NCBI RefSeq assembly: GCF_001194135.2
Contig: NC_068981.1
Coordinates: 159,202,908-159,266,813 of the forward strand
Direction: 5' to 3'
From: Octopus bimaculoides
Lineage: Eukaryota
DNA: 63,906 nucleotides
Both the position numbers and the translations under genes were made by a program. Positions 1 to 63,906 of this stretch are shown piece by piece. Position 1 is the first letter of the stretch; each line of letters begins with the position of its first letter. The notes below the pieces were generated by a model. That model was not told the DNA's origin. It was given only the letters and a program-made list of their open reading frames with translations, and ran no database searches.

Positions 1-230
1 GTGACAAGGCTGACCCTTTGAATTACAGGCACAACAGAAACAGAAAGTAAGAGCGAAAGAAAGTTGTGGTGGAAGAGTACAGCAGGGTTTGCCACCATTC
101 CCTGCTGGAGCCTCGTGGAGCTTTAGGTGTCTTCGCTCAATAAACACTCACAACGCCCGGTCTGCGAATCGAAACCGCGATCCTATGACCACGAGTCCGC
201 TGCCCTAACCACTGGGCCATTGTGCCTCCA
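1..230 (-). mobile_element. tRNA-derived SINE, family C (related pieces at 3052-3290 +, 3615-3810 - and 8610-8935 -)
   Basis: The minus-strand head tggcccagtggttagg...ggtttcgattcg carries A and B boxes. The body is shared with the other copies. Confidence 0.7.
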
Positions 231-1347
231 CAAATATTAATGTGAGAAGTGAATAAGAAGCAAAAAGATAGATGTCAATGAATTAAATAATTGTAGACAC
301 GTCTAAATATAATTGTGCATGTGTGTAAGGTGCGCATGGGTATAATCTACTAGAAATAGCATTAGAATCTCCTTCAAATTACAGCCTAAACATTTCAATA
401 CCTCTTATGTATTTCTACTTTTGACCAATGTTTCTCCTTTCAATATTTCTTCATTAATGTTACAATTATTGGTTTAAATCTTGACTCAAGGCCAAGAAGT
501 CCAGAGGTGGAGGTAATTTGATTACCAGCGCTTAACTGGTATTATTTTATCAACCCTAAAAGAATGAAAAACAAAGTCGACTTCGGTGCCATATGAATTC
601 AGACGATAAAGATGGATGAAATGTCACTAAGCATTTTGCCTGGCTCACTAACGATTCTGCCAGATCACTGCCTTTAATGTTACCATTATTAATAACGAGT
701 CAAGGTGGTGAGCTGGCTGAAGTGTCATCACACTGGATATAATGCTTAGTAGCATTTTGTCTATCTTTACGTTCTGATTTCAAATTCCACTAATGTCAGC
801 TTTGCCTTTTGCCTTTTCAAGGTCAATAAAATAAGTACCAATCAAGTACTGGGGTTGATGTATTCAACTTTCCCTCCTCTCAAAAACTGCTGGCTCTGTG
901 CCAAAATGTGAAACCATTATTAATAATGGGTCAGCAAGGAAGTTTTCTAAATGGCTCTCAATCATAGACTGCTATTATAATTTTCATTCATATCTAAGAT
1001 GCTGTGAAGCATTTTATAATAAATAAACCTCAGTACTTCATTAGTACTTAATTTGTAGACCTTTGAAGAATGAAAGTCAGAGTTTATCATGACAAGATTT
1101 TGACCAAGAATATAAAAGGCCATAACCAAATACAGTCAATATTTTGTCTGACATTTTATCAATTCTGCCAATATGTTCAAGGTAAACATTTCAAAATAAA
1201 AAATGATATTGGCCAAAGCTGGAACATTTTTGCTCATAAGTCAGCTGGATTAAAATTGATCTGGGACTAAACAATCATAAGGGCGGGATAAAATCCATTA
1301 TCTCTTAATTTAGATTAAATAATCATTAATTATTTTTATGTACAAAC

Positions 1348-1434
1348 CTCTCTTCTTTCACAGACTTTACCAGAAAATGGTGTTTCACACTGGCACTGAT
1401 TTTTTACACACTTCCCACGATCACTGCACAATTG
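1348..1434 (-). CDS. Exon 14: I-EGF4 QLCSDRGKCVKNQCQCETPFSGKVCERRE
   Basis: ttttttttgcAG acceptor, GTTTGT donor, 87 nt, phase 0 to 0. Not in the supplied ORF track. Confidence 0.92.
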
Positions 1435-4356
1435 CTGCAAAAAAAATAATAAAATAAAATAAAGAAGAAAAAAGTAAACATTGGGTACAATGAATTTATA
1501 TAAGTAACAAACATTTTAGAATAATACAGAAAATAATTTTGTCAAAAAAAATGATAATGATAATTTTTTAAGAATTATGAAAATAATACTGCTGCTGCTG
1601 ATGGTGGTGGTGGTGGTGGTGGTAACGATGATGACACAGTGATGAGGATGACATTGATGATGATCATGATGATCACGATAACGTCAATGGTGGTTGTGAT
1701 GATGGTAAGGAGTGTGATGCAACAAAATAAGATACATGTAAAATAATAATAAAGAAAGAAAAAGTTTTGATTGTGTAGCTGTTGGTGCTATATAGATCGT
1801 TGTGATCTAAAGACAATAGATCCTGGAAATAAACTGAATAAGAATAGATACAGCTGAAAATATTTAAGTATCATACATATACAAACCTATTTAAATATAG
1901 CAGAATATTTGAAGAAAGAAACAAATAGTACCTATAATGAAGAGGATGATGATTTTTAAAATAAATGTACCAATAATAATAATTTATTGATACTAGGAAC
2001 AGGTCTAACACTTCTAGGAATAGAAATTTAATTGATATTAATTTTGTCTTTCTCTGAAAAAAAAATTAACTGAAGACCCCCACACCAACCTTTGCTCCCC
2101 ACTAGATTTTCAAACTTGGAATACTCAGGTACTTATATAAAAGAATATCCATGCCAGTATATTAATGCTTTCTTAACTACTCCACCATGAGTCTAATAAA
2201 TACAACAATATTTTCTATAAGTTTAGTTGATAAATAAGTCTATTCATTTGTTTGGCACTTTCTATATGGCAACTGTTTTAATAGGTTACATCAAAACTTC
2301 AAAATGTTTATAACCTACAAGAATAGAAAAGCATAAGATAGGCCACATTATCATCTACTCTAATGCTTATTATCCATCCATATTCTCTGCCTACTATTCC
2401 TGGCTGGGTCATGGGGCTAGAGTCCTCAGATACCTCCTCTACAGGGTCCTATCAGGAGCAACTATCATTAGCTTTTCCAGCTGGATTCCCCAAAACAACG
2501 AACTGAGACTAAGGATATTATCCAACCATCTCATTCTTAGTCTGCCACTTGGTCTCCTGCCTGTTGTCTTGACTTGAAGAATTCATCTTGCAATTCTTTC
2601 CTGTGACGTTTAATCACATGTTCATAGTACCAGAGCTGTAACCTCTCAACTGTGAGAAGTAGCAGCTCAACCTGGAGAGATTCCTTGATCTTCAAACTAT
2701 GTACTCTGTCAAGTAACATTATTCCAGAAACCCTTTAGAGAAACCCATTTTGATTTCTTGTTTACAATTGTACTCTTTTGGTCATTACTCAACATTTTCA
2801 GTCAAGAATGACCCATGGTTAAACAACCAAACAAACTATGCAAAGAAAAACAGACTACAATATCATCTTCTTCAGTTCATTGAACTATCGTCACCACCAC
2901 CACCACCTACTATCCTAACATCCATCTCTTTACAGCTTTGACTGGGGGCATTTTATCATGCCACCAGTGCTAGAGAGGTTTTTTGAGACTGAACTAATGA
3001 AAGTCCCTTCTAATCTGTATCCAATTTGAATCAGACTTACTGCTCTCCCACACTGTGGAGGCTCATGGCTTAGTGGTTACAGTGTAAGATTATGATTTCA
3101 CTTCCTGGACCAGGCAACATGTGTTCTTAAGCAAAACACTTCATTTCAGTTTGCTCCAGTCCACTCAGCTGGCAAAAATGGGTAATCCTGTTGCAGACTG
3201 GCATCCCGTCCAGGTGGGGAATATATACACTATGAAACCAGAAAACCAGCCCTTATGAATCGGCATGACTTGTGCAGGTTACTTTATCTTCTCCTACACA
3301 GGTTGTATTCACTATGGCTTACTGAGATTTGTGTCTATGTTGTTTGTTAAAAAGAAGCAAAACATGTCTAGCTAACAACAATGCAAATCTTACTTACTCC
3401 ACTTGATGAGAGACAGTTCTTGGTGCGGACATCAATTTCACATGCTTCTCCAGTATACTGATTTTTGCATGCACATTTGCCACATATACATTTACCATGG
3501 GTAGGACCTGAAAGAATAACACTAAAACATTGGTATTTTATTAAAAAAAAAAAACATAGAGACAAACATTTGTGCACACACTCAAAATCTGGCACTCCAT
3601 CTGTTATGATGACAAGAGTTTCAGTTGATGCAATTAACTGAACAACTTGCTCATGAAATTAACATGCAAGTAGTGGAGCACTCCACAAATGTATACTTGA
3701 CATATTTCTCAGGGAGATTCAGCATAGCACAAAATGTGACAAGGCTGGCTCTTTGAATTACTGGTACAACTCATTTTTGCCAGCTAAGTGGACTGGAGCA
3801 ATATATGTTGTCAGGATGATGCATGTAACATGAAACGCTATTCACAAGAAAAAGAATTCATTTTTAACAAGAGCACTGAGATTGTGCATACCTCCGCCAA
3901 GGCAATACCAACATCCTCTCGACAATTAGCCAGAAATGAGTTTTAAAATGAGAATATCTGAAATAAACTCGACTGCTCTCACAAACGAGAATACTAAAAC
4001 TGAACTCAACCACTCTCAAAAATTAAGTAAAAAAACCCAGAAAAATAATCCAGAATCCTTATCCGGTACCAGATTGATCACAAAATCTAATCAGTTTGCA
4101 CTAGTCACGAGGCCAAAAATCCTTGAAAGTTTCATCCAAATCCATCCTACGGTTCTTGAGATATCTTGCCCACGGACAAACAAACAAACAAACACAACTG
4201 AAGACAATACCTCTGCCTTTGCTAGGGTGGAGGTAATAAACAATACTCTCTATACTCTCCTTGTTTACTTACTGTAACATATGAATATTTATGTACGTAA
4301 GCATAATAAACATATGTGTGTATGTGCATACATATAGTCTGTGTGGGGCGATGCAT

Positions 4357-4418
<62 letters not shown>

Positions 4419-6529
4419 ATTTGCATAATTAGCACTGCCTATAATTCTTAATTTAATTTTGTTTTCCCTGTGCAGTGCTGATGTGCATCTGCAAATAGAC
4501 TCTACACTATTTGCATACATACTATAAACGATGCAATTTTTTCTGAAGTGACTCGAGTACATGGTGCCAACAAGCTGCAAAATTACAGTGAATTACACTG
4601 GGTTATAAATTTTCACAAAGGTTTTGGTTGTCTTATTGTTTTGAGTGATTTTAGTGCAGAATTTTGAGCTGATTCCAAAAATGTGTTTATTTTTACTCTA
4701 CTATTGAATGTTTGTGAGAGATATTGAATTATGTTAGTATACACGTATCATCATACATCACATATCATCATACATCATACATGCATCATACATCATACAT
4801 CATACATCATACATATTATCATGCATCACATCATCATATGCACATATCATACATCTAGAAACTACCTGTGTAAACAAAAGTTCTAACATCACTTGATCAC
4901 AGGTTGTTGCATGAAGTAACTCTTGCTGTAAAACATATTTTTCTACTCTACTAATAAATCATTCATTCCTAAACTTTATATTTTATCTCCATTATTCATA
5001 TAAAAGTATTGAAAGATTTAAGTGAAAAGGCAGTGTCATCACCGCCTTCTACTACACACAGCAGACTCAACAGATATGCTTCAGTGCTATCGTGGCTACC
5101 ATAGCTAGAGAAAGGAAGTACTGTGCTTTCGTCTCTCATCCAGCTATCTTTTGTCCAGCATTCCATTTGGTTTTGGTGCTACACCTGTTAGATCACTATT
5201 TGATCATGAGCACTGTACATTTGTCATTTACATTTCTTTCTTTTTCAGGTTTTTATTGTAAACATTGAATTTTCCGGACCATGGCTACAAGAGGATGCAG
5301 AAAAGATACCATGTTGAAAGAAAGCATATAACATATAACATATAAAATTGTGAGAGGTGCTAAGTACTAGATTGCTTATAGACTGTATTTTTGAATGAGT
5401 ATGGGTGACCAAGGAAAATCATGGGCCCCTCATGTGATATGTGGAACTTGTAAATTAAATTTAGATGGATGGCTTTGAGGTGTATGGAAAGCAATGCTTT
5501 TTGTTGTTCCAAGAGTTTAGCAAGAGCCAAACAATCATCATGATGATTACTATTTTTGTATGGTTGATATATCAAAGTACAGAATAATTAAGGGAAGAAA
5601 AACCATTAGGGAGGCAGCATCACCATCAACACCAGCATTACCAACAGCTTCCCTAACATCCGAAGTAGCAGATCTAACAGGTCCAGTGCCACCACCAGTT
5701 GTAATGGCAATAACAGCAGCAGTAGTGACAGTAGCTCTAGCAGAAACACTCTAGCAGTAATGGCAACTCTCCCACCAATGAAGAGGACCACAATAAGAAC
5801 AACAGTACCTTCAATATAACCGGAAGTGGCAATACCATTACTGATGCCACCTCCAGCGATGTCAACACTAGCAGTCCCAGCTCCAACAACAACAACAACA
5901 GCAACAACACTAGCAGGTACAGTATTGACAACATACACCCATGGAGATATATTGGATGTTCCGGGAACTCTTTCAAGCAACATCTCTCCAACCACAGGTC
6001 ATCCTTCAGAGTTCCAGAAAGGAGATATGTAACATTACTGGTCAGCCACGTCTGGCAACTAATGAATGATGGAATTCCATATTTGATCTTATGAAAAATC
6101 CTCGAGAACCCAAGCCCCTACATGGATGAGGCGTTGCAAATTATGTATAGCTGAACATGTGAGAATCCTAAAAGACTCACTCAAACCAAGGAACATCCTT
6201 AACTCCAGAACGAAGATTTCCCAGACATGTTTACATTTCAGGAGGTTCCTACTAGCTTTTTGGAGCCTGCAAGATGTTGGTACAGCTGGAAGGTGATAGC
6301 CAATAGCAAAGGGAGATAATCCCCAATTGTTACCTTTGAGTAGTGAGGCATTTCCCTCTCTATATTTTAAGAGGTCATGGGCCAACAGGTTTTTGGGATC
6401 TGACAATATGCCATAAAGCCCTTTATGGATGGGAAACCTAAGGTAATCCCATAAACCGACCTTCCTCATTTTTAATATATACTACTCTACATCTTAGAGG
6501 GTGCTTCTTTCAGATTTATATTTTTTACA

Positions 6530-6586
<57 letters not shown>

Positions 6587-9500
6587 TGAGTGGTCTAATA
6601 GAATATAAGTCAAGAAAAAGATGCACTTGTATATCTGTCAGTAGAGTGGGTTATATACATATATACAAACATGCATATACACACATATATATCTATATGC
6701 ACCAATAACAATATGTGCATGCTGCTGTGAGGGGAAATCGTCAAATCACCATCCATGAGTTATCAGAGGATGTACAAATTAGTTACAAGTTAGATTTGGG
6801 TATGAAATATATGTCTGCCAAGTTTGTGCCAAAATTGCTTTTAGCTGACCAAAAGGACATTCAGGTTTCAGTAGCACAAGATCTCCTTGATTGTGGACTA
6901 AAAACAACGAAAACTTTTTGAAAACTTTGCATAGGCCTCTGACTAGGTATCGCCAAGCCTTTGGCAAAATTTGATGCAGACTCCCTGCTCAACTTTCTCT
7001 GTCATGGTCAACGTAAAGATCACATGCTACACACCTTCCTTCCAAGCACTGCTGTAAATAGTAGAAGTGAGCTAGAATGTTAAAACTTAGTGTGCATGCA
7101 CAACAGAGTTTAAGGTCAATATGTGCAAAGCAGCTTTACTCTGCATGCTTTAGCTTCATTTCTATGGCAACAGTCCGATTATTTATTAATCAGACCACAT
7201 ATATTTTTCTGGATTTATAAAGAGTCACATGCAGTTACTCATATACATTTGTCTACACTTTACACTCAAATAGTATAAATATAAACAACCACACTAGAAA
7301 TAGATTACATTGACAAAAACATTCTTGCAACTGTGAGTTTAAGAACTTTGCTCAACCAAGACTAATATTAATCAAAAGAAAAATATTCTGGTTATTACTC
7401 ACCACCACAGAGGGAATTATTGTATTTTCTGCATCCCAGTTTGTCACATTCACAAAACCTTCCACTGTACCGATTAGTTTTCATCTACAACACAAATATA
7501 AGCTTACAATAATAACACAGTTACTAAAGTAATTGTTAGATTTCTATATATCATACTCAGCAATTATTTTATTTGTCTTAACACTTGATATATTTCTCAG
7601 AAGGCAAGAATTGTGTAAACTTTTACATAGTCATCCAGCTTGCCTAAAGCTGGCAGAAAATTGCCATCAAGTTGAAAAAGATTTACAAATGCTGTGAAGT
7701 TAAGATGTTAGGCTACAGACTACTTTGTTGTGATTTCAATTTTACTGTAATTGCCCGGACTTGTGCCTCAGAGGGGAACTTCCTAGGTGCAATCTCTTGG
7801 TCATTCATGACCAAAGGGGGTCTTTACCCTCTATATTTCAATTAATTATTAATTCATTAAAACAAGTCATATACACACACACACACACACACATGCTAGC
7901 ATGGAAAGTGGACTTAAACGATGACGACGACACCATGTATATAAATTATCAGCGTCAGTTTGAGACAGAAGAAATATACAAGACCGCTGAAAAGACTTGA
8001 GTCACATGTCTGCTGCCTAGTGAGGCAATGACAAATTACATGACTAGTGATTGCTTAATAAGATTTGCCAAAAGCTCTTCTAGATCATGATTAAATAGAA
8101 TTGCTAAAGAATGATTTTCATTTTAAAGAGATGTGGGTCACTGAGAGAGGTTTGAATGAGATATACATCTATTAGCAGTGCAGTTTTGATAGAATTCTTG
8201 ATAGTAATATATCTCTAATGGTTCTCAACCACTTTTACATATGGACCTCTTTGATTCCTATTTTATTCAGATGCACCTTCATAGCCATTTGATGTAGAAT
8301 TAAATGCTATTAGGAATTATATAAAAACAATTGTTAAGATATTTTGTGCCTTGTAGAAATATAACCAATTTGTTGCACATAATTTTTAGCAATAAAATCT
8401 TATATGGACCCCCAAGGGTCATATAGACCTTGGTTGAACACTACTGCTCTTGATGAAGCTGTTCAAAGGAAGTGTTTGTTGAAAACTTAACACTACATAA
8501 ATATCAAAATAATACCAACATAGCCATAATCCTGGCCATATGCTTAAGTCCACTTTACATTTTTGTCACATTGCAACTTGAACAAATGACAGCTAATCTA
8601 TCTCAAATCACAAACCACCATGCCCTAGCTCTTTATCAGTTACAATACTGAGTGTTTCAGTTGATTTGATCAACCGAACAACTGCCCATGAAATTAATGT
8701 ACAAGTGGCTGAGCATTCCACAAACACGCATACTCATAACGTAGTTCTCAGACAGATTCAACATGACTTACTGAATGTGATAAGGTTGGCCCATTATATT
8801 ACAGGTACAACTCATTTTTGCCAACTGAGTGGACAGGAGCAATGTGAAATAAATTGTCTCACTCAAAAATACAATGCACCTCTGAGAATCAAACTTATGA
8901 CTTTACAATCATGAATTGAATAAGTCATGTGCCTTCGTAAAACTACCATCATGAAAAAAAAAAAGGGAAGGATGCATTATATAATGTAGTCCTAGATACA
9001 TTCAAAAGAAACAAGATGGTTAACAACAGCAATGAAAATTTAAACTGAATCCTCCACTTTATACGAATATAAATTTTCTAAATTATGGAGATTTTGATGT
9101 AGGTTTTATAATGTATATTTACAACATCTGGTGAACACTCGCAGGATCCACAGTGACACTTTCCTTGGCCAGAACAAACAAATTGGTCTCCACTGGAAAA
9201 AAAAAGACATGCAGTGAAAAATATGCTGGTATAGGTAGTATATGAGAGTGTGAAAATATATATATATATATTCAACTAACGATGAAAGTAAACAAACAAA
9301 GTTTGCTTTAGAAGCGTTGAGATGTATTGAAAGATACAGAAATAATTTATTCTCAAATGCATGCTAATGCTAATAAAATAGCATGAACAGTACAAGGTCT
9401 GATCCGGACTGTTGTCATAGTAACAAAGCTAAAGCACACAGAGTAAAGCTGCTTGGCAAAGATTGACCTTGAACTCTGCTGTGCATGCACCCTAATTTTT

Positions 9501-10538
9501 AACATTCTAGCTCACTTCCGCTGTTTACAGCAGTGCTTGGAAGGATGATGTGTAGCATGTGATCATCACATTGACCATGACAGAGAAAGTTGTCAAGGCA
9601 GTACCTGCTCAGAGGCCTACGTAAAGTTGCAGAAATTGTATGAGCTGCACACAAGTGTATGAGTGGTTCAGACATTTCCAAAATGGCCAAAAAAATGTAG
9701 ATATTGACGGATATTCTGAGAGACCTGCAACCAGCAGAACTGAGAAAAACATCACATATGTGCATGAGGCTGTGAGGAGAAATCATTAAATCACCATCCG
9801 TAAGTTATCAGAGGATGTGCAGATTAGTTACAGATCAGTTCAGTCCATTATCACTGAAGATTTGGGTATGAGACATGTGTCTGCCAAGTTTGTGCCAAAA
9901 CTGCTTTCTGCTGACCAAAAAGACACTCGGGTTTCAGTTGCACAAGATCTCCTTGATTGTGTCGAGAACAATGAAAACTTTTTGAAAACTTTGCATAGGC
10001 CTCTGAGCAGGTATCACCAAACTTTTGATAAAATTTGATGCAGATTCTCTGCTCAACTTTCTCTGTCATGGTCAATGTGACAATCACATGCTACACACCT
10101 TCCTTCCAAGCACTGCTGTAAACAGTGGAAGTGAACACAGCAGTGTTCAAGGTCAATCTGTGCCAAGCAGCTTCACTCTGTGTGCTTTAGCTTTGTTACT
10201 ATGGCAACAATCTGGATACTAATTGATCAGACCATGTATTTATCAGTATTTAAGGATAAGATGCATGGATCCAAGTGTAGGAAGTTACTAAGCTTCAAGC
10301 AGTTCATGGCAGGTAGAAAAAACAAAAAGAAAAAGTGTGTAGTGTACGTTCAGGAACAATAACAATCTATTAGTGTTGAAAGTTATACATTTTTTCTCAT
10401 ATTAAACTTATGAGAAAAATTGATAAGCTGAAAATTTCTGTATGTCTCTCAGTTAGCAACCACAGTTGCTATGAATGTAAATAAAAATCCAAATTGCATA
10501 AGTGGAACAAGTAAATAATATATAATATCATATATATA

Positions 10539-10596
<58 letters not shown>

Positions 10597-11041
10597 ATAA
10601 GACAAACATGGGTATATTGAATAATACACATGATAAATTTTTGATTTATAGAAATTATCTCTGCTTCAAGAAAGGGTAGACCAACTGCTTGGTGGCAATC
10701 AGGATCAACTCGAAATAAGAAGAGAAGATAATCTCAGGAATCAAGAAGTTTCCAAAATTGCTCTGTCATTAAGGAAAAGACAGCTTGATTGTCTGAGAAC
10801 AAGAGGACAGCCGAAGAAACATGTTTCTGCTTCAGGCAGTGTCATCAGCACAGCAATTGTCCTACATTATCTTTGGCAGGCAAGGTACTTAGACATATAT
10901 AAATAAGAATAGAAGTTATTTGTGCTCTAGGTAATTTGCATAAATGAAATAGGAAATGAAATTAGAGAAATAACTCAGAATGGCCAATGGCATGAACTCT
11001 TGCATTGGTTTTCATTATGATGATGATAATAATGATGAGGT

Positions 11042-11075
<34 letters not shown>

Positions 11076-12853
11076 AATAATGGTGATGATGATGACGACG
11101 ACGACGACGACAATGACGACAACGTTAATAACGATGATGGTGACGATCGCAATGACGATGATGACAATGACAATGATGACGACAATGATGAGAATGATGA
11201 TGACATCAATGAAGACAGCAATGATGATGACAACAACAATGATGGTGGTGATGATGATATATTTATTTTCATAGAAGCTATAAATATAAATCTAACAATG
11301 TAAATGTGATATATGCCAAAGAATATAACTTACGGTTTTATACAGTTTTTCTCATCAATGTTCTGAGATTTATGACATTCACAGTTCTTTCCTTGTGTTT
11401 GCTTTGAACATTCACATTGTCCACATACCATTTTACCATTGCCATTACAATGAAAGTCACTGTTAATCTGAAAATGTGAGGTGTAGAAACACACATTGTT
11501 AAGAAAGTTCATGTAGATGAGTATTTGTTGTTGATGTTGTCAAGCTCCAGATCAGTCATGATTAAGCAGATCTGTGATCAATGCTATTCTAGTTGTGACC
11601 AGCCAACCGTTTTCCTTGTATAGAATACCTTAAACCATATTTTTTTCTTAATCCTTTACCTGTTCAGTGTATTGCATATGATACACAGGATATTTTTCCT
11701 TTGCTGTCCAGACATCATATATGATACAGATTCCCAGTTATCTTTTCAGCCACTACATTAACTTAGAACTTAAAAGGAAAGCTTTATATTACTCAAAACA
11801 TATAAAACTGGGGCTAACTTAAAGTATGAAAACAAGCATACACATTTAGGACAAACTCACAAAGAACGTTTTGGACAGGCAAAGAGAGAAAACTTAGTCA
11901 GAAGACAAAATGCTATCTTAAGTCATTGACACACTGGACACTTGCCTGGGGGCTCCAGTGGTCCCATGAGTCTAGCAACCCCATGCTGACCTGTGTAGGT
12001 TATGTATTCCTGTTTATAAATAAATACTATAGACTTCAGTGCATTGCCTTACCTGATGGCTAATAATACTGTTAAGTTGACCCTTCTAATACCTAGGATC
12101 CATTTTCTTGTGATAGGGCCTTGGGACATGTGAGGAAAAGGAGAAACTGATGATTTAGTATGAGTGTGCTTCCAAGAGAGTGACTCTACTACCAAAGTCA
12201 ATCAAGGGTCATTGTTGGGGTTAAACTGGCCAATTGATTATGTCTACAACCCAAGAGCTAGTACATTTCAACCACTCGCTGTCCTCATAGCTCCTTCTTT
12301 TCAATTTCCCTTAGAAGGCTTGGTTGATCCAAGGCTACAATAGAAGGTACCACGAAGAGGGATTGAACCCAGAATTACATGATTTAGAAGCAGATTTCAT
12401 AACAACATGGCCATGCCTTAGACATTTATCCAATATGCTCATCCTTTCTGTGAGAATAAGATTAATTCAAAAAAGATTTGGCTGCTATCTTTAGTAGATT
12501 AAGTGACTGAACAGAAGCTCTTTTGATGGCTTATGTGAGTATGTTTACTGTGTGTATAGCTCTTTATGTCTGAATGTTGACATTTGTCAGTAATCATGAT
12601 TAATGACAAGTGAAAATACTGAGCATGCTCTATACAGGATATGAACTCCTGTTTCCTTGTCAATCATTTACTACTGCATTTTTGGTAATGGTAATTGCCA
12701 AACATAGGTTTTATAATGATTAGTGAGTTGATGTGTGTGTGTGAGACTATGTACGTGTGTGTGTGTGTGTGTGAATGTGTGTGTGTTTATGTGTGTGTGT
12801 GTGTGAATGTGTGTGTATGTGTGTGATTATGTACGTGGGTGTGTGTGTGTTTA

Positions 12854-12885
<32 letters not shown>

Positions 12886-13312
12886 TGTGTGTATGTGTGT
12901 GTGTGCATGTTTCTTCAGTATTCTAGGTACATAATTACATAACTAGTCATAATTTAGCGGACATTTGTCATTAAACATTTTGTTTTTAATGGACCAACCT
13001 ACTAACAATATATGTAATGAATACATATCCTTGCACATTGATAAATAGAGTAATTCATATATTTCACACATGGTGTATTCAAATATTTCATGCTTGGTTA
13101 ATTCATATATTTCATACATATGTAATTATTGTAGTTCTATATTTAAGGGATGAGGAATTATGTACATTATTTACATTATTTACATTTGACGGATATTTGT
13201 CCTCATCTTGTTTGTTGTTAACACAATGTTTCAGCTGATATACCCTCCGGCCTTCATCAGGTGTCTTGGGGAAATTTCAAACCTAAGTTCTCATTCCTAA
13301 GGTATTTTTCAA

Positions 13313-13351
<39 letters not shown>

Positions 13352-15662
13352 CATTATTCCACAGCCTGGAATCGAACTCGGAATCTTGGGGTTAGTAGCC
13401 CATGTTCTTAATCACTACACCATATGCCTGTGGGCATATTGTTGTGTTAACAACAAACAAGATGAGGACAAATATCCGTCAAATGTAAATAATGTAAATA
13501 ATGTGTTGTTATTGTATTTCATATTTAAGTATTCTTATATTTTGCATTGAAGTAATTCATCATCATTATTTAACATCTGTTTTCCATGCTGGCATGTGTT
13601 GGACAGTTTGACAGGAGATAGGAAGGCTGGGAGCTGTACCAGGCTCCAACTGTCTGTTTTGTCATGAGTTCTACAGTTGGATGCCCTTCCTAATGCTAAT
13701 CATTTAACAGAGTGCAATGTGTACTTTTTATGTGGCACCAGCACAAGTGCTTGTCACGCGGAATCAGCACCAGTGCTTTTTTACATGGCACCTGCACTGA
13801 CAGAGTCACCAAATACTTTGCAAGAAAAAAAAAGAAAAGGTGAAGACCCCTCAACTGAGTGTCGGAAGAAATATTGTGCCAATTGAGAGATTAAAGGTAG
13901 AGAGGGAAAGATATACGTGACTTACTATAGATATATGGATTACCCAGGGGTGTGAGTTAAAGAGCAAGGTAAGATAAGGGGAGTGATAGTGAGAGAGATA
14001 TGGTGAAGATGTCAGGATATGCTCTCAAGGGATTTTGGGAGTGGTGAGAATAGGTGCTGTGACACACAGGTTTGGATTGGTTGAACAGGTGGGACAGTAG
14101 CAAATGATGGAGAGAAACCTAAGAGAGGCTCAGGGGCAGGGCTGCAGTAGATACGTGAGGGCATTGTGGGTGATAGTATATAAGCATGGTATTACTGATG
14201 GAGAACAGCGCAGGCAAGGGTGGAGAAGGAAGAAGGCACAGAAAGGAGGTGATTGGTGAAGACAATAGGCAGGGGAAGATAATGGGAAATGGAAATGGTT
14301 TGGGGCAGGGAAAAGTGGTTAATGAGAAATCTGGGGGAAGTGCTATGTGCCTATTATGCTCTTGGGTGATAGAGAAGTTATGTGTGTTAGGGTATGAAAT
14401 GTGTGTGTGTGGGGAGGTTGACAGGACAGAGCTCCTCATGGACAAGCACTTCCAAGGTGGTTTTAACATTACCAAGACGATTCATGTATTTCCTAGTTAG
14501 ATAACTCCTATATCTGATACTCTTTACTCTTTCACTTGTTTCAGTCATTTGACTGCGGCCATGCTGGAGCACCACCTTTAGTTGACCAAATCGACCCCAG
14601 GAGTTATACTTTGTAAGCCTAGTACTTATTCTATCAGTCTCTTTTGCCAAACCGCTAAGTTACGGGGATGTAAACACACCAGCATCGGTTGTCAAGCGAT
14701 GTTGGGGGGACAAACACAGACACACAAACACACACACACATATATATATACATATATATATATATACGACAAGCTTCTTTCAGTTTCTGTCTACCAAATC
14801 CGCTCACAAGACTTTGGTCGGCCCGAAGCTATAGTCGAAGACACTTGCCCAAGGTGTCACGCAGTGGGACTGAACCCGGAACCATGTGGTTGGTAAGCAA
14901 GCTACTTTATTTCATTAAATTGACCATTAAGGCCTTACAAAGAGGGGACAAACAAGGACAGACAAACGTAAAGTAGCTGCGGGCTGGACACGGACATTAA
15001 TGAGATGAGGATGATAACAAAAGGTGAATAAAAATGAGAGAGGCACCGACGCCCACCGATCGATAACCCCTACTTACCACACAGCCACTCCTGCGCTTGA
15101 TACTTGAATAATTTATATATTTCATACTTGATCATCTCATACATATTTCAAACCTGATTAATTCATATATTTCACACTTAATCATTTCATATATTTCATA
15201 ATGCATATATTTCATACTTGGGAAAAGCATATATTTCATACTTGGTTAAAAAATATTTTCCTTACTAGATTGATCTATCACTTTATTTGTAATAAAATGA
15301 AAACAGTTATATTTGGCATTCTAACCATATAAAAAAAAATTTAATTTTTCCTTCTCTGGTTTTTGTAAATTTATTACTTTATTTTGTGTGTGTTTTCTTT
15401 GCATTTGTTATTGTCTGACTGGGTATGATTCATTATGAACATTCCTGTAATCAAATGATAAAAGAAGTGCATGCTGTGAACTCAAGCAAAACTAAACACA
15501 AGTTATTTCTTGCAATTATTTCAATTAAGTAACTGTCTTACTTAGTTTTTGAATTTTCTGGTTGATTGCATACTCATTGTGAACTTAAAAGACAAGTCAC
15601 TTAAAGTGTGTTCTAAAAAAAGGAAGTGTTTCATGAACTCTAAAATTAGTTGAAATAATGCA

Positions 15663-15721
<59 letters not shown>

Positions 15722-16458
15722 GAGTTTAAAAATGGAATTTGTGCTTACATATTCCTTTCAAAAAAGAAAGCACAGCAATGTACCTTTTCATAGATAGGTA
15801 TGTTTCGTTGTTGTTTAGTCCCTACTCAGCCCTAATCAAGCAGGCCTATGATCAAAAGCTTTCCAGCTATATGAATATCCATACTATTTTTTGAAAGCAT
15901 AGTGTATTTAAGACTACATTATCCAATGTGTCATTTCGTTTCTAAGATAAGGTGTGATATGAGGGAAATTTGGATGAATAGAGGTTCTCTCAGTGCAAAG
16001 TACATTGAGTATAAGTAAAAGATAGCAAAGGTATTGAAATAAATGTGAAATTCTTTCAATACTTAACCGTTGGTTTTTTTAATTCACAATCACAGCTGCA
16101 CTTGGTTTTGACATAAATAATCATTTGGGGTTTCCTTATGCCTTTAACATTGACTTTGATCCTAGAAAGAGTAAAATATATAACTTAACAATTATAATTA
16201 AAATAAGTAAATAACAACAATATCTTAAAATTTATGTCAGTAATTGTTACTCTTTTACTTGCTTCAGTCATTTGACTGTGGCCATGCTGGAGCACCGCCT
16301 TTTAGTTGAGCAAATCGACCCCAGGACTTATTCTTTGGAAGCCTAGTACTTATTCTATTGATCTCTTTTGCCGAACCACTAAGTTACGGGGACATAAACA
16401 CACCACCATCAGTTGTCAAGCGATGTTGGGGGGACAAACACAGACACAAACATATACA

Positions 16459-16518
<60 letters not shown>

Positions 16519-19092
16519 CCGGATATATNNNNNNNNNNNNNNNNNNNNNNNNNNNNNNNNNNNNNNNNNNNNNNNNNNNNNNNNNNNNNNNNNNNNNNNN
16601 NNNNNNNNNNNNNNNNNNNNNNNNNNNNNNNNNNNNNNNNNNNNNNNNNNNNNNNNNNNNNNNNNNNNNNNNNNNNNNNNNNNNNNNNNNNNNNNNNNNN
16701 NNNNNNNNTATATATATATATACATATATATATATACATATATACGACGGGCTTCTTTCAGTTTCCATCTACCAAATCCACTCACAAGGCTTTGGTCGGC
16801 CCGAGACTATAGTAGAAGACACTTGCCCAAGGTGCCGCGCAGTGGGAATGAATCCAGAACCATGTGGTTGGTAAGCAAGTTACTTACCACACAGCCAAAA
16901 AAATAATTTTAACCTATTTACAACTGTTTTTAAAGTAAGCAGAAGGGAAATAACTGAGAAATCCTGATATTTCAAGACGTTTCTAGAATATAATGCCTTT
17001 CTGTTAGTAATCACCAACCTACAGCATTGAAAGGGCTTCTATTTTTTTTTTATGGACAAACCAACACATTACTGTAACTAATGCTTCAGTTTGACTTCAT
17101 TGATTTTACTTTATAGTTTAATCATAGCATGATCTTTTTGCAGAGCTTCTGAGCTTGGTCAGAGAAAAGAGGAAGATTTTGATGTCCTAAGACAGGAGAC
17201 AAGGTCTGAATGCTTGCAGCAAGAAGGTGGTTTCTGTTAAAGATATCTAAATGTCAGATGAAGTTAAATCGTTCAACAGATTGAGTCTACCACTCTAAAA
17301 CAGATACAATCCATCCTGCAAGTTTCCATTTATGATAGAAGACACTTGTCCAGAGTGGCTATGCTGTAGGATTGAACTGTTTGACGAAGTGAGTAGTAAA
17401 GAGAAGACAATGACTGAAGCAGACGTTAACTCGAGAAAGAAATACATAATAACGATATTATTAAAGACCTGGAGAAATTTTACAAACTTACATTTTTTTC
17501 TTGGGAAAACACATTTCTGTGCTGATTACAAAAGAGAATGTTACCTGAAATGATAGAAATTATGAATATCAGTAATTCTTCAACCATTGACTCTTATGTT
17601 AATAAAGCTGAGAAATGATCCTGCTCTTTGGCAACCATTTTTATCTTTATCTTCTTTCAATAATACATCTTCATCAACTATGTTGCATTTGTTCTCAAAA
17701 TCTTAACCAGAAATTCCTTTACTAACCCCTGTTCTGGTTACTATTACTAGTTCCTCTAGTTTTATTTCTTTACTGTTAATACCATTAGAATAATCAAATA
17801 CATTTGTGTATTGCTTTGGCAATACATAAGGAGAACAATCTCTATTAACCAACAGATGCATATATCAGTGGCATTTCGGACAACTGCTTATGATGTGGGT
17901 GATATCTTCAGTGTGAACTCCACAAAGTCTGCATTGGTTGTCACGTTTTACAGCTTTATCTCTTTTGTGCATCAGGTACTTGGTTGATATTTCCTGTTTC
18001 TTGATTGCAAATGCATACTCTTGAAAGTGGGAGTTGATAATCCAGCTATTCATCCATGATAAACTGCTTTGATGATTGATGTTACTATCATCACGGAGCT
18101 TTCTAGTAACATATCCATGCATAGTCTTCTGCTCATGTAAGCTCATCCTTTCATCTGATGATATGTTGCAGTAGAGCTGTGTGACTTCTATGGGCATGTA
18201 TTCTAGGTTATCAGACAAAGAGTGTTGCTCAAGGAGCTGTGTTCCCAAGTCTCATGATGTTATCAGTTTCATGTATGCAAACTTGTTCAAGGGATGCACT
18301 TCGACACTTGGTGGTTAAAAGATGCTGCTGAAGGGATATGATGCGACATTCAGAGGCATGTATGTATGTATGTATGTATGTATGTATGTATGTATGTATG
18401 TACATGTATGTATTTGTATATATTAATATCTATATTTACAAAGACAGATCAGTGGCTTAGTAGAATTGGAATGTTGAACAAAAAAACCTTTTACATGTCA
18501 CCTACTTCTTGTAAAAGTTTGCCTATTCCTGTTCTAAACTAGTTCAAGAGTCTAATCCAGCTTTATCAATTTATACCGTTTTATTGATAGATTCACTAGA
18601 AGAACTTTTTAAAAACTGCAAAGGATTTCACTTACTGCTTGCCCATTATGGATACCATAACAAGAGGATGTTTCAATCTGTGTTTTATATCTGGAAAAAG
18701 AGAAAAATTCCATTTATAATATATGTATTAGTTTTGTACTATATTTGCATTCTATATTTGCAGTTGATTCTCCATACAACTGTAGGCAGGAAATGTTTGG
18801 AAAATTTTGGGTTTTATTGCAGAAATTGTTTTTGTAACATAAATGAAAAAGTACAACTTGTTCGTTAGACAGACAAACTGAGATTAGCAAGATATATGTT
18901 TTGCAATCCATTGGTTATAAGTTGTAAAGCCTATACTTATGATAGTCAGTAATCTAAAGTTTTAATTTCAAAATCATTACGCTTTATATTCATAATCTTA
19001 AATTAGATAAAACTTACTACCTCTTTTTTTAGATAACTACCTAGACATGCACAGACACGCATGCACACACACACATGCACACACACACACAT

Positions 19093-19162
<70 letters not shown>

Positions 19163-19302
19163 GAAATAGCTTTCTTACCAACCACATGGTTCTGGGTTCA
19201 GTCCCACAGCGTGGCACCTTGGGCAAGTGTCTTCTATTATAGCCTTGGGCCAACCAAAGCCTTGTGAATGGATTTGATAGACAGAAACTGAAAGAAGCCC
19301 AT

Positions 19303-19348
<46 letters not shown>

Positions 19349-19732
19349 AATGGATGAATGAATTATCCTTTGTTTACAGTTAACACGGAAAATTCAATAA
19401 ACAGTTACCAGGGTAGAAAGTAAAAGAAACTGAATAGCATCTGTGCTCAACTCCATTTATTTACTTATATATATATGTATGTATATATTTGTGTGTCTGT
19501 GTTTGTCCCCGCCAACATCACTTGACAACTGATGCTGGTGTGTTTACATCCCTGTAACTTAGCAGTTCTGCAAAAAGGACCGATAGAATAAGTACTAGGC
19601 TTACAAAGAATAAGTCCTAGGTCGATTTGCTCAACTAAAAGTGGTGTTCCAGCATGGCCACAGTCAAATGACTAAAACAAATAGAAGAATAAAAGCGTAT
19701 ATATTTACTTGCATATTTTATGTGCTTACTCC

Positions 19733-19771
<39 letters not shown>

Positions 19772-20421
19772 NNNNNNNNNNNNNNNNNNNNNNNNNNNNN
19801 NNNNNNNNNNNNNNNNNNNNNNNNNNNNNNNNNNNNNNNNNNNNNNNNNNNNNNNNNNNNNNNNNNNNNNNNNNNNNNNNNNNNNNNNNNNNNNNNNNNN
19901 NNNNNNNNNNNNNNNNNNNNNNNNNNNNNNNNNNNNNNNNNNNNNNNNNNNNNNNNNNNNNNNNNNNNNNNNNNNNNNNNNNNNNNNNNNNNNNNNNNNN
20001 NNNNNNNNNNNNNNNNNNNNNNNNNNNNNNNNNNNNNNNNNNNNNNNNNNNNNNNNNNNNNNNNNNNNNNNNNNNNNNNNNNNNNNNNNNNNNNNNNNNN
20101 NNNNNNNNNNNNNNNNNNNNNNNNNNNNNNNNNNNNNNNNNNNNNNNNNNNNNNNNNNNNNNACAATAAGTACCAAATGAATTTATATGAAATACTTATT
20201 TTATAAAGATAGAAAAATTATAAAAAATATAAAAATATTAAAATAATAAACATTCCATAATCATCCATTCATCCATTATAATATATGCTAACATGTATAT
20301 TATATACAAAAACCAGCTTACATATTATCGTTTTAAATACAATTTGAACAAAGTTTAAGGTTATGTGATAGTGGATTTTCGTCGATGAGTTCTTGAAACT
20401 TGGTTATTTTCCCTAAAACTA

Positions 20422-20460
<39 letters not shown>

Positions 20461-22182
20461 TATATTTTTATTGATGTGTGTGTGTGAAAATTGCAAGGAT
20501 TTCAAATAACAAGAAAAAAAAGAGAACAATAGATTATACTTACTTCTGATTACAATCACTTTTCATTACTACCTTTAAAGGTTTTGGTGCATTAACAGAT
20601 AATTTGATATCCTTTGTAAAAGAATATAAAATGAAGTATTAAATTTTCTACCAAATTTTGGTTGAAATCTTGTTCTATTAGTTACCATAAGAAAAATTCT
20701 AAGTGTTCAAGTTCAACAAAAATTCAAAGATAAATTTAAGTTCAGTTAAACTAATTTGTGAATTTATTTATTTCATAGTAAAATAAAGAGAGGTCAAAAA
20801 CCATGGTCAGTTAAAATGACTCTAACATTTGCCAAAAATTTGTGGCATTGTGCCAATGTTAGAAGAAATCCTTATTTTAACCCTTTAGCATTCAGCTTAC
20901 TCTGTTAAGTGTAATGCTTATTTATTCAAATTGTTTTGAATTATCATACATTATCTTGTAATCTCAAAATTTTGATGATGTGCTTGCTTATTTTTAGAAT
21001 GACATTGTAGGGTAGTTCTGAGAGGTCAGATCTAGCCAGTTTGAACATAAAACAGGTAAAGTATTTAAGCCAGATATGGTCAATTTATTGCATTTTTTTA
21101 AAGAGTTGTCAATTGACAGAACTGTTTGAGTGTCAGACAAAATGCCTAGTGGTATTTTTTGCAGCACTTTACCTTTTGAGTTCTTCCCAAGGTTGATAAC
21201 AATAAAATAGCAGTCAAGTGCTGGGTGCAATTTGATTGACTTGCTCCTCCCCACCTCTAAGTTCTTTCGTTGTGTCTATGTTAGAAACTATCATAAAAAA
21301 GCAGGACTGCTTATTAATGTAGAACTATGTGACAACTGCAATACTCTTAATCAGATGCTTACTGCATTAATGAAAAGACAAACAAAAGTGGTCTTTTATT
21401 GTTGTTGTTTTATTTGATGCTGTTTTGCCTTAGGTCACCATAAGAAGACCTATAATCAAAAGGCATTCCACTGTTTTTCATTTTTGCTTTTTTTTTTTAA
21501 ATTTTAATTTCAGAGACTACCTTGTTCAGCGAATCTTTCTTTATTGAGTAAATAATGTATGATTTGAAAATTATTTTGCTGTTATTTCTAGCAGATAAAG
21601 TAACTGTGCAAAAGCTTCCACATCAGCTTGTAAAAGAGCATATATTCTGATGTATAAGGAGAGGTGATAGATGTGACTGTTTATGAAAGAGTTCTTCATT
21701 AGATAAGAAACTGCCTAGTAGCCCTACTATAGTAATTGATTATCCTCTAGTAAAATTTGATTTATTCTATTACAATTTAATACAGCTCATTCCATATTCA
21801 GGTTGAGTTTAATAGAACTGAATGCTTTGGTCAGAGAACTCAAAGTTAATGGAATTTCAGAACATATCTGATAGGAAAATTATTTATTAGAACTGAGTGT
21901 GCAAGCAAAAGACAAGTTAAGTGTCTTGTGGTTAGCTGCTTCCATTTGTAGCAGATCTTTGGCTCAATTTGAACCTTGGCTGTTTTCTCTGCAAATGGAA
22001 ATTTTTCATAATCAAAAGCAGGATCTTTCAAATTGATTGATGACATCATGAAAAATTTAACCAATGATGCTCAATTGCTGCATATCAAACTTATTGACTG
22101 ATACCAGTAAAATTAGAAATGGGTCAAAAGTTGTTGAGAGCTAATCAGTCAAACTCAAAGTTAAACATATCTAATAAGATAG

Positions 22183-22213
<31 letters not shown>

Positions 22214-25200
22214 GAAATGGAGAGGACAGACAGCTAGAGGAGAGCAGAGGATCAGTGCAATCATGTGTTAAGTCAGACTAAGTTTAACATCACTTGTTCT
22301 ACAACCAGACTTGTCTGCATGAACAAGCAACAAAATGCAACAAACAAACTGTTTTTAATTTGAAATTCAACCATAGCAGGGACACTTATATTCTTACACT
22401 CACCCTTTCTCTGCCTCCTTCTCCTTATAGCTGTCATCTAAACACAGCCACACAAGCTGTCAACTGAATCACTAATATGAGCACAATGTTCTCTACTGGA
22501 TCCTGGCTGCACAGAATTACAGAATTAGAACACAACATTAATCTCATTTTCTGATGTTAGAGAAAAGCTGAACATTAGAAGCATCAGTTGTGGCGTGCAA
22601 GAGAGACGATTGCGCTGGTATGGACATGTGGTGAGAATGGAGGAGGATAGCTGCGTGAAAAAGTGCCACACCCTAACAGTTGAGGGAACCCGTGGAAGAG
22701 GTAGGCCCAGGAAGACCTGGGCTGAGGTGGTGAGGCAAGACCTTCGTACATTGGGCCTCACCGAGGCGATGACTACTGACCGAGACCTTTGGAAATGTGC
22801 TGTGCGTGAGAAGACCCGGCAAGCCAAGTAAGATNNNNNNNNNNGATCGTTGCCAGTGCCCCTGGACTGGCTTGTGCGAGTGGCACATAAAAGACACCAT
22901 TTCGAGCGTGGCCGTTTTCGTGCGGGTGACACGTAAAAGCACCCACTACACTCTCTGAGTGGTTGGCGTTAGGAAGGGCATCCAGCTGTAGAAACTCTGC
23001 CAAATCAGACTGGAGCCTGGTGTTGCCATCCGGTTTCACCAGTCCTCAGTCAAATCGTCCAACCCATGCTAGCATGGAAAGCGGACGTTAAACGATGATG
23101 ATGATGATGATGATTCTGTAAGTTTTTTTTCTTTTTCTTGGAACTGTTGTGTTCCATTTCTAACTTTAAACAATACAACAGATGATGATCTGAAAACAGC
23201 AGACTACTATTATGTTTCTTTGGATACTAATTCAAAGAACTAATTCCAAAGATTATAGGTAGTTACAAGCAACCGCTCTAGTATTGGTGCTATGATAAAA
23301 TGCACCCAATGCACTCTGTAAAGTAACTGGTGTTAGGAAAACCACTTTACATGTAAAAACTATGTCAAAAATGGACTGTACAAGCAAAACATGGTTCCCT
23401 AACTAATCTAGGAGGGCAGGAACTTCAAATAAAAACTGACTAGATCCATGAAAACCTATCCAACCCAGTCCAGCATGAAAAGAAGACACAAAGTAATGAT
23501 GATGATTAGGATACATATGTGTACATGTATAAGTATATATGAGTTTGACTTTGTGTATACTAGTATAAAATAATGTGGTGAGTTATGTTTCTTTACCGTT
23601 TCCTCCACAGCAAAAAGAAAAATATAAAGCTTAATTATTCAATTACTAATGACTGGTAAAATAAATTCTTGAACTGGTATGATCAATTAGAACCCCTTAA
23701 AAGGTGGCACCCCCAGCTTGACCACAGTCAAATTACTAAAACCAATGAAAAAAAAGAAAAGTGAAAATATTTGTTTACTTACACCTCCCAAACGGTTATG
23801 GGCATCTTTTTGTATTAAAAACCCTTTCACAGGCAAAACATAACCAGTATCTGGAAAATATGTAAACTGAACTTGAAAAATATTGTTGTCTTGAATTAAA
23901 GACATGTTACTGATTCCAGATGGATAAAAGACAGAAATAGGATTTGAACTCGGGCATACAACTAGATACTATAAGTATCTATTCTAGTTCTCTACCTCAT
24001 TCTAATTTAATATACCTAAAATAAAGAAAAGAGAAAACTTACTTGGCACAAGTTGTAGAACAATTCTTTGAGGTTTCAAAAGTCTCTTCTTTGTAGCTCT
24101 TCTATTCTGCAGAGTAAACAAAACAAAACTTCCAAGTAAAATGAATTACCATATTTACTCAAGTACATTGTATTCTTGAATATAATGAAATCCTAACATT
24201 TTGATCCTCAAAAGTCAGTAACATATTTAATTCTCTTATCTATTTTTCTTTTACATTTGCATATAATGTTAACCCACAATTTTAGTTATTTCCTTTTAGT
24301 CAAGAGGGAAGGCTGTGCTCAGATCCTGTAGTGGGTCTTTGAAACTCATAGGAAGTAGGGATGAAGGTGTCCTGAAACCAAAGACCTGACCCAAATGCCT
24401 GCAATAGAGTGGATTCTACTAAAAGCATCCAAGGTACCAGTGGGGATATTAAATCATGCAATGGATTAAGTCTGTTACCTATGTAAGCCATCATGAGAAT
24501 TGAACTCAGAACACAATGAGCCAGAACAAATACCACAAGGTATCAAATCTGACATTCTTACAGTTCTGCCAGTCCACCATCCTGGATTGGTACTTTTTGA
24601 TCAAACCTTGAAGGATGAAATGTAAAGTTGACCTTGGTAGGATTTGAACTTAGATCTTAGAGAGTTGGAACAAATACCACAAGGCATTCATTATGATTCA
24701 AGTTCCCAGTTCAAAAGGAATGGATGGTGACAGTCATCAGAATCCATGCAAACAGTGAGACTGGATGATGATGATTCTATCTGAAACTCTAATGACTCTG
24801 CCAGTTTCCACTTAGATGTGTTGTATTAAATTTCCTTTATTATGCTTGAGTAAATAGGGTATTTATGCATATATATATATATATATCATCATCATCATCA
24901 TCATCATCATCGTTTAACGTCCGCTTTCCATGCTAGCATGGGTTGGACGATTTGACTGAGGACTGGTGAAACCGGATGGCAACACCAGGCTCCAGTCTAA
25001 TTTGGCAGAGTTTCTACAGCTGGATGCCCTTCCTAACGCCAACCACTCAGAGAGTGTAGTGGGTGCTTTTACGTGTCACCCGCACGNNNNNNNNNNNNNN
25101 NNNNNNNNNNNNNNNNNNNNNNNNNNNNNNNNNNNNNNNNNNNNNNNNNNNNNNNNNNNNNNNNNNNNNNNNNNNNNNNNNNNNNNNNNNNNNNNNNNNN

Positions 25201-27151
25201 NNNNNNNNNNNNNNNNNNNNNNNNNNNNNNNNNNNNNNNNNNNNNNNNNNNNNNNNNNNNNNNNNNNNNNNNNNNNNNNNNNNNNNNNNNNNNNNNNNNN
25301 NNNNNNNNNNNNNNNNNNNNNNNNNNNNNNNNNNNNNNNNNNNNNNNNNNNNNNNNNNNNNNNNNNNNNNNNNNNNNNNNNNNNNNNNNNNNNNNNNNNN
25401 NNNNNNNNNNNNNNNNNNNNNNNNNNNNNNNNNNNNNNNNNNNNNNNNNNNNNNNNNNNNNNNNNNNNNNNNNNNNNNNNNNNNNNNNNNNNNNNNNNNN
25501 NNNNNNNNNNNNNNNNNNNNNNNNNNNNNNNNNNNNNNNNNNNNNNNNNNNNNNNNNNNNNNNNNNNNNNNNNNNNNNNNNNNNNNNNNNNNNNNNNNNN
25601 NNNNNNNNNNNNNNNNNNNNNNNNNNNNNNNNNNNNNNNNNNNNNNNNNNNNNNNNNNNNNNNNNNNNNNNNNNNNNNNNNNNNNNNNNNNNNNNNNNNN
25701 NNNNNNNNNNNNNNNNNNNNNNNNNNNNNNNNNNNNNNNNNNNNNNNNNNNNNNNNNNNNNNNNNNNNNNNNNNNNNNNNNNNNNNNNNNNNNNNNNNNN
25801 NNNNNNNNNNNNNNNNNNNNNNNNNNNNNNNNNNNNNNNNNNNNNNNNNNNNNNNNNNNNNNNNNNNNNNNNNNNNNNNNNNNNNNNNNNNNNNNNNNNN
25901 NNNNNNNNNNNNNNNNNNNNNNNNNNNNNNNNNNNNNNNNNNNNNNNNNNNNNNNNNNNNNNNNNNNNNNNNNNNNNNNNNNNNNNNNNNNNNNNNNNNN
26001 NNNNNNNNNNNAAGCTTATCAAAAGAAGAGGAACTATGTCTATAAACTTGTCAATTTGTTCTTGGTGATTGATGTAGTTGACATTCAATTTGAACATTTT
26101 TAAGTCAATATCTGCAGAAAAAAAAACATAAGTAGGAAAGAATTTCAGGGAGCTGTCATTCTGGAAAGCAAGGACCAGGAAATGTGCTTTGTGAAGGGCT
26201 TGCAGGATGAGACACAGTAATGGTGACAAGAAGAATAGTGACTGGTGGAGAGAGACAGTCTGGATGGAGAAGGTAAGGATATACAGGGAGCTAGTTCATT
26301 AGAGTAGAGATTTTTGTAGTAGCAACTTTTTTTATGATTTAATCAGATGAGGAAGGGCACCCTTTCTAGGAGCTTTGAGGCTGTTAATTATCCTCAGACT
26401 AGAGGACTTGGCTTAAAGGCTTATGCAAAAATAGGAATGGTTCTTCTGACAGACTTTCACAGTTTCTTCTATTTACCAATTCTACCTACCAGGCCTCAAA
26501 CCAGAGGCTTAGTCTGAATACTTGTAACATAGTGAATTCAACTAAATGCACCCAAGTGGTAGTGTTTAACTAGGCAAAATGTTAGGTTTTACACTTAAAG
26601 TTGCTACTGTTATTAAAGTTTACATATTTGCATAAAAATATTTGGTTGGAAAATTACATTCAGGAATACACATTTATTACCTTTTTCAAATGAGCTTCAT
26701 TCACAGACTGATAGATTGAACTTTCAGAACAGCCTCCTCTCAGTAAAGTTCCTCTGGTTTCACATCTTGAGGCACCATGGAAATCCTTGAATTTGAATAA
26801 TACAATTAATATTTTTTGTTAATGGTAAGTGGATTGAATGACACTTAGAATGGCAAAGTAATAGGTATCTTTTCTTTTATATATCTACATCCCAACTTGG
26901 ATAAGTTATGATACACCATTAGCTTTCTTATGAGTAACGACATCACATTAAAGAACTTTCAATTCCTGGGGTTTCAGAGACTGTTTTTTTGTTTGTTTGT
27001 TTTTTTAAACACATGTCACATGAAAATTATTTAACCCATGTTATTATGGAAAATTAGAGGTAAAAATATTTAACACTGAAGAAAAACAGATAAGCAAAAA
27101 AATTGTCTAAATTTGTACAATGTAATATACATGATCTGTACATATACATGT

Positions 27152-27249
<98 letters not shown>

Positions 27250-29112
27250 AATTTTAAAAGAATTCAATATAATTTTTCTAATGTTGAAGTATTGCATAAA
27301 AACACACAATAACTTACAGGAGAGAGGCACCAGCTGCATGTCCCATTGCGTTGTATGCAACTCCCACATGTTTTCTCATGAATGCAATCATTACCAGCAA
27401 CTGAAGACAAAAAAGACATTGCAAAGATCTGGATTGTTTAATTGCCTATTTATATAATCATTTTGTAATATAGAAATCTCACTTTATATGTACTTGATTC
27501 TAATAATTATTTTGTCAACTATGGAGGAATAACATTTAGAGAGATGATCTCACTGGGATTTGAACTCAGTATCTAGAAATACATAGCTACACATTACACT
27601 GTATTAAGTTTGGTGTTCTAACTATCTCAGCATCCTTGGTTACTGTATAATTGGCAGGTGTTGAGCCAATAAGGAAATCTCAACTTTTTAGAAATTGCGG
27701 TAGTCAAATCTCTCTCAAATTACACAATACTGTCTTTAAAAGGAAAGGAAGTGTTGGACAATGTCTTCTTGGATATACAAAAAAGACATGATGATTATTG
27801 CTGAAAAATAATTGATTCTAATTCTAGGTTTGCTTGATCAAAGATTACTTGATATTAAACAACAGCGAGAACTTGGTTTGGTGTAGACTTAATCTGTTAC
27901 ACATTTAACATCACTAATTAGCTGTTGGACTTCTCTTTAGAGGAGTCCTTTCTATTGCAAGCATACAAGCCTAGTCTCCAGTCTGAGAATAGCTTCCTCA
28001 TTCCTCTCAGAAATCTTGGATGCTGCCCTCCCTTTTCTTTGATTAACACAAAAGCAAAGACAAAAAAAAAAAAAAACTTTTTTTTATCTGTAAATTTGTG
28101 AAGCTGAATTTAATGCTTCAATATTTTTGTGTGTGAGAGTGAAATAATTGAGCTTTTGTGGTTTGAGCTATGGCATTCATGCCTTTCTCAAGGAAGTGGA
28201 GTAAGTGAGGAGGTCATAACAACATTGTTATATTTCAGGATAATCATTTTATCTTTTTTTGCCAAATAACCACAGGCACATCAGGAATCTTGCAAAATAA
28301 ATGTATAAAATATCATAACAACAGTCATAACCAAAAGCTGAATCAGGTCATTACTATTTAGACTTACAACTCATCTTTTTAGATTCCATACATTTAACTG
28401 ATTACATCTATTATAGTGTATGACTTGTGCTTGTTTTATCAGTATCAACCTAGAAGGGATGATGTTCAAATTCAACTCCAGCAATCTTGAACGCAGTGTT
28501 GATAGACAAACTAAATAGTATAAAGCATTTAGTTCGGTGTGCTTCTGTTTCTGTCACTCCATCATTTTATATTAGATAAATTATTGATTTCTAACAATAG
28601 CTCATGGACGGAAACCATAAAAGCAGGTGTCACCAATTAGCTTAAATTCAGTATGTTATTGATATTTATTTTATTGACCCCAAAATGGACAAAACACCAT
28701 GCCAATCTTAGTAAGACTTGAACTCGGAATGTAAACAGACATAATTAATCCTTTAGCATTTAAACTGGCCATATCTGGTCTCAGTATACTACTTGCCGTA
28801 TGTTCAAACTGGCCAGATCTGGCTTTTCACACTTACCCTACAATGGCTTTCTAAAAATAAGCAATCACATCATTGAAATCTTGAGGCTACAAGTTAATGG
28901 TATTTAATTCAAAACCATGTGAATAAATTAGCATGACATTTGACAAAGTAATCTGAATGATAAGGAGTTAAATATTACAAAGCATTTTGGTAATTGTTCT
29001 GATAATTTATATCAACCAGCAATCCTCATTAGATTGAATATTAAAGGTAAAACTTACCATTGTATGCAAAAAGACATATCAACAAAAGACAAAAGTTTAT
29101 TTGGCTTGACAT
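1348..29112 (-). CDS. Integrin beta-like gene lacking the betaI domain (14 coding exons in the window, 3' end outside the window)
   Basis: Hand-spliced exons total 1128 nt (376 aa), with no stops and matching phases at all 13 junctions: MSSQINFCLLLICLFAYNVAGNDCIHEKTCGSCIQRNGTCSWCLSPDFHGASRCETRGTLLRGGCSESSIYQSVNEAHLKKNRRATKKRLLKPQRIVLQLVPNTGYVLPVKGFLIQKDAHNRLGGDIKLSVNAPKPLKVVMKSDCNQKYKTQIETSSCYGIHNGQAVTFSFVISTEMCFPKKKMIKVNVKGIRKPQMIIYVKTKCSCDCELKKPTINSDFHCNGNGKMVCGQCECSKQTQGKNCECHKSQNIDEKNCIKPGDQFVCSGQGKCHCGSCECSPDVMKTNRYSGRFCECDKLGCRKYNNSLCGGPTHGKCICGKCACKNQYTGEACEIDVRTKNCLSSSGQLCSDRGKCVKNQCQCETPFSGKVCERRE. The Cys spacing matches integrin beta PSI, hybrid and I-EGF domains. Confidence 0.92.
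2385..2720 (-). mobile_element. Degraded RTE-like LINE ORF C-terminal fragment
   Basis: LLTVERLQLWYYEHVIKR resembles the RTE RxLxWYGHVxR motif. Stops and frameshifts are present. Confidence 0.5.
3398..3507 (-). CDS. Exon 13: I-EGF3 and start of I-EGF4 PTHGKCICGKCACKNQYTGEACEIDVRTKNCLSSSG
   Basis: ttattctttcAG acceptor, GTAAGT donor, phase 1 to 0. Confidence 0.95.
3865..4239 (+). mobile_element. Helentron/HINE (DINE-1/pearl-like) non-autonomous element (a related 3' end lies on the minus strand at ~39500-39720)
   Basis: Starts taacaagag. The subterminal repeat acctccgcc recurs in the 3' stem-loop acctctgcc...ggtggaggt, with an (ACAA)n microsatellite before it. Confidence 0.65.
4745..4852. 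repeat. Degenerate (CATCATA)n-like short tandem repeat
   Basis: Seen directly. Confidence 0.85.
5250..5580 (-). mobile_element. Penelope-like element, GIY-YIG C-terminal remnant
   Basis: Frameshifted translation resembles the end of a PLE ORF (LAKLL.../...KQSSTLSTSH). Confidence 0.4.
5600..6510 (+). mobile_element. Penelope-like element fragment: Ser/Asn-rich stretch, GIY-YIG endonuclease and 3' terminal repeat
   Basis: WRYIGCSGNSFKQHLSNHRSSFRVPERRYVTLLVSHVWQLMNDGIPYLIL*KIL, then frameshifted RCKLCIAEHVRIL...LNSRTKISQTCLHFRRFLL. The 3' part is related to 46830-47350. Confidence 0.75.
6711..7200 (+). mobile_element. Second, left-truncated copy of the same mariner-derived element
   Basis: Same internal sequence and the same gaaaactttgcataggcctctg junction as the 9393 copy. 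Confidence 0.85.
7403..7484 (-). CDS. Exon 12: I-EGF2/3 MKTNRYSGRFCECDKLGCRKYNNSLCG(G)
   Basis: tttgtgttgtAG acceptor, GTGAGT donor, phase 0 to 1, YxGxFCECD motif. Not in the supplied ORF track. Confidence 0.94.
9123..9192 (-). CDS. Exon 11: I-EGF2 GDQFVCSGQGKCHCGSCECSPDV
   Basis: ttttttttccAG acceptor, GTAAAT donor, phase 2 to 0. Confidence 0.93.
9393..10236 (+). mobile_element. Mariner-derived non-autonomous element with ~240 bp inverted arms
   Basis: TA-flanked caaggtctgatc...gatcagaccatg. Internal remnant ITEDLGMRHVSAKFVPKLLSADQK (mariner WVPREL-type linker). The right arm encodes, antisense, the transposase start MTEKVEQRICIKF. Confidence 0.88.
11020..11260. repeat. (GAT/GAC/AAT)n compound trinucleotide microsatellite
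   Basis: Seen directly. It produces the poly-D, poly-M and poly-S ORF artefacts. Confidence 0.95.
11334..11467 (-). CDS. Exon 10: I-EGF1 and start of I-EGF2 INSDFHCNGNGKMVCGQCECSKQTQGKNCECHKSQNIDEKNCIK(P)
   Basis: cacattttcAG acceptor, GTAAGT donor, phase 0 to 2. Confidence 0.95.
12730..12908. repeat. (TG)n-rich microsatellite. One of many (CA)n, (TA)n, (AG)n and (GATA)n tracts (e.g. 4365, 10540, 19060, 27150, 40595, 41055-41480, 43150, 47950, 61680-62043)
   Basis: Seen directly. Most large N gaps are bordered by such tracts. Confidence 0.95.
13141..13503 (-). mobile_element. tRNA-headed non-autonomous retroelement with a Penelope-type hammerhead motif and an inverted terminal segment
   Basis: On the minus strand: A box TGGTGTAGTGA (~13422-13412), B box GAGTTCGATTCC (13379-13368), (TAA)n, then GACAC-CTGATGA-A-GGCCG-gagggtatat-CAGCT-GAAA-CATT-GTGTT. 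The segments ~13163-13225 and ~13442-13503 are inverted repeats. Confidence 0.7.
13220..13265 (-). ncRNA. Type I hammerhead ribozyme-like motif (minimal, Penelope-type, partly decayed)
   Basis: Stem I GACAC/GUGUU, core CUGAUGA and GAAA, stem II GGCCG/CAGCU with one mismatch, and a tiny stem III ACAU that is one transition away from the palindrome ACGU. Confidence 0.65.
13560..13790 (-). mobile_element. Older, diverged RTE-like 3' UTR copy (similar remnants near 23280-23510, 30400-30640 and 7890-7930)
   Basis: Shares ggatgcccttcctaa and ccatgctggcatg motifs plus an ATC/GAT tail with the young copies. Confidence 0.6.
14523..15096 (-). mobile_element. tRNA-derived SINE, family A, with internal (CA)n/(TA)n, interrupted by a 162-bp insert (other copies 16250-16897 -, 19160-19690 +, 34055-34342 -, 37655-38040 -, 42068-42232 +, 54735-55150 +)
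   Basis: The head gtggctgtgtggtaag...gggttcagtccca has A/B-box-like motifs, followed by a ccttgggcaagtg CORE-like segment. Many similar copies occur in the window. Confidence 0.85.
16068..16161 (-). CDS. Exon 9: hybrid end and CxCxC IKVNVKGIRKPQMIIYVKTKCSCDCELKKPT
   Basis: ttactctttctAG acceptor, GTTAAG donor, phase 2 to 0, CSCDC hallmark. Confidence 0.92.
17492..17544 (-). CDS. Exon 8: hybrid domain VTFSFVISTEMCFPKKK(M)
   Basis: tttctatcatttcAG acceptor, GTAAGT donor, phase 0 to 2, VxFxxxIxxxxC motif. Confidence 0.88.
17865..18340 (-). mobile_element. Degraded non-LTR retrotransposon fragment (R4/NeSL-like CCHC region)
   Basis: EYAFAIKKQEISTKYLMHKRDK...DNQCRLCGVHTEDITHIISSCPK, a CxxC...HxxxxC zinc knuckle downstream of RT. 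Confidence 0.65.
18636..18690 (-). CDS. Exon 7: hybrid domain YKTQIETSSCYGIHNGQA
   Basis: tttctctttttccAG acceptor, GTAAGT donor, phase 2 to 0, CxxIxxG motif. Confidence 0.88.
20544..20611 (-). CDS. Exon 6: hybrid domain DIKLSVNAPKPLKVVMKSDCNQ(K)
   Basis: ttcttttacaaAG acceptor, GTAAGT donor, phase 0 to 2. Resembles the post-betaI hybrid strands ending in SxC. Confidence 0.85.
22585..23114 (+). mobile_element. Young RTE-clade LINE 3' end (5'-truncated) with (GAT)n tail
   Basis: Translates QERRLRWYGHVVRMEEDSCVKKCHTLTVEGTRGRGRPRKTWAEVVRQDL (RTE ORF C-terminus), followed by a 3' UTR and a GAT tail. CpGs are retained. Confidence 0.85.
23783..23850 (-). CDS. Exon 5: TGYVLPVKGFLIQKDAHNRLGG (spans the position where betaI is normally inserted)
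   Basis: atattttccAG acceptor, GTAAGT donor, phase 1 to 0, open frame. DAHNRLGG resembles the DAYNSLSS/DAYGKIRS end of the betaI alpha7 helix. Confidence 0.82.
24043..24106 (-). CDS. Exon 4: start of hybrid domain NRRATKKRLLKPQRIVLQLVP(N)
   Basis: tttactctgcAG acceptor, GTAAGT donor, phase 0 to 1. Resembles the conserved QxxPQxxxLxLRxG strand. Confidence 0.88.
24885..25086 (-). mobile_element. Second copy of the same RTE 3' end, inverted, running into the gap
   Basis: The reverse complement matches 22919-23100 with one visible mismatch (aaatcag versus aaattag). Confidence 0.9.
26681..26785 (-). CDS. Exon 3: PSI C-half DFHGASRCETRGTLLRGGCSESSIYQSVNEAHLKK
   Basis: AG acceptor, GTAATA donor, 105 nt, phase 0 to 0. 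The RC...L...GC...I pattern is typical of integrin beta PSI. Confidence 0.9.
27318..27400 (-). CDS. Exon 2: PSI domain N-half (V)AGNDCIHEKTCGSCIQRNGTCSWCLSP
   Basis: tttgtcttcAG acceptor, GTAAGT donor, phase 1 to 0, CxxC...CxWC PSI pattern. Confidence 0.93.
29058..29112 (-). CDS. Integrin beta-like coding exon 1: start codon and signal peptide MSSQINFCLLLICLFAYN
   Basis: ATG at 29112-29110, hydrophobic stretch, GTAAGT donor, phase 1. Possible acceptors lie upstream at 29141 and 29388, so 5' UTR exon(s) probably exist. Confidence 0.8.
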
Positions 29113-29484
29113 GATTACTTAAATTCCAGAAACAACAAACTCTTATGAAATACAAAGTGAAAGAAATTACTCTGTGCTAGAAGTCAAATCCATCCACAAG
29201 CATACAAATATAGAGTGGGGATTCTATAGAATTTCATAAAGTTTGTTTACTGGAATATGTCTTGAATATAAATGAATGAAACTAAAGTGAAAATTCAGTG
29301 CTATGAAGTTTTTTGTTTTTCTTTCAATCTGGTGTTTTAAATCATCTGGTTAATCCGTTAATCCTTTTGACTTTAGACTAACTTGAATCTGCAAAAGAGA
29401 AACAAAAAATAAAGAAATGTTAATATTTTTCTGGAATTAGATGAATTCTTAGAATTGCTATTCAACTTAAGTTTAGGTTTTGCA

Positions 29485-29713
29485 TTAACCCTTTAAATAC
29501 CAACTACACTGAGACCATCTTTGATTCCATGAATAAAACTTCTTCCGTTAAAGTGATCTAAATTAAGATCTTCCATCAAAATTCCTTTCTAATTTTATGT
29601 TCCAAATCCCAGCCTAAAATTGACAAAGTTATTTTACAAAATACTTCATCATTTTTCAAAAATTTAATTGAAGGCAGTGTACTTCAACAGAAGTATGGTA
29701 ACTAAAGGGTTAA
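29485..29713. mobile_element. piggyBac-like MITE with TTAA target sites (related copies 28745-28971, partial 20877-21090 and ~35847)
   Basis: TTAA-CCCTTT ... AAAGGG-TTAA termini. Confidence 0.75.
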
Positions 29714-30105
29714 ACAGATGACAGACATTTCTTCCTCTTGATAAGATGTCTATCACCAGTAATTTTCCCAATATCTTTATTCTTCACAGCTACGTCAACA
29801 GAATTGTTCTGCACAGAGACATAATGGACATTGAATTTAAATCTATCACAATTGAGCAAGCAGCTCACTTCATTCAGCTACACAAACATTCAATATGTAT
29901 AAAAATTTGTGTAGAGATTTTATCATATATCTCTTGTGTGACAACATTACAACAGATGTGCCTGGGTTGATGTGACTAACATATGAGTGCAGATATGGTG
30001 AAGTGATTAAGGATGGAGTTGAAGCTTGATACTCATCCATGGAGATTTTTTTTAAATTACAGAAAATTCTTGTAATAGTATCAGGAATATAAACAAACAA
30101 ACAAA

Positions 30106-30148
<43 letters not shown>

Positions 30149-33100
30149 AGCTTTGGCTGACTTTGTTTATCCATTCATTCATTCATTTGAGTCAACTCAA
30201 AATTCATGTTGAAATTAATATCATCATAATAAGAAAAAAATTTAATTCTGTAGCAAAAAATGTGACGAATGAATGGAGATTGAGGGCTGCTCCAATTTAC
30301 ATTACAGGCAACCCATCTAGAAGAGCAGTAACTCTGAAATAAAATTGAGGCAGGCTAGAGGAGACAGTTTGGTCTTGCCACAGAAAACCTCTCTGATGCT
30401 TGTGGCATGATAAAAAGTATTCAGTCTACACTGTAAAGTGGTTGGCAATAAGAAAGATATTCAACTGTAAAAATGTTAGCAAAAGAAAACAAATCATGAC
30501 ATACACAGCAACAAAGTTTAGTAGATTTCTATGTTATTGTGTGTGTAACAGTTGATGAATGACCACAGCAAGTGTCATGAGGCCCACCCATCCAGTCCAT
30601 ACCAACATGGAATAATGGATGTAGAATAATGATGATGATGATGATGATGATGAGGTGGAGGAGGAGGAGGATTATGATGATGATGATTTTATATTTTTTG
30701 AAGGCATTAGTAGAACTGAGAAATTTAGTTTGCTTAATACAGATTCCTATGAAAGTTTCATAATTTAATAAATTTGGTCTTGTTTGTTTCTGGTATTTTC
30801 TTTTTATTGCCAAAGCTACATTTTTTGCTTTAAGCTCTTTTGTAATTTTAAATAAATAATTATACAGAAATCTGACGAAAATAATTATGAAAAAAAAAAA
30901 AAAAGTAAGAAAGAAAAAGAATAAAGAAAATTTTTTTAAAAAAGATAAAAAATACTAATTTCATATATCCCAAGATGCCTGAAGAGAGTTGTGCCATTTC
31001 AAAATCAACTTTTTTTTTTTTTTTGTGTGTCACAGAAAATGTGTAAGAACTATATCTGAAATTAAATTATGAGTGTTGTTCCGTACAAAGGCTAGCTTCA
31101 ATAGTTGCTGTCTGTTATAGTCATAAAAAACCCATCTCTATGTCTGTCTGTCAATGTCATTTTTTTTTTGTTGTAAAATACACTTTGTCCCCATGGTAAT
31201 TAAAACACAGTGTATTATGTTTCTAAACATGGAAAAACCATTGCACTATAAGAACTTTACACAAAATAGTTTTTAATTCATCTTATTCAATGCATTGTAA
31301 TTACTGAATGTATCATTTCACTTTATTTTGCTAAACTTTAACACATGTGTAAACATCTTGGGTCATTTCATTTATGTTTTCTTTTATGAAACTTTTTTTT
31401 TTTTTCCTTTTTGCAACTTATACATGTTTAAATATCGTCAGATATAGTGCGTGTTTCAATATGTGTATAAAACAAATATTTATCTATCCTTCCATTCCAC
31501 TTTTCAATTATCATAGTGTGACAAAATATACAAGACAACATAGAAACAAGGGGAGTGAGTGAGAAATGTGAATTGGAGTGCTGTTATATAATGTTAAGAA
31601 ATCTGATAAGAATGAGAGAAATTATGTACTGAATTGATTTCTTAGTTTATTATTATGAGACAGAGTAAGACAGTGAGCTGGCAGAATTGTTAGCAGGCTG
31701 GGAAACATGCTTGGTAGTATTTTGTCTATCTTTATCTTCTGAGTTCAAATTCTACCACGGTTGACTTTGCATTTCATCCTTTCAAGGTCAATAAAATAAG
31801 TATCAATTGAGCACTGGGGTCAATGTAATTGACTTACTCCTTCCCTGAAATAGCTGGCCTGGTACCAAAATTTGAAACCGTTATTACAAGACAAAGTGAG
31901 TTAAACCATACGATGGCTCCATAAATGTTTATATTACTGTAATACTTTGTAAATAAAATATTTTGTTTTCATAAATCAAGATGAGTGAGGCCAAACTAAA
32001 TTGTTTATTGATGATTACAAATATTGATTATTTTTTTTACTTTGGCACAAAGCCACACATATATTGGAGATGATTCTTACTTTGGTAAAAAGCCACAAAT
32101 TTATAAGAAAGGAAGTTAGTTGATTGAATTCCTATGAGTGCATGACTAATGTTTATTTCTCATGATGCTAGAAGGATGAAAGGCAAACATGAACGTTTGC
32201 AGGATTTGAAATCAGAATGTAAGAGAGATAAAGTTAATTACTATTAGAAATGTAAATCAGCATCCCACTATTTCAGTTAAATTTAACCATATTAATTTAT
32301 TATATAATGATGCTAGCCAATTTTTATGTGGCCATTCAACCTGCTAGATGTAATAGTTAAATTTCCTTCAAATTAGAGTATAATATGTTAAAAAGAATAG
32401 ATTGGATAATGTGATTCTGAGTTTCCTATGCTTTGGGAAAAGATAGGATGGTCATGAATGGAATGCCTTTCTCCATAGAGCTGCTTGATCAAAGCAGACT
32501 TATGATGAAACAACAACATTACATAGGTACAGTGTCTCTGGTTTGCAAAGAAGTTAATATTAATTGAGATGTACACCATCTTTTCTTATTGGCATTTGTA
32601 GTTTTATAATTTGTTACAGAAGCATTTAATTTTAAAATTTATCAAATTAGAAGAATAGGACGTTGTGAGGTTCAAATTAGATCTTCCTTGATTTCTTTAC
32701 TGTTTCTTATGAAATGTTCAGCACTTTTGTAAATATCGTTAGTTTAAATAAGGCGTAAAGAAACTTTTTGTATCAGGGGTAAATTACAAATGCATAGCAA
32801 CATGCAGAATTTAATCTGTACTGAGAAAAATAATGAAATTTTAATTTTACAATTCCATAAGCCTGCAACATTATATCAAATTACTGAAGGCTTAAACAAT
32901 TTCTTTTTCTTTTTTCTTTCTTTTTTTTTTAACTAACATTAAATTACTAGAGGCTTAAATCCTTTTTTAAAATTTTAATTGAATTACCAAAGACTTAAAC
33001 TGGATTTTTTTCTGCATAGATTTTTAGAGATTTCATCAGCAGATGGTTTCAATTTTGAATGAGGGCAGAGTTATGCTCAAGGGTAAGGGGTGCTCCACCC

Positions 33101-34172
33101 TAGTTAAGGTAGTTAATACTCTAACTTGAACTAACTTCTTAATAGTCTGGCAAAAAAAAAAAGTCCCCTGCCTCGAGCGTTATTTATCCTCAGAAGCATA
33201 AATGCAGTTAAATGAAAACTATAAAGAAACGAATTATGCTTTTATCATGTGAAACAAATATTCTGTCTTTGGTGAAGTTACAATTCTAATATCGATAGTG
33301 TTTTCTATTATAGACGCAAAGCCTGAAATTTGAGGGGAAAGTCAAACTCAGCAGTATTTGAACTCAGAACATGAAAACAGATAAAATGCTACTAAGCATT
33401 TTGTCCAGCATACTAATGATTCTGCCAGCTTACTGCCTTACATTCTAATGTAGATAATAATGATATAATTCTGGTATAAATAATAATTATTCTATTTTTG
33501 ATATAAAACCATAAATTCATAAATTTTACACCCCACACTAACTTTTCTCCATAATGTGGTAGTTGTGTACACCAAGAATCTATTCTCTCTGCTCACTCCT
33601 TTCTATGAAGTTTTGATAACAATGACTTCTAATACCACTCCCCAAACTCTTCCAATAACCATCACCTATTTGGCAATCTCTTTTACTTGTATCAAAGACG
33701 TCTATCTCACCTCATCATTTTTTTCTTGTCATTATTCTAACTGATTTCCATGTAAACAAATTCTCTTGGTTCACATACTAATGTTGGTTTTGGAAATAAA
33801 ATGTAAAACAGAAATAAATTTTGAAAGTTCAGTCAGGTACTCTACTATTTCTGACATTCAAAGATGATCTTTATGAATATGACTTAATTCTCTGATAGTT
33901 CATCTACTGACAAAACAATGAAACCAGCAAGTCAACAAGGAATGAAACATAGAGATAAACAAGTCAAAGACGTAACAGCCTAATCTCTGTCAAATAATAT
34001 TCCACTTGATAGGATTTTTTTTTTTTTATTATGAATAAGTCAGTAGAAGAAAACCAAAGAACTGATCAACCTCTTGCTGAACTGCTAAGTTAAGAGGACA
34101 TAAACACACTGACACTGGTTGCCAAGTGGTGATGGGGGGACAAACACAGGCACAAAGATGCGTGCACATATA

Positions 34173-34208
<36 letters not shown>

Positions 34209-35944
34209 CATACAATGGGCTTCTTTCAGTTTCTATCTGCTAAATCTACTTACAAGGCTTTGATCAGTTCAAGGTGCCACACAGTGGGACTGAACCCAGA
34301 ACCTGTGGTTGGGAAGCAAGCTTCTTACCACACAGCCACACCTATAAAGTATATATATGTAGAAAGGTACATATTGTAATGTAGTAAGTCTAGTGCTTTG
34401 AATATCTTAAAACCTTTCAGCACTGTATAACTAATAAGAGTTTATCTAGCAGGAAACCTATTTGTGGTCACTCAGCCTGCTAGAAATAACAGCAGCCACA
34501 TGTCTATACCATCTATAGTCTTTTAAGAAAAGATAAACATATTGAACATTGTAGTCTCAAACATTCAAAAATATATGATGCTCGGTGTTGAGACATATTG
34601 ATAATGCTTGATCAACACTGACTTATGTCTAAATAATGGGTTTTTATTAAGGCACAAGGCCAACAGTTTTGAGAGATTGGGGTTAGTTGATACCATTGAT
34701 CCTAATACTTGATTGATGCTTTATGTTATTAATTCCAAGAGGATGAAATGCAAAATCAAATTTGGCAGAATTTGAACTCAGAATGCAAAAAGCCAGAAGA
34801 AATGTTGCAAGCCATTTTTTCTAAAGTTTGAGTGATTCTGCCAGCTCATTGCCTTCTTGTAGCTAAATAGTTACTTATTAAATATTTTATGTAAAACCAC
34901 AAAATTTCTAATAAATGTACTTAATGTAAAAATATATATTATCTTAAAATTATTGTTGTAATAAGTATACTTCATGTAAAAAAAAATTACTTATGTAAAA
35001 ATACATTTTATGTATTTAGTATCTTATATATGCAGTATATTTTACATAGAATTTATTGTTGTAAATAATATTTGTTATATATGTAAAATATTTTATATAA
35101 AAAATATTATTTTATGTAATATTTATAATTTATACAGAACTACAAATTAGAAAGATTAGATATGAGCTAAGAGCAATGCTAGTTGTAATGGGTCTGTTTC
35201 AATGTTAAACATGTGTACATAGTCTTATCTATTTGTCATCTAATTTTGTTTTTGTAGTGACTTTCCTCCCACATAATTAGCTTGGGAGACAGAAGTAACG
35301 TGAAATCAATTAGAAGTGTTGGCTGCTGTCAGTATAGGTTGTCATTAATGTGTGGGTAACCTTACCACAAGGTGAATAACTGATGTCATACAATGCCCTT
35401 CAAATGTTTTTCTATATAATGAACAACTGGTGTCATACAATGCACTTAATATTGTTTCAAGTTATGAGGTGGCAAGCTAACAGAAATGTTAGCACACCAG
35501 GCAAAAAGCTTAGCAGCATTTAGTCTGTCTGCATGTTCTGAGTTTAGATTCTGCCAAGGTCAATTTTGCCTTTCATCCTTTTGAGGTTGATAAAATAAGT
35601 ACCAGTTGAGCACTGGCGTTGATGTAACTTATTTAGCCCCTTCCTTGAGAATGCCAGCCTTGTGCAAAAATTTGAAACCAATAATTTTTCAGATAATGAG
35701 GAAGTAGAAAATTAAGAATACTAGAATATTATGACGGAAAATTCTGAGGTCTTTACTTACATATTCTTCATTATCTATTACTAAGAAAATTTATAATTTT
35801 TGACATTTTTTTTCTTTATATAAGGACAATCTGGCATAACTTTATTAACCCTTTTGTTACCATATTTCTGTTGAGATACTCTGTGCTTCTTTCAATTAAT
35901 TTTAAATATAACAAAGAATTTAATAAAATAACTTAGTTATCTTT

Positions 35945-36175
35945 TCCTCAGTAGGCCCTGCCCTGTTTAACATTATCCTGAAACAGATAAAAGAGGAAAC
36001 AGATCCTATCAGCTTTAAACGGAGTCTAGACAGCTTTCTTCAAAGAATACCAGACAAGCCACCCATACCTGGATACNNNNNNNNNNGCTTTCTTCAAAGA
36101 ATACCAGACAAGCCACCCATACCTGGATACAACTCACTCAATAAGAACTCACTACTTGAATGGACCACAGACAAA
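35945..36175 (+). mobile_element. CR1-clade LINE 3' fragment
   Basis: GPALFNIILKQIKEETDPISFKRSLDSFLQRIPDKPPIPGY, homologous to the 38399 copy. Confidence 0.75.
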
Positions 36176-38283
36176 ACTTGACTATAAAAAGGATTTAGAT
36201 AATTCTATCAGGTGGTGCTATTAAGTTAGACATAGCCTGGACCAATCTTTGGTAGAAACATATCTAAGTTTATCATTAATCTAGTGTTAGAAACATAAAT
36301 TGTGACTAAGATTTGGTAGAAGATTTTAATTCAGAACTTTTGAAAAGCAAGACAAATGGGATTAGAAAACTAGTGACTGCATTTCTATTCAAACAATGTT
36401 CCCTTAAAAGATTTCTATCCACGCCAAATTCTCAATATTTTTTTTCTCTCTGCAACATAAGGTAATACTTGTGAGTGTGTTCATCTCCAGTCCCTAACAT
36501 AAACTGTAAATTTCTGCAGAAACAGTAATATTGACAGGCTGTACCTCAAAAGAAAAGAGGGAGGAAGAAGTTTATAATTAGAACAGACAACTTTTGAATG
36601 ATACATATCATTCAGGCAGTACCTACTAGACAATGGAGCAAAAATAAATACATCAACCAAGTGCTTAAAGATTAAGAGAATAACATCCTGTGGATCAGAT
36701 GTGAACTCTTTAAGAAACACTCATTTCCTGAAAATCTCCCATATGAATCCAGAAATGTAATCCAAAGAAATGTAGAGAACAATGCTGAATAGTAGTTTGT
36801 ATGTTGGAAGGGGAATGGGAAGAATAAAATAAATAATTCAAATGAAGTTATAAAGATATTACAATGTTATGATTCACAGCAGTTTCATCTGAAAAACTAT
36901 TAAAATTTCAAAAACTGTCACTTGTAGGAATATTGCATTTCTAATTACAGAAACGAAGAATAGTGAGATGAAATAATGTATACTGGAGAAAAGAATGTGA
37001 AAACAAAGGTTGTTTGCTGAGTCAGGAAATACAACAGCTCAAAATATTAAGAGAATTTTGAAAAATAAAAAGACAAATAAAGCAAAAAATTTAATAGGTG
37101 AAGTACCATATTCGATGGCATCAAAGACACATTGGCATTATTATTAGCAGTGAAAGCTAATGGGAGGCATAACTTTATGGGCCTCAGGGTGATCTTTTTG
37201 AGACCTCTATTTTCTGAAAATAGCGTGTCTTATATGCCATCAAATATGGTATATAAATATATAAATGAACAGTACATAAATTAGAAAACTTATAAAACAA
37301 TAAATTGCTAAAATATGTCAATATGCAATTGAGATACGGGTCTTTTGAGTTTTATCAAAAACAGTTAGGGGAAACATCACTTGTGTTAACATTTGGTGTC
37401 AATCGCCTGAATTATATGGTCTGATCAACATTTAATCTGAGAACATCTAGGTAACATTTCATTCATTAGTCATTTAGCTTATTTGATGTAGGAATTTAAG
37501 AATGGTCTATTCAAGCAAGATCCTTTGCAATCTATGGCAAAGTACGCCAACCAAATGCCATTTATTATTATTAGTACTTAATGTACTAATGGACTTAGGA
37601 ACACTATTACTCCAAACTAAACATAAAGGAATAATAAGGAAATTTTATCTTTTAACCTTTACTTGTTTTGCTCATTGGACTGGAGCCATGCTGGGGCACC
37701 ACCTTGAAGGGTTTAGTCAAACAAACCAACCCCAGTACTTATCTTTCTTTTTAAGCCTGGTACTTATTCCATCATTCTCTTCTGCTGAGCTGCTAAGTTA
37801 TGGGGATGTAAACAAACCAACAACAGTTGTCAGATGGTAGTGGGAGACAAACACAAAGACTTCTGGACAGATATATACATATGATGGCCTTCTTTCAGTT
37901 TTTGTCTACCAAATCCACTCACAAGGCTTTGGTTGGCCCAGGGCTACAGTAGAAGACACTCGCCTAATGTGGCACACAATGGAATTGAACCTGAGACCAT
38001 ATAGTTGGGAAGCTTCTTACCACATAGCCATGCCTGTACCTATTAAAATCCTTAATTTAAAAAAAAATTTAACTCATAGTTATGTCATAGTAATATAACA
38101 TATTTCAAAGAAAAGCTGTCCCCTATTAACATAAAGGTGTGTATATACATACTCACACACATATATACAAACGTGTATCTGTGTAATTTTTCACGCAATT
38201 CCACCCAGCCATTTGACCATGAATCCCAAGACAAGAAAGAATCGCCCATGTCAAACTTATATGTATAGATTATGTAATATAGT

Positions 38284-38315
<32 letters not shown>

Positions 38316-38398
38316 ACTTAGATAACTTAGATTGGTTTCAGTCATTATCGGCCCAGGCCACGACTAACTCAGTAACACCACCTGGAAAAGTCTTTTAG

Positions 38399-39115
38399 TT
38401 AATTATTTCGGGACACCATGGACCACTCGAGCAGAAAGTTGTTGGTTGAGATGTACCCAGATGTAGGTGGTTTATCTAGTATTTCCTGGAGGAATTTGTC
38501 CAGGTACCGTTTGAAAGTTGTGGGGTCTTTTTCTACTTTCATTTCTTTTGGGATAACATTAAAAAGTGCTGGACCATTTGCAGTGAAGAAGTTGTGTTGC
38601 AATGTTCTTATGTGATGTGATCTTGACCTTTGTAGGGGACGCATTACACAGGGGCCTAGTCTTGGGTGAATTGTAAACATAATGCCAATACCATTTGGAN
38701 NNNNNNNNNACAGGGGCCTAGTCTTGGGTGAATTGTAAACATAATGCCAATACCATTTGGATAATATTGGTGGAATATTTTCCACATGGTGCAAATAATG
38801 TATCGCTCACAGCAGCATTGCAGAGAATAGAGCTTCAGCTGTTTAAGTCAAGCCCAATAATCAAGTCCTATCATGCCATTTTTTTTTGTGATTGATCTTT
38901 GTGGCACTTCGATCCTCATTATGTCTTGTTTTTTGTAGGGGGACCACAATGGGCAGCAGTATCCGAAATGGAACCAAGCAAATGTAGAGAAGAGAAGGAT
39001 GATGGTTTCATGATCCCTAGATTGGAAAGTTCTGAGGATCCATGAGCACATTCTGCAGGCAACATCGACTTTTTTGTTGATGTGCACACTCCAAGTAAGG
39101 TTGCTGTCAACAAAA
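38399..39115 (-). mobile_element. CR1-clade LINE ORF2 C-terminal fragment
   Basis: DSNLTWSVHINKKV...WILRTFQSR...CCPLWSPYKKQDIMRIEVPQRSITK and GPALFNVIPK...FKRYLDKFL. Confidence 0.85.
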
Positions 39116-39842
39116 ATTAATATAAACAGCAGTTTACAATGTTTTACCAAAAAGGAGAATTATAATTGTCACTAAATGTGACTAGGGTCAGTTACACACA
39201 CACACACACACACACACATATCTTTTAAATTTGCTTATGGTAACATTTTGAATATGCAAATAAAGCTCCTATTCCATTATGCTGGCCACTATCAAATGAT
39301 GCTGACTAGTGAACCAGTTTATTGGGGTTGCATCAAGTTATGCCGATATAATGTAGGATAAATATAATAATAATAACAATAACCCTTGGACGGAATTTAT
39401 AAACATTTAATGTGGAAACATATGTAGCTCACTAAGGGTGAGCACTTTAGTGCTTATTTCTAGCAATTTAGGTGCTATTCACACCCTTAGTCAAGTTTAG
39501 TTACCTCCACCAAAGAAGGAGGTTATGTTTTCATCAGCGTTGGTATGTCCGTCTGTGTGCAAAATAACTCAAAAAGTGTGAACGGTATTTGATGAAACTT
39601 GCAGAAAAAGTTGGTAATGACACAAGAGACAGATGATAAAATTTTGGTAGTGATCCAGGAATTCTTATGTATTCTTGGAAGGATTTTGCATTTGTTATAT
39701 TTATTTTACATATCTTGGCATTTGAAGCAGCTTGAGTTATGATAGTTTGAGCAAAAGAACTGGCTATTGTAAGCGAAACTATATATAAAAAAAAATGCAT
39801 TTGGCCAAATTTGGACATACGTCAGTTTAACATAACAGCAAT

Positions 39843-39878
<36 letters not shown>

Positions 39879-40193
39879 TATCACAGTTGATATGAAGCAT
39901 TGTTAAATAAAGTAATACTATTTTTAAAAAGCTATTACAATAGAAATTTAGAAACACAGTGTAAACAAAAGCAAAATGAAAACCAGACAAGAAAAATTGT
40001 TTGTTTTGATTATATTTCTCATGTATTTCAATTCTCAAATTTAAAAATATCTTGTTAAGAAAATGCAGGAACAGTTAAGGTCATCTACTCAAATAAAGTC
40101 ACCTATCGGTTATTGTTCAAATGATAAAATAATAAAAGGGAGCTGCTATACATACAGTGTTGTGTTAAATTAGTTAATCAGTATACATTTAAT

Positions 40194-40491
40194 CAAGCAT
40201 GTCAAACTGCAGTTACTCTCTGGATCACATTGCTCATATTCATGTTGTCAAGAGGCCCACGTATTTAACAACAAGGATTTCTGTCATATCAATTCTTTAT
40301 TATTAAGTAAAAACCATTAAAAACGTTTTTCTTGCTCATCAATAATAACCCTATTTTTATTAATTAAGTTATTATTAATTATTTTTATTATTAAAAATTG
40401 GCGGGGGTTGGGGTCCCCTTTCTAAACCTCTAGCTAAGTCACTTGCAGGCCACTCTTGAGCTTGAAAAGGGCTACATGTTTGACATGCCTG
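40194..40491. mobile_element. hAT-like MITE
   Basis: caagcatgtcaaac ... gtttgacatgcctg TIRs. Confidence 0.7.
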
Positions 40492-40594
40492 GTTTAGATC
40501 ATATCTGTTGTTTAATAGGTAGGTTAAGTTTGTAAACTACGACATCCTCTTTAATGTTCAAATTATATGTGCGGATATATAATTGCATATAGGA

Positions 40595-40628
<34 letters not shown>

Positions 40629-40712
40629 ACGCATGCATGCATGCGTGTTGGTGTCCACGTGTGTATGGGTGTGTATATCTTTGTGTATGTCTGTGAGTTT
40701 GAGTACACACAC

Positions 40713-40760
<48 letters not shown>

Positions 40761-41061
40761 AAACTTGCATAACTGTTGCTCACAGGCGAGTATGATCTGG
40801 TAGTTTGTAACCATTCTCTTGCTAATTGCTTTAGGTGCCAGTGTGGTTGTGAGTAGACATAAACACCTTCTCAGCCCATTCAGGATGTGAGAGCTGGAGG
40901 GAGAAAAGACTGCAGTCAGCTGCTACTCATTACAGCTTAGTAAACTGGAGCAACGTGAAATGATGTGACTTATTCAAGGACACAATGTGCTGCTTGGTCT
41001 AGGAATTGAACTCATAACCATATGAGACCAACACCCTTACTCTCTGAGTGTGCCTCCACAG

Positions 41062-41105
<44 letters not shown>

Positions 41106-41187
41106 TTATATATATTTATATGTATACATATATATGTATATGTGTGTGTGTATATANNNNNNNNNNNNNNNNNNNNNNNNNNNNNNN

Positions 41188-41262
<75 letters not shown>

Positions 41263-41272
41263 GGATAGATAT

Positions 41273-41308
<36 letters not shown>

Positions 41309-42035
41309 ACATGCATATATATGTATAGAGAGAGACCGATAAACACACATATATGTGTGTGTGAGTGGATGTGTGTATATGTACATATATGTGCACATAT
41401 ATGTATATATATATGTATATATACAGAGAGAAAGAGGGAGAGATAGGGTAGAGAGAGAGGGGGAGAGAGGGTAGAGAGAGAAAGAGAGAAATTGTAGGTA
41501 ATACAGAGTAGAATGATGCAAGATATTAGGTAGAAACAATTAGTGCTCAGGCAGATTTTGCACCTAAACTCCAGATTTAAATACAGGGATGTGCTAGATG
41601 CCTAAATAAAAATTGGCTACTGTCAATGTACCAATTGAGTTAGTGCAACATATAAGAGAACATAAGCATAAAAAGGTAGACAATAGTCAGATTATGGTAT
41701 GTTTATACTTCTAAACCATATAAAGAAAACCAAATACATTACAACAATTGAGAATGTTCCGCAACTGAGACTTTTCGGGATGCCTGTTTATGGATTGGGT
41801 TTTTTTTTTCTTTATATGGTGATTAAGTAGAAATATAATTTCACTTGATACCTGTTATTTGCCTGTTTATGCTTCAGTAAATGTTTGTATGAGGGTATAT
41901 TTGTGTATAAGCATAAATATATATGTACGTATGTACACATATGCTCACACACACACACACACGCACACACACACACACACATACATATGCATGAATACAT
42001 ATAAATATATATATATATATATACATACATATATA

Positions 42036-42067
<32 letters not shown>

Positions 42068-42870
42068 GGCACAGAAGTTGATGTGTGATAAGTAGTTTGC
42101 TTCCCAACCACATGGTTCCAGGTTCAGTTCCATTGCATGGCACCTTGGACAAGTGTCTTCTAGTATAGCCTCGGGCTGACCAAAGCCTTGTGAGTGGATT
42201 AGGGAGGCAGAAACTGAAAGAAGCCCATCATGTATATATATATATANNNNNNNNNNNNNNNNNNNNNNNNNNNNNNNNNNNNNNNNNNNNNNNNNNNNNN
42301 NNNNNNNNNNNNNNNNNNNNNNNNNNNNNNNNNNNNNNNNNNNNNNNNNNNNNNNNNNNNNNNNNNNNNNNNNNNNNNNNNNNNNNNNNNNNNNNNNNNN
42401 NNNNNNNNNNNNNNNNNNNNNNNNNNNNNNNNNNNNNNNNNNNNNNNNNNNNNNNNNNNNNNNNNNNNNNNNNNNNNNNNNNNNNNNNNNNNNNNNNNNN
42501 NNNNNNNNNNNNNNNNNNNNNNNNNNNNNNNNNNNNNNNNNNNNNNNNNNNNNNNNNNNNNNNNNNNNNNNNNNNNNNNNNNNNNNNNNNNNNNNNNNNN
42601 NNNNNNNNNNNNNNNNNNNNNNNNNNNNNNNNNNNNNNNNNNNNNNNNNNNNNNNNNNNNNNNNNNNNNNNNNNNNNNNNNNNNNNNNNNNNNNNNNNNN
42701 NNNNNNNNNNNNNNNNNNNNNNNNNNNNNNNNNNNNNNNNNNNNNNNNNNNNNNNNNNNNNNNNNNNNNNNNNNNNNNNNNNNNNNNNNNNNNNNNNNNN
42801 NNNNNNNNNNNNNNNNNNNNNNNNNNNNNNNNNNNNNTATATATATATATATGTATGTATATATATATAC

Positions 42871-42901
<31 letters not shown>

Positions 42902-43142
42902 CATAATGGATTATAACAAAAAAGGTAACACTTACTTGTTAGATTTCTTATTTATTTCTGTTCTTATTTACTATTGTTGTTAACATCTTTTTGTTTTCTA
43001 TTATTTCTTGGCCTCTCTTTGACCAGTCTTTTCTGTCCGAATTCTTGTTTCCACAACTGTACACTACAATGTTCCTAGCTCTACAAATTATATATATGTT
43101 CACATTTCAAATGCATACAGACATACACACACACATATATAT

Positions 43143-43198
<56 letters not shown>

Positions 43199-43777
43199 CT
43201 AGTTAGAGAAGTGGGGAGAAAAAGTGGCAGGGTGGTAGGAAAGGAGAGTAGAGAATGACAAAAAGAGAGAAGAAAAAGAGGAAAAGAGAAAGAGGGAGAG
43301 GGTGAGAGATGAAGTAAAGTTCTTAGTGGTCGTGTTTCAACTTCTGGTATAATTTACTTTGAAGACCAAAGACAGAGAGAAAGAAAGAGTTAGAGATAAA
43401 TAGAGAGCGAGAGAAAAATGGTAAAAGAAGGAAAGATAGGAAAGCAAAGAGGGAACAGGGTATTAAAGGGGTAACTGATCCTGTTACATTTTTTGTTATT
43501 CTCTTCAACAGTTAGAACAGTCTGAAAAATTTAAGCGCTCTATGTTTCTATGTTCTACTTTCGAATTGCTTGTCGGAAAGTGGGAAACTTGATAAAATAT
43601 AGAGCACAGAGTCTTTGAATTCTTTATTGCACCGGGAATCAGTTCTTATGATATATATATATATATGTAAATCTATTTTTCCTTGAGATAAAATCAAGAA
43701 ATAGGTCTTCCAATGACCTATTTCTTGATTTTAGTATATGAAGATTTGTATTGAGATAAGAGTCTATGTATATATGG

Positions 43778-43815
<38 letters not shown>

Positions 43816-43888
43816 GGAGTGAGAGAGAGAGAGACTGATAGATAGATAGATAGATAGACAGATAAACAAACAGATAGATAGGTATGTG

Positions 43889-43945
<57 letters not shown>

Positions 43946-43968
43946 ATGTATATGTATGCATGTGCATG

Positions 43969-44000
<32 letters not shown>

Positions 44001-45416
44001 AACATGTGCATGTGCACACACACACATGCATACATACATATGCACATTAATATAAACATAAGGAAAGGGGAATTATATATATGCATGTGTTGAAAGGAAA
44101 ATTATCATAACTGAAATATAAGAATCCCAAAAGTTATACCCGTTTTCCTTTTTCGATATATATCCTTTTTAAAGTGGGTGAGTGGTTTTTCAGAAATGGT
44201 AATTCATGCCACACTGAATTCTTACTATTTCAGTTACATAAACTTATGATTCCAAATTCAAATTTCAGATGGAAGACATTGCCATTCTTTCTTTCAAATT
44301 TCATTACATAGGTACCAGCAATATACTAGATCAGGGGTCAGTGAATTGGAGTAAATTACCCCAAGTGAAGTAAAAAGGAAATTCTTGGGGATAACGAGGA
44401 CTTATTAGACATAAGTAAGATTATATAAAAAGCGTGTTCCTTGTTACGACAGAAATTTTTCTTCTGGCATGAGGAGGCAGTCAAAAAGTTGCTGCCTTTT
44501 GCAACAAACTACTTTTACAAACAAGGATTTTCAACTCTAATCAACATAAAAACAANNNNNNNNNNGAAAAATCTTTTTGTTTCATAATGAAGATATTAAT
44601 TTATTTTATCGCATTTGTTTTATACCTTTTATATTTATAATTGTATTCTCCATATAAATAGATTCAATAAATCTTTTGAATTCAAAGAATCTATGATTTT
44701 ATTCCTTTCAAATCAATGGGTTAATGTTGGCATAAATAAATATATTTTGGGATAATTGGTTAAAAAATTTTCCTGATCTCTGTACTAGATGTTCCCTTAG
44801 AGTGGTGTCTGATGTGTGCCTAATGACTTATTCTACACAAACTAATTATGTGGAAAGGCCAAGAGAGTGAAAAAACTTTTATGATTGCTGGTCCTGCTAG
44901 AAACAGCAACCAAATCTCCTACAAATCACACCTAATTATCTTAGAAAAGGGCACATTGTACTGGCGTTGTACTGGTGTTGTACTGGCGTTGTACTGGCTA
45001 CTCACTGGGCACTTACTACTAACCCTACATGAGCATCTTGTCTCTGCACACAACTTTGATGTGTACCCCGATATCTTTTTGACACTAGGCACCCAGCTGA
45101 ATGGGATCCACTTGGATTCTCTGCACATGAAAAAATGACAGAATGGTCATGGCTGGAATGCCTCTAATCATTGCTGAAATGTCTCCTCTCAACCAGGGTC
45201 GATCTGTGATCAAACAACAACAACAACAACAACAGCAGAACAAGGCCCTTCACTATCAGTTGCCCCATTCCCAAAAGATGTTGGAAGCAATGAAAGATTT
45301 TCTACGAAAACACTCTATCTGCTCAAAATCATAGACAAATATCACTAAAATGAATACTCAATCAACTTAAAAAAAGATATGTTTAATAATGCTGATCAAC
45401 ATACACTCAAAGAGAA

Positions 45417-45482
<66 letters not shown>

Positions 45483-45837
45483 AAAGAGAGTCAACAGCCA
45501 AGATCCAGAGATGCTCAATATAGAACACACAATTTAAACTTGTCCTCCGAAGTCTTTATTGAGGGTTATTTCCTGACCTCTCCATCTTGACAAAGAAGGC
45601 CAAATTTATGGTAATGTTTATGTGAATCCCCTATTGGCAGCATATCCCTGAATAACATAACAGCTAATATGTAATTCTGAGCCCCTAGGAACAGCTGTTG
45701 AACTTAAAATATCATACCTTATCTCTTTAGCTTTCTGTATTTTTGTTCTCCATTTAAATATATTTATTTCGTAAATATATAAATATCTATATGCTTATAC
45801 ACAAGTGTTTATCTTTTGAATATTTTCAGGTTTTCTT

Positions 45838-45881
<44 letters not shown>

Positions 45882-45929
45882 ACTCACTCTCGCTCTCACT
45901 TACTCACCTCTCACTTTCTCACTATATGT

Positions 45930-46256
45930 TTCGCCCATACTGCTGCACTTGCCCTTACCTCTCCAACACCACCCTCCTCACCGGCACCCATCATCAACTC
46001 TATCGCATCACCGACACCTTCACCTGCACTTCTACCAACATCATCTATTGCATCTCCTGCTCTCTCTGCCATTCTCTGTACATCGGACAAACGGGGCGCC
46101 ACCGATTCGCGGAACATCTCCGAGGCATCCGCCTTGGCAATGACACCCCGGTGTCACGCCATTTCCGCTCTACTGGTCACTCCTTCCAGCAACACCTGTC
46201 CGTGTTTGGCCATCCGAATTCCCGTTTGCGCCGTGAACAGAGATTAATCTTCTCTC
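45930..46256 (+). mobile_element. Penelope-like GIY-YIG endonuclease fragment running into the gap
   Basis: CCTCPYL...FTCTSTNIIYCISCSLCHSLYIGQTGRHRFAEHLRGIRLGNDTPVSRHF. Confidence 0.88.
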
Positions 46257-46828
46257 NNNNNNNNNNNNNNNNNNNNNNNNNNNNNNNNNNNNNNNNNNNN
46301 NNNNNNNNNNNNNNNNNNNNNNNNNNNNNNNNNNNNNNNNNNNNNNNNNNNNNNNNNNNNNNNNNNNNNNNNNNNNNNNNNNNNNNNNNNNNNNNNNNNN
46401 NNNNNNNNNNNNNNNNNNNNNNNNNNNNNNNNNNNNNNNNNNNNNNNNNNNNNNNNNNNNNNNNNNNNNNNNNNNNNNNNNNNNNNNNNNNNNNNNNNNN
46501 NNNNNNNNNNNNNNNNNNNNNNNNNNNNNNNNNNNNNNNNNNNNNNNNNNNNNNNNNNNNNNNNNNNNNNNNNNNNNNNNNNNNNNNNNNNNNNNNNNNN
46601 NNNNNNNNNNNNNNNNNNNNNNNNNNNNNNNNNNNNNNNNNNNNNNNNNNNNNNNNNNNNNNNNNNNNNNNNNNNNNNNNNNNNNNNNNNNNNNNNNNNN
46701 NNNNNNNNNNNNNNNNNNNNNNNNNNNNNNNNNNNNNNNNNNNNNNNNNNNNNNNNNNNNNNNNNNNNNNNNNNNNNNNNNNNNNNNNNNNNNNNNNNTA
46801 TATATATATATATATATATATTATAGTA

Positions 46829-47307
46829 GGGTAGGTCGGTTTATAGGATTACCCTGGGTTTCTCGCTCATAAGGGGCTTAGCCTTACAGCATATATTCAG
46901 ACCCTTAATACTGCTGGTCTGAGACCTCTTTAAAATATGGAAGGGAAAAAAACCTCGTTTTTAGAGTAAAACCCTAAGTGATTATCTCCCTGTGCCATTG
47001 TCCAGTGATCTTCGGCCGCGCCGCCATCTTGCAATCACCAAGGCACTGTGAAGGTAAACGATTGTTGCCCTTCGGCCTTGGCTATTGATTTCCGGCTGTA
47101 GTGCCGCCCTGCAGATTCCAAAAAGCCAGCAGTGCTTTGGTAGCACTAGGGATAATCACCTAGGGTTTTATCTTAAAACGAGGTTCTTTCCCCCTCCATA
47201 TTTTAAAGAGGTCTCAGGCCAGACGTGTTTGGGGTCTGAAGGTACGCCGTAAAGCTAAACCCCTTATGAGCGAGAAACCCAAAGTAACTCCATAAACCGG
47301 CCTACCC
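46829..47307. repeat. Fold-back element with ~160 bp inverted arms
   Basis: 46829-46991 is the imperfect reverse complement of 47148-47307 (gggtaggtcggtttat... / ...ataaaccggcctaccc). Confidence 0.8.
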
Positions 47308-47949
47308 CACGATATAATATTAACTGCTCTACATCTTAGAGTGTGCTTCTCCTTCGAATTTATGTATTTCTACAAACTGCTTTCACGTTCTCTTCACCAA
47401 ACGTTTGTCTTAAAAGTTTTGAACGAATTCATTATGACTTAATCCAAATGCTATGAAGGAGCTGAAGAAAATCTAAGAATGGAAACTTCAGTTTATTCCT
47501 ACACATCAAAGGGCTCAGCTAAGCTTTTTTACGTGTTCAAAAAGCAATTAAAATTTTTATTTTCAGGAAACAAATTCCAAATTGTAGGAATATAACTGCA
47601 GATCTCATTATATCTCACGTTTGTTATCACAAAGTTTATAAAGAAAAGAAACTGCCATAGGATCATAGAACTTTTGACATTTTTATAAAGTGACTCCTAC
47701 TTTGAAGAGCCAAATACAAGCTGTAAAGCCCTATCGAGCAATTAACCCAAAGCGGGTGATAACGAAACGTCAAGTAATGTGGTTTACTAATTGTAAGTGT
47801 GAACATTTTTATATGTTAAATCTCCCCCATCGAGTGAATAGCGGCCGTTTAGAACATTATAATGATGTGAAATAGCTTCTCACTTAATGACTCGATATTT
47901 GAAACCAACTGAATCGTTAAGTCGAGATATTCACCCTTCTCTCTCTCTC

Positions 47950-48039
<90 letters not shown>

Positions 48040-48329
48040 AAATATCTTTATACACACACACACATATATATACTTATATATACGTATATATATACATACT
48101 TATATATACGTACATAAAAATACTTACCTACCTACCCACCTACCAACATACATACATACATACATACATGTGTATGCATATATATTTACATAATTTCATA
48201 ATTTTGCGCCTGCTTCCCATGCTGGCGCTAATTGAAGGCAGTATTATGGTCCTAACAGTTTTGTTTTTATTCGAAGTTGTTTATATTCCTAAACAGATTA
48301 AAGAACTACGTTTCACTCATAACTTTCAT

Positions 48330-48590
48330 TGTGGTGGGGTTGGGGGCTGGTTTCTGAGGCTAAACGCTCTTTCTATCACCAACCACTTTACAGGTCTAGA
48401 GAGGTTATTACGTCTTCGACAATGCCAAAATGTCTTCTTGATACTGTCTCCGATCATTTGTCAACCACTTTTTAGAATGCACTATGTGCACTTCATCGAG
48501 GCACCAGCCCTAGTGAGGTTGTCTGTTCTCCGTAAGATTCAAGAGTCCTCACTATTCTATGATGTGTTAGTATGCTCAAGGTAATTTGAT
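48330..48590 (-). mobile_element. Possible highly degraded Penelope-like C-terminal remnant
   Basis: Frameshifted translation loosely resembles the W.IL...C.LC...CRHRN end of PLE ORFs. Confidence 0.25.
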
Positions 48591-49139
48591 CGAGAAAGAG
48601 CGTTGAAGATAGAGCGATGACAAATCCAGTATTAGTGAATGGCGGGAGCAGATTGTGGTCCTCGTTACAGACGAGAAGTATTTCATATTTAATTGTTCTT
48701 CTCCATAATTTTTTTTCTATATCTCATTTTGATTTTTGATATATATATATATATATGATATTCTCCATACACTTAACAAATAAAAATACAAAAATGTAAT
48801 GATATATCTTTTTTCTACCTCCGACGAGATTCAACTTTATAATGATTTAATTATTATAATTAATTTCTAGAGTTTGAATTGAAACGGTAGTCAGAGATTA
48901 TATCTGTAGTGGATCTTGCATGCATGAAGTGGATTCGATCCACCATAGCCAAATTCAAATTAACACTGCAACAGAACTTTTCCCACGGTGGAACAATGGT
49001 TTTTCTGTGACTGCAGTTTTATATTTTCCAGATGCCTTTAGCTAGGCTGAAATAATGTCTTCACCACTTGACCCTTTCTAACCTCTTCTACTTCCCCAAA
49101 AGCTAGAATAGAGATAACGAGACCACCAACTAAATCTAT

Positions 49140-49573
49140 TGTTCTCAATGATATGTCTATTCTTCTGGATAGTTATAAAAGCAAGAACACCCCAAGCAAA
49201 AATAAGTCGGTAACGACTCAACGAGTTCAGTCTCATGGTGACGACTCAGTGACAACGAAGTCTGGCTGACCAGCTAGAACCTTGGTCAGAGGGAGAACTG
49301 AAGTTTACTGTCAGCAACTGTGAGACAACACCCTACAACTCTCTCTAGCTCTAATTCTGTTCTCTTACAACATCATTCTATCGCAATCTGTGGATTACTA
49401 CTAACAATTCGTATACGCCAAACTGTGCAAAGAAACATTCTGCCACATCTAACTTTCTTCTGCACGCTCTCGGATGTTATGACCTGCCCGTCGAAGCAAG
49501 GTATTGTAGCGTAACAATAAATAAATACTTCCTTAAAACTTCATGTATTGTTCATCGTTCCCATCTTACAACA
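49140..49573 (+). mobile_element. Possible truncated LTR-like fragment
   Basis: TATAAAAG near the start, AATAAA near 49516 and a cttacaaca end. No TSD found. Confidence 0.3.
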
Positions 49574-50894
49574 TGCAATTATAACAATTTTTATCGTTTC
49601 AACTGCTGACTCCGACACTTCATAATATCGTTTACAAATCAATTTCCCTCGCTACATGTCTATTTTTGTAATTAATGAATATAACCATTAATTGATTTAT
49701 CTCTATTTTCTTAAATGAATATAAACCTCAGCTTATTTAATTACCTTATTTTTTAATAATAAATCTAATTTCAATATAAATAATAGGTAATAAGCCAGTA
49801 AATTCATTGGATATTATTATCCCTTAATGGGGTATTTAACCTTTAATTGAACTTATATATATGCCTACGTAAGAAAGTATGTTTACTGTTTCGGAGATCT
49901 TTTATGGTAGTAGAAAAGGCATTTAGCTCCTATTTCTAAATCAGTGCGTGGCGAAGCTATTAGCTGACCCCTGATTATAATTATGTATATAATTANNNNN
50001 NNNNNNNNNNNNNNNNNNNNNNNNNNNNNNNNNNNNNNNNNNNNNNNNNNNNNNNNNNNNNNNNNNNNNNNNNNNNNNNNNNNNNNNNNNNNNNNNNNNN
50101 NNNNNNNNNNNNNNNNNNNNNNNNNNNNNNNNNNNNNNNNNNNNNNNNNNNNNNNNNNNNNNNNNNNNNNNNNNNNNNNNNNNNNNNNNNNNNNNNNNNN
50201 NNNNNNNNNNNNNNNNNNNNNNNNNNNNNNNNNNNNNNNNNNNNNNNNNNNNNNNNNNNNNNNNNNNNNNNNNNNNNNNNNNNNNNNNNNNNNNNNNNNN
50301 NNNNNNNNNNNNNNNNNNNNNNNNNNNNNNNNNNNNNNNNNNNNNNNNNNNNNNNNNNNNNNNNNNNNNNNNNNNNNNNNNNNNNNNNNNNNNNNNNNNN
50401 NNNNNNNNNNNNNNNNNNNNNNNNNNNNNNNNNNNNNNNNNNNNNNNNNNNNNNNNNNNNNNNNNNNNNNNNNNNNNNNNNNNNNNNNNNNNNNNNNNNN
50501 NNNNNNNNNNNNNNNNNNNNNNNNNNNNNNNNNNNNNNNNNNNNNNNNNNNNNNNNNNNNNNNNNNNNNNNNNNNNNNNNNNNNNNNNNNNNNNNNNNNN
50601 NNNNNNNNNNNNNNNNNNNNNNNNNNNNNNNNNNNNNNNNNNNNNNNNNNNNNNNNNNNNNNNNNNNNNNNNNNNNNNNNNNNNNNNNNNNNNNNNNNNN
50701 NNNNNNNNNNNNNNNNNNNNNNNNNNNNNNNNNNNNNNNNNNNNNNNNNNNNNNNNNNNNNNNNNNNNNNNNNNNNNNNNNNNNNNNNNNNNNNNNNNNN
50801 NNNNNNNNNNNNNNNNNNNNNNNNNNNNNNNNNNNNNNNNNNNNNNNNNNNNNNNNNNNNNNNNNNNNNNNNNNNNNNNNNNNNNNNNNNNNNN

Positions 50895-50930
<36 letters not shown>

Positions 50931-50932
50931 AT

Positions 50933-50959
<27 letters not shown>

Positions 50960-50970
<11 letters not shown>

Positions 50971-53200
50971 TCAATGGTTTCGTGCTTTTGCCATTTCCTC
51001 CGTAAAGCTTGGCATCATGAGATCAGTCTTTACCACATTATTCTATGTTTTCTTAGCTCTATCGTTTTCAGAGACTCCATCCATTTTGAGTCCCTTACAT
51101 TTATTTTATATAACCGCCACCCTTTATACCCATCACAGTCGTCTACCAGTTTTTCTCTCAGCTCATTTGTACTCCGTCCTGCCAGCACACTGATATTAAA
51201 CATCCAGCAGAACATGCTTGTGCTATTTCTTTCTTGTCTTCACTAATCTTCTACAAACAGATCTCACATTTCACTACCGTAGAGCATTGCAATTCGTTCA
51301 TATGCATCAGTTAATTTGCCTTTTACTCTAAGAGAGAGAAACTCTTTGTTACCAACAAAAGTAATAGCTCCCTGAACTATTTCTAATCCGCCCTTTCTCT
51401 GGCTACAATATTTTCGGAACATCCATCTCAACTGTTAATTAAGTCATTTAGATAATAGAAGTTATCGACTATTTCTAGGAAGTCTTCCGAGCATTTAAGA
51501 AAATGTACGAGGAGGTACCCAGAAATAACCGGAAAGGTTCTCTGTAGAACAAGCCCATTGTAGTTCAGGCTTCTGCTACTAGGAACCATTTGATGCGACC
51601 GGCAGCGTCGTGTTGACTCATACTGCCACGTAATGCGTCTTTGTTATGCTTCCCCCTGTTCGTTAATTTTTGCGATGGCTGAAACGTAGGAACAGCGTGC
51701 TTCCGTGAAATTCTGTTTTCTGCCGAGGAAAACGGCGACCAAAACAGTTGTGATGCATCAGACAGCTTACAAGGATGCTGTGCCATGAGCAAAACACAAG
51801 TTTATGAGTGGTTTCACGCTTTAGGAATGGTCACTTGCCGCTTGAAGACCAACCTCGTTCAGAACTAGCGTCGACCTCCCTAACGAATGAAAACATCACC
51901 GAACAATTGACGAACTTGTTGATATGACTGGTGTGTCCTGGAGCTCCTGCCAACGAATTTTGAGCGAGGAATTGCGAATGAAAAGAGTTTCAGCAAAAGT
52001 TGTGCCTCACAGAAAACCAAAAGCTGTCACGACTGAATGCGTATCGTAAACTGAAAGAACAGTTGGAAGTTGATCCGGACCTTTTTTAGAAGGTCATCAC
52101 TGGTGACGAAAGCTGGTGCTACGGAATTTGCAGATGTAGAGAGGTGAATGAAAAAACGATGTTAAAAGGCATCACTTCGTAAGAGTTCCAGCACTGCTTC
52201 GAACAGTGGAAAAACGCGTCTGGACCGATGCATTGCTTCAAATGGACAATACTTTGAAGGCGATAAAAGTGTTAACATGTAAAACTAAGTGAATAAAATA
52301 ATATTGCAAAATTCCGGTTTCTTTTGGGTACCCTTTCATATTTCACGTGTGTTGTTAGTTCGTCGCTTCTATGCATCGACCGGATCCAAAGTCTGCTTTC
52401 TCTGTTAATCCGCTTGTGCGTTTATAGTTTATAATGAACACGCCCAATAAAAATCCTACCTACTCATTTTTTGCATATCGATTACTAACATTTTCCGGTC
52501 AGTTTTCCACTTATTAATACTTTAGATTTTGTCAAGTTTACATTAAAGCCACTCAATTTACAATTTCACTTCCATGTGTGGAATTTTCTCTCTATTTCTA
52601 CCACAGATTCAGTTGTATGAATCAGGTTATCAGCATATTGGAGTTCCTACTGATAGAGGTCTTAAACTTTTCTGTTATGATCTTGAAATTATAATAAACA
52701 ACCGTGGCATAAAACCCGAGCACGAATTGACATCTTCCTGCATGTTAAATTCATCACTGCACGCATTGCTGACATTCATTTTGTTGGCTTGTACAGTCCC
52801 CAAAAGCCATTCATTTACATGTAGTTTCTTTAGTGATCATCAGATTACAAGGCAACGGATCCCGGTCAAAGGCCTTCTCTAAGTCAGCGAACGCTGTATA
52901 TAGCATCTTACTCGTAACTAAGAACTTCTGCAACTGTCTCATAAAGATCATCAATAGCACAAAACCGAACGGCAACTCAGCGAGGGTAATTCTCTTTCTA
53001 ATCAATTTAGATCGAACTCATCACGAGATTTTCGTAGCCTGTCCCATCATTTTGATATATCTGTATTTTTCTCTCAATAGTGTATCGCCTTTCCTTGTGT
53101 TTGTTGACGTTTATCCTTGCAACATCACTCATTTGTTATGACACTTTCCTATACCATCTGAATGACTATGTGAATGATTAGCTCGTACCCTACTCCGACA
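50960..53200 (-). mobile_element. Scattered RTE-like LINE remnants flanking the mariner (50960-51460 and 52780-53200)
   Basis: LYTAFADLEKAFDRDP (RT motif) and MFCWMFNISV...NELREKL (RTE C-terminal region). Confidence 0.55.
51508..52338 (+). mobile_element. Internally deleted mariner transposon
   Basis: TA-flanked TIRs cgaggaggtacccagaaataaccggaa / ttccggtttcttttgggtaccctttca. Remnant motifs EQRASVKFCF, TQVYEWF, KVITGDESWCYG and DRCIASNGQYFEGD. Confidence 0.9.
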
Positions 53201-53503
53201 AACATTATAAACATCTCAATGACTATTACTGACAGATCCGGTACCTTCTCTGCCTTCCTATTTCCAATTTGACGACTCTTCGCTCTATTGGGTGCTTGGG
53301 GTAGACTATCTCTCTCCTCAAAACATTTTCCATAAATAAAAAAAAAACTCTCATAGGAGCACTTCTATGCTTCATTCTTTCTAAGTGGTAGTACGCTGTT
53401 ACATCGTACAAACTATTCCCTAGGTACATCTCGATTATCACTCCAGCATATTTCATAGCAAACAAAAACATCTTATGCTTCTGATTCTTACGTACGATAA
53501 TTA

Positions 53504-54528
53504 TGTAAAGAACGACCGTGCGAACCAAAGGAGAATGGCGACGAAAAGGAAGAGGCTCCTTTAAACGCGTCGCACGGTCGACACAAAACATGTAATATAA
53601 CATAAGTGGGCTCGTAATGTGAGATGCGAGCAAGTGCCAGCAATGAAAGAGAGAGATGGAGACAACCGTTAAATATATAAGGAGAGTAAGTTTATTAGCA
53701 TAGTGAACAGTGTGTCTGTGTGTGCGTGCATGCGGCAATATAAGTAAGACAATACATAAGACAATACATAAGACAGGCCTTCGTGTAAAGGATAGTATGT
53801 ATACAATAATATGAGTGTATGTGTGAATGAGAAATACAGAACATGGAATAAGAGTCTGTAACACAGTAGATAAGCGTCCTGAACAAAGATAGAGAAAGTA
53901 TCAGTTCATAGAAGAGTTTCACAGTAGATAGAATGTCTGTACTCAAAAAGTTGTAGCCGAATAGCAGAGCTGAGGTGTCACATGTTGTGTGTGAAATTGA
54001 GCGCCGATGCTATGACCGATTACTTGGTACAGAATATTCTCGCAGGTTGTTCTGGCTGTTATTTTCGAGGTGGAAACAATCCACACAAACAGTATTGAGA
54101 AGGAACCGCGGTTACTGTTGTTGGTAGCGTGTACTCTGGTGGTGGTGCTGGCGACGGAATTGTAGTAGACAGTAGATTGGTGGTGTTGACGTCGTCGCTG
54201 GAAACTGGCTGGAGCTGTGTTCTGTGAGTGGTCTACGACTAGACCTGAAAAGGCCTGAGGTCGCGACAAACTGGTGTGGATAAAGCAGGCTTATTTATAG
54301 ATAAAAAGGGGCTCAAGAAACAGGCAGAAAACACTCTCTCACGTGACCTTATTAGAAGGCCACGATTGGTCGGTATGTACCCTGGCGCGAAACAGAACTG
54401 GACATAAATGCCGCGCAAATAAGAGCCAATCAGGGTGGTGGACACAGCGGTTCAAACGGCGGAAAGCTAGATGTTAGCCGCTTCGCTATCATTCGTAAAT
54501 AAATACCCGAGAGAGAGGTTTCACTACA
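53504..54528 (-). mobile_element. Solo LTR (Ty3/gypsy-like), 1025 bp
   Basis: TGTA...TACA termini and a 4-bp direct repeat ATTA on both sides (53500-53503, 54529-54532). Minus-strand CCAAT (54365-54369), TATAAATA (54292-54299) and AATAAA (53691-53696). CpG-rich. Confidence 0.8.
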
Positions 54529-55260
54529 ATTAATATGTATACCTGACATCTAATCCTTATCACTTTTTGATACTTTTCTCTGTTCCCCACTTTTTCACAA
54601 GTCTTTCCCAACCTGTCTCAAAGCGTTTATGGCTCTATCTACAATGCAGTTTCACCACCATGGCAATTTGCGTCAGCTAAAATGGTATTCGAGGATTGTC
54701 AAAATAAATGTGAAACATTGAAAAAATTTGAGACGTGGATGTGTGGTAAGAAGTTTGCTTCTTAACCACACGGTTCTGGGTTTAGATCCGCTGCGTGGGA
54801 CCGAGGGCAAGTGTGTTCTGCTTATAGCCTTGGGCTGACAAAAAGCCTTGCAAGTAAATTTTGTAGACGGGTGACAGAAGTGCGTCGTGTGTGTGTGTGT
54901 GCGTGTGTGTATGCGTGTCCGTGTGTGCGTACGTGTGTGTGAGTAAGTGTGTCTTGTATCTGTGTTTACCCCCACCCCGCTTGACAATTGATGTTGGTGT
55001 GCTTATATCCTCGTAAATTAGCGGTTCGGCAAAAGAAGCCAATAGAATAAGTACTAGGCTTAAAAAAAAAGTACTGGGGTCGATTTATTCGACTAAAAAT
55101 TATTCAAGGCATGGCCACAAGCTAATGTCTGAAACGGGTAAAAGATAAAAGATAAGAAAAAATATCACAGGATATTTTTTATGGCTTCATATTAAAAGCC
55201 AACTATATGAGAATTTTTTTTAATATTGTGTGGATGCAAAAATTTCAAATGTTTTCTGGA

Positions 55261-55800
55261 CTACTTGAGAGTGTAAGGAGTTGAATCAAGCGTTAGTTTA
55301 TTGATAAAGTGAGATAATGATATACTGTTGGATTTTGTTTGAGGCTTGAAGCTGGAGTTGTGGCTGTTCACTCTAGCCTTGAAGGTGGTGCTACATGAGC
55401 CGATATAAATGTAATTACAGTTGGTAGTTGATTCCGTGCACTTATAAACTATGTTTTTTGTGAGACAACTTTTTCGACATCCCAATGGGAGCTAGTGACT
55501 CTGACCAGGTCACTGATCTTGAAGGACTCTCCCTACTTAAAGGTCTCCATGAACAATTCCCTAACATCTCCGGTGGTCTATACAGAGACAACGCTCTGTT
55601 CACTATCCAAAATTGTAGTAACCAGTTAATCGAACAGACTAGAAAAAAACTAAGAAACTGTTTGAAAAACGTTGGCCTCAGCGTCTCCCACTTGACCAAA
55701 AATATTTCCTCACCCTCTTCCCTCCAAATGATATTTTCTTCAAATACCAATCCCTTTACTAAATTCTGTGACTCAGCCAAAACAGCTCCATTATTCTAAT
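55261..55800. mobile_element. Penelope-like fragments in opposite orientations: GIY-YIG (minus, 55261-55485) and RT (plus, 55485-55799)
   Basis: CLTKNIVYKC...YIYIGSCSTTFKARVNSHNSSF on the minus strand. MGASDSDQVTDLEGLSLL...GGLYRDNAL on the plus strand (PLE RT YRDD region). Confidence 0.8.
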
Positions 55801-56519
55801 ACCAGTTAACTGACTTTGTTTAAATTCCTTCTTCCTCTCACTCCCTTATTCAAAAGCTTATTTCTCCCTACATTTACATACACATCTCGTACTGTGCCCT
55901 CCACATATTCTGATTGAATTTTCCATGCGTCAACATGTAGATCCTTGCTACAATGTAATCTTTAATTCAATCAAGATATCCTTGGCCTGAAGAGTAGCCG
56001 GCGGAGAAAAAGGAAAAAAGAAGAAATGAAGCAACGGGAGATCAAACACGGGAACCGGAGCCTTCAACAAGTAAGGAAGAGGAGGGAAGAAAGGAACTGG
56101 AAGACGAGCAACAGAGCGAAATAGAAATGCCAGCACTAACGAAAGAAAATGAAGATGCATATACACATATTGATTGCCTTTGATTAGGAGCAAACAGTTT
56201 TTGCTTTGTTTTTTATCTTTTTGTTTTCTTCTTTTTTTTTGCCTTTCAGAAAGAGATAAAATTCATTGAATTGATGATTCATTCATATCGATAATATTTA
56301 TTTTATCGAAAATTCGCCTAATGCATTCTGTGAAATAGTTGATGTTAGGAAGGGCTTCTAGTCATAGAAATCCATGCCAAAAGTAGAATGTACAAATGAG
56401 ACGTGATTTTCACCCTATGCCTGTAGGGAATGAAGAGCAGTAAATCTGAAGAACTGCTTCGGACCGTGACGACACGAATGATCTATGTCAGCAGGAAGAT
56501 TGGACGGAGAACAACAATG

Positions 56520-56563
56520 ACAATGATGTTATTGTTGTTGTTTTTGTTGCTGCTGCTGCCGTC

Positions 56564-56594
<31 letters not shown>

Positions 56595-56811
56595 ATGATG
56601 CTGATGATGATGATGATGAGGAGGAGGAGGAGGAGGAGGAGGAGGAGGAAGAGGACGACGACGACGACGACGAAGACGACGACGACGACGACGACGATGA
56701 TGACGATGACAATGGTGATGAAGGAAAAGTATCCGAAATGTCCAATCAGCCATTGTCGTCGTCGTCTTCGTCGTCGTCGTCGTCATCGTCGTCGTCGTCG
56801 TCCTCCTCCTC
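56520..56811. repeat. Compound trinucleotide microsatellite (GCT/GAT/GAG/GAC, then GTC/CTC)
   Basis: Seen directly. The right part is an inverted copy of the left part. Confidence 0.95.
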
Positions 56812-57219
56812 TTGATAAATTAACTCTATTTATTTATATATTTTTATGCATGAACATTTTATAGATTAATTATTTTTTTTGAATCGGAATCTTAGCGATC
56901 GATTCTTCCCTTGCAAATTTGTATCGTTGTACCAGTATAAGAAATTCATTTTAATTCGCTGAGTTAGGGTGGGAAGATGCCAGAAACGGTATAGACAGTT
57001 GGAGTGAAAGTTTTGCAGTATTCAGTTACGTTAAATCATTAAATTTGGTGTTCCATTTCATCTGTCTTCTCCATTAACTCCTCAATAATATTTTGTTAAA
57101 GGGCGGTAGCTGGCAGAAACGATAAAAGTACATTGACATATCAAGTTACGTCCCTTTATTTAATTTTCCGTTCTCGCATGGATCGTCTTGGCTTTTCATG
57201 AAACAAGTTGAAACAAGTT

Positions 57220-57310
57220 GATACTCTGCTGCTGCTGTTGTTGTTGTTGTTGTTGCTCCTGCTGCCGCCGCTGCTGCTGCCGCCGCTGCTGCTGCTGCCG
57301 TTGTTGTTGT
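57220..57310. repeat. (CTG/TTG/CCG)n microsatellite
   Basis: Seen directly. It produces the poly-Cys ORF artefact. Confidence 0.95.
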
Positions 57311-58234
57311 TCCGCTCTAGGCCACACGTTGGTTGAGCATTCCAGTCAGATCCATTCCGTCATTTTAGTTCCCGGGACTACATTGTCCAGTATGTCCTTC
57401 CGTAATTTTAGGGAGTCTTGGCTGCTATTTCTAACAAATCAAGAAATCACATACAGGCTTCACGTGTTAAACTATATGTATTGTTGTAATATAAAAATAT
57501 CAATATACTGTAGGAGCTTTTTTTATTTGTTTGTTTAGTCAAAAGACAAAGAGCAGCACCCATGACTCTCAGGCTTCCACACAGTTTTCACACAATGCTT
57601 TAGTCGACCTGAAGAAAACATGGAAGAATGTATTTGTCCTAGGTGCTGCGCGGTGAGATTGAACTCGAAAGCGCGTACTTACAAATATAACTTTTTAATT
57701 GGACAATCGTACCTGCGCCTCTAAGCGTTAAAGAGAATGAGTTAAGTTCCGTTCCTGCTAAATCAAAATAGTGAAGCAGCCAGATGAACTTTTTGAAGCC
57801 ATTCACTAAAACAATTAGGAGCGATATGAATGTCACATTGTACCAGCGCCTCTACTACAAAAATTATACGTCCTAAGACAGGGTTGGCCAACCTGAAGAC
57901 CGTTGGCCGCATGCAGCTCGCTTGATACTTTTTTGAAATAGATTTATTTAAACAAACATTTTGAAAATTTTATCAAAAATTAAAGATTGTAATGAAAAGT
58001 AAAAAAAGAAAGATGTTACTATATTTGTAACGATAACATTTCATGTTGAATCAACAATCATTCATTCATTATTGAAATAATAGCATAAGAAAGCAAAATG
58101 CTTTCAATTCTGTCAGTATACAAGCGGCTCTCAAAAACCTTTCTGTGATTAAAGTGACCCGCAATGTAATTCGAGTTGGCCAGGCCTGTCCTAAGACTTA
58201 AACAAAATGAATTAATATTTATTTGTAGAGTAGG

Positions 58235-58447
58235 GCGGCGATCAGGAAGAATCGTTAGCACGCGGGGCAAAATGCTTAGCGGCATCTCGCCTGTCTTTAC
58301 GTTCTGAGTTCAAATTCTGCCGTGGTCGACTTTTCCTTTCATCATTTCAGGGATCGATAAAATAAGTACCAGTTAAACCCTGAGGTCGATGTAATAGATT
58401 TAGCCCCACCCTTAACTTGATGGCCTTGTGCCAAAATTTGAAACCAA
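58235..58447 (+). mobile_element. tRNA-derived SINE, family B (other copies 484-672 -, 700-918 +, 31670-31880 +, 33315-33440 -, 34655-34857 -, 35468-35680 +, 59675-59887 -)
   Basis: Shared gaatcgttagca...gagttcaaattc...gataaaataagtaccagtt...gtgccaaaatttgaaacc. Confidence 0.85.
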
Positions 58448-60148
58448 TATTTATATAATTGCTGAGTAAGTGATCGTTATAAAGACGGACATGTGTTTCC
58501 AACATGTAGAAAACAAAGAAAGGGAGAAAGAGGGAGGGAGATACAGAGGGAGAGAGAGAGAAGGGGGGAGAGAGAAGGGGAGAGAGAGAGAGAGAGAGAG
58601 AGCTTGAGTCAGTGAGGTAACTTGTACGTAGTCGTCCCATCTGTTAAAAATAACAATATCCCCAACTCAGATCACGTCTTAAAATAAAATAAAGAAAAGA
58701 AAAGGAGAGATACACGTTAGATAATCCTGAAAAGACAAAATGGTCAGTTGGTATAGATTTGATCAAAGACTTGCTTGACAAAAAGTTTGCTAAACGACAA
58801 CCGAACAACCACTGCGACATGATTCCAATGCCTGATTAAATTATTTCATACCACTTGCATCACTAATGTCCTTGAGAGAATCATTACGGTTACAATATCA
58901 CATTTCCTTTCTCTCATAACTAGGGCTTTAGTCCCTACACAAAAAGAAACATATCTATTTCCTAATTAAAGCGTCAAATTAAATGCTTTACAGTATTTAG
59001 TTTTCTTCGTTCCCTATTTCCCATTTTTAGTTCACATCAGCTATGCCCGTTATTTATTTGGAGGAAGGGGTCAATAAGATAAATGCTAGTGATACGCTGG
59101 AATTGATTTAACCAGCCAGTTACATGTCTTTGCAGTAAAGATTTACTCAAATACTTCGGTATAGTGTCTGAATCGAAAGAGCATCAAGTTAAATGCCTGT
59201 GCTAGTTAGTTACAACTCATTACATTCCGAGTGCAAATCCTGCTGAGTTCAACTTTGCTTTCCATCCTTCCAGGGTTGATAGAATAACACTACAAGTAAA
59301 AACCTGAGGTGACAAGTTGTAGTGGGTTCTTCGTCTGCCTCGACGATGAACATTCATTTGTTTGATCAGATGAATTTCTTCTGAAGAAATTAACACTTAG
59401 GGTGACTGAATATTCCCCAGATATGTCGACTCTTCACTTAATTATCAAACCTAGGCTCGGGAACAGGGAGCAAGGGATGCAAGCATACAACCTAAAATTT
59501 GGTGGGTAGCGCAATGAAAACATCTTGAACATCTTCCTGAAGAACTTCATCGCCAGAGCGAACGAGTGTAAAAACATTTTTTTCACTGAGTTGAAACATT
59601 TATTTTCCAATATTGGGTTTGTATGATGTACAAATATAAGAATGGTTTCATTTTTTTTTTTTTTTTTTTTGCAGAAGACCAGCAATTTCGGGGAAGGGGT
59701 TAAGTCGATTACATCGGCCCCAGTGCTCAACTGCCACTGTAAGGATGAAAGGCCGCAGTGCTCAATTGCTCTGTAAGGATGAAAGGCAAAGTCGACCTCG
59801 GTGGAATTTGAACACAGAATGTAGCGGCAGACGAAATATTGCTAATCATTTTGCCCAGCGTGCTAATGATTCTGCCAGCTCATCGCCTTTGTACAAATAT
59901 AATAATAATTGTTATTATTATAATTATTATTTTACCTGTATTTGTTTTGACTGCAAAAATCAACCTAGTTTGTAAAAAAAATTAGGCATATGTTTGCACC
60001 CTGAAAGCAAATTTCGTTCTCGAACTTATGTTCTCAAGCTGTATCGGCGTGACACAGTGTGGTAAGACTAGATCTTTGAATTAGAGGCCACAATCTAAGG
60101 TACAAGGGGAAGAAACGCTTGCTGTATTAGACAGATACTTTATCAACC

Positions 60149-60327
60149 CAGTAACGTAGCTAGGAGTGGTAGGTGAAGGAGGAAGTCTGCTCCGGCCGAC
60201 ACTTTTATGAGGAGTGGAAGTTTTGGGTCAGCTGTATAAGCCTGCGTATGCTGGGGGGATTCGGGGTGAAAAGGGGTGGGAAACTCAAGTGATGCCCCGG
60301 ACGGTATACATTCTAGCTACTCCCCTG
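60149..60327. mobile_element. hAT-like MITE inserted in a SINE
   Basis: TIRs cagtaacgtagctag / ctagctactcccctg and an 8-bp TSD tatcaacc/tatcgacc (7 of 8 match). Confidence 0.7.
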
Positions 60328-61961
60328 TATCGACCCTGAAAAAAATAAACTGAAAGAAAATGTTTATGTCGTTGGGGTTTGAACTCAGAGAGCAGACGTT
60401 CTGAACAAACGTTATTAGAAAATCTATCTGAAGCGTTAACACTTTTGACAATTCGATGCTTTAAAACAAAGCAACCGAGACTCGAACAAATATGACGCTT
60501 GTGATGAAAAGCAGAAGTAAGGGAAACAACTCTATCATAGCTTTAAAATTTTCGTGATAAATCAGGGTTTTGATAAATGCTAGTTTATTATCGAAATGAG
60601 CGTTAACAATTTGATTATTTTCTTGCGCACGAAGGTATATATTTGGGTTCTCTTTCCATTTGGTTTTGATTACTGTTGCTGTCATTGTTGTTCAGCTCCA
60701 GGGCAAACCTGATCGTACAAATTTATAATTAAAGGCATTTTTATCTTCAGACATAAAGTAACTAGGATAACTAGACATTTCAAAATACAGCACTGAATCA
60801 AAGGAGTCTTAACCGTGACTATTCTGCTAATTTTTTTATTTTTTCTTGTTTTAGACATACATCAGCTGGGACAATCAAGACAATGTTACTTAATATATAT
60901 TCCAAAATACGGTACTAAGTCAGTTCCTTTCGAAGAACTAAGGAACAATCTCAGTTGATTGACTTAATTCTACTGTAATGCTGTTTTATATCGGCACAAG
61001 ACCACACAAGTATAGGGTGGTATATAGAATTGTCTCATCTTAGCGAAAAATCAGAAAATCAGATGATGTTCTAGCGGTTCAGTCTCGCAATATTTCTGTT
61101 AATGCCATGCGTGTTTCGTGTGTAGAATTCAGAGAGTGTGCATATTTATTTATTTTGTTCATTTACTTCGTTCATATTTTTATTTTTACAGGTTTTTTTT
61201 AAAAATGTTTTTACAGTTTTGACTGTTTATCTTTGTGAGGTATGGTTTAATAAAGGAAAAATTAACCAGCAATGTTCCTCGTGTTTAATTAACTGTAGAG
61301 AGAGGAAAATCATAGTCAATCCCAGCTACATTTAAATTCAATACAAATATAAACGAGCAAAATTAAATGCAGAAGTCCTTTCTTCTCGCAGTGTATAGCT
61401 TCTGACCGCCATTCCATTCGGTCATTTGGACCTACAGGCACATCAGAGTGCTCTCCCTTACCAGTCGCAATCCCTTCGTCCACTTGTGAACTGAAGGAAA
61501 ATATGTTCTAGAGGAAAATATTTCCATTATTTATTTCTTGTATTAAATATTAAAAAAATTTAAATATTATTTTGATTGCAGGCAGAAATAAAACAAAGAC
61601 CATATGACTGTTTCGCTAAATACACATACTTCTGACGATCCCTCGCTTGTGTTTTTAACGTGACGTACATGCACATACGCACACACGCATACACACATAA
61701 ATACATACATATATACATACATACATACATACATACATACTCATGCATACATACACACACATGCCTACGTGCATATGCACACATGCACAAGCATGCATTT
61801 ATTTACGTACATATACCTACACATACATACATACATTTGCATACATGTACACACACATGCATACCGGTTGTCAAGCGGTGATGGGGGTACAATCACAGCC
61901 ATAAAGACACACACCCATAGATATATACTTATACACACACGCACACATGCACGCGCGCGCG

Positions 61962-62048
<87 letters not shown>

Positions 62049-62049
62049 T

Positions 62050-62195
62050 CAAGCATGAGCAACCTATTTCAAAAGGCGGGTCACATGAGCCATGGCTCAT
62101 TATCTGGCGGGCTGCAGTACTAAACATTTTCAAGGTTATTTTTCATTAGGCGTGCAATTTAGAAAGACCCGCGAGCCGCAGGTTGCCCATGCCTG
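62050..62195. mobile_element. hAT-like MITE
   Basis: caagcatgagcaacct ... aggttgcccatgcctg TIRs, with 8-bp flanks cactaaat/aactaaaa. Confidence 0.7.
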
Positions 62196-63058
62196 AACTA
62201 AAACATTCAAGACAGTGCCCCAACTTGGTTGCAGTCCAATGAGTGCAACAAATAAAAGATAATAGATAAGGGTTTCAATGTAAACTATTATAAAATACCC
62301 TTCAATCAGCTAAAATCAATATACTACGATTATCATGGTTACCCTTTCTAGTTTCACTTTCAGTATTTCAAGAAGCAAAAAGGGTTATTGCTCAAATTTC
62401 ACGTGTGACTAACTGTCTTTTAGTTGAGTGGAAGCTGATTAGAGGTAATATATATGTATGTGTCTACATGTGTGTGTGTGTACATATATATATATACATA
62501 CATACTTATATATATATAAGTACACACACACACATATATATGTTTGTTGTACCTTGTTTATCATTTTGTCCATGTTCTTTTGCCACGTCATGTACCCAGT
62601 TATGTATCTATATGTACATGTAGATGAAGGTATGTACATACATGTACATATATATGCATATACTCATATATTATTTATATATATATANNNNNNNNNNNNN
62701 NNNNNNNNNNNNNNNNNNNNNNNNNNNNNNNNNNNNNNNNNNNNNNNNNNNNNNNNNNNNNNNNNNNNNNNNNNNNNNNNNNNNNNNNNNNNNNNNNNNN
62801 NNNNNNNNNNNNNNNNNNNNNNNNNNNNNNNNNNNNNNNNNNNNNNNNNNNNNNNNNNNNNNNNNNNNNNNNNNNNNNNNNNNNNNNNNNNNNNNNNNNN
62901 NNNNNNNNNNNNNNNNNNNNNNNNNNNNNNNNNNNNNNNNNNNNNNNNNNNNNNNNNNNNNNNNNNNNNNNNNNNNNNNNNNNNNNNNNNNNNNNNNNNN
63001 NNNNNNNNNNNNNNNNNNNNNNNNNNNNNNNNNNNNNNNNNNNNNNNNNNNNNNNATC

Positions 63059-63900
63059 CAGGGTGCAGTGAATATATTGTCGACTAAGTTACGCAAAAAT
63101 GAAAATAACACTGACATCTCATTTCAACAGATACATTTACCAAAATTACATAAACATATCTTGAAATACTAAAGAATAAATTCATTCAATAAAATCGCCA
63201 TTGGCTTCAACCACGACCGCCAGACGACATCTGAATCTCCTGCAACTCTTCTGGGCGGTCTACTTGTTTAAGTTGGTGAATGCTGCCGTAATCCTTGCCT
63301 TCAATTCATCTTTGTTGGACTCTCGCACAACTGCGCCCTACACATAATAATCAAGGGAGTTGCAGTCTGGGGAGTTAGGTGGTCAAATGTTAGGGGTGAT
63401 GTGGTTGCAGAAATTGTCTCACAGCCATGACTGGGTTCTCCTGCTTGTGTGGCATGGTGCAGAGTCTTGTTGCCAGACATAGGGTCTTCCAGCAGCCACC
63501 CTCTTGATCCAGGGAGCACTATCTCCTCCAGGTGCTTGACGTAGGCCTCCGTGTTGAGTGTGAGACTGTGGGAAGATGAATGGAGGCATATTGTCGCCAT
63601 CACAAGTGATCACTCCAAACACCATGATGTTAACCGGATGTTTGATTTTTATCATTCTTGGTACACGTCCTCAGATTGACACCTAAACACTCTGTAATGT
63701 TCGCATTGGAGCTTCCTGCGCGAATGCCAAGCAGTACAGCATGTCGTTTCGAAATTTCTGGTGGAGTGAATTGCGTCATGGTGCTGACTTTCTCACAGTC
63801 GTTTGACTACAGCTATGTAGTCGACAAAATCAAAAACAAACAATGCACATGCGCGAAATTAAACAGTATAAAATGGCAACAATTTACCCATCGCACCCTA
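63059..63900 (-). mobile_element. Internally deleted Tc1/mariner-superfamily element (maT/DD37D-like)
   Basis: Imperfect TIRs cagggtgc / gcacccta. Frameshifted KHPVNIMVFGVITCDG...PWIKRVAAGRPYVWQQDSAPCHTSRRTQSWL and WPPNSPDCNPLDY motifs. Confidence 0.85.
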
Positions 63901-63906
63901 TATATA

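What the first reader, a model, noticed from the sequence alone, without database searches (positions are those of the whole stretch)
16068..29112. Integrin beta subunit with the entire betaI (ligand-binding) domain cleanly missing
Seen: exons 1-9 splice in frame into signal peptide, a 7-Cys PSI, a complete hybrid domain and CxCxC, and four I-EGFs follow. There is no DxSxS MIDAS or YPVDLYYLMD-like segment. Established: in canonical beta integrins the ~240-aa betaI domain is inserted between the first and second hybrid segments (beta1 ...FTLKFKRAED[betaI]DAYNSLSSEVIL...), and it supplies ligand binding and most of the alpha-subunit interface. Here the text reads LPVKGFLIQK-DAHNRLGG-DIKLSV, so the entry strand is fused inside one exon to what looks like the tail of helix alpha7. 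The 3.2 kb intron 5 has no betaI-like exon. Its only gap is 10 N inside one continuous RTE element, and two other 10-N gaps in this window are overlap joins. Inference: this is an intact, headless beta-like protein that cannot bind RGD through MIDAS and probably cannot heterodimerise normally. It could be a decoy, a modulator or a new adhesion/immune molecule. It differs from vertebrate ITGBL1, which is EGF repeats only without PSI or hybrid. I cannot tell from here whether it has already been described.
Basis: partly seen in the sequence, partly recalled or inferred. Interest (0 to 1): 0.92.

Follow-up and report, generated by a model that had tools for sequence, protein, structure and literature searches.

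The report
Secreted headless integrin-beta-like octopus gene
The window holds the first 14 exons of a real, conserved Octopus bimaculoides gene for a secreted integrin-beta-like protein that has the PSI, hybrid and EGF "stalk" parts but no ligand-binding betaI domain; it is already in sequence databases under misleading automatic names and has relatives in other molluscs, but I found no paper that describes it.

Summary
On the minus strand, RefSeq protein XP_014791255.1 (O. bimaculoides) maps exactly onto 14 GT-AG exons. They encode a signal peptide, a 7-Cys PSI domain, both halves of the hybrid domain and I-EGF1-4. About 246 residues, the whole betaI/VWA domain, are missing. The junction (GFLIQK|DAHNRLGG) lies inside exon 5, which contains no N.

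The assembly gaps do not matter. The gap-free O. vulgaris locus has identical exon sizes and a contiguous 2.0-kb intron 5. The window's gaps fall in repeat insertions or microsatellites. Neither locus contains any betaI-like sequence.

The gene is not a pseudogene: dN/dS is 0.30, and the reading frame is intact over 37 exons in O. vulgaris; O. sinensis has a predicted protein of the same length (976 aa).

The full protein has 976 aa: five I-EGF2-4 cassettes, a beta-tail domain, and no transmembrane or cytoplasmic part. It is therefore a secreted stand-alone integrin stalk, like ITGBL1 but keeping PSI and hybrid.

The same betaI-less layout occurs in abalone, mussels (with an mRNA contig), a chiton and a clam. 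It appears to have arisen separately in teleosts (tree-supported) and is also predicted in arthropods and nematodes, whose origin is unresolved.

The function, soluble modulation of integrins or matrix, is inferred and not shown.

The parts
29058..29112 (-). Exon 1: start codon and signal peptide (MSSQINFCLLLICLFAYN)
   Evidence: Exact mapping of P0156. It is the only hydrophobic 19-mer in the full-length orthologue.
27318..27400 (-). Exon 2: PSI domain, first five cysteines
   Evidence: PSI_integrin E 2e-10.
26681..26785 (-). Exon 3: PSI domain, cysteines 6-7, and linker
24043..24106 (-). Exon 4 (64 nt): first hybrid strand, KPQRIVLQLVP (compare PQKIHLRIRP of the canonical O. vulgaris beta)
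   Evidence: Same size and phase as exon 4 of the abalone homologue. The boundary is shared with the canonical octopus beta gene.
23783..23850 (-). Exon 5 (68 nt): second hybrid strand joined directly to an 8-residue linker (GFLIQK|DAHNRLGG), at the place where betaI sits in canonical subunits
   Evidence: No N in the exon. Identical peptide in O. vulgaris and O. sinensis.
20544..20611 (-). Exon 6 (68 nt): start of the C-terminal hybrid half, with the first hybrid Cys
   Evidence: Same size in abalone.
18636..18690 (-). Exon 7: hybrid domain
17492..17544 (-). Exon 8: hybrid domain
16068..16161 (-). Exon 9: last hybrid strands and CxCxC (KTKCSCDCE)
   Evidence: The Sepia orthologue of this exon is at L001 1747-1852.
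11334..11467 (-). Exon 10: I-EGF1 and the start of I-EGF2
9123..9192 (-). Exon 11: I-EGF2
   Evidence: EGF_integrin E 3e-10.
7403..7484 (-). Exon 12: I-EGF2/3
3398..3507 (-). Exon 13: I-EGF3/4
1348..1434 (-). Exon 14: I-EGF4. The donor gtttgt is conserved in O. vulgaris. The gene continues beyond the left end of the window; the RefSeq 379-aa model instead reads through to a TAA at 1336-1338.
21933..23105 (.). Repeat or retroelement insertion in intron 5 containing the 10-N gap (22835-22844). It is absent from O. vulgaris, where the segment is 85 bases.
24887..26017 (.). The 925-N gap plus an inverted 196-base copy of the same repeat, in intron 3. The equivalent in O. vulgaris is 356 bases and holds no exon.
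19772..20162 (.). The 391-N gap in intron 6, beside a (TA)n run. There is no equivalent sequence in O. vulgaris.
16529..16708 (.). The 180-N gap in intron 8, inside a dispersed-repeat copy whose two halves abut in other copies.

Best explanation
This is the 5' 40% (exons 1-14 of 37) of a functional Octopus bimaculoides gene. It encodes a secreted paralogue of integrin beta subunits that lacks the betaI domain.

Domain order, as shown by the full-length O. vulgaris and O. sinensis proteins: signal peptide, PSI, a hybrid domain whose two halves are joined by a short loop where betaI would be inserted, I-EGF1, five tandem I-EGF2-4 cassettes, then a beta-tail domain. There is no transmembrane helix and no cytoplasmic tail.

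Origin (inferred from exon structure). An old in-frame loss removed the betaI coding block. That block runs from mid exon 5 to the end of exon 11 in the canonical octopus beta gene. The loss happened before cephalopods and gastropods split, because the abalone gene shares the exon sizes and phases around the junction.

How it works (inferred, not shown). With no MIDAS and no betaI it cannot bind ligands the integrin way or pair head-to-head with an alpha-subunit propeller. It most likely acts outside the cell as a free-standing integrin 'leg', binding matrix, integrin legs or other partners. This would resemble vertebrate ITGBL1, which is reported to be a secreted inhibitor of integrin activation.
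For: - Exact exon map.
- The two-block alignment to beta3 skips about 246 residues.
- Engineered beta2 PSI/hybrid/I-EGF fragments (5e6w_A, 2p26_A) align in one stretch.
- No PF00362 hit and no DxSxS motif.
- No betaI-like sequence in the window or in the 99-kb O. vulgaris locus: best tblastn E 0.039, HMM E 3.7.
- The gap-free O. vulgaris locus is colinear with identical exon sizes.
- dN/dS is 0.30 (bootstrap 0.15-0.60) and dS 0.074 over 376 codons. Exons are 96.8% identical against roughly 91-92% for introns.
- The full-length orthologues have 976 aa and 132 Cys, and their only hydrophobic segment is the signal peptide. Canonical octopus betas have a strong TM.
- Integrin_B_tail is found at the C-terminus, E 2.4e-12.
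- AF2 with a 51-sequence alignment gives mean pLDDT 84.6, about 90 over PSI and hybrid.
- Foldseek matches the beta2 PSI/hybrid/I-EGF1 fragment 5e6v_A with TM 0.79 and rmsd 3.4 A.
- Homologues with the same layout occur in Haliotis, Solemya, Liolophura and Mytilus.
- A Mytilus RNA-size contig of 1,948 bases carries the whole 613-aa ORF without introns.
- Haliotis exons of 64/41/68/52/53/97 nt compare with Octopus 64/68/68/55/53/94 nt.
- Canonical gene boundaries match.
- ITGBL1 is described as a secreted integrin inhibitor in PMC8921176.
Against: - I found no transcript or protein evidence for the Octopus gene itself. The Octopus records are predictions, and no Logan RNA contig clusters with them.
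- dN/dS for PSI plus hybrid alone (0.38, bootstrap 0.13-1.24) is not significantly below 1, because the two species differ at only 17 sites there.
- The function is entirely by analogy. Orthology to vertebrate ITGBL1 is not established: the repeat unit is three EGFs here and two in frog ITGBL1.
- The mollusc clade in my neighbour-joining tree has under 50% bootstrap support.
Confidence: 0.85

Rival explanations
1. Assembly artefact: betaI exons exist but are hidden in the N gaps that bracket the exon 4-5 contig, or that contig is misplaced.
For: The contig 22845-25086 that carries exons 4-5 is bounded by gaps on both sides. It carries 99.5% identical inverted repeat copies near both ends. The 10-N gap shows no overlap join.
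Against: The junction lies inside exon 5, before the intron. The O. vulgaris locus has no N, the same exons and a contiguous 2.0-kb intron 5. O. sinensis has the same 976-aa protein. No betaI-like sequence is present in either locus.
Confidence: 0.02
2. Decaying pseudogene: a duplicated integrin beta gene that lost betaI by deletion and is no longer under selection.
For: No expression evidence was found for Octopus. The Sepia pharaonis copy shows a 1-nt frame shift in exon 9. RefSeq split the O. bimaculoides gene.
Against: The ORF is open across all 37 exons, with canonical splice sites, in O. vulgaris. The O. bimaculoides exons in the window are intact, and O. sinensis has a predicted protein of the same 976-aa length. 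dN/dS is 0.30. The cysteines aligned to PSI, hybrid and I-EGF positions are kept. The same layout is kept in distant molluscs and is expressed in Mytilus. The Sepia frame shift is in an A-run and could be an assembly error.
Confidence: 0.05
3. Exon-skipping isoform of a canonical integrin beta gene, not a separate gene.
For: Some database relatives are labelled 'isoform X2/X3' of integrin beta-1-like genes, for example Sardina and Liolophura.
Against: In Octopus there are no betaI exons in the locus to skip. The junction is within one exon. The canonical octopus beta genes are separate loci; one lies 22.6 Mb away on the same chromosome.
Confidence: 0.02
4. Membrane-bound headless beta subunit that still pairs with an alpha subunit through the leg domains and signals through a cytoplasmic tail.
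For: The window alone does not show the 3' end. In canonical integrins the I-EGF and beta-tail domains lie next to the alpha-subunit leg domains (established knowledge).
Against: The full-length orthologues end right after the beta-tail domain, with no hydrophobic segment and no Integrin_b_cyt domain.
Confidence: 0.04

Closest known systems
[quoted passage not shown]
   Same: It is a secreted stand-alone integrin-beta stalk built of tandem integrin-type EGF repeats, with no betaI, no TM and no cytoplasmic tail. RefSeq names the 3' half of this very gene 'integrin beta-like protein 1'. ITGBL1 is reported as a secreted inhibitor of integrin activation (PMC8921176).
   Different: The octopus protein keeps a PSI domain, a complete hybrid domain, I-EGF1 and a beta-tail domain. 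It repeats a three-EGF cassette (exons of 38/70/82/110/87 nt) five times, whereas frog ITGBL1 (P0011) repeats a two-EGF unit. Orthology is not shown.
Canonical integrin beta subunits (human beta3/beta2/beta1; O. vulgaris CAI9716091.1)
   Same: PSI, hybrid, I-EGF1-4 and beta-tail occur in the same order with the same cysteine pattern. The best PDB matches have E 1e-37. The exon 4/5 boundary is shared, and the start of exon 6 approximately matches the canonical exon 11/12 boundary, given an ambiguous alignment.
   Different: The whole betaI/VWA domain with MIDAS (about 235-246 aa; six and a half exons in the octopus canonical gene) is absent. The TM and cytoplasmic domains are absent too, and the I-EGF2-4 block is multiplied.
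Engineered beta2 PSI/hybrid/I-EGF fragments with the I-like domain removed (PDB 1yuk, 2p26, 2p28, 5e6v, 5e6w)
   Same: The domain content at the N-terminus is the same. These are the only PDB chains that align with the octopus protein in a single stretch: query 28-332 to chain 9-313 of 5e6w_A. The AF2 model superposes on 5e6v_A with TM 0.79 and rmsd 3.4 A. They show that a hybrid domain folds without betaI. That the I-like domain was deleted in these constructs is from my own knowledge.
   Different: Those are laboratory constructs of a human receptor. This is a natural, selected gene with a long EGF array.
Predicted betaI-less 'integrin beta-like' proteins of other animals (Haliotis rubra XP_046562643.1, Mytilus spp., Liolophura, Solemya; teleost 'integrin beta-1-like'; Tachypleus, Leguminivora, Trichinella)
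   Same: They have a signal peptide or PSI, a hybrid domain with only 27-39 residues where canonical betas have 263-273, then EGFs and mostly a beta-tail, with no betaI hit. The molluscan ones share exon sizes with Octopus.
   Different: They have fewer EGF cassettes. The teleost ones nest within vertebrate beta1 (100% bootstrap) and so arose separately. None appears to have been studied.

Membership tests
Integrin beta subunit (canonical) | N-terminal PSI domain with seven cysteines | tested here: met
   Pfam PSI_integrin E 2e-10, 40.7 bits against a cut-off of 27. Aligns to beta3 37-95.
Integrin beta subunit (canonical) | Hybrid domain (two sequence segments forming one beta-sandwich) | tested here: met
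   Query 114-210 aligns to the C-terminal hybrid segment of beta3. The N-terminal strands carry the PQxxxLxL motif. The AF2 model has pLDDT about 90 there and matches 5e6v_A with TM 0.79.
Integrin beta subunit (canonical) | betaI (VWA) domain with DxSxS MIDAS inserted in the hybrid domain | tested here: not met
   No PF00362 hit and no D.S.S motif. About 246 residues are skipped in the beta3 alignment. No betaI-like coding sequence is present in the window or in the O. vulgaris locus.
Integrin beta subunit (canonical) | Four I-EGF domains and a beta-tail domain | tested here: met
   I-EGF1-4 align to beta3 up to residue 626. Integrin_B_tail scores E 2.4e-12 in the O. vulgaris orthologue, which lies outside the window.
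Integrin beta subunit (canonical) | Single transmembrane helix and cytoplasmic tail (Integrin_b_cyt) | tested here: not met
   The full-length orthologues have no hydrophobic 19-mer apart from the signal peptide and no PF08725 hit. The canonical octopus beta has both.
ITGBL1 / TIED | Secreted: signal peptide, no membrane anchor | tested here: met
   Hydropathy of P0007/P0155. This is a prediction only; secretion was not shown.
ITGBL1 / TIED | Body made of tandem integrin-type EGF repeats | tested here: met
   EGF_integrin matched in five stretches, 186.6 bits, in P0007. Five exon cassettes.
ITGBL1 / TIED | EGF repeats only (no PSI, hybrid or beta-tail) | tested here: not met
   PSI, hybrid and beta-tail are all present.
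ITGBL1 / TIED | Orthology to vertebrate ITGBL1 (tree, synteny) | tested here: inconclusive
   Frog ITGBL1 (P0011) ranks above single-copy integrins in the HMMER scan, but repeats inflate its score. The repeat unit differs. Synteny was not examined.
Molluscan betaI-less integrin-beta-like proteins (unnamed group) | PSI-hybrid-EGF colinear in one stretch, with a short linker in place of betaI | tested here: met
   One-stretch phmmer alignments to the Haliotis, Solemya, Liolophura and Mytilus proteins. Linker lengths are 27-39 residues against 263-273 in canonical betas.
Molluscan betaI-less integrin-beta-like proteins (unnamed group) | Shared exon structure around the junction | tested here: met
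   Exon 4 is 64 nt in both, exon 6 is 68 nt in both and exon 8 is 53 nt in both, with the same phases, in Octopus and Haliotis rubra.

The most novel reading that the evidence does not exclude
Secreted, betaI-less integrin-beta paralogues that keep PSI and hybrid form an old, selected class. They predate the cephalopod-gastropod split, and similar proteins have arisen again in teleosts and possibly also in arthropods and nematodes. They would act as soluble regulators that engage integrin legs or matrix through the hybrid/PSI/EGF surface. Vertebrate ITGBL1 may be a further-trimmed relative of the same idea. That would make the hybrid/PSI unit a functional module in its own right, not just a lever for betaI.
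Probability: 0.3. Interest if true: 0.6.

Novelty: new variant of a known kind. Interest (0 to 1): 0.42.

Why it matters
Integrin beta subunits are defined by the betaI domain. The PSI and hybrid domains are usually seen only as the lever that transmits betaI conformational change.

A natural, conserved, secreted protein that keeps PSI and hybrid but drops betaI suggests that this unit has a job of its own. The same layout appears to have arisen separately in teleosts and is also predicted in arthropods and nematodes, which adds to the case.

It also gives a natural counterpart of the engineered beta2 fragments used in structural work. It offers a possible intermediate form for thinking about how stand-alone stalk proteins such as ITGBL1 arose.

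On the practical side, it corrects database annotation. The O. bimaculoides gene is split in two, and the orthologues are called 'integrin beta-2-like', 'tenascin-X' and 'integrin beta pat-3'.

It is not a new kind of molecule, and its function remains untested.

Tried and rejected
- **Wrong first gene model.** My first hand-built model started exon 5 too early (NMSLIQDNNIFQVQFTYFPD...). It needed either a 23-nt micro-exon, an alternative exon-3 donor, or an exon hidden in the 925-N gap. The orthologues showed the true exon 4 (24106-24043) and an internal acceptor for exon 5. Searches used that earlier model. The parts they support are unaffected.
- **Word-indexed protein searches.** Searches with the N-terminus and with the whole model did not return the Octopus proteins, although they are over 94% identical. 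I do not know why. The third search, with a profile, was set too strict and gave three hits.
- I ran it with the Sepia protein instead, and that found the family.
- **Single-sequence AF2.** It was uninformative, pLDDT 36.8.
- **Pfam on translated introns.** I replaced it with a local tblastn and HMM search using 30 betaI domains.
- **Retroelement identity.** Continuity of the retroelement across the 10-N gap could not be shown from other copies in the window.
- **Literature.** Searches for a description of betaI-less beta-like proteins, or of ITGBL1 with PSI/hybrid, found nothing relevant. The library omits most subscription journals, so this is weak evidence of absence.
- **Sepia N-terminus.** It could not be examined because its contig ends 1.7 kb upstream of exon 9.

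Full report
**What is there**

The window is Octopus bimaculoides (assembly GCA_001194135.2, chromosome CM046601.1). The RefSeq protein XP_014791255.1 ('integrin beta-2-like', 379 aa, P0156) maps without a mismatch onto 14 minus-strand exons, all with AG/GT borders:

| Exon | Coordinates |
|---|---|
| 1 | 29112-29058 |
| 2 | 27400-27318 |
| 3 | 26785-26681 |
| 4 | 24106-24043 |
| 5 | 23850-23783 |
| 6 | 20611-20544 |
| 7 | 18690-18636 |
| 8 | 17544-17492 |
| 9 | 16161-16068 |
| 10 | 11467-11334 |
| 11 | 9192-9123 |
| 12 | 7484-7403 |
| 13 | 3507-3398 |
| 14 | 1434-1348 |

My own first model had the start of exon 5 wrong and left exon 4 unresolved. The orthologues corrected it. Searches used that earlier model. 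The regions they are cited for (PSI, residues from the junction onward, EGFs) are identical in both models.

**Is betaI really missing?**

Yes.

- The N-terminal 215 residues hit Pfam PSI_integrin (E 2e-10, above the curated cut-off).
- Against the PDB, the protein aligns to integrin beta3 in two blocks: query 28-85 to chain 37-95, and query 114-372 to chain 370-626 (E 1e-37). About 246 chain residues, the betaI domain, have no counterpart.
- The PDB chains that align in one unbroken stretch are the beta2 PSI/hybrid/I-EGF fragments (5e6w_A, query 28-332 to chain 9-313; 2p26_A).
- Pfam Integrin_beta (VWA) is absent from the octopus protein. It scores 223 bits in a canonical O. vulgaris beta subunit.
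- There is no D.S.S motif.
- In a 51-sequence alignment, betaI-less proteins have 27-39 residues between the second hybrid strand and the first hybrid cysteine. Canonical subunits have 263-273.

**The gaps**

No gap lies in an exon, and the junction GFLIQK|DAHNRLGG is inside exon 5.

The O. vulgaris orthologue (CAI9716324.1, P0007) sits in a 99,206-base stretch with no N at all. Its exons 1-14 have exactly the same sizes (55, 83, 105, 64, 68, 68, 55, 53, 94, 134, 70, 82, 110, 87 nt). Its intron 5 is 2.0 kb and contiguous.

Colinear blastn blocks relate each window gap to the O. vulgaris sequence:

| Window gap | What it corresponds to in O. vulgaris |
|---|---|
| 10 N (22835-22844) | Lies in a 1.17-kb segment (23105-21933) that is only 85 bases there |
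| 925 N plus adjacent repeat copy | 356 bases |
| 391 N | About 0 bases, next to a TA run |
| 180 N | Inside a dispersed-repeat copy, in a stretch of equal length (671 vs 658 bases) |

Thirty betaI domains used as tblastn queries, and an HMM built from them, find nothing in the window or in the O. vulgaris locus (best E 0.039 and 3.7). Hidden betaI exons are therefore excluded.

The 10-N gap at 22835 is not an overlap join, although those at 36077 and 38700 are. And I could not show that the retroelement is continuous across it.

In O. vulgaris and O. sinensis (XP_029637747.1, named 'tenascin-X') the gene gives one 976-aa protein from 37 exons. After exon 14 come four more copies of a five-exon cassette (38/70/82/110/87 nt, an I-EGF2-4-like unit), then a beta-tail domain (Integrin_B_tail E 2.4e-12), then the stop codon.

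The only hydrophobic segment is the signal peptide. Canonical octopus betas show a strong TM helix and a cytoplasmic domain.

The O. bimaculoides annotation splits the gene in two. The 379-aa model ends 'VCT*' by reading through the conserved exon-14 donor. The remainder is XP_014791256.1, 'integrin beta-like protein 1'.

**Functional or decaying?**

- Between O. bimaculoides and O. vulgaris, the 376 shared codons give dS 0.074, dN 0.0225 and dN/dS 0.30 (bootstrap 0.15-0.60).
- The PSI and hybrid part alone gives 0.38, with a wide interval (0.13-1.24) because there are only 17 differences.
- Exons are 96.8% identical, against roughly 91-92% for the colinear introns.
- The cysteines aligned to PSI, hybrid and EGF positions are kept.
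- AlphaFold2 with the alignment gives mean pLDDT 84.6, about 90 across PSI and hybrid. Residues 114-124 (QKDAHNRLGG...) form a loop with pLDDT about 78.
- Foldseek places the model on integrin beta structures. The beta2 PSI/hybrid/I-EGF1 fragment 5e6v_A gives TM 0.79 and rmsd 3.4 A.

**Relatives**

A HMMER scan of 1.84 billion representatives, seeded with the Sepia pharaonis relative, recovered the family. Proteins that align to the octopus N-terminus in one stretch and have no betaI hit include:

- Molluscs: Haliotis rubra XP_046562643.1 ('integrin beta-like protein 1'), five Mytilus species, the chiton Liolophura, the clam Solemya.
- Teleosts: 'integrin beta-1-like' proteins of Misgurnus, Sardina and Sebastes.
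- Others: a horseshoe crab, a moth, and Trichinella and Romanomermis nematodes.

A Mytilus Logan contig of 1,948 bases carries the complete 613-aa ORF without introns. It is therefore an mRNA-derived contig.

In a neighbour-joining tree the molluscan proteins group together, but with under 50% support. The teleost ones nest inside vertebrate beta1 with 100% support, so betaI has been lost more than once.

**How the loss happened (inference)**

The abalone gene has exons of 64, 41, 68, 52, 53 and 97 nt where Octopus has 64, 68, 68, 55, 53 and 94 nt, with the same phases. In abalone an intron sits exactly at the junction, and the eight-residue DAHNRLGG piece is absent.

A canonical O. vulgaris beta gene shares the exon 4/5 boundary (after LxLxP, phase 1). 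It also has a phase-0 boundary at or within a few codons of the start of exon 6; the alignment there is ambiguous by about four residues. It encodes betaI from mid exon 5 to the end of exon 11.

The first 44 nt of octopus exon 5 correspond to the first 44 nt of canonical exon 5. The simplest reading is one old in-frame loss of that block, before cephalopods and gastropods diverged. Whether DAHNRLGG is a relic of helix alpha7 or just a linker cannot be decided.

**What it does (inference)**

Without MIDAS and the betaI surface, it cannot bind ligand or the alpha-subunit propeller as integrins do. [quoted passage not shown]

Membership in ITGBL1 is not established. This protein has PSI, hybrid and beta-tail domains, and its repeat unit has three EGFs rather than two.

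**Known or new?**

The sequences are in public databases under inconsistent automatic names. Five full-text searches found no paper describing a natural betaI-less protein with PSI and hybrid domains. I rate it a new variant of a known kind and of moderate interest.

Noticed in passing
window 22919-23114 and 24891-25086: Two 99.5% identical inverted copies of a dispersed repeat bracket exons 4-5, each beside an assembly gap. The same repeat has many copies in the O. vulgaris locus, but not at these two sites.
   Followed up: partly
window 36077-36086, 38700-38709, 44556-44565: The 10-N gaps at 36077 and 38700 are overlap joins: 44 and 52 bases are duplicated across the gap. The one at 44556, like the one at 22835, shows no overlap.
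   Followed up: yes
window 1336-1347 (just downstream of exon 14): RefSeq XP_014791255.1 ends 'VCT*' by reading through the conserved gtttgt donor. The rest of the gene is annotated as a separate protein, XP_014791256.1 ('integrin beta-like protein 1'). In O. vulgaris and O. sinensis it is one gene.
   Followed up: yes
L001 1747-1852 and 4335-4412 (Sepia pharaonis CAHIKZ030000881.1): The cuttlefish orthologue has a 1-nt frame shift in an A-run of exon 9, and its annotated N-terminus is translated out of frame through I-EGF1. The contig ends 1.7 kb upstream, so its PSI and hybrid exons are not visible. This may be an assembly error or a real lesion.
   Followed up: partly
L002 32614-92668 (O. 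vulgaris OX597814.1): A five-exon cassette of 38/70/82/110/87 nt (an I-EGF2-4-like unit) is repeated five times in tandem. Frog ITGBL1 repeats a two-EGF unit instead.
   Followed up: partly
proteins P0030, P0055, P0190, P0184, P0079, P0148, P0135 (not in the window): BetaI-less PSI-hybrid-EGF proteins are also predicted in teleosts (nested inside beta1), a horseshoe crab, a moth and clade-I nematodes. The teleost case points to a separate loss of betaI; the origin of the others is unresolved. Some may be annotation isoforms, and I did not check their loci.
   Followed up: partly
L007 (O. vulgaris OX597814.1, 143.75 Mb): A canonical integrin beta gene lies on the same chromosome, 22.6 Mb from the betaI-less gene. 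Its exon 4/5 boundary matches that of the betaI-less gene, and its exon 11/12 boundary lies at or within a few codons of the exon 5/6 boundary.
   Followed up: yes
window 14518-14907, 16244-16897, 19164-19705 and elsewhere: There are many copies of a roughly 390-base SINE-like repeat, often with (CA)n or (TA)n runs. Most assembly gaps in the window sit at such repeats or microsatellites.
   Followed up: no
window 30000-63906: A scan for cysteine-rich reading frames found no further integrin-like exon on either strand. The region was otherwise not analysed.
   Followed up: no
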